Below, in pieces: positions 1 through 64,000 of a stretch of 64,000 nucleotides of DNA. Within the stretch, counting starts at the first letter, position 1. Each line of letters opens with the position of its first letter. The position numbers and the translations under genes are program-made. The notes under the pieces were generated by a model. It saw only the letters and a list, made by a program, of their open reading frames with translations. It searched no databases and was not told where the DNA came from. Source of the DNA: Eukaryota sp. TZLM1-RC (lineage: Eukaryota; Protista; Metamonada: BaSk clade); the NCBI GenBank assembly GCA_040285825.1, contig JAUPSS010000003.1, positions 2,294,001 to 2,358,000 on the forward strand, in the 5' to 3' direction.

Positions 1-64
1 CATTCAACATGCATTTTTGACCGTTTTTTTTGTATGAAAACCCTCATAAACACGCCAATTTCGT

Positions 65-355
65 TCACAAGCAGATAGCTGACCGTTTTTGTGACTTTCT
101 GCTCTTTTTCTCTGTCAGTTTCGCTTTAAGTTGACCCAGAAAATTAGCGGGTGGATTAGTACATTTTTTGATCTGATGAGAACCTGATATATGTAGTTTA
201 AGACGGGATTTGGAAGCAGTAAAGGTATGTTGGCAGCTTTTGCAGCGATTGGTTTCATGACTTCCTTCGTCGTTTCTAATGGGATGGCTTGCTACATCAT
301 AGAAGTCCAATATGTCCAACTCCGGAGAGGAGTCTATGTGTTGAATGTTACTCAT
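65..355 (-). pseudogene. BED zinc-finger fragment, probable hAT transposase N-terminus remnant
   Basis: CKSC...RLKLH...IKKC spacing resembles a BED finger; a similar finger lies inside the TIR-bounded hAT element at 44785-45000. Confidence 0.4.
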
Positions 356-479
356 ATGTGGTGGAGAGTGGACAATGGTGTTGGTGGGGTGAAGAATTAA
401 TGTTCCATTCTACTAGTTTTTTTATGCATTATGCTTTCTAATACTGACATTAATAATTAATAAAATAATAAAATTTATT

Positions 480-690
480 TATTTATTTATTTTCTACGAA
501 GAATCAAATCAAATCAAAACAATTTGAAACACGTAAAAAACAAAATTCTCCACGAAAACTCTTGATGAATCCTTATACAGCTTGGACATCATTAAACTCA
601 AGTACTTAGGAACACTTCTGTACAAAGCGAAAACGATACGATTCTTCCATAAATTCCCTGCAAAATTCTTACCACTTGAACTTATTAATT
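480..690 (-). mobile_element. 3' fragment of non-LTR retrotransposon (family C here)
   Basis: SSGKNFAGNLWKNRIVFALYRSVPKYL...VENF; the same 3' end recurs at 43451-43695 (+) and about 53390-53650 (-). Confidence 0.7.
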
Positions 691-1155
691 GAATTATTAA
701 TTTAATAACAATCAAAAATAATTCGAAAAAACGTCACACTAAAAATCGTCGCACTCGGTAACTTAGAAAATAAGGATTGAGCATGCACACCTAATTAAAT
801 TAATTCATAACTATCAGGACGAATATCATTGAACCAAGATTTCCTCCATAAAATCTTGATTTGCTTGCTGTCTAGTTAAGGTTTGTTATTCGATTGAATA
901 ACCGAGATAATCCATTAATAATGGCAAATTGAATTAGAGAACGCCATAAAAAAATATAAAATCTTTTCACTGTTTTTCTTGAACCATTTTTTGGAAGTTA
1001 TTCAAAGAAGTTTCTGCTTCATCTGATAATCTTCCATTTATCCAAAATGGGAAAGCAATAAAAACGAACTGTGTATTTCTATCAGCATTGACCTCTTCAA
1101 TATCTTTATCATATTTTCTATGTTTTTCTGTTGCTTTAAAATCAAGGGCACTCAC

Positions 1156-1753
1156 TTTTTTTAAAGACTTTTGATTTATTTAAACAAAAATGTTAAAAAC
1201 CAAAAATCTATTTCCTCAAACTCCACATCTATTATGGAAAATATACCTTCAGCCGTTTCTTCATTATGTCTTCCTAGTGATAACAACGACCTAGAAACAA
1301 GGCTATGCATCCCTCTAAAAATGGAAAATACAATTCTATTTTGCCAAAAGGTTCGGTCAAATATTCTTCCAGTTCTATTTTTGACACTAGTAGAGAAATC
1401 ATCTAGAAATGATAAAGCAGTTTTACCCAAGGTTCCAAATAAAGAAAAAACAAAAGGACACAGAAGGTATTGAGTATGTGAGTTGGAATTCAGATTCTTG
1501 ATTTTTTCTGTGTACTTGATAATTTTCGCTTCTTCAGCTCTACGTAAAGGTGAATTATAAGATTGTGCCAGTTTTTCATTTGAGCTGTTTGATACATCAG
1601 TAGATCTAGCATCAATAATAATCATTCATCCATCAAGTCCGGGAACTAGCACATCACCACGGCTGTCACCAAAAGAATTTTTGTCAGATTCATCAGCCAG
1701 ATTGGAAAGCAAATGTTCTAAAAAAAGATTCAATCCGGTAGGACTTAAACTAG
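1156..1753 (-). mobile_element. 5'-truncated non-LTR retrotransposon (family B) inserted in family A
   Basis: FKSYRIESFLEHLL...RGDVLVPG...FWQNRIVFSIF; A-rich tail; 11-bp TSD agggcactcac at 1145-1155 and 2583-2593. Confidence 0.8.
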
Positions 1754-2580
1754 TGTTGTTGTTGAACTCATATTGAATTAGTAGGTTTCTTTGTATTTCG
1801 ACTGATGACGTGATACTCATTTATGAATCAGTTTTATTAATAAACTTAGATTTCTCTCTCTCCTTCGTGTGTTCATCTGCCTAACGGCATCAATAATTAT
1901 TGGCCCTTCTTATTTCAGATGACTGATCCCTCTGTTAACCTGACGTCTCTTTCTTCCATGAAAGTTGTAAGTGTTCTTCTGTTCCTATAGGAGTGAAAGA
2001 TTTATTCTTCGGTGACTCCTAAGAAAGAGCTTGTTCCAGCAAGACTCTTGGTCGATTCTTTTCTGTTAGAGTCCTATCTCTCCAGAAATCCGACGTCTCA
2101 TCCAGTGACGATGTTCTTCTCAGACATCTACAATCTGTCGTATCGTTCGTCACGTACGAAGATTTTAGTCTGGCTATGTCAGAACTGAAGCTTGATGTCC
2201 GTATTGGTGACGTCCGAGAACGCATGTCCTGTTACCTGCGACGTTTCCTCCAGGTAAAGAGTAGGGCTTCCGGACTGAAGTTGCCAGACATAGCTTTTCT
2301 GAACCGATTTGCCAGAGGAATTCTTCCCGTAGGTCTCCAACGTTCTCATACCAACGATGCACCGGAGAATTTAACAAACCCCATATCTTCCCTCTATTGA
2401 GCCAGTACTGTATTTGTCCTCAGAAAAGTGGAAAAAAGTAGTGTTGTTGTTGAACTCATATTGAATTAGTAGGTTTCTTTGTATTTCGACTGATGACGTG
2501 ATACTCATTTATGAATCAGTTTTATTAATAAACTTAGATTTCTCTCTCTCCTTCGTGTGTTCATCTGCCTAACGGCATCA
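1754..2580 (+). mobile_element. Miniature internally deleted LTR retrotransposon (827 bp)
   Basis: 139-bp TG...CA direct repeats at 1754-1892 and 2442-2580 with no difference seen; TSD CTAG; purine tract agaaaagtggaaaaaagtag before the 3' LTR; internal gag-like ORF 2176-2400 homologous to 62810-63040. Confidence 0.9.
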
Positions 2581-4769
2581 CTAGGGCACTCACAGGATTA
2601 AGTTTTCTTCTGTGAACTAAAGTATCATTTGCAACATTACATGAGACAAAGTCAACAATAGCTTCAGAATTATCAATCCAATCACAGTATAAATCAACTC
2701 TATCATCGGAACCAAAATTATTCAGAGAAAGTGTTTCCCTCAGCAGGTACTCTTTGATACACGATATCCTTGAAGATTGTCCCATATTGAAAACAGTGTC
2801 TCTCACAGCATCACTTAATAAGGAACGATAAGTTATCAATTTAGAACAATGCAGAGCATGGTTCAAAGTGAATTGAGGTGAATTCGAACAAATACATTTT
2901 TCTTTTGATAATAATTGATTAATGGGGATATTCAACTGTAATCTCATTTTTGTTACAAATGCTTCATTAGTGGCACACAATCCAAATCTTTGTGGTACAA
3001 TAGTTACAAAAAGTGAAGAAGCTGATGACTTGTTTTCACAAACACCCTTTTCCAATAACAATGAGTGAAGATCTTGATTTAAAACAGACGAGCTGCATAT
3101 ATTATTATAAAGATCATTTTCATGCATTCCAATCGTTTCTGTAATGTTCGAAGAATTTTCTTCCAATTTAAAACATTCTTTTCTGGAATATTACCATTGA
3201 ATGATTGGAGAAAGCATCGACCCGATTTTTCCACATCAATTCTTGAAATTTCTTCATTGTATGCAAAAACAGCGAAATTTTGCGTTGTTATCAATCAATC
3301 TTCCCAATATGCAAATCTTTCGGAAAACTCAAAGATTGGGTTTCTGCATTCACCAACAAAAACATACATGGTAAGAATAGAAGCCCTCGTCCAACCTAAA
3401 CCGCCGTGACGTGGACTAAGATAAGCATGGTCTGGAATTTGGAACATTTTACATCCCAGTATTTGTGACAGAACTTTTGCACGTAACTCATTAAACTTCT
3501 GAGCCAAAGGCCTAGTGACAAAAGGATTTGTTAATCGAAATATATGATTGAAATTGGAACTAAAACACAGTCTTATAATGGTAGATTTGATGTGTTTTTG
3601 TATATGTAAATTCATCATTCGGTCAATTTTGTAGGAAAATGAGTTCATCTTTTCAAACAATTTTTTGGTAATTTCAACCTAATTTCCTAAAAACGAACCC
3701 AAACGACAAATAGCATCAATTGAATATAATTTGGCTTGAATTTTAATACCATGAACTATTGTGGAACATTTTACTCGATATTTTTAGTAAAGAGAACAAC
3801 AGAAATTTCCCTTGATCTTTATTGGCCAAATAGAATTGAGTTTTCTATTTTTTAGGGGATAATGAAGATTGTTCCTGATGCTTTGCCTTTTCTTTGATCT
3901 CACTATGAAAGACCATCTAGTTGTTTTGTTCTGGAAAAGATGTTAGTATGGGCATTTATGGACCATTATCGGTGAGCCTCGTTCTTTGCTTAATGGTTGC
4001 TTTTTTCAAGTGAATTCCATATCAAGAAATAAGAAAATTTTTTCAAAAACAAACCACAACATTTTAAAAATGACCCAAAAAGAATTCCCTGAATAATGAA
4101 TATTATCAGCTCTTTCGGAAACATTTGTGTAGTTTTGAAGGCATTGTCAGCTACTAAAAGGAAATTGGATAAGCATTGAATACACTTAATGTCGTTTGAA
4201 CGGTTGAAAAACACAATCTGTGAACATTGTATTTATTGATAATGACAAAACACTTACAAGTTAAGATATTGTCTTGTTACTTGTAATCAAATTTATTCCC
4301 AGTTGAACAATATTGTAAAATCTTCATCAGATTCGTTTTATTGCTGATTGTGAAAAGCAACAGCGAATTCAGTTCATCAACTGATCTTTGCTTCGAAGCC
4401 ATTTATTGTGTTCTGCAAATCTGAGTGGAACCGACTTTACCAATTCTTCTATTTTGTATACTGTACCAATTTTTGGAGGGCTTTTTTCTTGATATTTTCG
4501 AATGACTATTGCTATTTATTTTTCACTGATGATTGGTTTCACTGAAAAAATAAATTTAGTCAAAATCATCCAAAGACGATTAAACAAATGGTCCTAGCGT
4601 GCCATGTAGGGAAAGAGAAAATGAACAAAGGACATAGTGTTTTTAGTTTATGGAAATTGATTTTCAACGCAAACAAAACATTAAACCCAAAACCAGAACT
4701 CAATATTCTCAATACACGTATCAACATCATCAAATCTTTTAAGCGCGCGTTTTTCATACTCTATTCCTA

Positions 4770-7700
4770 ATTGTAACAGTGCTTTGGTCAACATTTCTAG
4801 AATTGCTTTAAGAATACTAAAAACAATTCCATTGTACCAGAAATTGAAGTTCAATTCTTTTCCTGCTCTTTCTTTTATTAAACTTCTGTAACCTTCAAGA
4901 AATTAAATGCCAGCTATTCCAATGTTACCAAAAAAAGAAACACCAAATGGAACCAGCTGATACTTGACATCCTCATCACGTCCTAGCTGAGATAAGGGTT
5001 CATTGTACTTTTTGATTTTGCTCTTTTCAGCAATGCAAAGTGAAGTTTCATCTTTTTTAGCAAAATCAATTGCTGAGTCTTTACAAACATCAACAATTAC
5101 AACATCAACAACATTGATCACAGACCCAGGCGTAATTAAATCAGCACGGTGTTTCCTAAAAACATTTTCATCTTCATTTTCAGATGACAACTTTAGCACA
5201 AATGGTTCAACAAAAGCTTCAATGTGATGACTTTTGCACATAGCGTATAGTTGGTATTTGACAGCATTGTGAACAACTGAGCGATATGTAATATTTCATT
5301 TGCAATTAAATAAATATTTCAGATTGATGAGCTGACCACAACGACAAATAAAATCATTTGACACACCACATGGCCACAGAAAAGACCTCATCGTGAAGGC
5401 AGTGGTCCACTGATGATCATTTAATAATGAACAATATACATTTGTAATCTGGGAAATGAGACAGCTTGAGCTACTTTACTTAAGGTCAATTAAAAAGTTT
5501 GCAAAAACGGGATTCTTTTTTTAGCCAAACTAAGACGAACAGTAAATTCTAAGTTTTCAAAAACTTTTAATATCTTTTTCTGCAATCTAGCATATGCAAA
5601 TTTCAAGGAAATCAAACTCCTGGGAGGAATTTTTCGAATATCAACAGGAAAGCATTTGGGCCATATGTGAGGACAGAGGCATTCAATTTCATTCTGCAAA
5701 GACACTCAACAGTCGCTAACACCATATTCAATTAAATTTTGTTTTTCGGGAAAACGTTTCAAAAATTCAAAAACGAAATTTTTGCCTCCGTTGATAAATG
5801 CAGCTTTACACAAATATTTAGATTTGTTAAAATTCAGGCCTCCCAGTTCTGTGGTACAAAAATATGACTGCGTAAATTGGAAGAGTTAATGTCAAGCAAA
5901 TTGGCCAAAAATTTAGTTCTTAATTCATTAAAAATTCTGCAAAATTTGAGAGATATAGATGGTGATGTTGATTGTAGGATATGAGTAAATTTCCCTGAAT
6001 AATAAATTGTGAGGAAGAAGAATGTTTTTAATATTTAAATCTGAAAGAACATTCAATTCCTCTTCACAATTATCCAAAAAAGAGGAAAATTGATTTCGAA
6101 TTTCATCAAAATTGCCTAAATAACAACCTAAAAAACGAAATCCTGATTCGAAATAATTGATAAAATGAACACTATGATCATCAATAATGAGATGCCCAGG
6201 CTCTCTACCAATCAATAAACATTTGGAAATATTTAGAGAAAGACCAATTTCATAATGGCGCTGTTGAACAATTTCAGCAATTGTTCTCAATGAATCAATT
6301 GGAGCAACTATTGATATGTCATCCATATAAGCAGTTATATGAACATCTGGAAAATCTTGTTTCATTTCACACATTAAACGATGGATAGCAAGGCAGAAAA
6401 AGAAAGGACCTAATGGATCACCTTGTTTGACACCAGATGATGATATTAGATTGAATTCATCATATACAAGAGTCGACTTTGAGCAATAAAAAATGTAAAA
6501 AAACGACCCAGCTTCTGAAAACTGAGTTTGAAGCAAGGGCAAGATGGACAACCTCTTCACTGCATTGGAAGCGTTTTTAAAATCTAAATTAAAAATACAA
6601 TTCGAAATACTTGAATTAAAAAAGACATCAGAAGAGAGTGCTGAAGAAGATGCACCATCAACTGATTTCATTCCAAATTGGAAAGGTCTAAAAAAATCTT
6701 TAGCTATATCACCAATTCTGCCAAAAACAGCCGAAGCAATAAAACGAGACACAGATTCACCAATTGCAATAGGCCTTATTTTTGATCAATCTTTTTTTGA
6801 AACAATTAAGCGTGAACTTGACATTTCAGATGGAAGCTTGATTTTTAATGTTGAAATTTTGTTGAAAAAGAAAACCAAACCATCAATGCATTCAGGACAT
6901 TGGATCATCGTGGATTTTTACATATCAAAAGTGATCATTGATGGACCAGGTGCTCTTCCAGATGGTAAGTGGTTAATCAATTTAAATAGTTCATCATTAG
7001 TTAGGGGATTTTGCTCCCAATAACTAACATTATTAGGTTTAGGACACTTAAAATCTTCAACAAAATGGAGACAGGTAAGTTGAGCAATAGTATTTTCATT
7101 ACATTTAGCAAGTTGAGATGACAACAGGCATTGCTGAGCGAAACCATAGAGTCCCTTTAAAGCTGATTTTCGAACAATATTGTCTTTCTTCATGACTGAA
7201 GGACGAAATTTTGATTTCGATGACAATAATTTTATTTATCTTCAAGTAAAAAAATTTCCATAGCGGTGTTACATCCCATATGCCTTTTTTTTAAATTGGT
7301 AGTAAATTTTCGAAAACTAATTGAAAGGGGGATGCAAGAAAGAGGACTTACCTGTGATGGAACACGTATTGGAGGCCTCAAGGAATCAACAGCTTTACAG
7401 GATACGCAAAAACGTAATGGTCGACCAGAAGAATTAATGCCCAAATTTTTAGTACAAAAGATACACTTACTATTCGGAGAATCAATGGATGAATTTACAG
7501 ATACTATTGCTGGTATTGCTTGATCAGCATTATCATCATTTATGGGTAACGAAAAGAGTAAGTGTTCCAAATCAGCAGATGCAGCAGGAGCTTTTAATTA
7601 ATTTTGTTTTATTTGAGGACTTGTTTTAACGTTATGTCCCGGTTGACAACATTTACCACAACCCTAAGAATGAACTTTTCCAGTTTTCAGTGGTATTGGT
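4770..7700 (-). mobile_element. Near-complete decayed CRE-like non-LTR retrotransposon (RT + RLE)
   Basis: LPSGRAPGPS, IRPIAIGE, LDFKNA, GVKQGDPLGPFFFCLAIH, AYMDD (5928-7226); RLE motif KHRADLI...VDVVIVD...AEKSKIKKY (4903-5241); Cys-rich motifs upstream; many stops and frameshifts. Confidence 0.85.
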
Positions 7701-10700
7701 TTCATTTTATCAGTCATTTCTATTTTGTCAACTGGTGAGTATGAAGTGAGTGTTCTGAACATTTTTCTGTTATTCGAGCCATGATTGTCATTGGCAGTAG
7801 TTTTTGCGGTTGTTCGAATTTTAAAAGGTGAAAATAGTTTTGCAGAAACAAATTTGTTGACAGAACGCGCAGCAGAACGCAAGGAACGAAATTCTAGCTT
7901 AAAAGAAGTGGAATTGATTTTTTAAATTTTTTAAATTTTTTGAATTTTTTTGTGAAAAATTTGAAGGATGTGTAAGACGATGAGATGATGAAAATGAAGT
8001 AGGAAGAAGTGACGAGGCAGTATGGGATTCACAGGTATTATTAGTAATCCTTCGTTCAACAAATTTAGCATCCCATTTTGTGTCATTGCCATCATCTGAA
8101 ACTCATCAAGAAGAGTGCTGCATCTTAGAAAAATAACAGGGATAGAAACGAAGTTGAATGGTGAGGTAGGTGGGGAAGGAAAAAAATAGTACATGTGACA
8201 TTCAATATTTAAGGATGACAAGTCTGTTTTATCAATCTTGAAATTTTCGGCCACGGACAGCGGAATGTTGTGTTGTGACAGAGCTTATGGTATAAACAAG
8301 TTATTACACAAATCAGTGGAGCCCACATCCGTAATGATAATGGTCCCATGACGTCCCTCAAGCATTAAAATTCTGCTGTTACGACTAAAAGAAAACAAAG
8401 TATATTCATCTACTAAACGAGAAAGTAGAGGTTCAAAAGAATACTCAATAAATCGGTATTTTTGGTAATATTTTCAAGCCAACAATGCACAGAACAGACA
8501 GCATCTCAGGAATGTTTAACGAAAGGATATTCAACATCAGCAGTGGTTAAACCCAATTTTATTTTTTGTAATATCGACCAATACAATATTACAATATCAC
8601 GATATCATTCATTTATCCTATTGTTTTCAATGTTTCAATATAGGACACCTTTTGCTGAAATGGATCAGTGACTTGTATTTTACCAAACAGGATAGTAATG
8701 CTCCACGAAGATCACTTTGCTTAACTCCAGAAAATAAGAATATAGTACAGATTCATTAATTAATCCCCTAGCTTCACCATAAAATATAATATAAATAGCT
8801 GGACAATTGTGGAAAGTTTGCCTGAATATCATCATGAATCGCTCTTAAACAAACTAAGGTATTTTCAAATCCCATTTAAACAACACAATTTTTATTGTTT
8901 GAATCTGAAAATCAATTAAAAACAAAGGTGGTAACCAGTGTATCGTCAATTGTTTTGATGTTGCAATACCAGAGAGCTACAAATGCCACAGCGTTCGGAT
9001 GCACACAATTGAGAACACTCAAGTAATTGATTCACCAATGGCAATTGGAGGATTTCCATCATGCTTGTTATCTTTTCCAGCTTTGATCAAGACAAACGAG
9101 CGAGCAACTGATAATTGAGTAGTATAGGTAGTTTTGAAGGCAAACAGAATTTTGCAAATAGTCTGCATTAATCTGCATATTTCTGGAGCTTTTCTACAAG
9201 CGGTTTTAAGAACAGCAGCTGAAATAATGAACAAATGATAATATTTGTCGAGAAAGTGCATGGTATTCATTTACTTGCAAAAAGCTGAAGAACTGAAAAG
9301 TGGACAAATCAATTTTGCGCAAAAAATACCAAAAAACTGTTAGATGATGGCTAATATAAACTCATGTGTAGTGACGTGGCAATAGTTTAAATTTTGTTTT
9401 TGTTAAATGATAAAGTTTTTTTGGTCATTGCAGTGGAATCCAACAATGAACTTATTGTATTTGATCCTCTTTCAGTCCCGGTACCGACACTATTCTTATT
9501 CTTGCCTTTGGTAGAGCCGTAAAATGCGTCCTGACTACCGTCCCTATCTGACCTCGCTGTCCGAAAATGATGTATGTATGTTCTTCGGAGAATTTTAAGT
9601 GTATCAGTTTGTCACTGATAGCACTAAAATGGTTTCGTCAAAACTTTCCGGGGGCCTTTCATTTTGAATTCCTTAAAGTTGTGTGAACCTAGGGTGAATT
9701 CTTCTCATAGTGTGTTGCTCAACTATTTGAAGTTCCTGAACAATTCTGCTTCCCATGAAGCTTTCAACGAGACGGTCTCTCGGTTAAAAATGACACGTAA
9801 AAATTATAAGTACCAGAACAAGAACGAACACTCCAGAAGCTTTCTGAAGGTGATGGAAAAGGCTGACTGAAAAGCCATTTTCAATTTTGTGTTGATAAAA
9901 CAATTTACCGTTGGTAATGCTTTTGTTGAATTCCTTGTCTCTCGTAGCAATGGCCAATTGATTCTTAATCTTAGAACTCTTGTACAGGTTGCTATTGATA
10001 AAATTGTTGATCATAATAGATTAGGTATGGTAAGGATCCACATGAGCTACAAATATCCGTTCAGTTTGCCAGAGATACAAAAATTGCTGCCAAACTTGCT
10101 GTATATGTCAATAGACAGTTGTGTAAATGCCCCTTTTCGCAATAATAATTTCCAAAATTACGATGCCAAAAGAGTCGCCATTGTTTACAGTATTATAGAA
10201 CTAGAAAATGTGAACACTGCCCTTTTTGCTGTTAATGAAGCAGAGTCCAGCAGCTGTGCTGACTCATGCCTTGCAAGCTTGTTGAATGCCCATGATAGTG
10301 ATTCCCCAAGAGCCGTATGGACTTGTACTCCATCTTTTAGCAAAGAATTCGCCATCATGAAAGAGGATAGATGAAGAAAAGATAGTGGTAGATCTTAAAT
10401 AACATCAAATCACGTATGATAGCTGTCACCCCATTTTCGACGTCTGGTTGCCTGTTCTGGAAGGTTTTTAACCCTCAACTTGGTTTTGGGAGGTTTCACT
10501 ATGTGGCGATTTTGCTTTCATTAATTAATAAAGCTTTTTCTTTTGTCACAACAGTGGAACCCAACATAACCATTTAACACAATATTTTTGAATGTGTAAT
10601 ATATCAGGTAAAAATAATAAACAATAATAATAGATAATAATAGATAAAATAGTAGAAACAGAATGTTTGCATTTATGACTCTATATAGTATTACATCACA

Positions 10701-11081
10701 TACAGCTCGGAAAATACATGAAACCGCAAGAGTGAGAAAATAAAAATCTGATCAATATTAAAACCAAAACCCCATGCAAGAGAAAACTAGTGTCTACACC
10801 CTTGATTCTAAATGTTGTGAAATGAGAAACATCCCTCAAACAACATCTTAATTACGCGTGAAATGATGATTGATATTTTTCCATAGAATTAAGTTTATTG
10901 CACAGGGAATGAAGAATGTTATATGAAACAAGAACATCGAAGGCTTGCTACATTGTTGGGAGGGAGGTTGGTTGTTAAGTCCTTCGTCGAGTGTTGCAAA
11001 TTTTGAAATAACCTCCCGAATTGAATCAATTTGAATTGTTTCGTGATTAAGCGAAAGACGTACATTGTTAAAAATGATTTT

Positions 11082-13550
11082 TTAAAAACGAATTTCAAGG
11101 GAAGACCGATTAGACGCTATTTGTTCAAGCATAGCCTTTACTGAACCTCCGATACGGGTTTTCCGAAGATTTAAAGTGGTAAGTGTTCGATTGGATTGAA
11201 GAGCATCAGCAATGGAAGAACCGCCTTCATCACCAATGTGTTTATTGTTCATGAGATTCAAATTCGTCAGTGTTTGATTTGATTGAAGAGCACGAGCAAT
11301 AGCACAAGCACCACTATTTGCAATCTTATTACCATATAGATCTAAATTGGTCAGTGTTTGATTAGATTGAAGAACACGAGCTATTGCAGAAGCACCTTCA
11401 TCACCGATTTTGTTATTCTGTAGATCCAGTGTAGTGAGTGATTGGTTGTTTTCAAGCAATTCAGCAAATGAAAGTGCACCTATTGCACTAATGTTATTCA
11501 ACCGAAGATCCAAATCGGTAAGTGTTCGATTAGATTGAAGAGCACCAGCAATGGCAGAAGCTCCCTCATCAGTGATATTATTGTTCTGAAGATCCAAACT
11601 GGTGAGGGTTGTATTGGATTGAAGAGCAAGAGTAATTGCAGAAACTCCCTCATCACTAATCTGATTCTTCCGAAGACTCAGACTGGTGATTGACTGATGA
11701 GATTTAATTGCAAGAGCGATTTCAGAAGCTCCTTTGTCACCAATATTATTGTTCCGAAGATCCAAATTGGTGAGCGTTGTATTAGCTGCTAGAGCACGAG
11801 CAATGGAAGAGGCACCTTCACCACCAATGCTATTACTCCACAGATTCAAAATAGTAAGTGTTTGATTAGATTCAAGAGCATGGGCAAGTACAGAAGCACC
11901 TTTATTACCGATGCAATTGTTCCGAAGAATCAATGTGGTAAGGGTTCGATTTGATACAAGAGCATGGGCTATATCAGAAGCACCTTTATCACCAATTTGG
12001 TTTCTCATAAGATTCAAACTAACAAGGGTTCCATTTGATCCAAGAGCATGGGCGATAGCAGAAGCACCTTTATCAGTGATCGATTTACCAGAAAGATCCA
12101 AAATAGTTATCGAACCATCAACAATACCCTCAATACCTTTTTTAACTACATCCTTCAACTCATTCCAGTTGACGATTGATTTAATCTCATTTAATACTCT
12201 TTCTTTAGAGGGGGCGTCACGTTTAATATTCAAATCCAATGGACCTTTAACACTGAAATTGACTAGCTGTGACTCTAATTCAACGATTCGTCTTTGCAAT
12301 TCAGAATTTGTAGATTTAAGAGTGACAATTTGCGTAGCTTGTTTGTCAACAATAGCCTTACTAGCAATCAAATCTTGCTTCAATTGAGAAACATTAGCAC
12401 CGATGGCGACCTTCTCTTCTTCTAAATCAGCTATTATTGCAGATTGAGCTGTGATGTCAGATTTGAGTTGGCTTTCTGATGAAGAAGGTGAATTGTCAGA
12501 TAAATGTAACATTTTTGTTGATAAATCGACAAAATACAACTTGGAAAGTAAATTAACTCCATCAGTAAGATCCTCACCATTCTTGCTCCATTCTTCATAC
12601 AACTTAACTATTTCAGATTTAAAGGCTTCACAAGCTTTTAAGTGATTTTCAAATTCCATTTCAAGCCTATTTTTCAATTTTTGGTTGAACCCTGTACCAC
12701 TTTCAGTTTCAGAATGTGAATTAATCATTTCATTGCAGAGTTTAGCATACAGATTTACGTAGTGAGGTTGATGTGTGATTGCCTTAACCAAACTATCAGT
12801 GAACTCGTCCAAAAGAACATTAACTTGGTCATCATTAAGAGCTTTGCTAACTGTTGATTTTCTAGAAAAGATTTCAGTAATCTCCTCAATGATTTTGTCC
12901 TTATTGGCACCAGAAAGCTTGTTCAAAAGCTCTCTACACCGTTTGTTGGCTTCGATACAGGCATCGCTCGTCTGCTTCACTTCTTCGTTTTGAGTAACAA
13001 CACCATGATCATCAGCATTGTTTAGTAAGGGCTGGCTGACTAGATCGGACTCAGATGGGCGAGTACGAGACCTTGGTCTTCTACGTCTGGAGTTTGCTCT
13101 GGCATTTGCAGATCTTTTGTTTCTAGTGCAGTTCTGAATAATGCTATTGTGTACAGAAACCATCTCTAGCAACTGGCTAGTTAGTTCATTATGTCCTGGA
13201 CATTTATCTTTCAGACTCATAAGTTCTTGTTTGGAATACTGAATTGCTCCAGATTTCAATTGATGATCTTGCATAGTCAAGTAAATAAGATCTTCGTCGC
13301 TACTTGTTTCAGTATCACTATCATCAGAAACAACATGAGACTGTACTGAAGCAAATGACCTGTGTATTACTTGGGGTTTCTGCTGAGTCTGGTTTGCTCC
13401 ATGAAGTGGGAATATTTGTGATGGTAATTCCCCGGAGGTGCAAGTGTGATCAAGCTTGTTAAACTTCTTCATTGTTTTTGAAGATACTAAAGGAAAGATT
13501 GAGATCAGAAAATCTGAAATGAAAAGTTCACCATTCCATTCATTACTCAT
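11082..13550 (-). CDS. Chimeric protein: eIF4G-like N-terminus (4E-binding motif + partial MIF4G), coiled coil, about 12 RI-type 28-aa LRRs
   Basis: Intact 822-aa ORF; YSKQELM at 13218-13238; RELLNKLS...QPHYVNLYAKLC...LKNRLEMEFE; heptad region; repeats of LxxLxLxxNxIGDxGAxxIAxALxxNxT. Confidence 0.85.
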   Translation of the reverse strand: MSNEWNGELFISDFLISIFPLVSSKTMKKFNKLDHTCTSGELPSQIFPLHGANQTQQKPQVIHRSFASVQSHVVSDDSDTETSSDEDLIYLTMQDHQLKSGAIQYSKQELMSLKDKCPGHNELTSQLLEMVSVHNSIIQNCTRNKRSANARANSRRRRPRSRTRPSESDLVSQPLLNNADDHGVVTQNEEVKQTSDACIEANKRCRELLNKLSGANKDKIIEEITEIFSRKSTVSKALNDDQVNVLLDEFTDSLVKAITHQPHYVNLYAKLCNEMINSHSETESGTGFNQKLKNRLEMEFENHLKACEAFKSEIVKLYEEWSKNGEDLTDGVNLLSKLYFVDLSTKMLHLSDNSPSSSESQLKSDITAQSAIIADLEEEKVAIGANVSQLKQDLIASKAIVDKQATQIVTLKSTNSELQRRIVELESQLVNFSVKGPLDLNIKRDAPSKERVLNEIKSIVNWNELKDVVKKGIEGIVDGSITILDLSGKSITDKGASAIAHALGSNGTLVSLNLMRNQIGDKGASDIAHALVSNRTLTTLILRNNCIGNKGASVLAHALESNQTLTILNLWSNSIGGEGASSIARALAANTTLTNLDLRNNNIGDKGASEIALAIKSHQSITSLSLRKNQISDEGVSAITLALQSNTTLTSLDLQNNNITDEGASAIAGALQSNRTLTDLDLRLNNISAIGALSFAELLENNQSLTTLDLQNNKIGDEGASAIARVLQSNQTLTNLDLYGNKIANSGACAIARALQSNQTLTNLNLMNNKHIGDEGGSSIADALQSNRTLTTLNLRKTRIGGSVKAMLEQIASNRSSLEIRF

Positions 13551-13849
13551 TTTAATGAATGATTGGGTGGTTAGGGTTCACTTCGAATTTCTGTTTCCTA
13601 AATACATAATGATGTTGACGCAAGGTCGCAAAATTCTTCATTTGACTTTCTGACAAATGGCTGTTTGTTCATTTCAAGAATTGCTATTGCCACAATTTGG
13701 AGTTATTGAGAATATTGATTTTGAACCATAACCCAATTGTGTGTCAAAATATTAAATTTACAGAATTTGAAAAATGTTGTTTGTTCCGAATAACAGATTT
13801 TTTCTATTTTTTCCTGAACTTTTTTTATTAATTTTAATTTTGTCCAAAA

Positions 13850-14390
13850 CCTAGAAAACAACATCTCAAAAATCCATCTCTCCCAAAACAAAAACACTAG
13901 ATGCAACTCTCTCATAGTGAGAACCAAGAGAAAGCAAAGCATCAGAAACCATCTTCAGCATCCCCTTATAAATAGAAAACTCAATTCTATTTTGCCAAAA
14001 CATTCTGTTGAAATTTCTGTTAGTTCTTCTCATTACAATCTGTTCAAAATCTTCCAAAAAACGTAAAGCCGTTGGTGCAAGTGACCCAATAAGAGAAAAT
14101 ACAAATGAATACAACTTGTATTTTGCTTGCTGTTGACTGGACAATTTAGACAAAGGTTCATTGTATTTTTGAATTTTAAAATTTTCAGCATTTGAACGAG
14201 GATTATGAATTTCAGAATTAACAAGTCTTTTGAGGCATTACAAGAATCAACAGACATTACATCCAATAATATGAAGCTTCCAATAAATACAAATAATATA
14301 ACATCACCTCTATTATTTTGGTGAAAATCATCTTCAGTATCAAACAGATTTGACAACAGAGGTTCCAACATGGAGTTCCAACGCAAGTTC
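13850..14390 (-). mobile_element. Non-LTR retrotransposon RLE/3' fragment (family B-like)
   Basis: LEPLLSNL...NNRGDV...FWQNRIEFSIYKG. Confidence 0.7.
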
Positions 14391-15142
14391 CACTGTTTTG
14401 CATTAAATGAAGAAATTTCCAAAATAAATGCAGAAAATGGGGTCGATGCTTTCCCCAATGATTCAATGGCAATATTCCAGAAAAGAATGTTTTAAATTTG
14501 AAGTACACTCATCGAAGATTACAGAAACAATTGACTGGAATGTATGAAAGTGATCTTTTTAATTATATATGCAGCTCGGCTGTTTTAAATAAAGATCTTC
14601 ACTCATTGTTATTGGAAAAGGGTGTCTGCGAAAGCAAGTCATCAGATTCTTCACTATTTGTAACCATTGTACCACGAAGATTTGGATTGTGTGCCACTAA
14701 TGAAGCGTTTGTAACAAAAATGAGATTATATTTGAATATCCCCGTTAATCAATTATTATCAAAAGAAAAATGTATTTGTTCGAATTCGCCTCAACTCACT
14801 TTGCGTCATGCTCTAAATTGCTCTAAATTGATAACTTATCGTTCTTCATTACATGATGCTGTTAGAGACACTGTTTTCAATATGGCACAAACTGCAAGAA
14901 TTTCGTGTATCAAAGAGCGTCTGCTGAAGGAAACACTTTCTCTGAATAATTTTGGTTCTGATGACAGAGGTGATGTATACTGTGATTGGATTGATAATTT
15001 TGAAGCTATTTTTGACATTGTCTCATGTAATGTTGCAAATGACAATTTGGTTCACAGAAGAAAACTTAATCCTTTGACTTCTCTGGATTTTAAAGCAAAA
15101 GAGAAACATAGAAAATATGATAAAGATATTGAGGAGGCTAAT

Positions 15143-15291
15143 TGATGGTCTTGGCTGGTTAGTATCAGACATAACTGTATAAATGTAAGGAGATTTATTA
15201 CGAAGAGGAATTGCATTCTCTCTTCTTAAACTAATAGGCGGAATACTAATAAACTATATAAATAAACTACAAATACTATTCAAGACTAACA
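15143..15291 (-). repeat. 3' LTR
   Basis: TGTTAGTCTT...ACCATCA on the minus strand; 148/149 identical to 22401-22549. Confidence 0.95.
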
Positions 15292-18200
15292 CTGCCTTTT
15301 CCTCTCTTTCGAGCGACGAGCCCTGGAAGCTCTAGTCATAGGAGGAAATACGTTGGAATTAGTACGCTTCTTGGGAGGAGCTGATTTAGTACGGCGACGT
15401 GCATTTGAAGTCTTGAAGTCTTTATACGCGGCAGTATTTTGGACTGTAGATACGTGTTCAGTGGTGATCTCTTTTCCAGGCCATTGCACTTGGCAAAAGT
15501 CACTGTCCTGAATGAGCACTTTTTCAATGATGTGTTTTTCGACATCACCTGCAGCGACCCAGGAGTGGAACTCATCGTTGGTGGGCAAGTTGGAGTGCCA
15601 GGGTGCTAAATGTTTGACGCTAGCTTGGACAGTCGTACCGGTGCAGAGATTCTTAATATTCACAGACGAATTGGATACGATTTCAGTTATTAGAAAGGGT
15701 CCTAAATAGTCTCCATGAAGCTTAGCGGAAGAGTCAGATGCTCTCAATACCAATTGACCAACTTCAAAAGGGTTTGGAGTTGTCGATCTTGTTAGCTTGG
15801 AAGCTTTGGAAGCTTGATGGTGTGCTGCCTTTTCCTGTTTTTCTTTCAACCTTCGAAGTTTAGATTGAATTTCTTGAATAAAAGATGACTCAGACGTCGA
15901 ACTTTCAATGATTTCAAGAATTTTGCCAGGGTCTGATCTAGAGGACACATCTGAGCCAAAGATCACTTGGTATGGAGTGTGGTTGGTTATTGAGCTCTTT
16001 GAAGAGTTGATCAATAATTGCACATAAGGCAAATATTCAGAGCACACATCGTAGGCTTTGAAGTCTACGAGCAATTTCCGTTGGTTTTGCAGGATGTCTC
16101 TGTGTCGGCGCTCTACCAAGCCGTTGGACTGAGAAAACCTAGGAATTGACTTTGACACCTCTATGCCTAAAAATTTGCTTAGTTCGTCGAAAACAGCTTT
16201 GGAAAATTCGGGTCCATTATCGCTGTGGATTTGAAATGGAATGCCAAAGATGGCACAGACTTTCCAGATTAATGCATCTGCAGTAAGATTAGCATTTATT
16301 TCTTTTAAGGGCACGATGATCGTGAACCTAGAAAAACTGTCGATAAATACAAGGATGTATTTGTAGCCTTCTTGATCTTCTGGAAGAGGACCAATAACGT
16401 CGGCGTTGACGCGAGCAAAAGGTCTGTCAGCCCACAATTTACCGGTGGGGGGAACATGCAGTTTGGGAACTGGCTTTGTTTTCTGACAGGAGGGGCATTC
16501 TTGGACGTGCTTATTCATGTCGGTGAGCATGTTTGGCCACCAATAATCGCTGTTGCTGAGCTTGTTCAGGCTTTCAGCTTTGCTTGGATGGCCTCCTTGC
16601 AGAAGTCCATGCAACAAGTTAAGAGTATCCTTAATGAGTGATTTGGGAATCACAATCTTGTTGTCGTGAGTCATATATAAATCAAGATGATTATTATGAG
16701 CACAGTTGTTGAAAGAGGGGTCTTTGGAAGCTATGGCAAGCTTCTGTTCGGACCTAATCCAACAGAGCCATGGCTCAAAAATAGGTAGGTTGTTGGAACA
16801 TCGGTCTCTTATGACCATGATACGTTCAAAGTTGTTTAAATCTTCGATGTAGTATCTTTCATTTTCTGTTCCGTCAATTTTATCGATGTAAAATATTGGA
16901 TGAAAATTTGGAGACATTTGATGGGACAAATGATTGATCTCTTGATGGTCTATAGGCGGAACTATTCGAGACAACATATCTACCCAGAAGTTATCTTCCC
17001 CTTTGATATGAACTAAATCGAAGCAGAATTCGGAGAATATGGGTAACCATTTGGTTACGATTCTGTTCTTCTCAGGAGCCGTGAACATGTAGGTAAGGTT
17101 TTGATGGTCTGTGAAAATGACCAGTTTTCTTCCCTTCAAGTAGTTTTCAAAACCACTTTGAGTCAACATGAGCAGGATGGCATAGAGTTCCTTTTGGTTT
17201 GTCGGCCAGTTCTTTTGCGAGTTGGTTAGCAACCTGCTGAAGAAACTGATGGGCCTACATTTTCTGTTGATCAGGGGAGTACCGGGGTCGTCGACTTGTT
17301 CGATTTGTTCCCAAATGACGCCACCTACAGCGATGTCGGATGCGTCGCAACTTATTAGAATTTGGTTTTCCAGAGGAGGTAAGCTGAGCGGCATGTGCTT
17401 CGCTATCAGTTGTTTGATCTTTCAAAGGAGCCCGTCGTGCGTGTCGGTCCATTGAAGGCGTTGCGCGCGGGGTTTGGGTTTAACTTTGAAGTTGATTCCA
17501 TCCTTCTTAGTCAATCTGATGATAGGAGCGATGAGCTCAGATAGCTGAGGAAGCCATTCTCTAATGAAATTGACTGATCCTACAAGGCTGCGGACGTCTT
17601 TGATTGTTTTTGGTCTAGGTAGATTCAATAAAGATTCAACACGAGTGGGATCGATAGTCCGTTCTTTGTTTTGGAAAACACTGCCCAGTATCTTGATTGG
17701 GTGTCTGGAAGACACGAAATGGCACTTTGGAAGTCCCAAGGAAACTCTTCTGCATCTGGCTTGATCAAGGACGCGTCGGAGGCGTTCAATGAATTCGTCA
17801 AAGGTTGAACCAATGATTATGATGTCATTTATGTAGATGAAGACACCGTCTCCAGAGAAGATGTCAGCCATGACGTTTTGGAAAACGGCTGGGACATTCT
17901 TGAGACCAAAAGCTGCACGTTTGAACATGATGCTTTTGCCAGGAATGCTCAGGGCTGTTTTCTGCCAATCCTTTTTAGCAATTTTGAGTTGCCAAAAGGC
18001 TTTGGGGAGGTCAAGGTTGCCTATGTAATTCGCTTGGGAGAGAAATACCAGCACATCGGAGATCCTAGGAAGGTTGGGCTCAACAGGAATGGTGTTGGCG
18101 TTGACTCCGTCCTTGCCACTATAGTCACCAGTAAGGCGGGGCTTACGGTTATCTAGGTAGACTACTAGACAGACTAGTGAGCTGAACTCATGGTTCGATT

Positions 18201-19092
18201 GAACAGCGAATCCTGAGTCTATGAGTTCGTCAAAAATTTGGTTAGCGACTTCTAGCCTGGCTGGATTCAGGGTCCTGGGGGGTTTTCTAACTCTGACGTC
18301 TTCATTGTAGAAGTTGATTTCCATGGGAGGGCAATCAATACCTTCAGCATGGGGCTTGAGGGTAAATACGTCTTCGAACTCTTTCAATGTTTGAAGTACG
18401 GACTTCTTGAATTGGTCGTTGTCGAGGTTGATGGTACAACCAAATGAGTTGATGTGTTCCAACCAACGTGTGGAAACGTTGACGACTTCTGAAGCTTGCG
18501 ATATTCGATGATCGAATTCGGCTTCAGGTAATAGTAATGTGCGACAGGCGTCGTCCATTCTAATGTAAATGCCCTTGTTGTTCATCAGCCCAAGGTGACT
18601 CAACAAGTCAGCGCCAATGAGAATGGTCTCATGTCCAGGAACGATGCTGAACTTGTGTTTCACGTGTACAATCTGGGTAACACTGCCTAGTCTAATGCTA
18701 AGGGTTCCAGAAGAAGTACCAAGGGACTGTGAGGTAGTTCCATCAGCAATCTTGTATGATATGGTTTCGTTGGAACGTGCCATGTTACAATTACTGATGA
18801 CGTCTTCCGTGACTACTGAGCATGTTGCACCAGAGTCGATTATGCCTGTAACTTCGACATTGTTGATCAGAAAGTTTAATTGTAGGCAGTTTTGGTTCAT
18901 AGATTGTACCATAAAAATTGTATCAGAATCATGTCCATTCGAGTCGGCTTGTTCTGAGAAGAAGTTAGCCTGACTGTTAGTTAACTTGGTGGGTTCTAAG
19001 TTGGCGAGAGGATTGATTAGGGATCTTTCCATGCCGAGCTTTCTGTGTGTGGTAGTGTTGTTGTTGTAGGGGGTATGGTTTCTAAAGTACAT
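15286..19092 (-). pseudogene. pol: pol (protease, RT, RNase H, integrase, chromodomain-like tail) with one in-frame TGA at 17422-17424
   Basis: IIDSGA protease; LDLPKAFWQ and FGLKNVP; YINDI in place of YIDD; CDAS and FTDHQNL RNase H; HH-CC finger; integrase D..IHSDNGPEF..SNGLVER; ORFs 17422-19092 and 15286-17394 share a frame. Confidence 0.9.
15292..15310 (-). promoter_or_regulatory. Polypurine tract
   Basis: GAAAGAGAGGAAAAGGCAG immediately 5' of the 3' LTR. Confidence 0.85.
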
Positions 19093-22000
19093 AAATAGTG
19101 ACGGGAACGTTTATTGTAAGAAGAGCCTCTGCCTCTGCCGCGAGTGCCTCTTCGACTACGGAAACCAGAACCTCTAGAACTTCTGCCTCGAGCTTGCTGT
19201 TGAGCTTGTTGTTCTCTCCACTTCTTGCTCCTTTGGCAGTCTTCATTGGGACACCTTTCGGTCGGATGACCCTTTTGCTTACAGAAGTTGCATTGGACAT
19301 CAGCGGCCTGGGAAGACGATTGTGGTAGGCTTCCTCCTCTCTTATTTTGTTTGGGGCATTTACCTGGACCAGAACCTCGTGGTCTGGGAATGTCAGGTGG
19401 GGAGGGAACGACCGTGGGAGGTCGGCGAGAGGCCTGCTGGTGAGTTAATTGGTTCTGATAGGTGAAATCGACATGATTTAGCTGTTCCATGAACGATCTG
19501 GCGTTACAAAAATTCTCGTATTCTATTTGAAGAACACTAAAGAATTCACCTAGGGTGTGTCCATCGCATGAGTAGTGAGAGGGAGCCGACCAGATCCTGA
19601 GGAGTCTGTCTCTAATGGAAACAATCCCAATGCTTTCTAGGACGTGGGTAGCAACTACCCAGTCTGGGAGTCTGTCAGCTGGAGGAGTGGAGCTTATGGA
19701 GAATGTTCTCAATTGTTGAGAGATGCCTCTGAACTCCTGGATGGCAGTGGAGCGAGTCAGGACTCTTCCAATGTTGACCATGAAGTCAATCCATCTATTG
19801 CCATAATCTCTTTCCGACCAGTCCATGTTTGTTGCAAGGAGAGCTCGATTTGCCTTATCCAGTCTGCTGAATTGGGTTCTTCTCAGAATTTGAGCCCAAA
19901 TGATGCGTTCGTCTCTTGAGGTTGGGACCGTGGGAGAAGAGATACTTAGGTAAGCACCTTGATATCTTAACGCGTTTAGCACCTCAGGGGTGACACATTC
20001 AGCGAGGCCTCGGGGGTTGATCATCATGGCTTGACGGAACAAGTCCCATTCGTGAACTGGCTCTCCAGTGATGTTACCAAAGTACTCGTCAAACGATGGT
20101 TGGGAACCTTCTCTAGCTAGTTCTAATTCTTCACGTAGTCTGGCAACTTTATTGGCTAGAGCTATCTGGGCTGGATCCTCAACGTTGCTTCTTGTTTCTC
20201 TTAGGACTCGATCGGTACGACTCCAGAGAATGAATTTGTTGACAAACTTTAGAAGTTTATCAGCGTCTCTCAAGTCGGAAGCTTCAAGATATGGACGTTT
20301 AGGACGGTCCGTACGTCTGTCATCTCGATCTCTTGATCCAATCATTGAAGAAAGGAGAAAACTACTTTCGTATGTGCCCGAGAAGGGTGAATGATGAGAG
20401 GAAATAGAGGTTGTTGAACCTGTCGTGGAAGGTGTAGGTTGGGGTTGAGGGGCTCGACTAACGGGAGTGATGGGAGCAGGAACTGCATCAGAAGATGTGA
20501 TGGGAGTGGGTGATTCACTGCTCACAGTGATGACGTCGTCGTCGGCTTGTTCCATAGCAGAATGGTTGGGATTAGTGGTTTCCGTGGTAGAAAATGAATC
20601 AGTTTCCATGGGAGGTTGTGATGATTCAGGAGCTTTAGCGGAGAAAGATGGAGCTTCACTCTGTTGAGGTTGGGGTTGAGCAGAAGGTTCTGTCTCTTCA
20701 ATCTGGGCTGGGACCTGATAAGAAGAGATCGCTGGTTGGACCAAGCGTGTCTTTTCAATTCGACCTTCAACCATGACCCATTTTAGCATCCTGGATTCTA
20801 TGCATCCAGGGAAAACCGTGACGAGCTGGAGAGCTCTTTGAAGATTGCCCGATCTTCTGTGGTCAGGACCACAATATGAAGCTATATGGTCAGGACGTCT
20901 GTCGTAAAGGAAGAGTCTTTCACCATATGTGGTTTCGGTAAACCACCACCCTGTTCTATAATCTCTGTCGATAAGGATATCGAGAGATGCGTTGTACCCA
21001 GGGCTGAACCTAGGGTAGGGGCAAGGGTTGTGAACATTTATGAAGAGGTTATCTTCATCTCCAGCAAAGCGTCTGAATACTCCTTCTCGAGTAGTTCTCA
21101 TGAACCTAACTCCGGGTCTTGGTTAGTAAGTTGGTTCTGGGTCATTCCTGGAGGTTTCTGGGGTGATCCTTTCATCGGTAAGAAATGGACCTATTCTGGG
21201 AGAGATCCATAATCCTAAGTCGTTCTCGACTTTTGGACCGTAGAAAGGAGGACGTTTGTTGCTCATCTCCGTGGGAGGGATGGCTTCTGGATCCTCTGGA
21301 ATGACTTGTGTATCCCTATATCTAGCATAAGGGTTGTGCTGACGGGAAGCACCATGATGAACACTTGAGCTAGCGTAGGAACTTGCTTAAGAAGGGGTAG
21401 GTTGAGCAGGTGTAGAGGATGTTCCTCTTCTAGCTTCAATCTCTCTATCCGTTCTTTATCTGTGTTCCCAGTTTCGTTCTTCTTGGAGAAAACGCTCTAC
21501 ATATTCTTTAGAGACCTCACCAGGAATTCTGTCAATTCCAGATGAAGGTGCCGTGGGAGGGACCTGATGTTGAGGTAGAGGGGAAAATTCCTTGGGAGGT
21601 TCCTCGTACTCTACTAAATCTGAAAAGATTTGTTCGTACCTTTTCCTTTGCTCTTCAGAAAGATACGAAGGAAGGTTCGAAGTGCTAGGAATGGAATCAC
21701 TAGCCTGAAGAGGGGAAACAGACAGATTATTAACTCCACTTACTGTTGAAGTAAGAGGAGATCCTGAAGTAGGTACAGCAGGATTTTGAATATTCCTCTT
21801 AACAGTTGGAACTGGAGGGAGGAGCTGTTGAGAATGAGAGGGTGGAACCTCAGAGGGTGGAACCTCAGAACTAGATGAAAGGGATGAAGATGGTACTTCA
21901 ATGGCCTTCTTAGAGGAGGAAGAAGGTTGGTCTTCCAATCCTTCCTTTGCTGTGAGAGAAGGTTGAACAGTCTCTCTGCTCTGAGTAGAAGGTGAAGGTG

Positions 22001-22430
22001 GTACTTCAGAACTTTTTCCTGAGAGGGGAGAAGGTGGGACTTCAGATGCCCTCAAATGTGAAGGAGGAAGAGGAGCAACGGAATCCTCAACATCTTCATC
22101 GTCGTAGGAGACTAATGAAGGGCTTCTTCTTTCCAAAGGAATAGAATCCTTAGGAAGGTTGTCTCCTTCCACAGGAACGGAATCCCGAGGAGGGGAACTT
22201 CCTTCCATTGGAACGGAATCCTCAGGAAGGGAACTATCTTCCCTTGGGGTAGAACCCTCAGGAAGAGTTGCTTCAGGAAGCGCAGAAGCTTCTACCGAAG
22301 AAGGGGGCACGGAAGCTGTGTCTGTGGTTAGTGATGAGGAAGAGGGACCAGTCTCTTCCTCGCGGATCCTACGTTGAGCCGGGGACGACCCAATACATAT
22401 TGATGGTCTTGGCTGGTTAGTATCAGACAT
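19017..22430 (-). pseudogene. gag: Very long gag (about 1137 codons) broken by three in-frame TAA codons
   Basis: ORFs 21456-22430 and 19017-21101 share a frame; the linker is open except TAA at 21456, 21387 and 21123; CCHC knuckle CNFCKQKGHPTERC and RG-rich tail; overlaps pol in the -1 frame. Confidence 0.8.
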
Positions 22431-22549
22431 AACTGTATAAATGTAAGGAGATTTATTACGAAGAGGAATTGCATTCTCTCTTCTTAAACTAATAGGCGGA
22501 ATACTAATAAACTATATAAATAAACTATAAATACTATTCAAGACTAACA
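22401..22549 (-). repeat. 5' LTR (contains the gag ATG at 22430)
   Basis: Direct repeat of 15143-15291. Confidence 0.95.
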
Positions 22550-22899
22550 TAATGTCGATAGAACTACACAGCCGGTTTTTATTGCTGTCCCATTTTCGAT
22601 AAATGGAACATTATCAGATGAAGCAGAAACTTTTTTGAATGACTTCCAAAAATGGTTCAAGAAAAAACAATGAAAAGATGATATTTTTTTATGGCGTTCA
22701 CGGATTCAATTTGCCATAATTAATAGATTACCTCGGTTTTCAATCAAATAAGATCAGCTTTAGCTAGACAGCAAGCAGATGAAGATTTTGGAGAGGAAAT
22801 CTTGGCTCAATGATAGTCGTCCCATTTGTTATGAGTTAATTTAATTAAGTGTGCAAATTCAATAAAAGTCAAGATTAAAAATTAAGTTATTTTCCTCTG

Positions 22900-23400
22900 C
22901 ATTAAAAAAGGTATCTGAGACAATAGCAGCAACAGAAGCACCATCAATTGTTTTGATTCCAAATTGATGAGGATTCAAAAATGTAGAAGCTTTGACTTTG
23001 ACACGATCGAAGACAATAAAAGCTAATAAACGAGACAAAGATTCACCAACAACAATTGGGCGTATTCCATCAGGTTTAATTCCATTTATGGCTTTACTAA
23101 TGCAATCAGACGTGCAGCAAGTAATTCAAAAGGAGGATTAATTTCCAAAACAATTAATTGCTGAAAATAATGGGCTAGGTCATCAGCAATTTCGAGAGTA
23201 CTGCAACACGCTATTTTTAACAGATCAAAAGAAATTCCAGATGGGCCAGCGGCTTTCCCTTTTGGTAATTTTTGAATAGCTTTAAGAACTTCAATTGCAG
23301 TAATAGGTTCTTCAATACAAAAAGGACATACATCAGGCTTGCTGCACTTTAAATTTGCTTGAAGATGCAACTTTTGAAGTTTTTTAAGGGTATCAGAATT
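22900..23400 (-). mobile_element. CRE-like RT N-terminal fragment
   Basis: LPKGKAAGPSG, AARLIALVKP, DGIRPIVVGE, PHQFGIKT. Confidence 0.8.
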
Positions 23401-23899
23401 TGTCTCAGCCCAAGAATTACAGATTTGACATTGTGATTATTCAAGTAGTTACTCAAAGTTTATCCAAAGTTTTTAATTGAGAATACAAGTTAAATAATAC
23501 AGGCAATTCACAGTTCTATCTAAAACAGGGCCATTCTATTAATATGTGGAGGATCTTCATTTTCCACTTTTCTTTATCTTTTTTGGTGTATTGTTGTCAA
23601 AAGACTTCAAAAGTTTGCAACAATTGAGGTGTTTTTTCAGGAAAAATACAAAAGGTAAAACTGCTGATCGATGCTTGAAATGCCAAATTACAGCCTTCCA
23701 TAAAAAATACCTCAAGAAATTCATCCATCGAAAGGTAGTGAATTTGCCTTCGTTTTAAAAAGATTTTTGGATCAGTTATGTAAGGAAAAAATGCTATCAA
23801 TATTCTTTGGGAATTTTTTGGTTCTGTTTGTACTCCTTTCGAACAAAATTACGTACACAATTCTGAAAATTTAACTAATAAAGCACCGCGAAAACAGTC

Positions 23900-24551
23900 A
23901 TTTGAGAAATTAAGCATAATTTTTTAACGACAAATGCTTTGATAAAAACTGGTCTAGGGCTTTGTCAGCTTCAAGTCCCGAAGTTAAAACGCCCAACAAT
24001 CAAAATACTATGGATAAACTAAAAATACTTCATCCCTTGGAAGATCCTATAATGGATCAAAAATTTTACGGAACTTACTGGGAAAATTATCCATTGATGG
24101 CATCAGAAGTATTTTCGGTGATAAAACAGAGATCAGGAGGTATGTTTGCCGGATTTCCTGGTGTTTCTATTGATCATGTAAAAACGGTAATTATTTCTTC
24201 AAAGGATTGTCTTGTTTTATGAACCAGATTTTTAACAAAATATTGACTGATCAACTCAAATACCCAGAAGAATTAAGAAGTTCCGGTTTGACTGCACTTG
24301 TCAAAAATTTAAAAATGGATGTTCGTCCTATTGCAGTCTCCGAGAGCTTACACAATATTTTTTACTGCGTGTTGCTTCAGCAGATTCAATGAGAAAGCAA
24401 CAAATATTTTATTACCCTTTCAATATGGAATTAATTCAACTGATGGAGTTTCTTCAGCGATATTTGCTACAGATGTATTATTTCGCTAAAATGAATCCAA
24501 TGTTTGTATGTCATTGGATTTTAGTAATGCATTCAATTCACTCAGTCATTG
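23900..24551 (+). mobile_element. Decayed CRE-like RT fragment, cut by an LTR at 24552
   Basis: DVRPIAVSE, QYGINSTDG, SLDFSNAFNS. Confidence 0.7.
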
Positions 24552-25965
24552 TGATGCCTGTGGGCTAGAGTTAGACATATGTATAGAGGGAGAGAGTAAT
24601 TTATTACGACAAAAAATGAGTATAGTGAATTTCAATACCATCATTAGTGAAGTGTCCACGAATGAACGACAAATAAACATTGAGCTAATATACAAGAATA
24701 AAGAGATAAGTCTCTACACTCTAATAGTGTAAAGACTAACACTACTTCTTGCCCTCCCTTTCGACTGTCTCTTCTGGCTCTTCTACGAGGTTGCTTGCGA
24801 GTAGGTTGACCAGCAGGGGGTCGTGACTTATTAGTCTGGAAGAAGGCTTGATAGGCCTTAGTGCACTTAATGCGGTCGACAGGCTCAGTGCCTCGTACAT
24901 CTCCAGCATATACAACTGGACACTCGTTACCATCCTGGCTCAGAACTTCTAATAAAAGATGTTCCTCAGTATCACCTGAGGCCACGGAACAATGAAACTC
25001 GTCATCAGTGGGTTTATCAAAATGGTACAATTTGCATTGTGAAATGCTAGCCTTAGATTCGACACCTGTGATCAAGTTCTTTATTAATAAAGTTGATTTA
25101 CTAAGTTTGTCGATGTCCGGGTATGGGCCCAGATAACTCCCATGTAATTTGGAGTTACTAAATGATTCGAGGATTAAGCATCCAACTTTGAATAGTATTG
25201 TGGTTATTTTTATCTCAATAAATATTCCAGTTTTAAAAAAAAACTTTGAATAGCAGGTTACTCGTTCTTGGCTTCTCCCCCGGCGATTTCGATGTTTGGG
25301 TGATTTCTGCTTATTCTCGTTTTTCTTTCATTTGATTGAATTTAGATTAGATATCCAGAATGAAAGGAACCTCACTGGTTGCCTTATCGATAACGGAGAA
25401 AATTGATGAGGGATCAGCTCTGGGACTGACGTCTGACCCAAACATAACCTCGAATGGACTGAAACCTGTGACAGAGCTCTTGAAAGAATTCGCTAAGAGT
25501 TGTACGTAAGGTATAAATTTTGCCCAGTTGTCATAGGCGTTGAAATCGATTAGGAGCTTCCTAAGATTTTGTAAGATGATTCTGTGACGTCGTTCAACTA
25601 GGCCGTTTGATTGACTGAAATAAGGAGTACTGTTCGTCACGTCGATTGACAAGAATTTGCAGAGTGATTGAAACACGTTGTAGGCGAATTCTGGGCCGTT
25701 GTCACTGTGAATGTTGCAGGGTATACCAAAGATTGCACACATTCCAATTCAAAGCGTCGGCTGTCAGCCTTGCGTTTAATTCTTTGAGGGGTACAAGGAT
25801 TGTATACCCAGTGAAACTGTCCACGAAAACTAAGATGTATTTATTGGCCTCTTGATCTGGAGGAAGAGGACCAATACTATCCACATTCAACCTCGCGAAG
25901 GGTTTGTCGGCCCAAAGAGATCCGGTTAATGGGGTATTAGATTTGGGGACAGGTGCCAAAGGAAT
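24552..25965 (-). mobile_element. Second Ty3/gypsy family: integrase + 3' LTR remnant
   Basis: PFARLNVDSIGPLP, IHSDNGPEF, SNGLVERRH; PPT GAAAGGGAGGGCAAGAAGTAG (24742-24762); putative LTR 24552-24741 with the same TGTTAGTCTT...CATCA termini as the full element. Confidence 0.85.
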
Positions 25966-26400
25966 CATCAGTTTGATCTGAAGACAGCTTACGTACTAAA
26001 GGTTCACTTAATGCCTCTATATTGAAACTTTTGCACATGTCATATAATTGATCACGAACTGAGTCATGAACAATTGAGCGATAAGTCATAAAATACTTAC
26101 AGTTCAAAATATGGGAAAGTGTAACCACAATCTTGCAGCGACAAATTTAATTATTTGGTAAAGAACAACGCCATAGAAAACATCTCATTCTCATTGCAGT
26201 GGTCCATTGGTGATCATTGAGTAGAAGGCCATAAATGTTGGGAATTTGGGAGATAAGGCAACTTGAGCAACTGTCTTCAAGATTAAAAACAAAAGTTTGC
26301 AAAAACGGTATTTTTTCCTTAGCCACGCTAAGACGAACAGTATAATCCAAGTTTTCAAAAACTTTTAATATTTTTTTCTGCAATTTTGCAAAAGTCATTT
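25966..26400 (-). mobile_element. Non-LTR retrotransposon fragment
   Basis: HQWTTAMRMRCFLW, HILNC...HDSVRD; homologous to about 5230-5700. Confidence 0.7.
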
Positions 26401-28049
26401 AAAAATTAGCTTCCATACTTGAATGAAGTATAACCATTTGTACAAAAAGATGAATGTTCTCTTTATAAACCTTCCTTCTCTTTTTATTGAAAATGTCGAA
26501 GATGTGTTCTTTGTTTCTATGAGAATCCAAGAAGGATCTTGTTCAAGCAGGGCCCCTGGTCATTTCTTTTCTGCTAGAGTCTCTAGCTCTTAAATTGTGT
26601 ATCAATAGCTCCAAATAATCTCAATACAGCAAATAAATTAATTAGTATATAAAAATCACAAGGCTCCACTGTCCTATCTACACCTCAAGTCCTTTTATGA
26701 AAGATAATAAAGAAGTCAATTGCCAATTCAAAATGAACCCTATATATTGGTTAATTGAACCTACCATCAAAGACGCTACCTTTATTCCGAAACCATTGAT
26801 TAAAAAAGACCATGTGCAATATCTCTACAAAGATAAGTTGAACAATATAACTAATACAGATTTTATACATTTTTCAGTGTAGGAAAGGAAAGTGGGACTT
26901 AATTCATATATGGTCCATACCTTGAAACGCCAGATGGCTATCGTTTCCTAAACATTGGGGTTTGAGCCATTGTAGCCAATGAGAGCTACTGGTCAAAGGT
27001 GAAAGAATTTGTAGACTTTATGAACAAGCTTGTCAATATCAAAAGAATTAATAAATTGACATCGATTATAGGAAACCTACATCAATATCTAAAATAGTTT
27101 ACCATATTTCGACATCTTGATTGTGACACATGGTTTGTAGAATCTTCTATGCCTCTTACTGCCACATCTCGTTTTGTCCTTTTAACCTTTATCAAAATCA
27201 ATGATTTAGTGCCTGTTCGTTCGGTTTTACTGATTTTACTTCAACTAGGCATATTTTACAAGCCCTGCTATTTGTTCAAATAACTTAATTGTTTTTCTCT
27301 TCTTGTTAATGTTGAATCTCATCTTAATGACCAATCTACCTTGTAATCTACCTTGTATGTGAAACTGTTTTCAGTGTTTCTCACAAATTAACCCTTCTCA
27401 AGACCATGTTAGAACAACGTTTGAATGATAAGTATAAAAAAATATGATGAAGTAAATGTATTTTAGCAAATCAGTGGAAGTGTTTAGAAAAGGCTGTTGA
27501 AACTTTTGTGGATTCGAAAACTTTTCAATTAGAGACAAAACTATTGTATGAATAAAAAACCAAAAAGTCGAAAATATTTCTCAGAATTTGGTTGAAGAAA
27601 TTGAGAAACTAAATTTACAGAAAAAAAGAAGAAAAATGAGGTAATTGTTGTGATCAATGAATTTATTCATTCAAGAATATTTTAATTACTCTTTAATAAC
27701 TACAAAACTGCAACAGTCTGTTAATGGGGCATGTACTAAAAATCCAAGACTTATAGATTTGAACTATTTAGAAACATCAAGGAATCATATATCCTTTTTC
27801 ATTGGGAAAATCAGTTCCTCTTTAATGATATCCTAGTGCAAGAGGAGTTCTTGATCAAAAACAAACATTCAATAATAATAACAATAAAGAATTGGGTTTC
27901 ATTTACGAACAAATAAAATCATGATAAAATTGTTCTGGGGTTTGCAATTTGGGTGCATAATTGGGATTCTTGATTTTTCCCCACCAAAGATTTCACAACG
28001 ACCTGCAACACCTGTGCCCCTCCATTTCAATCTTCTTCTGCTTGGTGTT

Positions 28050-28195
28050 GATGTTCAAAAGCTTAAATCTCATGTTTCAGAAGATACTGTCACACGTGCT
28101 GTGTACACTTATCTGTTTTTGAATGAGTCGCAAAAAGCTGTGGCTATGTTTTTCCTTGTCCATCAATCCACTGTTAGTCGGTGGACTCAAGCAGT
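28050..28195 (+). pseudogene. HTH fragment of an IS630/Tc1-like transposase
   Basis: SQKAVAMFFLVHQSTVSRW resembles a transposase HTH; no catalytic domain follows. Confidence 0.35.
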
Positions 28196-28344
28196 ACTTC
28201 GCTGGACTGTACCCTCTTGTAAATTCGCAAAATTGTTCCTTATTTTTATTTATTTTCTTATTTATTTTGTATTTATTTTTTATTTATTATTGAATGCGAT
28301 GACAGAAGCCCCTAAAATTAATTCAACAATAAAATTTTTGTAAG

Positions 28345-29330
28345 AATTAAACCTACAAAAATCCAAAACGTGTAGACTATACAGACACATGTGATCAGAT
28401 CTATCTTGACCGTAATCAACTTCAAACAGTTGAAAACTGAATGATTGATGATTAATCAGTCATTAATGTATTAATTAATAGAGATTCTAAATAATGAGAA
28501 TTACTCTCAATGTTTGGCAGAGGCACTGAATTTGAATATAATGGTAAAAAAACCCAAAGAATACTAGGATTTGACAGAAACTAAATGAAAAAGATGACGT
28601 GAGATTTGGGTTTTTGAACTAAGCAAATGAAAGAAATAGATCCAAATCTGAAAAAGAAAAGGAGACAATAGAAAGAAGGATTTTGACCAAAAATGTTGGT
28701 TATTCATGGTAATTGAAGTATAATCAAATAAAATAGTGAAATTAGGAGATAATAAACGTGGGGTTTGAAAAACTGATTAAACCACAGAATATTGGGTGGA
28801 ATTGGGAATAATAAATAAAGAAAAATGACACTTATTAATAAAAGTAAATCAGTATTCAATTTGAAGTTGAACGGAGAGGATTAAGTACAATGTAAATTAA
28901 ATGTGCAGTGACTAATGATACAGAAATGGGAAACTGAGTTCAGGAGATATGGGGAGCGATAGAGTGCGACAGGGTGCGGGAACAAATTGAACAGAATTGG
29001 AGAATGACATTGAATGAATAACTGGTACCCCAGATTCATGAAATGTTGAGAGAGCAGATGTGTAGAGTAAAGAGAAAGTAGACAACTCTGTTAGTGATGA
29101 CGTGGCGATATCTGGTGTTCCTTCGGTTTTTGGGAGGATGGGCAGTGGAGACCAGTGTTGAAATTGAAGATGTAGAGGGAAGGTCAAAACAAGTGAGAAA
29201 AGTTAAGTGTAAGACAGAAGAATGCATGATTTCTTGGAGAGAACAGGGTAAACTCAAATTACTCCATGAATGATGAACGAACTTCAGTGATGCGTATGAG
29301 CATACATGGAAGAACAGTAATGGAAGAAAG
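28345..29330. repeat. About 1-kb dispersed repeat, inverted copy at 58395-59395
   Basis: Long collinear matches, e.g. tgtagactatacag...cttgaccgtaatca and TCFDLPSTSS...RHVITNRVVYF in both copies. Confidence 0.85.
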
Positions 29331-30013
29331 AAGGAACATTAGCTCAGACAAAAGATAAAGGTGGAAATCAAGATTGAGATTTCCTTCAGACAAGAGTTTT
29401 TAATTGGTTGAAACTTTCAACTTGAAAGGGTAAGGTTCAAATTTTGATTTATTAAAATTGCGAACTTAACAAAATAAACTCATAATTAATGGGACTAAAT
29501 TCATATAACAAAAATTCCTTCTACAATATTTTGATCTGCTTGATGTCTAGCTAAAGCTTCTCTAATTGGTTAATGCATTTAAGATAATACAAATCAGTAA
29601 ATAATTTAACAGATTGCTTAGCTCAACTTAGGTACTTTTGTTGAACTTTCTGGAAAGATTTACAAAAAAATGATAAATCACGTTTTTTTACCAAGAAACA
29701 ATAATTTGGTTCAAAAAAAATAATAATAAAAATTGTAGTAAAAAGTTTAATTTCCAATGTTGGTCTTAGTGCACTTTTTATAAACTAGAAAAAGTTATAA
29801 AAAAAGAAAAAAAAAGACAGATGTTTATGACGGAGATAAGAAAATCAATATAACTAAATACTAGAACACATTTAAACTACGGATGGCGTGATACTTTCCA
29901 AATCTGTAAAAAATCTAAAAATGGTATCTATAAGAAGGTCACCTATAGCTAGGCTAACACCAAATTGCTATTGTCCCAAAATAGAAATCCATCAAAACAA
30001 AAATTATAAACCA

Positions 30014-32791
30014 CTAATAATCTACAATTGAGTAATCACTACCCTTAAACCAAGTCCATATACCAAATACAGTTCCAGAAGGAATTGGTTTGGTATTACT
30101 ACTTCCATTTAAGCTAAAAGTAGCTTGATTGTTTTCAATATTGACGTAAAGAATGTCTCCTTGGTTCATTTGAGGGAGGGCGAAGTGACCAACATCCCAA
30201 CGATAACCAGTATTATACCAAGTACCATCACCCAAACTACCCTTCCTAATATTATCCATTGTCCAAAACCCAATACGTTCATTATCATTCACCATCCTCC
30301 TTTGAATTGCAAGTTTGAACTTATTAGGATTGAAATCTATTGCTGCAAAATTACAGTGTTTAAAACCATCACAACAATTATTTAAAACCCTTCTATTACC
30401 TTCTGAGAACACCATCCCAGAACCACTTTGATTTGTATTAAACCTGACTTTAGGTTCCCTACCCAATAACTTTTGACATAGTTGATTAATAATGTCAAAT
30501 GAACAATTCTTAACAATAACCCCTTCCAACCATTCTTCCTTGTTTTTATTAATTGAATTAGAAAGATTTAGGGTTAGTAATAAATCACTTGAAATTGTAA
30601 AAACTTCTGGAATTGAACCAAATTCATAATGGTCAATAGCCTTGCCTAATAACCAAGAATTTGAATATTTAATTGAATAATTTATCAAAGTTTTGAATTC
30701 GATTTCAGAGAGGGTATTGAATTCTATCTTAGAAGTAAATGATTCAAAGTCAATTTGAGAAGAAAATTCATTACCAAGATTCAAAATCCAAATAAAATCC
30801 TGAACACTAATTGAATTAATACTAGAAACAAAATGAATAAACAATTTGTGTTTTAATTCTTGTTTAATTTCAAGACCTAAAATTATTTCCAATTGTCCCT
30901 TTGAAATTGGTTCTGTTAACTGAACTGAAACAGCTTCAATAAGTTTTTCTTTTAGCTTATTGGAATTTAAACGCTGAATAAATGACATTATTGCTGATAA
31001 ATGATTTGAATTATTAAATTCGTGGAGGAAATCATCAACTAAAGATGGTTCAACAGTTGTGTCGCTAAAATCAATCACGTCATCAATGAAAATTGATTGA
31101 AAAAGATGACGAAACTCAACACTCACCATTCTGGTTATCTCAGTGCTTTTCAATTTAAAAATTGCTTTTTCAAAGGATTTTTCTTTTACTTCTTGAAATT
31201 CATTTGTTTTGAAGACTTTACAATGCAATAAATCAACAAATGGAACTAAAATCGTGTGAAGTTCATCAAATTTTGAAAGAGGAATCCAAATAATTTCATT
31301 TAAATCAGCAAAAGTAAATTGATCAAAATCAAAAGAATAAAGACAATCTTTAAAAATTTCAACATTCCAATCAGAATTACCTTGACTGTAATTGACTTGG
31401 CTTGAATATGACGTGACCAAGGTATTGAGTAACCAATGATTAACTTCACGATCATTTTGATTGTCAGACTTCAATTTTTTAAAAGTTTGAGGCTTGATTG
31501 AGATGGGATCAGCATTGATGATGCTAAATTTTGGCATAAATGTTTCCAAATATTCACTATTGAAATTTTCACGATCAGCAAGTTCAATCGTCTCAACGAA
31601 CCAATTTGGATTTCTATTTGAATCTTTAACATTTGCAAAACATTTAATAGAAAATTCAATTAAAATAGTTGATAAAGAGTCATCCATTTTCAAGGGAGAA
31701 AAAAGTTCAAAATAAAGAAAGTCAAATGAAATATCCTTGACTTCTAACAAATTCAACACATTTTTGACCTGTTTAAGTGTGAAAATTTGGTCACTTGACC
31801 ATGACTTTACGAAACTTATAATCAACCACATCACGTGATTGATTGACTTTAAATGACCTGAAAGTTTGATTAAAGTGATTGGTTTGAGCTCGACATGTTC
31901 ACGTTCACCAAGGTCAAAAACACCAGGAATTTGATTGACCACTTCCTCAATCAAATGTGAATCAAATTGATTGGCAGTTATCAATAACCAGAATAACCAA
32001 TCATTTTTAGTTTTTGAAGGTTCAAAATTTGGTAATAAATTGACTGAGAATTCTAACAAAACATCAGTTAAATCTTCAAATTTACCAAAAACTTTGACAA
32101 CTTTGCTCCAAATAAATTCAATTTCAATTTGTTTAATCAATTCAAAACAATTTTTCAAAACTTGGTCAACATCTTCAACAGAAATGCTACCCTTGACATA
32201 GGAATCTACCATAGAAAGAAGCATCCATTTGATAGAGCCAGTGGTGGTTAGATTCATAGAAAGAACTTCAAGGGATTCTTCCTTCAAAACTAGCGGTCGG
32301 TCTAGAAGAAGCTTATCTAGCAAAGGACAGCACTTCTTAATGAAGGAATAATGCACACATTCATCGGCTCTGTGGATGACATTCAAAAGGTGAGAAGAGG
32401 AGAGGTGTTGGATGAAGGAGAATGCTCTCTCTACTATTTCGGCTGCCTTGAAGTATTCAGCAATGTAGTAGATATCGAAAACATTCTCGTTAGTTATCTC
32501 CAAAGGCTGACAATAGAGAGCATTGATGAAGTCTTGGAAGATGGTCACATCAATGGGAAGTTTGTCAATTTCTATGCGTTGTAGATCTCGGTCAGTGGTG
32601 GGGATGGTGAACATTTGATGGAGGTATCGAGAGAAGACAGAGAGAACGTTGCGATGAAGAGCAAATTCATGTTCAAGATAGACAAGAGTGACATCGGAAA
32701 AGTCAACCGTGTGGAAGAGCTTATCGGCAAATGTAGAGGATGGATACTGGAAGGTGGCCATTAGGATTGGGGAAGTTTTCAAAAATTGCAT
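30014..32791 (-). CDS. BTB/POZ protein with three helical (BACK-like) repeats and a C-terminal SPRY-like beta domain
   Basis: DFSDVTL...FALHRNVLSVFSRYL...LEITNENVFDIYYIAEYF; repeats ending KWMLLSMVDSY / MWLIISFVKSW / HWLLNTLVTSY; tail VFSEGNRRV...IGF...NQGDILYVNIENNQATFSLNG; start may be ATG 32761. Confidence 0.8.
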   Translation of the reverse strand: MQFLKTSPILMATFQYPSSTFADKLFHTVDFSDVTLVYLEHEFALHRNVLSVFSRYLHQMFTIPTTDRDLQRIEIDKLPIDVTIFQDFINALYCQPLEITNENVFDIYYIAEYFKAAEIVERAFSFIQHLSSSHLLNVIHRADECVHYSFIKKCCPLLDKLLLDRPLVLKEESLEVLSMNLTTTGSIKWMLLSMVDSYVKGSISVEDVDQVLKNCFELIKQIEIEFIWSKVVKVFGKFEDLTDVLLEFSVNLLPNFEPSKTKNDWLFWLLITANQFDSHLIEEVVNQIPGVFDLGEREHVELKPITLIKLSGHLKSINHVMWLIISFVKSWSSDQIFTLKQVKNVLNLLEVKDISFDFLYFELFSPLKMDDSLSTILIEFSIKCFANVKDSNRNPNWFVETIELADRENFNSEYLETFMPKFSIINADPISIKPQTFKKLKSDNQNDREVNHWLLNTLVTSYSSQVNYSQGNSDWNVEIFKDCLYSFDFDQFTFADLNEIIWIPLSKFDELHTILVPFVDLLHCKVFKTNEFQEVKEKSFEKAIFKLKSTEITRMVSVEFRHLFQSIFIDDVIDFSDTTVEPSLVDDFLHEFNNSNHLSAIMSFIQRLNSNKLKEKLIEAVSVQLTEPISKGQLEIILGLEIKQELKHKLFIHFVSSINSISVQDFIWILNLGNEFSSQIDFESFTSKIEFNTLSEIEFKTLINYSIKYSNSWLLGKAIDHYEFGSIPEVFTISSDLLLTLNLSNSINKNKEEWLEGVIVKNCSFDIINQLCQKLLGREPKVRFNTNQSGSGMVFSEGNRRVLNNCCDGFKHCNFAAIDFNPNKFKLAIQRRMVNDNERIGFWTMDNIRKGSLGDGTWYNTGYRWDVGHFALPQMNQGDILYVNIENNQATFSLNGSSNTKPIPSGTVFGIWTWFKGSDYSIVDY

Positions 32792-33718
32792 TCACCAAAA
32801 GCCTGTCGCTTTTGGCATTCTCGGTTGTTGATATCTATCTAGTGAATGAGAACTGATAATGCTGTCAAATGTTTAATAATGGGCTATAGGGGAATCAATG
32901 GTTGTGAAAGACAAATTGATAATAGTGAGTACAGCAACAAAAGTCACCATTTCATCGATCTAACTTTTATTAAACTTACACACTTGACAAAATAAAATCA
33001 TATTAATGGGACGAAATTCGTTCAACCAAGATTTCTTCTACAAAATCTTGATGTGCTTGCTGTCTTGCTAAAGCTTCTCTAATTCGATTGAAAAACCGAA
33101 ATAATCTATTGACAATTGGGAATTAAATTCGAGAGCGCCATAATCAGATATCAAATCTTTTCATTGTTTTTTCTTGAACCATTTTTTGGAAATCATTCAA
33201 AAAAAATTTCCTGCTAATAATAATACTTATTGTTATCAGTTACAATTGAAACAACATTCTCGGGGTTATGTGCCGTATTTTTGAAATGAATAAAAATAAT
33301 GTAGGAATGAGACAATTGTTGACAAATGGTCAACTTGTCATTTTACCACAATAATTACATTGAATATATACTTGCAATATGAGTAATGCAGAGCTTGAGA
33401 TGAAGTTTCTGGATCTAGTAAACATTAACGAAGTGAGAAAAAACACATCTACCAACAGTTTAATTAATGTTGAACAATGCATTAGTGTTGTTAGTTGTTT
33501 ATTTAATGTATCCATCTCAATTCATTGTCCAATGTCCTTTCACACTGTAAATCACACTACAAATACGGTCTGGTACGTTGCAGATACTGTCACCTTTTAA
33601 TGTGATTAATCCCCAATAAAAGAAGCAAAAAACAATAAAGTTAAGCTTTGAATTTAATTAGAATAAAAACTATCAAAATACCATCTGAAAAACTAAAAAA
33701 GACTACCTAAATAAACAA

Positions 33719-36046
33719 CTACTTCTTTACTCTAACACTACGTTGTTTTGCTCCATGTATTGGAATTTCTTTTTGGAAATCATTTTTACGGCCTCTTTTT
33801 CCTTTTTTACTCTCCAAATATGCCTTTCTCTTCTCTTTAACCTTCCTCTGTTTCAAAATTTCAGCTGACGACTTGAGCTCACCACCTTTTTGAGCGCCCA
33901 AATTTCCAAAACTAGACACATTATTGACCTTCTTGCCACGTTTCCTTACAACTTTTTCCCTATTCCCAAGAGAAAGCCCTTCTCCATTAACAACACCCCC
34001 TTTCGACCTACTCTTCCATTGATCAAAAGCGTCTGTTTTATTTATTGAACTGACAAGACTTCCCGTATCATTTTTGACTGAAACACCATCAACTTTGACA
34101 CTTTCACCTGGATTAATTGTAACAAAACGTTTTTTCTTTGCATCCCAGCGTTGAATTGTTCTTCTTTTAATTATATCGTTCGCTTCGTCAGGTACCAAAT
34201 CCATAATGGCTTGTGTGAGGGATTGATTTGAAGAATTAATTTTAAAAACATCCTGGTTGTCTTTTGAGGGTCGAGAAGGGATCATAAATTTTTTACTGGT
34301 AACGTCATCAGCCGTGTCATCGACACGTGACACCTTCTCATCCTGACTTGATCTGTTTTCCCGCCTTTTCCTACATGACACGTCATCTGACACATCATGA
34401 CTGATCCCTTCTGATCTCTTCTCTTTTCGCTTCTTCTCCTCTTGTATTCTATCATCCAAACCAACTCTGATCACCTTCATCAAAGCTTCCCCCTCACTAC
34501 CTCTCTTCAATTCCAAAACATTTTGTGGTGGCCTCCACGCTTTCAATTGTTCCAGAGTGTCCATAGAAGGAGCAAAAGCGTCAGATTTGAAATGAGCAAG
34601 AATGGGGTGAATGGGAATTTCTAAATCTTTTGCTTTTAAATAAACTTCTTTATTGGCGGATGGCCTAGTTTTAAGATACATTTTGTAACCATTCTTTGCA
34701 CGTTTCAATGCTTCACTAAGCTCAATTTCTCGGCTTAATTTGATATTGAAATCTTCTAAATACTGCAAAATAAAACTAGTTGGAATACTTCCAAACCAAC
34801 CAAACTGTGGCAGATTGAAGAACTCCAAACCTTCCTTAGGGTTAGGGTTAGGGTTAAGCTTTCTTCCAATCAAATCTTGTGTTTCAACCATATATGCCAC
34901 GTCATCATGAGTCAGCAAAGTGTAGGCAGTTCCACTTCTGCCAGCTCTTGCTACTCTACCTACTCGATGAATGAATAACTTTGGTGAATATGGTATATCG
35001 TAATTAATTACATAATCTAATAATGGAATATCAATACCTCTAGCGGCAACATCAGTAACAATCAAAACTGATAGTTTCCTTTTTCTAAATGAATTCAAAG
35101 TAATAGTACGTGCTTCTTGATCCATTGAACCATAGATTGCAGCATTTTTAATACCAAAGGAAGACAAGCCTAAAGAAACAAAATCACTTATCTGTCTAGT
35201 AGCAACAAAAATTAAAACTAACTTACCAGAATTAGGGTTGGGGTTGGGGTTGGGGTTAGTGTTAGGGTTAGAGTCAGGGTTATCAAGTTTAATCAACTCA
35301 GTTAATAACCATACAAGAGTTGCGAATTTTTCGTCTTGTCTGGTCAAAAACCATGACAAGCAGAGATCATCACTGACACGTGTTTCCACGTCAAGTCTTA
35401 CAAAGTCAGGCTCATTAAGACCTGCCTTGGAAAATTCAATTAAATTATTTGGCATAGTTGCTGAGAACAACATAGTCTGTCTATCTTGAGGAAGATGCTT
35501 TAATATAGAAAACAACTGATCCCGAAACCCTAATTCAAACAGTTGGTCTGCTTCATCAAACACCACGTAATCTATTGTTTTTAAATTTAAATCTTGATTT
35601 TCTACTATATGGTGAAGAATTCTACCTGGTGTGGCAAGGATAAGATCAGGTTCTCCTGCTAAAGCAGCAAACTGAGAGTCCAAAGCTTCACCACCAACAA
35701 GAACCGCAGCGCGGAGATCGGTGAAGCGACCTAGATCTTGAGCAAAGCGGTGAGTTTGGACAACGAGTTCACGATTGGGTGAGATGATGAGGGCACGGGG
35801 TCCAGCTGATGAGTGGGTGTGTAGTGAGTTCAGAAGAGGAATGAGAAAAGCAGCAGATTTGCCAGATCCTGTCCTAGCCATAGCTACAATGTCTTTACCT
35901 TGCAGGGCAAGGGGGATAACTTTGCGCTGAATAGGTGTTGGTTGATTGTAACCCTTTTTGGTGATTCCCTTGTATATTTCAGGATGAAGATCCATTGTCT
36001 TAAAGGATCCCCCCTTGATCTTCTTGGGAAGGGCTATGCTTTCCAT
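33719..36046 (-). CDS. DBP10: DEAD-box RNA helicase DBP10/DDX54
   Basis: PTPIQR, MARTGSGKS, DEAD, SAT, DVAARGIDIP, HRVGRVARAG; DBP10 C-terminal motif WDAKKKRFV. Confidence 0.95.
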   Translation of the reverse strand: MESIALPKKIKGGSFKTMDLHPEIYKGITKKGYNQPTPIQRKVIPLALQGKDIVAMARTGSGKSAAFLIPLLNSLHTHSSAGPRALIISPNRELVVQTHRFAQDLGRFTDLRAAVLVGGEALDSQFAALAGEPDLILATPGRILHHIVENQDLNLKTIDYVVFDEADQLFELGFRDQLFSILKHLPQDRQTMLFSATMPNNLIEFSKAGLNEPDFVRLDVETRVSDDLCLSWFLTRQDEKFATLVWLLTELIKLDNPDSNPNTNPNPNPNPNSGKLVLIFVATRQISDFVSLGLSSFGIKNAAIYGSMDQEARTITLNSFRKRKLSVLIVTDVAARGIDIPLLDYVINYDIPYSPKLFIHRVGRVARAGRSGTAYTLLTHDDVAYMVETQDLIGRKLNPNPNPKEGLEFFNLPQFGWFGSIPTSFILQYLEDFNIKLSREIELSEALKRAKNGYKMYLKTRPSANKEVYLKAKDLEIPIHPILAHFKSDAFAPSMDTLEQLKAWRPPQNVLELKRGSEGEALMKVIRVGLDDRIQEEKKRKEKRSEGISHDVSDDVSCRKRRENRSSQDEKVSRVDDTADDVTSKKFMIPSRPSKDNQDVFKINSSNQSLTQAIMDLVPDEANDIIKRRTIQRWDAKKKRFVTINPGESVKVDGVSVKNDTGSLVSSINKTDAFDQWKSRSKGGVVNGEGLSLGNREKVVRKRGKKVNNVSSFGNLGAQKGGELKSSAEILKQRKVKEKRKAYLESKKGKRGRKNDFQKEIPIHGAKQRSVRVKK

Positions 36047-36945
36047 TGTTGTTGTTTGATAAGTTATGTTTGAAGGATTGGAATTTGTGAAGGTTGGGAG
36101 TTAAGTGATATTTTCAGTTTGCCCAATTCTATTTTTCACCTCCATAATTGAACAAGTCAAAATGTAACACAAAGATTCGGGATATTGCCTCGACTCTATA
36201 CCAAAAAAAAGTACACGAAAAATTCTCATTTATAATTCATTGGTCACTCCTTTTTCGTAGCATTTCTTCTATTTGCTAAGGAACAGAATGCATTAAAACA
36301 ATTTGCGTATTTAAATCAAATACAGTTCTGTCGTCTTAACCATATTTCCTTTGTTGGTTTACATTAAACGCCTGTGATTGCTGAGTTGATAATTGAGTCA
36401 CCCACCTGCTTGTTTTGATGTGGTTGAATATTGCAGCAGGTAATTAAAAATAATAATTATTCATATTCGAGCTTGTGGGAATAAGAGTTAAATTGTTTAA
36501 TTGTTGAGTCAAAGAGTTTCAAGGCAGGTTTTAAAATTGGTTATCAATTGTCAACATACTGACTCAAAACTTGATATTCTTGGAAAAAATGCAGCAATTC
36601 AGTTTGAAGGAAAGATCAAAACTACCTGTTATAGAAAATAGTCTATTACCACTTGACCACAATATGTAACAGATTGATATTTTCATTAATATAGGAAAAC
36701 ATCATTTCGAGCTCAATTTCCCACTTGTTGGATATTCATTTTGTTGACCACTTCATTAATTGATTCAATTTAAAGTTGTTGTTCTTATCAGTGTTTCTGC
36801 TATCTTAAAACCAGCTACATTAAATATCAATAATAATCAATAACACTGAAAAGTTTGACTTCATGTACCTGCAATAATTTCAGTGATTGGCGGAGAGGCA
36901 CCGCCTAACAATTAGGCTGTAGCGACTGCTGATTTCCTGATATTA

Positions 36946-37130
36946 CCGTGCTTCCTAAAATGTTGGGCGCCAATTGATTTGGCGATTCTATTTCTGATCG
37001 ACCAATTTTATATTTAGACGCAAGGGTGAGAATCATGTAGAAAAAAGTGGCCGCCTATTAGTTAGGCGATTTTTATTTGATCGCCCAAAGCGCCCAACAT
37101 CTTTGCGACCCAACATTTTGGGAAACAATG
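36946..37130. mobile_element. 185-bp MITE-like element with TA flanks
   Basis: TIRs CCGTGCTTCCTAAAATGTTGGG / CATTGTTTCCCAAAATGTTGGG (18/22); TA at 36944-36945 and 37131-37132. Confidence 0.55.
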
Positions 37131-37153
37131 TATTGCAAATACAAAAATTGTGA

Positions 37154-37227
37154 CTCCCGCGGTGGGACTTGAACCCACAATCCTTCGATTAAGAGTCGAA
37201 TGCGTTAACCGATTGCGCCACGCGGGA
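37154..37227 (-). tRNA. tRNA-Lys (CTT)
   Basis: Acceptor TCCCGCG/CGCGGGA; anticodon arm TTCGA-CTCTTAA-TCGAA; T arm GTGGG-TTCAAGT-CCCAC; T5 terminator at 37143-37147. Confidence 0.95.
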
Positions 37228-37553
37228 TTTCTGAAATGAATGAATATGTTTAACACTTGTGATCTCGTGTGACTAAAAAACAGTAGAACTGTAAAGAACC
37301 AAGATTTGTTTCTAGCATATTCAAAAAATTACGGTTGTTTAAATGATCGTACATGGTGAAGAAAAGTTACAAGTTTATGTGTGTATGCATACACTGAAAT
37401 GAAGACCTGAACTCGACAGGCCTGCAATAGTCTTTGGAGGAGAAGAGAGGTCACATAGATTGGAAACAAATTTGCCACACAACTGTTAATCTGTTAAATG
37501 AAGTATCTTTAAATGGGGATTTCTTCTGGAAATACATCTCGCATTTGGATCGC

Positions 37554-38279
37554 ATGGATCTTAAGCACATTCTTGGTGGAGGTTCTGTACCCAATCTCAG
37601 TGCTGGTAAATCTGCAAATCCTGCTAGTGCATTCTCGCACCTTACCCCTTTAATCCCCGACACTCTTCCCACCGAAAATGGAGAGGGTTCGTCAGAGACA
37701 TCTATAAATGAGGGAACAGATGTGAAAATATACAATGTGGTTGCAACAGTCAACCTAAAATGTCAACTGGACCTTAAACACATAGCAACATATGTCCGTA
37801 ACGCAGAGTACAACCCTCGGAGGTTTGCTGCTACCATTGTCCGCATCCTTGAACCCAAAGCGACTGCTCTTGTGTTTCGTACAGGTAAAATGGTTGTGAC
37901 AGGGGCTGCAAACGAAGATGACTGTCTAAGAGCTGCCCGTCGGTTCTGTAGGATTCTGCAAAAGGTGAAATGTCCAGTTCGCTTTACCGATTTTAAAGTT
38001 GAAAACATAGTTGGTGTTACAAACGTTGGATTTTCTATTGATTTAGAAGCACTACATATTCGACATAGTAAATTCGCACAATATGAGCCTGAACTGTTTC
38101 CTGGACTCATATACCGTATACATGAGCCCAAGGTCTGCCTACTCATATTTGTTACAGGCAGGGTTGTGTGCACAGGGGCGAAGAGCAGGGAAGCGATATA
38201 TTCTGGGCTGGGGAAGATACGTCCTGTGTTGAATGACTTCAAGGCCAGAGCTCCTCCTAAAGATATTACCAAGAAGTGA
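37554..38279 (+). CDS. TBP: TATA-box-binding protein
   Basis: NVVAT...AEYNPRRFAA...ALVFRTGKMVVTGA and NIVG...YEPELFPGLIYR...LLIFVTGRVVCTGAK; first in-frame ATG is 37554. Confidence 0.97.
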   Translation: MDLKHILGGGSVPNLSAGKSANPASAFSHLTPLIPDTLPTENGEGSSETSINEGTDVKIYNVVATVNLKCQLDLKHIATYVRNAEYNPRRFAATIVRILEPKATALVFRTGKMVVTGAANEDDCLRAARRFCRILQKVKCPVRFTDFKVENIVGVTNVGFSIDLEALHIRHSKFAQYEPELFPGLIYRIHEPKVCLLIFVTGRVVCTGAKSREAIYSGLGKIRPVLNDFKARAPPKDITKK

Positions 38280-38540
38280 GCTCTTTGGTTTTGCACATAA
38301 ACTATTTGTTTTGCGATATGAGTTCTATTTTTGGAAAACTATCATGATGGCATTTATTCAATCCTCCAATATTGCTTCACCTTACAGTGTGGTAAAATGA
38401 TTTCATCTTATGTTATGTTCCAAATTTTGTTCAAGACATGGTAACGAACTAAAGTAAAAAACTGATAACCAAGATCAAAATGGGATGGGGAAGGGAGTTT
38501 TCTGCTTTTAAAAAACTTTGCCATTGACAATCTCTTCACA

Positions 38541-38873
38541 ATGGCATAACTGCTTGTCAAGGGGTACTCGCAGGAGCAGTCATTCGATCTTTCGGATGAT
38601 GTTCTATCAAAGATACCCTATGTGGCTGCTCTTGCTTCTGGCAAGTTTGCAGTGAACAAAGATTCAGATGGACGCTTCATTCTTGAGGCGAATCCTGTGG
38701 CTTTCTCCATTATTCATAGGGCAGTGACATCCCAAAAAATGGAATATCTTCTGATGAAGTTAAAGCCACAGACCCTGGATCCTCAACAAGTTTTTCAACT
38801 GGTGGATTTTCTGTGTGTTCTTCTGTGGACGTTGTTTTTACTAGATTTCCTCATTATTATCAGTTTTAGTTGA
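38541..38873 (+). pseudogene. KCTD/T1-type BTB domain pseudogene fragment
   Basis: LSKIPYVAALASGKFAVNKDSDGRFILEANPVAFSII; TAA at the third codon after ATG 38541. Confidence 0.5.
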
Positions 38874-40079
38874 ATGAATAAACTTGAGGGCTTCCAAAAA
38901 CTTTTACTTCAGAACAAAACAGGGAGTTTGGATACAACATTCATGTAGGTCACACCGAGTGTTTTGATACGGATATGGTTAATTCCGATAGGGACACAAA
39001 TAATTCAACTATTCACCATGAAATACTAAAATACTCTTAATTCGTATCGACTCAAAAGTGCCATAGCTGTTGTTTGAGTTTAACCAAAAACAACAATGAG
39101 CAAATGGAGTAGATTGTTAGACTGTCAAAATTGAAAAACAATATTTAGAAGTGAGCAACACAAAATCTGTTGGAAGTATAAGTACTGGTTCAGGATGCAA
39201 ATTTTAAATTTAATGGATGTTTGTTACAAAATTTTACTCACAATTACACCATACATTGTTCCTTATGACATTCTTTCAGCTCATTGAATTTAACATAATA
39301 ATGCACATCAAAGAGAATTAAATCACAAGCATTTAACTACTTGATTGCTTTTTTCATTGTTTGTTGATGCTTCCTTCATTTAAAAAAGTTCTGAAAACTT
39401 TTGAAAATCCCTAGAAACAACTTTCTTTAACTGTTTATTGTAAGCTAAAATAGGTTCAAAAAGACGTACAATTTTCAGAAGTTTAATAAAGAAGTTTATT
39501 ATAAATAGAACAACAAGTGCAGTAAAAACATTCAAAGTTTATTTCCTATTAATTGATCCATCATTAAGTAGTAGTGAATTCAAGAAAATTGACCAAAATT
39601 TTGTGCTGACTATAAGCTCAGATGCAAAATTTAATTTTCTTGATGAGAAAAAGTAGTGCAAGTGAAACAAAGAGGAATGAAAAAAAAAGACTTTTTTGAA
39701 CCTTGGTTCTCAAATCTGTTTGATACTGAAGATGATTTTCGTAAGAATATGAAAGTGATGTGAAGTCATCTTAACTGGATAAGATGGAACCTTCAGTTTA
39801 GTGGAGGTAATCTCTGCTCATCCTTGTAATGCCTCAAATAAAAGGCCTGGTAATTCAGAAAATCATAATCCTATTTCGAATGCTGAAAATCTCAAAGTCA
39901 AGAAAATACAGTGAACCATTGATCATAAATATTATTTAATAAAACATTGATTAGATTAAACAATCTATATATTTATATGTTTTTGAATTGTCGTAGTAGT
40001 TAGCTCATTTAATAATAAAAAAACATTTATTGACAAGAGACAACAATCATTGTTTCTTCACTGACAGTATCTCTTAACA

Positions 40080-40778
40080 ATGGACTACATTCCTCCTTCA
40101 ACTTTACCAACAGAACGAGAAGGTTCCTCTGCAGACATACGTACTCCATTATGTCACTTTTCTGTTGTAAGTAAAGCAACAGGGTCAGTCTACATCGAAT
40201 CTGGTAACTCTAAACTTATATGCTCTGTCTATGGTCCTCACCAGTCCAAGAGCTCTGAATTTCATAACAAGGCCAATCTTTTCCTCAACATTGGTTACTC
40301 TGATGCCGCACATCCCTCTCTTTGTGATCCCAGTTTTTCTTACACTCCCAAGCTTCGTTTAGCCAGATCAGCCGTTTTATCATCTCTAAACTCATCTCTC
40401 TCACTTCACAAGTATCCAAAGTCTGCCATAGACATCGCCATTTACATAATCGAAGATGATGGTTCAATACCTTCTTTATGTGTCTTAGCTGCTTCTCTTG
40501 CTTGTAAAGATGCTGGTATCGAAGCCAAACACATTGTAGTTTCATCCACATTGGCCCTCTCTACGTCACCAAGTGACACGTCAGCAATTTTGGATCCGTG
40601 GTTAGGCGAGGAAATGACTGCAGATTCTTTATTTGTCTTGAGCAGTGTTTTTGGTACGGAAGAAATTGTTTCTGTTGATTTTATTGGTAAATTAGAATTA
40701 GTTGATTTAAAAGATTTGGTTAATAACTTAGTTTCTGTTAATGATTCTTTAAGTAATAAATTAATAGACTTGCTTTGA
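40080..40778 (+). CDS. Exosome RNase PH-like subunit (MTR3/EXOSC6-like; RRP41 not excluded)
   Basis: ATGSVYIESGNSKLICSVYGP, YPKSAIDIAIYIIEDDGS, ASLACKDAGI. Confidence 0.85.
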   Translation: MDYIPPSTLPTEREGSSADIRTPLCHFSVVSKATGSVYIESGNSKLICSVYGPHQSKSSEFHNKANLFLNIGYSDAAHPSLCDPSFSYTPKLRLARSAVLSSLNSSLSLHKYPKSAIDIAIYIIEDDGSIPSLCVLAASLACKDAGIEAKHIVVSSTLALSTSPSDTSAILDPWLGEEMTADSLFVLSSVFGTEEIVSVDFIGKLELVDLKDLVNNLVSVNDSLSNKLIDLL

Positions 40779-42899
40779 TTGTGTTGAATTTTTATTTATT
40801 TTTTATCAAAATTGATCTTTAATCAATCAATAAATCCTTGCAGAATTGAACAATTTATTTAATCTTATTCATAACTTATAACAACACAACTTTCTTGGAA
40901 ACCTTTTCAGTAAATCTAATAATCTTTATTACTTCATGACTTCGATGATGAGCAACCGTAGTTGATGGGATTCGATTGCGGTGTTTTTTTAAAATCATTT
41001 GTTGTGGAAGTGATGATTCTCCACTGGAAACAGTTGTTTTTGGATACGGTTAGCTATTTTCAAATAATTAATTTCACCAGTTGAATCAAACACCGTTCTA
41101 TTTTAACTGAATTTCAACAGCTGATAAAAACTAATGGGTGAACTTTACTTTTTCAAAAAGTAAAAGAAATTCAAAAAACTGATTGCCAATAATTGTAAAG
41201 GATATAGTCATTTCAATTTTTGAAATTGTTGCAAATAGGTGTATCCATATTTGAAACAATGTTTCAGAAGACATGCAGAAAATGAAATGACCCCAGGGAA
41301 TTAGAAGATTGATCTTCTTCTCATCTAAAAAATGCTACTTTTTTGATAGCAAAATTGATTTTATCAGTTGTATTATTCTATTTTCATTACTCTTATTGAT
41401 TTTTATATAAAGGTAAATTAGATAACAACTGAAATTAATGAAGTTTCTTTTTATGGGCTTGGATTTAGTAATCTTTAATTCAATTAAAAATAATAAATAA
41501 TTGCCTTTGTTTCTGAACAAAGGCAAAATGAAACATCTCGTATTTTACAAGCTTAAAACTTGTCAAATTGGCCTACGGCTTTGTTTTAATGTTTGATTTT
41601 GCTCTTGTCGGGATGAAAAATTGCAGCTTCAGCTTTGTAGGTAAAATCCACTGCAAAGCCTATACAAACAGCAACCATCACTACCACTGCAACTTCGACC
41701 ACTATAATACACCCAAAAATAATTCAATTACTACAGCGTTCCCAGAGGATACAAACTACGAACAAATTCATTCTTCGGCGTTGAGTTACGTTGATTTTAT
41801 TTTGAGTCAATTACAGATATGCATAAGTGTTTTTCAATGTTGTCAATTGACTTGAATCAGGTCAAATATTCTCATTTGACTCAAGCCAAGTCCTTTGACT
41901 TGATTTGTAAATGTGTTTTGTACTACAAAAACAAACTCAAACAAAGTAAAGACACTGCAATCGATAAATTGTTGCATTTTAAAAGAGTAAATCAATTAGA
42001 AATGAATTTGGTAGTCGTAGATTTTCCATATTAGTTCGATTGATGTAAAAATAATTCGTGACAGATTTGAATAGAATTGAATATTATACAATCTGTGACC
42101 ATTTACTACCATGACTATCAAGAACAAGGTTACTGTAATTCGCTTCTCTATCTCTTCCCAATCTTAAGACTTGAGAAAAAATTGTGTAGTTTGCACTTGG
42201 TGATGATTCTTTCAATTTGTTGACACTTTTGAATGACTAATCGGGTAAACGATATGATATTTTAAAACCTTGTCAAAGAAGATGTATAGAAGCCTGTTGT
42301 TGTTTAATAAATTAATGTTCAACTAGCATCATTTTGGGTATTTTGGGAGTGCGATTTGGCAGATTTTCCGTGTTATATGGGGGCCATAAGCCTAAGTATA
42401 ATAAGAATCAGGATTGTATCAAGGATTAAGAATTAGGATTGTAAAATAATAAAAAAACTGAAAAATAAGTTGAAAATTATTTGTAAGTATTGTGTTCTAT
42501 TGGCAGGAGAGAAGTGCTAAGTTGCCGAGACGGGGCGGTCTGTGGTCATTACATCCACAACAGAACAGGCTTTACTGTTATGAAAAGTTGTTGTTCAAGT
42601 CAAGGCATATTTCACTAATTGTGGAAAATTTTCAAGTTCAATAACATTGATTATTTCAATTTCCATGTCGCGGGAATTCCACTAATCAATTGAGAGAATA
42701 AATAAAATAAACATGTTGTTCCACAAAAGGTATGACTCCATAGTTTGAGCGATCTCATAAATAGAGAGTTGTCTCTGTGAACTCAAGTATTTAAAATAAA
42801 ACATGATATGAGTTTAGTGTTATTTTTTGACTAGAGTCAAGCTCAATTCCAGCTAGAACTTGATGAATGACTTTTTATAATTTATTGAACTTGTACACT

Positions 42900-44540
42900 T
42901 AACAAAATGAACTCATAACTAATGAAACGAAATTCAATGAACCAAGATTTCCTCTATAAAATCTTGATCTGCTTGCTGTATACCCAAAGCTTCTCTTATT
43001 CGATTGAAAAACCGAGGTAATCTATTAACAATAGCGAATTGAATTCGAGAGCGCCATAATCAGATATCAAATCTTTTCATTGTTTTTACTTGAACTATTT
43101 TTTGGAAATCATTCAAAAAAGTTCCTGCTTCTTCTGATAGCCTTCCGTTTATCGAAAATGGGAAAGCAGTAAAAACAAGTGGTCTATTTCTATCAACATC
43201 AGCTTCTTCGATATCTTTGTCATGTTTTCTATGTTTTTCTTTAGCTTTTAATTCAAGAGCCTTTTCAGGATCTTATAATTCATTTTTACGTAGAGCAATC
43301 TTATAATTCACCTTTATGTAAAGCTGAAGAAGTCAAAATTATCAAGTACACAGAAAAAATCAATAACTGGAAATCCAACTCACATACTCAATACCTTCTT
43401 TGTCCTATTGCTTTTTCTTTATTTGGAACATTGGATAAAACTGCGTTATCAACATTGGACAATCCTCCTTGAATTTTATCAATGATTTTGGTAATTTATG
43501 TCATTCAAGTGGTAAGAATTTTGCAGGGAATTTATGGAAGAATCGTATTATTTTCGCTTTGTACAGAAGTGTTCCCAAGTACTTGAGTTTAATGATGTCC
43601 AAACTTTATAAGGATTCATCAAGAGTTCGCGTGGAGAACTTTTTTTCTTATGTGTTTTAGTTTGTTTTGTTTTTATTTGATTCTTCGTATAAAACAAACT
43701 GCGTTATCTTTTTTGGACGATTTCTTTTTTATTGACAAAAATAGAACTGGAAGAACATTTGACCGAACGTTTTGGCAAAACCGAATTGTATTTTCTATTG
43801 TTTAAGGAATGTATAGCCTGGTTTCTAGCTTGTTGTTATCACTGGAAAAATTTAATGAAGAAAATGCTATAGGTAAGTTTTCAATACTAGATGTGGAGTT
43901 TGAGGAGATTGAATTTAAGTTTGTTACAATTTTGTTTGAATAAAATATGTAAATATTTCAGTTAAAAAATAAAATAAAATATGTATCAAAAAAATTACAG
44001 GATTAAGTTTTCTACTTTGAACCAAAGTGTCATTTGCAACATTACAGGAGACAAAGTCAACAATAGCTTCAGAGTTCTCAATCCAATCACAGTATACATC
44101 ACCTCTGTCATCAGAACCAAAATTATTCAATGACAGTGTTTCTTTCAGCAGACGCTCTTTGATACACGAGATTCTTTCAGTTCGTGCCATATTAAAAAAC
44201 GTGTCTCTAACAGCATCATGTAATGAAGTACGATAAGTTATCAATTTCGAACAATTCAAAGCATGACGCAAAGTGAGCTGTGGTGAAATCGAACAAATTC
44301 ATTTTGGTTTTGATTATAATTGATTAAATTATTCAATGACAGTGTTTCTTTCAGCAGACGCTCTTTGATACACGAGATTCTTTCAGTTCGTGCCATATTA
44401 AAAAACGTGTCTCTAACAGCATCATGTAATGAAGTACGATAAGTTATCATTTTCGAACAATTCAGAGCATGACGCAAAGTGAGCTGTGGTGAAATCGAAC
44501 AAATTCATTTTGGTTTTGATTATAATTGATTAATGGGGAT
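42900..44540. mobile_element. Three-layer non-LTR nest: family A (-) containing family B (+, 43272-43997) containing family C (+, 43451-43695)
   Basis: B flanked by caggat (43266-43271, 43998-44003); C flanked by 13-bp aaactgcgttatc (43438-43450, 43696-43708); 206-bp tandem duplication at 44121-44533 within A. Confidence 0.8.
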
Positions 44541-44591
44541 ATTCAAATATAATCTCATTTGAATGAATCCAATTCGAAATTCGAAATTTAC

Positions 44592-45195
44592 CAATGTCAG
44601 AATTCCGAACGTTCGCAACCCTTCCGAACGATCGGCCGAACTAGTTTTTGTTCATTTACACGTGTCAACACAGTTTTGTTTAAAGATGTTTTCCCAAATC
44701 CCTATTTCAACTACTACAATAGATTTCAATGTTTAAAAATCTGTATTCATACATAAATCCCCTTCTTTACATCAACTTTCTTCAATGCCAAAGCACCCTG
44801 TTTACAAACTTCTGAACAACGTTAACTACGATAAAGTGTCCAAAAATATTACTTCACAGTGCCGCTGCTGCAGTAAAATGCTAAAAGGTTCAGCCCGTCG
44901 CTTTTCCTCCCATTTCATTAAGGAGTATGGAGCTGGATATGCCTTATGTACTCAATTATCCACCATTTATGTCAAGGATCTAAACACTGTCCTAAGTTAA
45001 TGACCTAGATTTAGATGTTGTAGAACTTTCTGAATAAAAGTTTACTTTGTTGGTTGATAGTGAGTGCAATAGTATAAGGAAGGAGGAGATAAACAGCGTT
45101 TTGATATTAATGAATCAAAACGAGATGCCGAACTAACCGAACGTATCAGTAGGTGCCGAACATTCGGCCGAACTAGTTCAGTAATTCTAACATTG
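44592..45195 (+). mobile_element. Non-autonomous hAT transposon derivative (604 bp)
   Basis: TIR CAATGT(C/T)AGAATT; 8-bp TSD aaatttac (44584-44591, 45196-45203); CCGAAC subterminal repeats; BED-finger ORF 44785-45000. Confidence 0.9.
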
Positions 45196-45344
45196 AAATT
45201 TACATATGAAATTTCTTGTCCTTTCAAGTAATTTCTCACAATTTTTCCTTGTTAATGAAAACCAAAAATTTTAATTGAGTTCTTTGATTCAAATGAAATC
45301 CTGATAATGTTGCAACTGACACTCTACTAAATGTTCGCATTCTA

Positions 45345-46931
45345 ATGTCTCACTTCGAGTGTACGGTCTGCCGTGAGACCCTGGATAATCCCACTACTCT
45401 GCCTTGTGGTCATAGCTTTTGTCGTGATCGTTGTCTCGAAGCTTTTCGAAAAGACAATACTCGTTGTCCCCTTTGTCGGGAAGAAATGCCTCCTCCCCCT
45501 TTCCGAATCAACATTGTTTTGCGAGATGCTGTTGAGGCTAGTCGTAAAGAATCCGAAAATACTCCCATCTGTATGGAATGTGAGGAAGATACTGCTACTC
45601 GTTTCTGTCCTGAGTGTCCTGGTAGTTACTGTGATCCATGTTCCAGATCAGCCCATCAACCCAAAGTTCTCCGATCTCACAGCATGGTACCGATTCAACA
45701 AAAGAAAAACGTTGCTCCTATCAAGTGTTCTCATCATCCAACCAAGAACCTGGAGTATTTCTGCACACTTTGCAAGGTAGCGTTGTGCGATGCGTGTGGG
45801 TTCCTCAAAGCTCACTCTCATCACCCTGAAGAAGTTGTTCCTTTACCCATAGCCAAGAAGGTTTTCAATGTCAAGGCCAAGGAAGTGCAAGTTGCTGTTG
45901 GAGCTACCACTGCTGCTCTAGACTCTACGCAGGAACGTATTCAAGAAGTTGTTAATAAGGTTTTTGTTGAAGGTCAATCAATCTTTCATTCCTTGATTGG
46001 TGACATCATCAGACAGTCAATTTCAAAGGAAAAGGGACTTGATACATGCAGTTCTGTGGATGAGTTGCTAAACATCTCTGACCATTATGAAGAACAAATT
46101 CGTGAGCAGCTTGATACTGCATTTGAATCTCTCGCTGACTACAAAGATTCCCTGGCACAAAGCCTCAAATCTGTAAAGACAGAAGCTGATAAATTTAGGC
46201 TCAGTGTCTTTGCTGAAATGAAAGGCAAAGAAACCTTAGTGGATCAAAGTCCAAATACTTTGGTAAGGGGAGAACAATTAGTTTCACCTACTACGTTGGA
46301 TTTAATTGTCCAAAAAGGCAAGGTTTCTGCATTGGAAAATCCAGAATATACTTTTTTGGTAAATTCATTATCACGGGAGCTTCAATCAAGCTTGTTCGAG
46401 GGAGTGATTACCATGTGGAGTGGTGCAGTGATTCCTCAAGGATGGGCTCTTTGTGATGGGCAAAATGGAACACCAGATCTACGTGATAGGTTTGTTTTAG
46501 GGGCTTCTGATGTTCCTAATATTGGTCAAAAAGGAGGTCAAAATCAGGTTACATTGACTGAAGGGCAGGTTCCAAAACATAAGCATGGATTACGAATATC
46601 CCTCAATCAAGCAGGAGAACACCAGCATGGTCCAAATGATTTATTGAGGGATGATGGTGTTAAAATTGTTCAAAGCTACAGCTCCGAGCTTGATGATGCA
46701 GTTGTTAGACTTCGTCGTCAACGGTCTTCGGCTCATAGCGAATTCAAAACGCGGACACCTATTGGCTCCAGCTCAACAAGCCAGCAGATTCGTTCTGGGA
46801 AACTTTGTGAGGTGAGTACCACTGGAAGGCACACCCACACAGCAAATGGTTCTATTGAGTTTACTGGTAACAACCAACCTCATGAAAATAGACCAGCTTT
46901 CTTTAAACTTGCATTTATCATGAAGATTTAG
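45345..46931 (+). CDS. TRIM-like RING, B-box1, B-box2, coiled-coil protein fused to a phage tail-collar/fibre-tip domain
   Basis: C3HC4 RING CTVC..LPCGHSFC..C..CPLC; two B-boxes; from 46401 GVITMWSG..IPQGWALCDGQNGTPDLRDRFVLGA...VTLTEGQVPKHKH...QPHENRPAFFKLAFIMKI; intact 528 aa. Confidence 0.9.
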   Translation: MSHFECTVCRETLDNPTTLPCGHSFCRDRCLEAFRKDNTRCPLCREEMPPPPFRINIVLRDAVEASRKESENTPICMECEEDTATRFCPECPGSYCDPCSRSAHQPKVLRSHSMVPIQQKKNVAPIKCSHHPTKNLEYFCTLCKVALCDACGFLKAHSHHPEEVVPLPIAKKVFNVKAKEVQVAVGATTAALDSTQERIQEVVNKVFVEGQSIFHSLIGDIIRQSISKEKGLDTCSSVDELLNISDHYEEQIREQLDTAFESLADYKDSLAQSLKSVKTEADKFRLSVFAEMKGKETLVDQSPNTLVRGEQLVSPTTLDLIVQKGKVSALENPEYTFLVNSLSRELQSSLFEGVITMWSGAVIPQGWALCDGQNGTPDLRDRFVLGASDVPNIGQKGGQNQVTLTEGQVPKHKHGLRISLNQAGEHQHGPNDLLRDDGVKIVQSYSSELDDAVVRLRRQRSSAHSEFKTRTPIGSSSTSQQIRSGKLCEVSTTGRHTHTANGSIEFTGNNQPHENRPAFFKLAFIMKI

Positions 46932-47881
46932 ATTTTGTTCACTGCTATAAACACATGGATTGATACCACTTTTGTATAATGCTAACTTGCTAGAAGTTGT
47001 GCACGTATTGGAGTGTATAAAGTTGTAGCATTAAAAAATAGTGTAAAGAACAGCAATAATTTTCAGCGCTCTCTCAATTTGTTGTACCAACAAATTTTAA
47101 AAAAGTTTATGTCAATGATGAGATCAAAGGAAACAACAGATTTGTTTTCATCGGCGTAACAATATAATCCTTAAATTCTGTAATTTAGAATAATGTTACA
47201 GAATAAAAGTTTGTTATATCTCAGTGTTGTGCATTTAATTGTCTTTTTGGGTTCTTTCTCAACACATTAATCATGAATCAACTCAAAAATCACATTTTGA
47301 ATGATGTACTTCTTGTGTTGTTATTGATGATGTGACAATAAAACTCTTGTGCCTAAAACTTCAGGAACAATTTGCATTTAAATATTCGTTCTATAAGGAG
47401 ATATGTATTTTTAAAAGCACAACATTTCAGTATATGCATTCGATAAACCATCTACAAAGAATCCACTGCAATAATTTGGGTATTGAAGCTGTTGTTTCTA
47501 CTTATTTTCTTACTGACGAAATTTGGAAACTGGGTTCTTGAGTTTTCGTTAAATTATTTTTCTTTTTCTAAGTTTTCATAACAGACTGCGTTTCAAATTC
47601 GTTAAGGTGATGGAAAAAACTTCCAACACAGCCACTCACTTTCAAACTTTTTCTGGAATATATCACCAAAGTATTAGTACTGTATTATTGTGAAATCATC
47701 CAACAATGAACTGGAATGTGTCAATTTTTGCCAAGCACAATTGGGCTTTCAAACACTGAAACAATGTTTCAAAACATATATTTCAAAACACCTCAGCGAG
47801 AGAGATCCTGAAAAGATATTCTGAACAGAAGATGTTCAGCAACAACTGAAACAAAACGGTTTTATTACACACTGTTAAACA

Positions 47882-48308
47882 ATGGAGAGTGACGAAGAAA
47901 GAGAGCACAGACGCCAAGAGTACTATAAGACTCACGAACGGCCTCCACAAGAACAGCTACAGGAAGAGCGTCGAGACAGACGTCACAGAAAGCATGGTAC
48001 ACATGGCATTCACGGATGGTTTAGATATGGTCCACATGAACAATTGCCGTTCAGCTTAGGAGACTCAGGACCTAATGGTAAGTTGATCGCTCCGTCTGAC
48101 TATAGGATGTTTTGTCAATTTGGAAACCAAGGAAGTTCGGAAGTTCAAACCCGAAGCTGAAACCCAATTCAAGTTTTATGGACCAAAGTCCCATATTGTC
48201 CCCGGCAAAGACACAGGACCAATGGGAGGTGATTTCGATTTGCGAAATAGTCAGTTATTTGAGCCTAGAGACCCAGATGATCCATTTTACAAAGATATGT
48301 ACATGTAA
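47882..48308 (+). CDS. Unknown 132-aa protein, two exons (intron 48078-48105)
   Basis: Removing the 28-nt gtaag...gactatag intron gives SGPNG-CFVNLETKEVRKFKPE, matching the paralogue. Confidence 0.85.
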
Positions 48309-48859
48309 GAACCATTGATTATAAACAAAACGTTCAATAAACCTGAATACTACTTGACATCACCACACTGATAAGAGAGCTAATCTTCGAACGTCTGCTT
48401 TGGAATTGGCAATCAATTGGCAATTTTTCAATATTGTCAATAGTGTTGACAACGTCATCAATCTTATTAGCAGACTCAGAAATATATTTAATTCAAATCT
48501 GCTTGGTCTGTTTGAGACATTATTGATTAACAACTACTTTTACATTTTTCTCATTGTTTTGTTCTTTATTCCCCCTAAGAATCACCATGTCAAAATTGTG
48601 CTCATGGGTTAAATTTTCTGCTGATAACTATTTGCCATTTATTATTTTTTTTATTTTTTATTGGATCGCAATTATTAGATTCCCAATTCAATTTTCCCAA
48701 ACTTCAGACATTAGTCTAGTAACAGTATGCCCACCATCTTCTAATTCATAACCTTTATGTGTCGAAAGATCACAATCTATATTATCAAGCAATCCTTCAT
48801 ATCACCAGTGTTCAATTGAATTTCACTCATCAACGCTTTATTACCAAGCTATCAGTAAA

Positions 48860-49287
48860 TCACATATACATGTTCTGGTAAAATTCATCATCGGGATCTT
48901 TTGGTTCCATCAATTGATTGTTTTTCAGATCAAAATCACCACCTCTTGGTCCAGTATCTCTACCTCCAACATGTTCTTTTGGACCATACATCTTTACTCC
49001 AATTTCTGTCTCAGGCTTGAACTTTCGCACTTCCTTGGTCTGTAAGTTTAAAAAACATCCTTTGATTAGTGGTTGATTAAAAGAATAAGTGGAAGCGCAA
49101 CGTGGCATTACGTTATCACCAGTATTTCAAACAAACCATTGGGTCCTGAATTTCCGAGATTATGAGGTAATTGTTCGTGGGGACCATATCTAAACCAACC
49201 ATGAACATCCTCTGTACCATGCTTTTGATGTCTTCTTTCACGGCGTTCGTCACGAAGACGTTGTTGTTCTTCAGGAGCTCTAGACAT
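48860..49287 (-). CDS. Unknown 116-aa paralogue, two exons (intron 49060-49136)
   Basis: 77-nt gtttg...actaatcaaag intron at the same codon position; shared HGWFRYGPHEQLP, DTGPxGGDFDL, DPDDxFY..MYM. Confidence 0.85.
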
Positions 49288-50773
49288 ACTGGCAACAATT
49301 GTGGAACAAATTCTGGTCAGTTTAAAAAAGGACAGAATATCTTTCACTGTAGAGGTTTACAGTGTTCTACCACTAACCTTTTTTCAAGTTCAATTTGTCA
49401 AGAGTTCAATCTTTTCGGTATTGTATGTGAATCCTTGTAATCCACAACATCCTGATCAATAATTGTGAATTTAGCTCAGTTTTAATTTAATTAATTATAT
49501 TTAATTTTTTTATTTCTTTATCTATTTATCTATTCTTTGTTTTTCACATTTATAGTAATCAAAACAGAAAATTATTGCGTGTTAGAAAAATTGAAACAAG
49601 TGTTATATTGTAAAAGTCCATAAACAAACACATACTTATAGTCTTTTATTGAACAAAACAACCAAAATAGTGGCTGATGCATTTAATTCTTCATTGATCA
49701 ATTGTGAACAACGCAAATTATATAATACAGTGTCTCAGATCTTTATTCATAGTTTTCAACATCCTTTTGAAGACTGAAAATACCAGCTTCTCACCTGTAA
49801 CTCCCAGAGAAAGTCCTTTCGAATCCTGACACAGTTTTGAACTATAACCGCAAAATTTCTATGCAGTTGAATCACAACTTACATATTTTGTGTGATGATT
49901 TCAGTGCCTTCAGTTTTTCACAACATTGAATTAAGTTAAAAACACATAGCTGTCAAAGCACGAAATTTGTGCCATTAGGGCATTGATATTGGACAGTTCT
50001 GAATAACAAAAGTTATCAACAGCATCAACTGTAAAATTTGCTCCTCGGCTGAAAGCCTAATTATGGAAGTTTAGTTTTATCTATTCTTGTTTTTTGGCAA
50101 TCATTTATGCGTCAATGACGATTGAAGCAATAAAATTCAAGATGATGTAAATGTTTGCCAGATATTGTCATCACAATTTTCCTTTTCGAACTACGAACAA
50201 TTACAAATGTTCTTGATTCAGTTAGATACATCCTCTTCAACAACAATGTCAGTATTCTGCATAGTTTCTGTAGGCGTTTTAAATGAGCTGTCTCGCAAAA
50301 CTCAAAATGATTAATTATTTTGTATACTGATTGAAATGGTCAATCAAAATCCTGGTGATAGACTGTCGAATTTCTTTCAGAGCTAATCATTTGAAAGTTT
50401 CGGTATTACTTTGATGTGTATTAATGTTTACTATGTTAAACTGTTTTGAAATAATAATGTTAATAATAATGTGTTTAGACTAAAATAATATACAGATGTA
50501 TAATTGTATCAGTTTAAATTTCCAGACCTTGGTAACACTCAAATTTTTTGAAGAGGTTTTCCTGTCAAGCAGGAAAAGTAACATGCAAAAGGCAGAAGAC
50601 ACGAATTTTGTGAAATAATTTTGTTGTTCTCATTTGTGAATAAAACCGTTTGTGCACCGTTTTATTAGAACTGAATCAAATTAACCTAAAATTTTAAACC
50701 TTGACAACATTAAATGTTTTACCATGATGAAATTATTATATCAATCAATATAATTATAAAACACAAAAGAAAT

Positions 50774-52539
50774 CTAAACCTTCATGATAAAAGCAAGCTT
50801 ATAGAAAGCCGGTCTATTTTCGTGGGGTTCGTTGTTACCACTGAAATCCATAGAGCCATTTGCAGTGTGGATGTGCCTTCCAGTGAAACTTTTTCCACAA
50901 GGTTTCTCGGTACCGATTTGCTGCTGGCTTGTAGGGCTCGGGTGAGGTCTCAATTGGGGAGGTATGCCAGAACGAATGCTTTGTGAATAAAGTGACGAAT
51001 CAGTACTTTGGACATTCTTCTTCTTTTCGTGGGGTTGGTTGCTACCAGTAAATTCCATAGAAGCACTTGCAGTGTGGCTGTACACTCCACTGCTTCTCAA
51101 CTTGCAAGGTTTTCCGGAGCATATTTGCTGCAGGTTTTTTGTTGTGTTACTAGAAGGAGTAGGGCGAGTACGTAGACTAGCGACTAGGTCACCTTGCTCA
51201 GGGCTGTATTTTTTAACAGTTTTAACACCATCCCTCAAAAAATCGTATTGGCTGTGCTGGTGATCCCCTGCCTGATCGAGCGTAATCTGTATTCTATGCT
51301 TATGTTTTGGAACCTGCCCTTCAGTCAATGTAACTTGATCTTGACCTCCTTTTTGACCAATACTAGAAACATCAGACGCCCCTAAAACAAACCTATCACG
51401 TAGATCTGGTGTTCCATTTTTCCCGTCACAAAGAACCCATCCTTGAGGAATCACTGCACCACTCCACATGGTAATGACTCCCTCGAACAAGCTTGATTGA
51501 AGCTCCCGTGATAATGAATTTACCAAAAAAAGTATATTCTGGATTTTCCAATACAGAAACCTTGCCTTTTTGTGCAATTAAATCCAGCGTACTAGGTGAA
51601 ACTACTTGTTCTTCCCTTACCAAAGTATTTCTACTTTGATCCACTAAGGCTTCTTTGCCTTTCATATCAGCAAAGACACTGAGCCTAAATTTATCAGCTT
51701 CGTTCTTCACAGATTTGAGGCTTTGAGCCAGGGAATCCTTGTAGTCGGCGAGAGATTCAAAAGCAGTGTCAAGCTGCTCACGAATTTGTTCTTCATATTG
51801 GTCAGAGATGTTTAGCAACTCATCCACAGAACTACAAGTATCAAGTCCCCTTTTCCTTTGAAATTGACTGTCTGATGACGTCACCAATCAAGGAATGAAA
51901 GATTGATTGACCTTCAACAAAAACCTTATTAACAACTTCTTGAATACGTTCCTGCGTAGAGTCTAAAGCAGCAGTCGTAGCCCCAACAGCAACTTGCACT
52001 TCCTTGGTCTTGTCGTTGAAAACCTTCTTGGCTATGGGTAAAGGAACAACTTCTTCAGGGTGATGAGAGTGAGCTTTGAGGAACATACACGCATCGCACA
52101 ACGCTACGTTGCAAAGTGTGCGGAAATACTCCAGGTTCTTGGTTGGATGATGAGAACACTTGATAGGAGCAACGTTTTTCTTTTGTTGAATCGGTACCAT
52201 GCTGTGAGATCGGAGAACTTTGGGTTGATGGGTTGATCTGGAACATGGATCACAGTAACTACCAGGACACTTAGGACAGAAACGAGTAGCAGTATCTTCC
52301 TCACATTCCATACAGATGGGAGTATTTTCGGATTCTTTACGACTAGCCTCAATAGCATCTCGCAAAACAATGTTGATTCGGTAAGGGGGAGGAGGCATTT
52401 CTTCCCGACAAAGGGGACAACGAGTATTGTCTTTTCGAAAAGCTTCGAGACAGCGATCACGACAAAAGCTATGACCACAAGGCAGAGTAGTGGGATTCTC
52501 CAGTGTTTCACGGCAAACCGTACACTCGAAGTGAGACAT
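50774..52539 (-). pseudogene. Second TRIM/tail-fibre copy with two +1 homopolymer frameshifts and a duplicated tip
   Basis: Near-identical to 45345-46580; extra base in runs at 51847-51850 and 51525-51531; B-box2 Cys to Arg; the frameshifts could be sequencing errors. Confidence 0.8.
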
Positions 52540-53389
52540 TGGATTGGGAAAGCTTGATATAAAATCTAAAACTAGATCAAATGAAATTTCTTATTGTAAA
52601 ACCAAAGACATGTGATGGATCCAAAAATATTTCAGTACCCGAAGAACTCCTCTACAACACCTTCATACACTTGTTCATAACACTTACTCTTCAAATTGGA
52701 TCAAAGAAAGAACACTAAACGTTAGCAATCGATTCGTTGTGTGAAATTCAATGTGGGAATGTGAGAATTTAAGGAGGACCCACCTCATCCTTTTTCTTCT
52801 TATGAACATGAACTGAATGTTATTGATTGACATTGGATGTGCTTTTAAGTATCTTGTTACAACAAATAAGCAATACAGGTACAACTTGTTGACCATTTCT
52901 GTCAAGATTAACCATTTTAAGCACATCATTATAATTTTTTTGCTCTTCAACAAACGATTAGAAATAATCAAAATTTAACAGCACTAACCAAACACAATGC
53001 GCAAATGCGTGTTCACCAACAATTGTCAAGATTTGTATTGTGTATTAAAAGTTGATTTCAAAGCTGCAAATTTGACTGTTTGGTGAACAGAGGTTCAACG
53101 CATTATGAGAAAAGAATGTATCTACTGAGATCAAAGACCTCAATTCGACTGTTATTCCTTCAACTGTAAGTGTTTCACCATTTTCTTAATAATTGAGCTC
53201 TCTTTTTCGTCAATCATCAATGGAATGTTACAAGTATAAACAATGGTGAAATTTTACACAGTTAATCAACAGGGCATTTCGGCTTTTTTATCATGATAGG
53301 TTCATCTACAGGGAATTGAAGGTACCGTTTCAGAATAAATATTATTATTCGATAATTTGATAATTTAATAAATTAAAAAAAATGAAATA

Positions 53390-55930
53390 TTTATTTTCTA
53401 CGTAATTACAAAACAAAACAAATTTAAACGCATAAGAAACAAAATTTCTCCACACCAACTCTTGAAGAATCTTTGTACAGGTTGGACATGATCAAATTTC
53501 AATATTTGGAAACACTTCTATACAAAGCAAAGGTGATACGCTTCTTCCATAATTGCCCAGCAAAATTCTTACCACTTGAACGACATAAATTATCAAAATC
53601 TTTGAGAAATTTCAAACCAGATGGTCCAGTATTGGCAAAAATCAGAGAAGGCAACAGGAACAAAAAGAAAACTTTTTTTTCCTTTATTTATTTTTATTCA
53701 ACAACAAATATGAAATACACAATTAAAACTCCACATCCTCAAAACCTGCCTCCCCTACATCAAAACAATTAATTGCTAAAGATTCAGAAAATTTCCCAAA
53801 AGAAGATAGTGAATCAGAAATTAGTTTTACCATTCCCTTAAAAATAGAAAATACAATCCTGTTTTGCCAGTAAACACGATTGAAAATTCTTCCAGTTCTT
53901 TCCTTAATAACTGCAACAAAATCCTCAAGGAAAGCCATAGCAGCCTTACCTAGAGATCCAAGCAAAGATAAAACAAATGGACATAAATTATATTGGGCAT
54001 GAGAATTTTCATTAACCGAGGAAATGGGTTTCGCATATTTAGCAATTTTATATTTTTCGCCTGCAAGAAGAGGATTATTTACATCCGAGTTAATGAGATG
54101 TTCGTTAGAGGAATTACAAGGGTCGATAGACATGGCGTCCAAAATAGTAAAACTACCATTTAAACCAGGAACAACTAGATCACCTCTAGTCAGACCCATA
54201 GAAGCTCTGTTGTAACGCGTACTATCAATATTGGGATCATCAAGAATTAATTTTGATAACAGCGGTTCTAAATAGGAATCTACTCTATATGATTTGCACA
54301 TTACATAAATTTGGTCCCTGACGTTATTATGCACTTTGCTTCTAAACGTAATGAAATGTGTGCAGTTCAAAAGATGAGTAAACAAAAGAGGTTTACCACA
54401 TTTACAAGTTAAATGATTGGGCAAATTGTTTGGCCACAGAAAACAACGAAAACGCATGTTTAGAAGCCATTCATTGTTTTTTTAACAAAAGTCCATAAAC
54501 AGAGGGAACTTGAGTTACTAAAGCAGCAGCTGAACTATCACGAATATCCTTTAAAAAATTACCGACAGCGGGATTTTTAGTTTTGTCCAAGCCAAGTCTT
54601 ACTTCATAATCCAAGCCTTCATATAATTTAACCAGATGGTGCTGAAGCTTTTTCAAGCAAAAACGTAAATTTGGAAGTGATCGGGTGGGAATTTCTTGAA
54701 CATTTTGAGGAAAACACTGAATCCAGATAGCATTAGGCAAATTTTCTAATTCAAATTGCAGTTGATTCAAGTAAAAATTTGATTCACTATTGATCAGATG
54801 AACATCAAAAGGGAACCTTTGGAAAAATTCAAAAACAAAATTTTTACCACCTCCCAAAAATGCTGCTTTACACAGAATCGAAGATTTGGTGAATCCAATT
54901 CCACCCAAATCTGCTGAACAAAATACATGACTTCGAATTAAAGATTCATTTACTTCTAATAAAGAAGAAAAAAATTTGACTCGAAGTTTGTTAAAAGATC
55001 TGCAAAAATTGAGAGATACCGATGGGGGAGTTGACCTTTAAATATGAGTGAATTTTCCAGAATAACAAATTTTTAAAATAAAAAATTTGATGTGTTTCTC
55101 AATGTCACATTCAGCAATAAAACTAAGATCCTTTTCAAACTTCTCCAATAAATTGTTCAACTGGGAATAAATTTCATCCAAATTGCCAAGCCAACATCCA
55201 AGAAACTTAAAAGCTTGTTGGTCATAATTGATAAAAGGAATCTGAGCTCCACCAATCATCAAAGATTGTTTTTCTCTACCAATCAAGAGACATTTAGATG
55301 GGTTCAAAGCTAAACCAATTTCTTTGTATTTCGCCGCAATCGCTTCAGAAACCCTAGAAATACTTTCAAAAGAACCAATAATAGAAATGTCATCCATATA
55401 GGCAACAATACGCAAATCAGGGAAATCTTGTTGTGTCATTTTAATAATATTATGAATAGCCAAACAAAACAGCAAAGGGCCAAGAGGATCACCTTGTTTC
55501 ACACCAGAAGAAGATTAAAGGGTAAAGAAGTCAAAAATTAAGTCTGATTTTTTTCCATAAAATAAATAAAAATATGCAGAAAGTTCAGGAAAATCATGAA
55601 GAATCACATCAAAAATACAATTACGTTTCACAGAAATGAAAGCATTTTTGAAATCCAAATTGAAAATATATTGATGTTGTTGACTATTGAAAAAAAACAT
55701 CTGAAGTCATTGAAGCAACAGAAGCACCTTCAACAGTTTTTATACCAAATTGGAAAGGCTTCAAGTCCCTTGCTTTAGTAGAAATGCTGTTAAAAATAAG
55801 CGAAGAAAGCAATCTGGTTAATGACTCTCCAATAGCAATTGGTCTAACTCCATCAGGTTTGTCACCTTTACCAGGTTTAACTAAAGCAACTAAACGGGCA
55901 GCAGTCAATTCATGCGGAAAGAAAAGAACC
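53390..55930 (-). mobile_element. Decayed CRE-like non-LTR retrotransposon (RT + RLE) plus adjacent family C 3' fragment
   Basis: DGVRPIAIGE, LDFKNAF, KQGDPLGPLLFCLAIH, AYMDD, CKC..HLLNC..HNNVRD, RGDLVVPG, EKYKIAKY. Confidence 0.85.
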
Positions 55931-57140
55931 ACTATACACATATACACCCATATATTACCTCAAAAAATTTGGAAAAAAATTAAAAAAATGTTCGTTTTGG
56001 TTATTATAGAATCATTTCTATTTCTTCATTCAAGATAGTTTCTGTAAATTGTCAAATTCAAAGCATTGAATTGAAAAGGAAAACTGGGAGTAAAGGTTTC
56101 TATTTGAATCATTCCATACTTCACCAATTTTTCTCGTTTACGAACCTCAGCCTTGTTCAAGTGACCATTAGAACTAACTTAAACATCATCACGATAAATT
56201 GAAGCAAAGGGATCAACAGTAGTAAAATCAACAACAATTTGAGAGGAATCCACAAAAGGAGCAATAAAATCACAACGACGAGAATCAAACAAATCATTAT
56301 CGCTTTAATGCTGCAACAAGGGTTCTACTTTGCAACTGAAATTGTCACACTAAAACAATTCGAAGGTCACATCACGAAGGGCATTATGAAGAACTGGCCG
56401 ATATTGAAGAAATTTCTTACAACTCACAATAGGACCGAAATTGGTAGACGGGTTTTCGTTGCAAATAATTCGTAATTTAATAATATCAAATTTTAATTAT
56501 TTAATAATAATCAACCTTTGGTCACACAGCTTTAGACGCTACTGTGACTATTGATCGAATATTTTGAAATACATTAGATACTTAAATTAATGCAAGAACC
56601 TCAATAGTGACATCCTAGAGAATTGCATGTAGTTGTGTTGTTTTAAAACAGATAGATTATTTAGATGTTGATTTTTAAGTTGTTTAATAAATAAAAATTT
56701 TAAACAAAATTATGCAAATTTCTAAAACACCGAATATCCGATTTTCAATCTAAAATGATAATACAGTCACAATTTCTCAAGTTGTAAACATATATCCAAG
56801 ATAATGATGGATTAAGCACACATCATAAATGTGATGTAAAAGTGTACAACAAGCAAAAAAATTCTGAATTTTTGGTATGATTATATTGTTTTAAGTTCAA
56901 GCTTTTGTAAATCAAAAAACAATTGATGGTGAGTTTATTATTACACAATTGAAGTGCTTTTACCCTCGGCTAATGGATTTGGATGAAAGGAAGAAAAAAA
57001 AGTTCGGATGAAATGAATTTGAATATATTTGTTCGAATTTTGTGTTATCAATCCATTCACGTCAAACATCACTCATTTAATCCGAACCAAAATTATTCAA
57101 TGAAATACTTTTGAAATTTCTTGAAATACAGCCTCTTCGA

Positions 57141-57750
57141 CTTTAGTGATGCCTTGAAACGTGCAAAAAAATGGTTTTAAAACGTATCTTAAAACAAGAC
57201 CATCCGCCAATAAAGAAGTTTATTGAAGAACAATAGATTTAGAAATTCCCATTCACCCCATTCTTGTTCATTTTAAATCTGACGCTTTTGCTCCTTCTTT
57301 GGACACTCTGGAAAAATTGAAAGCGTGGAGACCACCACAAAATGTGTTGGAATTAAAGAGAGGTAGTGAGGGGGAAGCTTTGATGAATGCCATTAGAGTT
57401 GGTTTGGATGATAGAATACAAGGGGAGAAGAAACGAAAAGAAAAATGATCAGAAGGGATCAGTCATGATGTGTCAGATGACGTGTCATGTTTGAAAAGGC
57501 GGGAAAACAGATCAAGTCAGGATGAAAACGTGTCACGTGTCGATGACACGGCTGATGACGTTACTAGTCAAAAAATTATGATCCCTTCTCGACCCTCAAA
57601 AGACAACCAGGATGTTTTTAAAATTAGTTCTTCAAATCAATCCCTCACTCAAGCCATTATGCATTTGGTACCTGACGAAGCGAACGATATAATCAAAAGA
57701 AGAACAATTCAACGCTGGGATGCAAAGAAAAAACGTTTTGTTACAATTAA
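57141..57750 (+). pseudogene. Duplicated internal fragment of DBP10 (source about 34115-34722)
   Basis: High nucleotide similarity to DBP10; premature stops (e.g. TAA at 57178-57180). Confidence 0.9.
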
Positions 57751-58394
57751 AGTCAATATCTTCAAAACAAGCTTCAACACCATCAAACCTTACAGCAGCA
57801 ATGTTTTCATAATGTGCACTGACAGACATTAAAGCTTTCGAAATCATTTTAGGAATTGATTTGAAAATAGTAAAAAACTTGATTCATAACTTGATTCAAA
57901 GAGATATCGCCTTCTTTCATCAAGTTAGCCAAACAAGTTAGCCTTGTAAGTTGTTTGTATACAGAGTACCCGTAGTCTTTCAAAACAGCAAGTCAAGACA
58001 GTAGTTGACTGGGTCATTGACAATCCATACATTGATTTGCGTAACCTATAACAGTCCATTTATTAAAAATTTGACGTCCGTATATCAAAATCAACAGCAT
58101 TATTGGCATATACTTTGGCGTTAAAGGATGTAAGTATTCCTTCACCTTTGGCTAGAAATTTGTATATGATTGGCAGACAAAGACAAGAACAACAAATTGG
58201 AAATATTGTTGATGATTCGTTTACCACCTTTGATACCGTAATAAGAAACAGTAATACGACATTACTGGTCACATTCCGGTGACGCATCAAAGGAGAACAT
58301 CGAAAATAGAAAAAAATGGGAATTATGGGGAATATCCATTTTGAGTGCAACACACAGTTCATCACCCACCTCTATTATCTGCAGTTTTCCCTGC

Positions 58395-59395
58395 TTCACT
58401 ATTCTTCCAATGACCTTCTCATGCAGTTGGTTAATCATTCATTCAGTAGTAAGTTGCGTTTACCCTGTTCTCCCCAAGTAATCATACCTTCTGTCTTACG
58501 CTTAGCTTCTCTTACTTGTTTTGACCTTCCCTCTACATCCTCAATAGCAACACTGTCCTCCACCGCCAATCCTCCCAAAAACCGAAGGAACACCGGGTAT
58601 CGCCACGTCATCACTAACAGAGTTGTCTACTTTCTCTTTACTCTACACATCTGCTCTCTCAACATTTCATGAATCGAGGGTACCAGTTATTCATTCAATG
58701 TCACTCTCCAATTCTGTTCAATTTGTTCCCGCACCCTGTCACACTCTATCGCTCCACATTTCTCCTAAACTCAGTTTCCCATTTCTGTATCATTAGTCAC
58801 AGCACATTTAATTTACATTGTACTTAACCTCTCTGTTCAACTTCAAATTGAATATTGTTTTGCTTTTATTAAAAAGTGTCATTTTTCTTTATTTATTATT
58901 CCCAATTCCACCCAATATTCTGTGGTTTAATTAGTTTTTCCAACCCCACGTTTATTATCTCCTGATTTCACTATTTTATTTGATTATACTTCAATTACCA
59001 TGAATAACCAACATTTTTGGTCAAAATACTTCTTTCTATTGTTTTCCTTTTTCTTCAGATTTGGATCTAATTCTTTCATTTGCTTGGTTCAAAAACCCAA
59101 ATCTCACGTCATCTTTTTCAATTAGTTCCTGTCAAATCCTAGTATTCTTTGGGTTTCTTTTACATTTATTTAGATTCAACTTAATTTTATTGAACTTTAG
59201 ATTCAACATAGAGTCTTCCAAATATTGAGAGTAATTCTCTTTATTTAGAGTCTTTTTTTATAAATACATAAACGACTGAGTAATCATCGATCATTTGGTT
59301 TTTAACTGTTTGAAGGTGATTACGGTCAAGAAAGATCTGATTACATGTGACTGTATAGTCTACATGTTTTGGATCTTTGCAGGTTTATTCCTATT
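58395..59395. repeat. Second copy of the 1-kb dispersed repeat
   Basis: Reverse complement of 28345-29330. Confidence 0.85.
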
Positions 59396-60589
59396 ATAAT
59401 CCACTTTTTCAATGAGCTTCAACTGGATTTGTTACAATTACACCGCAGTTGCTTTTTTCATTTACTTGTATTCTTATTTTCTCAAAAATTGTATACTTTT
59501 TCTACATATAAAGCCAATTGAATATGTTGCCAAATTCTTTTTAACCAATCTCTTGAAGTCATCATTCAAAGTCTGTACTCTTCACGTAGTTAATGGTATT
59601 GTTAGACAGCTGCTTCTAACTTATGTAACTAGGAATTAGGTTTTTTTCAGGCGTCAATAATGAGTCCAATCTGTTTCAAATTGATTTCGTTGTACGCCTG
59701 ATGCTATCTAGAGCAGGTTCCGGCAGCAGTAACTATAATAACTATGCCTTTGGCTGCTGATCAGGTTTATTTGAATAATTGATGGTCACAACCATATTCT
59801 TACATTCTATCATGGTCTGCAACTTCGTCAGTAGCAACTTATACAAGTGTTTTAAAATCGGGTATTGTTTGATTATTGATACGGGAAGCAAGGTATTCAG
59901 ATCTTTAATGACAATACCAGCAGCAAAACGTTTCATAAACAGTCAGTGTTTTTCTTCACCTTCAAAAAGCTTCTAATGTAATCATTCAATCCTTTTTGTG
60001 TCCCTAGATATTTTTGGGTTCATTTTCGACAGAGAGAACGTTTCTTTGACAGCTTTATTTGTTTTTTACACGTGTAATTGTGAATAACGGTAGATACAGG
60101 AGTTGTTTGTCAATGTTGCACGGAAAATCATGGAATAGAAACACTAGAATCGATTTATAATTCAATTTATAATCTATTTATACAGTTAAAAAGACATCAA
60201 CTGCAAAACGTATTCATGGATACAGCCAACACCTCGGAGGAAAATGAAGCTATGTCATTCTGTGTATTCCTATGATGCTTAGACCAAGGAGGTATGTTCA
60301 CGAAGTCATAAGACCAGCGAACCATCAATGAGTCCATAGAGTCGTTATACGTCGTCGAGATCTTGCATTACTCACTACATAAACAGGCACAATCACTCGA
60401 CCAGCCTTTTGTACTGCTGTTAGTGTTTTGATTAATCAGACTTGATTTTGGAAAATCGCTTTTTCCAAGTGGCAACACTGTACTTAGTTACATGTTTCCA
60501 ATGTGGTGTAAGTCGTTTGAAATGGCACAATCGCAAATCTAGCATGGTTCTTGGACCAATAGAATGTTGGTTCTGGATTACGCCACTGG

Positions 60590-60890
60590 TAATTGGACGA
60601 ATTCCATCTTGCTTTGTAACTTTTCCAGATTTTTCAAAGGCAATTAAACGAGCAGCCAGTAATTCAGTTGGAGGAGTTGTATTTAGACAAACTGACTTTT
60701 GGAAATTTTTGCAAGATCGGCACAAATTTCTGGAGCTTTTCTACAAGCGGATTTCAAAACATCAAATGAAATATCAGAAGGACCTGTCGATTTTCCATTA
60801 CGAAGATGGTTGATAACTCTCTGTACTTCAGTTGAATTTATGGTTGTATCAGCCCAGAACTACCAAATTTTTGGCTTGGTACAACCAAGC
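60590..60890 (-). mobile_element. CRE-like RT N-terminal fragment
   Basis: ELLAARLIAFEK...DGIRPI. Confidence 0.65.
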
Positions 60891-60895
60891 CAAAG

Positions 60896-61345
60896 TTGGT
60901 AGTGTTGTATCACATACAAGAAGGACATTTCAATACCCGTCAATTTACTAGTTTTCTTGCAGACCTGTTTAGACACAGGGTACTGTCGACAATTGGTGGG
61001 GCAAATTCTGTTGTGGTACTGGACGGTTGTCACATACATAAGTCCAACAATATCTCTAAAGCATTCCTACTTTCAGGTGTTCGATATGTCATACTTTCGC
61101 CTTATTCGCTGGAATGTAATCCAATATAAGCCTTTTTTGGTGTTCTACGCAGAAAGGTGAGTGAGTTCTCTCTTTTTCATCTATCCACCTCCCAGCTGCA
61201 GTTACTACAGCTTGTTCTTCGCAATCATATGAATTTTGATTGCAGAGAACTTTTTGACCACAGTGGATGGAGACATTTTCGTACATACAAATCTCCTTAT
61301 CTTCATGGGCGACAATTTGAACAGTGGCAAAGTTTTTTAGATTAA
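60896..61345 (+). pseudogene. IS630/Tc1-mariner DDE transposase C-terminal remnant
   Basis: VVVLDGCHIHK...LSPYSLECNPI (cf. LPPYSPxxNPIE); C-terminus homologous to 63787-63939. Confidence 0.75.
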
Positions 61346-62299
61346 ATTAGTTTATAAATTAGTTTATTAAATAGTTGATATGTTAATTATTAATCGGTAT
61401 GTTGGGTGTCCTCTTGAATTCTGACTGTTTCCAAAAGTGTTTCTGCTGACGGACTCAAGGAAGCTTTTGAATGGGGACGTAACAAAGTGGATCGAACAAA
61501 GACATCCAGCTCACGATGTAGTTTATTTTCTAGAGCACTAAACAGTTCGTCCATTTCGCATTTTAGTTGCTTTACTTTGGCCAAGGTGTACTGGACAATT
61601 TCTTCAGCCACCTCAGGACAAATCTGGTCATCTAAGTTGACGTTTCCCAGATAGCCTACCACCTATAGTTATCAACCTGGAGTTCATTTTGAGGATGCAC
61701 TTACCAATATCAGGACGAATTCAGCACGATATTATATTTTTTTAGTTTTTTCGATTTAACATTCGGAACAGTTACATTGTTTTTTCCAATAGTAGATCAA
61801 CACTCCAATACATGAACGAAGATGTCTTGCAATAGTTTGAATGGACGCAAGATGCTTGCTACCAGCTTTAAACCAAGTCGCTTCTGCTCATCCTGATAAT
61901 CAATAGTGGATTCACTGCTTTCATCAGAAAGTATCCTTTAAGGGTCCAATTGTTTGGGAAGAACTGGCGGTATAGTTATTCCAGACTGAACAGAACAACA
62001 AGCCCAACGGGGCAGTTGGTCGGAACGATAACCAGCAACACGAGTAGCAGTATGATAGGAGTTTGAAAGAGTAGTGTTTATACCTAAAGCAGCCAAAAGA
62101 AATAAGCATTGATCAGCCTACAAGTGGTAGAGATGTCGAGAAGCGTGACGTAAGGAGCTGAAAAGATTCCAATCAGAGCCAAAGTCGACTCCTTTCCATG
62201 AAATCAAAGGGCCAACTTCATCAAGATATCTTGCAATAGTTTCAGTGGGCGTGAGAAACATGCTACCAGCTTTAAATTAAGTGGTTTTCTTACAATTCT

Positions 62300-62560
62300 T
62301 ACAGATCCTTTCGGTTCCTCCACTTTTCAGTACAACATTATCCCCAGCAGGTGATTGTTGTTACGTAACCCTTTTTGCCATTTCTCTTTACTATATATTG
62401 GAAGTAAAATTTTGTCAATTTTTTTCACCAATATCTCTATTCTTTAGTATAAACTTGTGTATTCCTTAGTACTCTTCTTCATTAGAATACAAGCAGCTCG
62501 AATTTGAGAACAAGGATATCCACAGTGTTTTGTTTCACTACATGAACAAGTCCCTTCATT
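62300..62560 (-). pseudogene. SWIM zinc-finger remnant, probable MULE transposase
   Basis: Minus-strand EGTCSCSETKHCGYPCSQIRAAC at about 62490-62560. Confidence 0.55.
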
Positions 62561-62599
62561 CAAAACCAGAAGACCTTTTGGGGTGGGTTGTTGCAAAGA

Positions 62600-63330
62600 C
62601 GGAGATGATTTACTTCGTGCTTAACTTTTGAGGGGCAATCACGAGCTAGATGAACTTTCTGATGACATTTGAAACATGTCCCGTCAGCCAGATTGACAGA
62701 CTTATGGGATGAACGAGACTTCATACCAGCTTGACGCACAGGGTCAGTATTTTCAGAAACAGTCTTGGAAGACCTGTTTCAAGAAGCTACTCGCGTGCAA
62801 TCAAGTAGTTCATCCTCCGCGGTATTTACTTAATGTAGGAAAATCGGGGAATACCTCGTCCGAATTCGAAAAATCAGAGATTTCTGCAGTCCTAATGGAA
62901 GAATACCCTTTGGCGAATCTGATCATGAAGGTTGAGTCAGGCAATTTCTGTCCGGAAGCCCTGCATTTCGCCTGAAGAAAACGTCTCAGGTAGCAGGACA
63001 TACGTTCACGGACATCAACCTTCAACTCAGACATCACCAAGTTGAATTCCTCGTACGAGGAAACGAGGTGGAGGATCTAAGATGATCCAGAAACACCTCA
63101 TCGGATGAATCAACCCCAGGTCTTGTGAGAACCAATGATTCTAACGAGAAGGGGTCAAGGAGGAGCCTTGCTGGAACAAGGTCCTTCTTCGGTGTAACAG
63201 AAGAGTACACCTTCCACTGTTGTAGGAACAACAGAACATCATCCACTCCCATAGAAACAAGAGAATATGTGTAGAAATCACCTGTAATGAGGCCCATCAA
63301 TTTTAGATGTCATCAGACAGAAGTTCTAAA
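62600..63330 (-). mobile_element. Decayed gag of the LTR family related to the miniature element at 1754-2580
   Basis: MSELKVDVRERMSCYLRRFLQAK matches ORF 2176-2400. Confidence 0.7.
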
Positions 63331-63786
63331 GCTGTTTAGAGATAAAAGAAAGTTATAATTATGTACTGTGAATTTCAATCGAAATGCATATTTTAGGTGA
63401 AATTCACCCTCTTTCATAATTTCCTCACATTGCTTTTTTGATGACATCTTTCTCAAGTGATGCATGTAAACAGCTTGATTTTAACACACATGTTGCTACA
63501 CAACCGTTGAAGTCTCCAAACACTCCAAATCCCCTTTCTCTTGAACAATTCAATAACAGTCTCAGTATTCCAGTCAGTGTCAACTACTACCTTTCAAGTA
63601 GGGGAAATGCTCTATCAATTAAGAAAGTTACATTGTTTTATGACAAGATAGAAACTTGGGATACCACAACTGTAGAACAGTTCTTCTTAAAACATTTCAA
63701 ATCAGTTCTTGTAACGGAAGGTAAAATGCTGAATAGTAGTAGACTTTCCCTTCTTTTAACATAAACTTTGTTGACTTAATAAAGGT

Positions 63787-63939
63787 TTATTCCAATTGTC
63801 TACTGAGATTTGGATTGACTAGATATGATGACTGGTAGAAATTTCTATATCCAGCATGATCAAATATGGCTCTACAATCGACTCTCATATGATTGTTCAA
63901 TACGAAGTGTAATATTTCAATTTGATTCAAATGTGATAA
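63787..63939 (-). pseudogene. IS630/Tc1-like transposase C-terminal remnant
   Basis: VLNNHMRVDCRAIFDHAGYRNF similar to VLRNHMNFDCRELFDHSGWRHF at about 61215-61280. Confidence 0.55.
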
Positions 63940-64000
63940 GTAGGATTTCGATTTGAGTCGAGTCAAGTTAACTCGAGTCAAACTTATCTGACTCGACTCG
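63940..64000. repeat. Clustered GAGTC/GACTC short repeats, possibly a DNA transposon end
   Basis: taggatttcgatttgagtcgagtcaagttaactcgagtcaaacttatctgactcgactcg cuts the transposase remnant; the other end is outside the window. Confidence 0.4.

Follow-up and report, generated by a model that had tools for sequence, protein, structure and literature searches.

A TRIM-like RING/B-box gene of the metamonad Skoliomonas litria that ends in a collar and HxH fibre-tip module

Locus and gene structure

The window analysed here (the whole stretch of 64,000 nucleotides) comes from a chromosome of the free-living, anaerobic metamonad Skoliomonas litria TZLM1-RC and holds two copies of a gene in which an RBCC/TRIM-type scaffold is followed by a collar and HxH tip of the kind found at the ends of phage tail fibres (Table 1). 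S. litria is a bacterivore (PMC11603281). Three NCBI proteins from one 3.72-Mb TZLM1-RC contig (P0121, P0267 and P0268) map to these genes within the window, and the genes around them encode ordinary eukaryotic proteins (DBP10 helicase, an RNase PH subunit, an LRR/MIF4G protein and a BTB protein), which bears out a first, sequence-only reading that had assigned the DNA to a eukaryote. A scan of the window turned up no phage genes, no tail or baseplate genes near the TRIM-collar gene, and nothing from a giant virus or virophage. With eukaryotic housekeeping genes around it instead of the tail and baseplate genes that would accompany a virion component, the locus encodes a protein that carries a fibre-tip domain but is no tail fibre; it is a cellular protist gene.

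Table 1. Features of the TRIM-collar locus (window coordinates; aa positions refer to copy 1)
Feature	Position	Strand	Remarks
Inverted (tail-to-tail) duplication, ~10 kb	43450..53634	.	Holds both copies; centre near 48.6 kb
Intact TRIM-collar gene, copy 1	45345..46931	+	ATG start, 528 codons plus stop, single exon; NCBI 528-aa protein P0268
C3HC4 RING finger, aa 5-47	45357..45485	+	Pfam, ligand set, solved-RING matches
B-box type 1, aa 73-113	45561..45683	+	C76 C79 C88 C91 C96 C99 H104 H112
B-box type 2, aa 126-161	45720..45827	+	C128 H131 C140 C143 C148 C151 H157 H160
Helical (putative coiled-coil) region, aa ~167-330	45843..46334	+	Paralogue homology; low-confidence model
Neck helix, aa 333-349	46341..46391	+	pLDDT ~77-79; directly 5' of collar
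Collar part, aa ~350-410	46392..46574	+	W/G/C/P core, GTPDLRDRF motif
HxH tip, aa 411-528	46575..46928	+	His-x-His pairs 412/414, 426/428, 496/498
TRIM-collar copy 2, whole gene, inverted	50774..52539	-	Same RBCC-to-collar junction; 90% nt identity overall

The open reading frame of copy 1 is intact over 528 aa, exactly as had been claimed, and the chance of an open frame of that length is about 1e-16 at this base composition (stop-codon frequency, ~0.068 per codon). At aa 5-47, five RING families of Pfam exceed their cut-offs and all eight ligands are present (C6, C9, C21, H23, C26, C30, C41 and C44), with one additional residue between the fifth and sixth ligands that is common to all paralogues; solved RINGs of RNF135, TRIM56, TRIM2, TRIM21 and TRIM5 match at 7e-10 to 1e-5. 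B-box family PF00643 matches two stretches, aa ~73-113 and 126-161 (41.7 bits; cut-off, 24.1), and the ligand spacing fits a type 1 B-box at aa 76-112 and a type 2 B-box at aa 128-160. A C3HC4 RING with two B-boxes, as first read from the letters, was thus confirmed by Pfam scores above cut-off and full sets of zinc ligands. Outside Skoliomonas, the scaffold has its best matches in TRIM25/8/39/21-like proteins of vertebrates (1e-8 to 1e-5, mostly over the RING and B-boxes), and the TRIM25 structure 4cfg aligns over aa 4-285. Maximum hydropathy over 19 aa is 1.33, and the protein is predicted to be soluble, without a signal peptide or membrane segment.

The order of parts (RING, B-box1, B-box2, helical region and then a variable C-terminal module) is that of metazoan class IV TRIMs such as TRIM5alpha, TRIM21 and TRIM25, but a collar and HxH tip stands where those animal proteins have PRY-SPRY, and the host is a metamonad. 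The helical region is less securely defined than the zinc-binding part. In the full-length AlphaFold model (built with 11 sequences; overall pLDDT, 41; too poor for fold searches), helices span aa 167-229 and 246-292 at low confidence (pLDDT ~55-65); Pro and Gly are scarce, and the 3.5-residue periodicity is modest. The claim of a helical region has in its favour low-confidence predicted helices, few Pro/Gly and a modest periodicity. Homology with the helical region of RBCC paralogues runs to about aa 313-346, which marks the fusion junction. The neck helix may be part of the captured module, since some bacterial and viral relatives of the module match there too.

The scaffold, which takes up the N-terminal two thirds of the protein, is shared by at least 11 genes of the S. 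litria genome, at least 10 of them paralogues with RBCC identities of 31 to 41% to copy 1 (95% for the N-terminal fragment of copy 2). P0001 to P0008 and P0270 can be aligned with it in the RBCC part but end differently, with a DUF7408-like domain, a different unassigned domain (P0001) or none (P0004). The domain that P0001 has in common with the BTB protein has no Pfam or PDB match, and an NCBIfam search gave no match for the C-termini of the paralogues. As in the animal TRIMs, the S. litria scaffold thus occurs with alternative C-termini across a multigene family, and, because the paralogues carry other modules there, the collar tip occupies the variable, recognition position, where the sequence-only reading had placed it.

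Collar and HxH tip module

All of the motifs that had been read from the ORF were found: the collar motif, HKH (412-414), HQH (426-428), HTH (496-498) and the fibre C-terminal end ...NRPAFFKLAFIMKI. Within the module, conservation and model confidence are highest in the collar part (pLDDT 85-91); in the tip, the insert between the second and third His-x-His pairs is variable, and the terminal N-R-P...I-x-K strand is conserved. Collar PF07484, expected at aa 353-410, was recovered above its cut-off of 24 bits (24.4 bits with the whole protein; 26.8 bits with the C-terminal part alone), with the match covering aa 353-374 and profile positions 1-22 of 57 only. An NCBIfam search gave no match for the module. 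Two tail-fibre families, phrog_8469 (4.3e-25; aa 36-208 of the C-terminal 209 aa) and phrog_1800 (8.7e-23), match to the last residue.

Among solved structures, profile matches were obtained to 6ov6 (1e-20), 9qgo (3e-20), 9nxk (5e-12), 8kec (4e-6) and 2xgf (2e-5), of which 6ov6 is Bizionia argentinensis prophage C24 and 2xgf the needle tip of T4 gp37. C24 (6ov6) has been described as the receptor-binding tip of a prophage long tail fibre (PMC11821841). All solved relatives of the tip were deposited as three chains per entry. A monomer model of the S. litria tip (pLDDT 65, moderate confidence) is extended in shape; Foldseek with this model gave 6ov6 as top match (2.5e-5; TM 0.31; 26-29% identity), and BFVD collar proteins match it at 3e-11. 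Since TM-scores stayed near 0.3 also with 6ov6, a clear homologue, homology was rested on sequence profiles. These support homology of the module to the receptor-binding ends of gp37-type fibres, which upholds the gp37 part of an initial assignment to T4 gp12/gp37-type tips (2xgf, 2e-5), whereas the match to gp12 is weak. Any resemblance to a short-fibre head of gp12/gp10 type is at best remote (Gp10_C PF21939, 16.6 bits versus a cut-off of 27; Foldseek 1ocy, E=0.09, probability 0.20).

The module retains 49 of the 57 strongly conserved columns of its family, including all six HxH histidines; each of these columns holds His in 40 to 41 of 42 unrelated family members, and all six are also kept in copy 2. 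By analogy with the solved tips, the HxH pairs would bind metal axially.

Relatives and donor of the module

A search of 1.84 billion cluster representatives gave 17,044 relatives of the module at E<=1e-3, and bacterial chromosomal proteins that carry it number in the thousands. The closest relatives are bacterial chromosomal proteins of the family that JGI and UniRef name "microcystin-dependent protein", with 37 to 48% identity over the whole module; annotated phage fibres reach 31 to 35%, and no prokaryotic relative exceeds ~48%. Many close relatives are single chains with three tandem modules. The module is also present in giant viruses of protists, with structural matches in Fadolivirus, Terrestrivirus, CroV and the Orpheovirus collagen-collar protein, and proteins with Collagen, Collar and Gp10_C domains are among the best sequence matches of the TRIM-collar protein. 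The viral origin first proposed for the module was therefore not sustained, since bacterial relatives are as close as or closer than phage fibres and giant viruses carry it too; judged from these identities, the donor may have been a bacterium, a prophage, a phage or a giant virus. In codon composition the module is fully host-like (GC3 of the collar part, 0.31; codon usage equal to that of host genes). This composition, together with a dS of up to ~0.6 in the tip, indicates that the fusion is not very recent.

Duplication and constraint

Copy 2 lies ~4 kb from copy 1 in the inverted duplication, which has gene arms at 45334-46935 and 50770-52550 and outer flank arms at 43450-43646 and 53438-53634. 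It has at least two frameshifts, lacks a stop codon in register, and carries a tip that was lengthened through internal duplication. NCBI annotates its ends as two proteins of 232 and 231 aa (P0267 and P0121), and the 232-aa fragment represents the 90% protein cluster of the TRIM-collar protein. Some of the frame changes adjoin homopolymer runs in what is a Nanopore-based assembly (PMC11316075) and may in part be assembly errors.

The identical junction in two diverged copies shows the fusion to be real DNA. A chimeric assembly, or a bacterial or phage contaminant joined to a eukaryotic gene, might be suspected in a Nanopore-based assembly (PMC11316075) from a culture in which bacteria were present (PMC11316075, PMC11603281). 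The two copies, however, share their junction while differing at 10% of nucleotides, the gene sits inside a 3.72-Mb contig amid eukaryotic genes, the collar has the GC3 and codon usage of host genes, and the nearest prokaryotic relative is only ~48% identical. The diverged copies, together with a codon composition like that of the host, led us to reject an artefact as highly improbable.

Between the copies, dN/dS is 0.24 in the helical region, 0.31 in the collar and 0.73 in the tip, values that mix two histories because copy 2, the reference, is possibly dead. Identity is 87% in columns conserved across the family and 41% in variable columns. This comparison suggests that the collar has been under purifying selection since the duplication, with the fastest divergence in the family-variable loops of the tip.

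The same figures bear on whether the gene has a selected function at all. An acquired fragment that was fused by chance, duplicated and is now decaying as a young, effectively neutral chimera would be expected to look much like this locus in several respects: there are two copies only, at a single locus, copy 2 is broken by two or more frameshifts, the tip has a dN/dS of 0.73, and no orthologue was found elsewhere. Yet copy 1 has stayed intact over 528 codons in a fusion that is not very recent, dN/dS is 0.24 to 0.31 in the helical and collar regions, 49 of 57 conserved columns and the six histidines are kept, and the frame changes of copy 2 may partly be Nanopore errors. We regard such a neutral origin as improbable. 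One intact gene with a frame-broken sister copy is nonetheless the picture expected of a decaying family, an observation that counts against the sensor model set out below.

Uniqueness of the fusion

No RBCC was found next to the module at 44 bacterial or archaeal loci, 30 IMG/VR loci or 80 metagenome loci (the last searched with a junction-spanning query), and no RING or B-box was found in bacterial collar relatives. At some loci, matches reached back to aa ~240-330, which we attribute to a helical neck in common rather than to RBCC. In the databases searched there was no second protein combining RBCC and collar tip, and no orthologue of the fusion outside the S. litria locus. The known intact TRIM-collar gene is thus a single one in one species, with both copies at one locus. 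The literature search likewise returned no description of the combination, which agrees with the sequence-only reading, where the architecture was not recognised as a described one. RBCC ligases and collar tips are each already known, and it is their combination that appears to be new in the databases searched.

Proposed function

The reading that we favour, and to which we give a little under an even chance, is that the protein is a trimeric cytosolic sensor, a captured tip on an RBCC ligase that ubiquitinates bound bacteria. The module would have been captured from the prokaryote and phage gene pool, with a giant virus as a possible alternative source, and would have been fused to an existing RBCC gene. 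The tip would trimerise around metal ions like its solved relatives, which would bring three RING/B-box arms together, and would bind a surface polysaccharide or protein of bacteria in the cytosol or in a damaged food vacuole. Clustering on the bacterial surface would then activate the RINGs, and the bound particle or nearby proteins would be ubiquitinated as a mark for degradation. Recognition-driven clustering of RINGs would be a likeness to TRIM5alpha and TRIM21. In phages, the known job of the collar-tip domain is to recognise bacterial envelopes. Collar-type modules are reported to form trimers and to bind bacterial LPS (PMC12724248). It counts against the model that binding of bacterial surfaces by the S. 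litria tip is an extrapolation from the phage members of the family and not from the abundant bacterial chromosomal ones.

Stoichiometry is a difficulty for this model. TRIM coiled coils are antiparallel dimers and fibre tips are trimers, so the trimeric state expected of the tip by analogy counts against a sensor built on a TRIM scaffold, and the evidence for the coiled coil is itself weak. TRAF6 has a RING, zinc fingers, a parallel trimeric coiled coil and a trimeric MATH head. The S. litria protein might share this geometry, with a helical stalk that has the RING and the zinc modules at its N-terminal end and a presumed trimeric, beta-rich recognition head at the other. Network formation would then let the RINGs pair even though the head is a trimer. 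Unlike TRAF6, it has no sequence relationship to MATH/TRAF-C, and it has B-boxes instead of TRAF zinc fingers.

The same parallel admits another function, in which the tip serves mainly to trimerise the RING/B-box arms, in the manner of a foldon or the TRAF stalk, and the protein is an E3 ligase on endogenous substrates chosen elsewhere. The best conserved parts of the module (collar core, HxH pairs and terminal strand) are those that lie on the trimer axis in solved relatives; these relatives are all three-chain entries, and the relatives with three tandem modules stress the dependence of the fold on three-fold assembly. On the other hand, the module sits at the specificity-domain position of the RBCC scaffold, where the paralogues have unrelated C-terminal domains, and divergence between the two copies is greatest in the family-variable loops (41% identity), which would be unexpected of a pure scaffold. 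We think it rather unlikely that trimerisation is the main role.

The sensor could also be directed at viruses. The sequence-only reading had named virions beside bacteria as targets; they gained no particular support, as tips of this kind bind cell surfaces. In a more specific form, the module would recognise collar fibre proteins of giant viruses or virophages that infect the protist, or co-assemble with them as one protomer, and would thereby deliver the ligase to structural proteins of the virus. This would fit the giant viruses of protists among the structural matches, the Collagen, Collar and Gp10_C proteins among the best sequence matches, and the heterotrimers that virophage collar proteins are reported to form (PMC12724248). 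Against it, nothing from a giant virus or virophage was seen in the window, and identity to any relative is at most ~48%, low for co-folding in one intertwined trimer. We also know of no virus of skoliomonads, and we judge a viral target distinctly unlikely.

If bacteria are the target, as in the sensor model that we favour, then a protist outside the animals would have built a cell-autonomous immune receptor in which a phage-type tip on a TRIM-like ligase tags intracellular bacteria. We put this broader claim forward with more reserve than the sensor model itself, as somewhat unlikely. In animals, cell-autonomous immunity depends heavily on RBCC/TRIM ligases coupled to pathogen-recognition domains; to our knowledge, their existence and use in deep-branching protists are largely unexplored. 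Were the claim true, recognition-coupled RBCC ligases would not be an invention of animals, and eukaryotic innate immunity could take specificity modules directly from the viruses of bacterial prey. A function as proposed here would make the gene a clear case of a eukaryote using a phage or bacterial specificity module in its own cytosol, a simple and testable model for new immune receptors through domain capture, and a naturally occurring trimeric counterpart to the dimeric geometry of TRIMs. Whatever its function, the fusion has no parallel in the databases searched and extends the known uses of the collar-tip fold.

In its sequence features the S. litria tip is like C24 (6ov6) and T4 gp37 (2xgf), with a collar motif, repeated HxH pairs and a terminal N-R-P...I-x-K strand. 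Unlike the tips of phage long tail fibres, it is not in a virion, and it carries a ubiquitin-ligase scaffold where the shaft would be. The Orpheovirus collagen-collar protein and the DSLV2 virophage tail proteins (PMC12724248) have the same module but are virion proteins, and none of the giant-virus or virophage collar proteins is fused to a ubiquitin-ligase scaffold, unlike the S. litria protein. The bacterial "microcystin-dependent" or tail-collar proteins have one or three modules; they are short (~180 to 350 aa), or reach ~500 aa in the form with three tandem modules and a signal-peptide-like N-terminus (P0122).

The TRIM-collar gene (copy 1) is a single exon, and its intact 528-aa frame contains every motif quoted in the sequence-only reading. 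The RING and two B-boxes claimed there were confirmed with Pfam (RING at amino acids [aa] 5 to 47, with five RING families exceeding their cut-offs; B-boxes at aa ~73 to 113 and 126 to 161, with PF00643 at 41.7 bits against a cut-off of 24.1), and the zinc-ligand sets are complete (C3HC4 RING, type-1 B-box, and type-2 B-box). The protein has neither a signal peptide nor a hydrophobic segment and would therefore be expected to be cytosolic or nuclear.

The final 209 aa, comprising the collar and the HxH tip (hereafter the module), match PHROG tail-fiber families up to the last residue (4.3e-25 and 8.7e-23) and have 17,044 relatives (E ≤ 1e-3) among 1.84 billion cluster representatives. A module profile (alignment A1, 44 members) matched the solved fiber tips of Bizionia C24 (6ov6; 1e-20), a tail fiber (9qgo; 3e-20), the phage Pa223 fiber (9nxk; 5e-12), the cyanophage A-1(L) fiber (8kec; 4e-6), and the T4 gp37 needle tip (2xgf; 2e-5). 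C24 is the putative receptor-binding tip of a long tail fiber of a Bizionia prophage (PMC11821841). The HxH pairs (412/414, 426/428, and 496/498) are histidine in 40 to 41 of 42 unrelated module members, and the family residue is kept at 49 of 57 strongly conserved columns. These matches and the kept histidines uphold the proposed homology to a collar and HxH fiber tip, with two adjustments. The Collar domain (PF07484), expected on aa 353 to 410, exceeds the Pfam cut-off of 24 (24.4 bits in the whole protein, 26.8 in the C-terminal part alone) as a marginal match confined to aa 353 to 374 (profile positions 1 to 22 of 57). Of the suggested likeness to gp12/gp37-type fibers, the gp37 part stood; T4 gp12 in particular is only weakly linked (Gp10_C below the Pfam cut-off; Foldseek to 1ocy, E = 0.09).

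In a full-length search, the N-terminal part was matched best by proteins of “Eukaryota sp. TZLM1-RC.” That strain is the type of Skoliomonas litria, an anaerobic metamonad that lives free in a hypersaline soda lake and feeds on bacteria (PMC11603281). Its genome is an Illumina-corrected, decontaminated Nanopore assembly, with RNA-seq used to train gene models (PMC11316075). P0121, an NCBI protein of a 3,724,615-bp contig, maps to the window at 100% identity, and the 528-aa protein is annotated on the same contig (P0268). The neighboring genes are ordinary eukaryotic ones (LRR_6/MIF4G protein, DBP10-type DEAD-box helicase, exosome RNase PH subunit, and BTB protein), and the window also holds a tRNA-Lys gene and an LTR retroelement. 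The host is thus eukaryotic, as had been supposed, and we hold both the architecture and the eukaryotic origin of the gene with high confidence. The retroelement region has a G+C content of 0.43 to 0.47, markedly above its surroundings (~0.35).

Features of the window and their coordinates
Feature	Position	Strand	Remarks
Reverse-transcriptase ORF, separate	5928-6752	-	
Ty3/gypsy-like LTR retroelement region	15286-22430	-	Long ORFs with protease, reverse transcriptase, RNase H, and integrase domains
BTB-domain protein	30014-32791	-	925 aa
tRNA-Lys (CTT)	37154-37227	-	Sole Rfam or ARAGORN match in the window
Adjacent short ORFs just upstream of the TRIM-collar gene	43924-44477	-	115 and 73 aa; both start with ~50 nearly identical residues, a tandemly repeated unit
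TRIM-collar ORF, copy 1	45345-46931	+	528 codons, ATG start, intact
Entire TRIM-collar gene, copy 2	50774-52539	-	Tail-to-tail, ~4 kb downstream of copy 1
Gene arms of the inverted duplication	45334-46935 and 50770-52550		
Extra inverted-repeat pair between the copies	47947-48084 and 49130-49267		72% complementary
ORF overlapped by the extra pair	47882-48160		92 aa, rich in charged residues

Both copies lie inside a ~10-kb inverted duplication with more arms in the outer flanks; because an extra inverted-repeat pair lies between them, the duplication covers the whole interval. The copies share 90% nucleotide identity and the RBCC-to-collar junction (RBCC being the RING, B-boxes, and helical region). 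The fusion is real as DNA, since misassembly is not expected to yield one junction in two diverged copies; the collar part also has host-like codon usage and GC3 (0.31, against 0.29 to 0.35 in host genes), making an artifact extremely improbable. Copy 2 is broken: it carries at least two frameshifts, lacks a stop codon in register, and has a tip made longer by an internal duplication; only its two ends are annotated at NCBI, as separate proteins (P0267, 232 aa; P0121, 231 aa). Copy 2 could be a pseudogene or, as some frame changes adjoin homopolymer runs, a gene carrying long-read indel errors.

Between the copies, dS was 0.04 in the RING and B-boxes, 0.15 in the helical region, 0.23 in the collar, and 0.59 in the tip, a gradient that we attribute to probable gene conversion homogenizing the 5′ parts of the inverted repeat. 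The corresponding dN/dS values were 0.62, 0.24, 0.31, and 0.73, and the low ratios of the helical and collar parts indicate purifying selection on them over much of the time since duplication. These two ratios and the intact copy 1 make it unlikely that the gene is a neutral, decaying chimera, a reading with which the ratio of the tip and the frameshifts of copy 2 would agree. Module identity between the copies is 87% in family-conserved columns versus 41% in family-variable columns, the pattern of loops that diverge while the fold is kept; if copy 2 is dying, its relaxed constraint would add to this pattern.

At least 10 further TZLM1-RC proteins, on five contigs, have the RING, B-box1, B-box2, and helical part (P0001 to P0008, P0270, and the copy 2 fragment P0267), with 31 to 41% identity to the window protein (P0267, 95%). 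Beyond about aa 313 to 346 they diverge; most end in a DUF7408-like domain (a weak match in P0002, P0003, P0005 to P0008, and P0270, at 21 to 28 bits against a Pfam cut-off of 27), P0001 has another domain, and P0004 stops there. The collar-tip is therefore located where the members of this modular RBCC family vary, a position of the specificity type. The scaffold's best matches beyond Skoliomonas, TRIM25/8/39/21-like proteins of vertebrates, reach only 1e-8 to 1e-5; RINGs of solved TRIM and RNF135 structures also match. The DUF7408-ending genes lie on contigs other than that of the window, and several of them share a single contig of 1.38 Mb and so may form a local cluster. Over its last ~320 aa, the BTB protein shares 66% identity with the C-terminal domain of P0001; one module, with no named match in Pfam or the PDB, thus occurs on two E3-adaptor scaffolds (BTB and RBCC).

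The full-length search covered 5.8 billion proteins and found none combining RBCC and collar (each match covers one part); among 383 fetched proteins, both profiles occurred in the window's own protein only; and RBCC stood beside the module at 0 of 154 loci drawn from metagenomes, IMG/VR, and the genomes of bacteria and archaea. A full-text literature search returned no paper describing a collar or tail-fiber tip on a RING/B-box protein, and the papers found for PF07484 or the collar domain with eukaryotes describe no such protein. The claim of a previously undescribed architecture therefore holds; RBCC ligases themselves are already known, and here, in an unexpected lineage, one carries a recognition-type module that is new to them.

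Tentatively, the protein could be a recognition-driven ligase. From the presence and conservation of its domains we infer all further steps: the tip would trimerize around metal ions, as in its solved relatives, and bind a bacterial surface structure, and this binding would cluster the RING/B-box arms, which would ubiquitinate the bound particle. Such a mechanism would resemble the established ones of TRIM5α/TRIM21 in logic and of TRAF6 in geometry. That the tip has a purely trimerizing role seems improbable.

The closest full-module relatives (37 to 48% identity) are mostly unnamed metagenomic proteins; named ones come from Bacteroidota, Chloroflexota, Verrucomicrobiota, Bacillota, and haloarchaea, often labeled “microcystin-dependent protein” or “tail fiber protein.” Annotated phage fibers match the module at 31 to 35% identity (78 of 50,697 records) and uncultivated viral contigs at 35 to 44%; the fold is present in giant viruses of protists as well. 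With relatives so distributed, the viral capture first proposed is not borne out so far. Virophage collar proteins are reported to trimerize and to bind bacterial LPS (PMC12724248). It is very unlikely that collar-bearing proteins of protist viruses are the targets. Several module relatives match back into the helix directly upstream of the collar, which is predicted with fair confidence in the structure prediction, so a helical neck was probably part of what was captured, with the junction near aa 313 to 346.

Many top-scoring module relatives (the metagenomic proteins P0122 to P0129, P0133, P0134, and P0138) are ~500 aa long with three tandem collar-tip modules per chain, and the start of some resembles a signal peptide; such chains may form, as single-chain pseudo-trimers, a fold that is otherwise homotrimeric.
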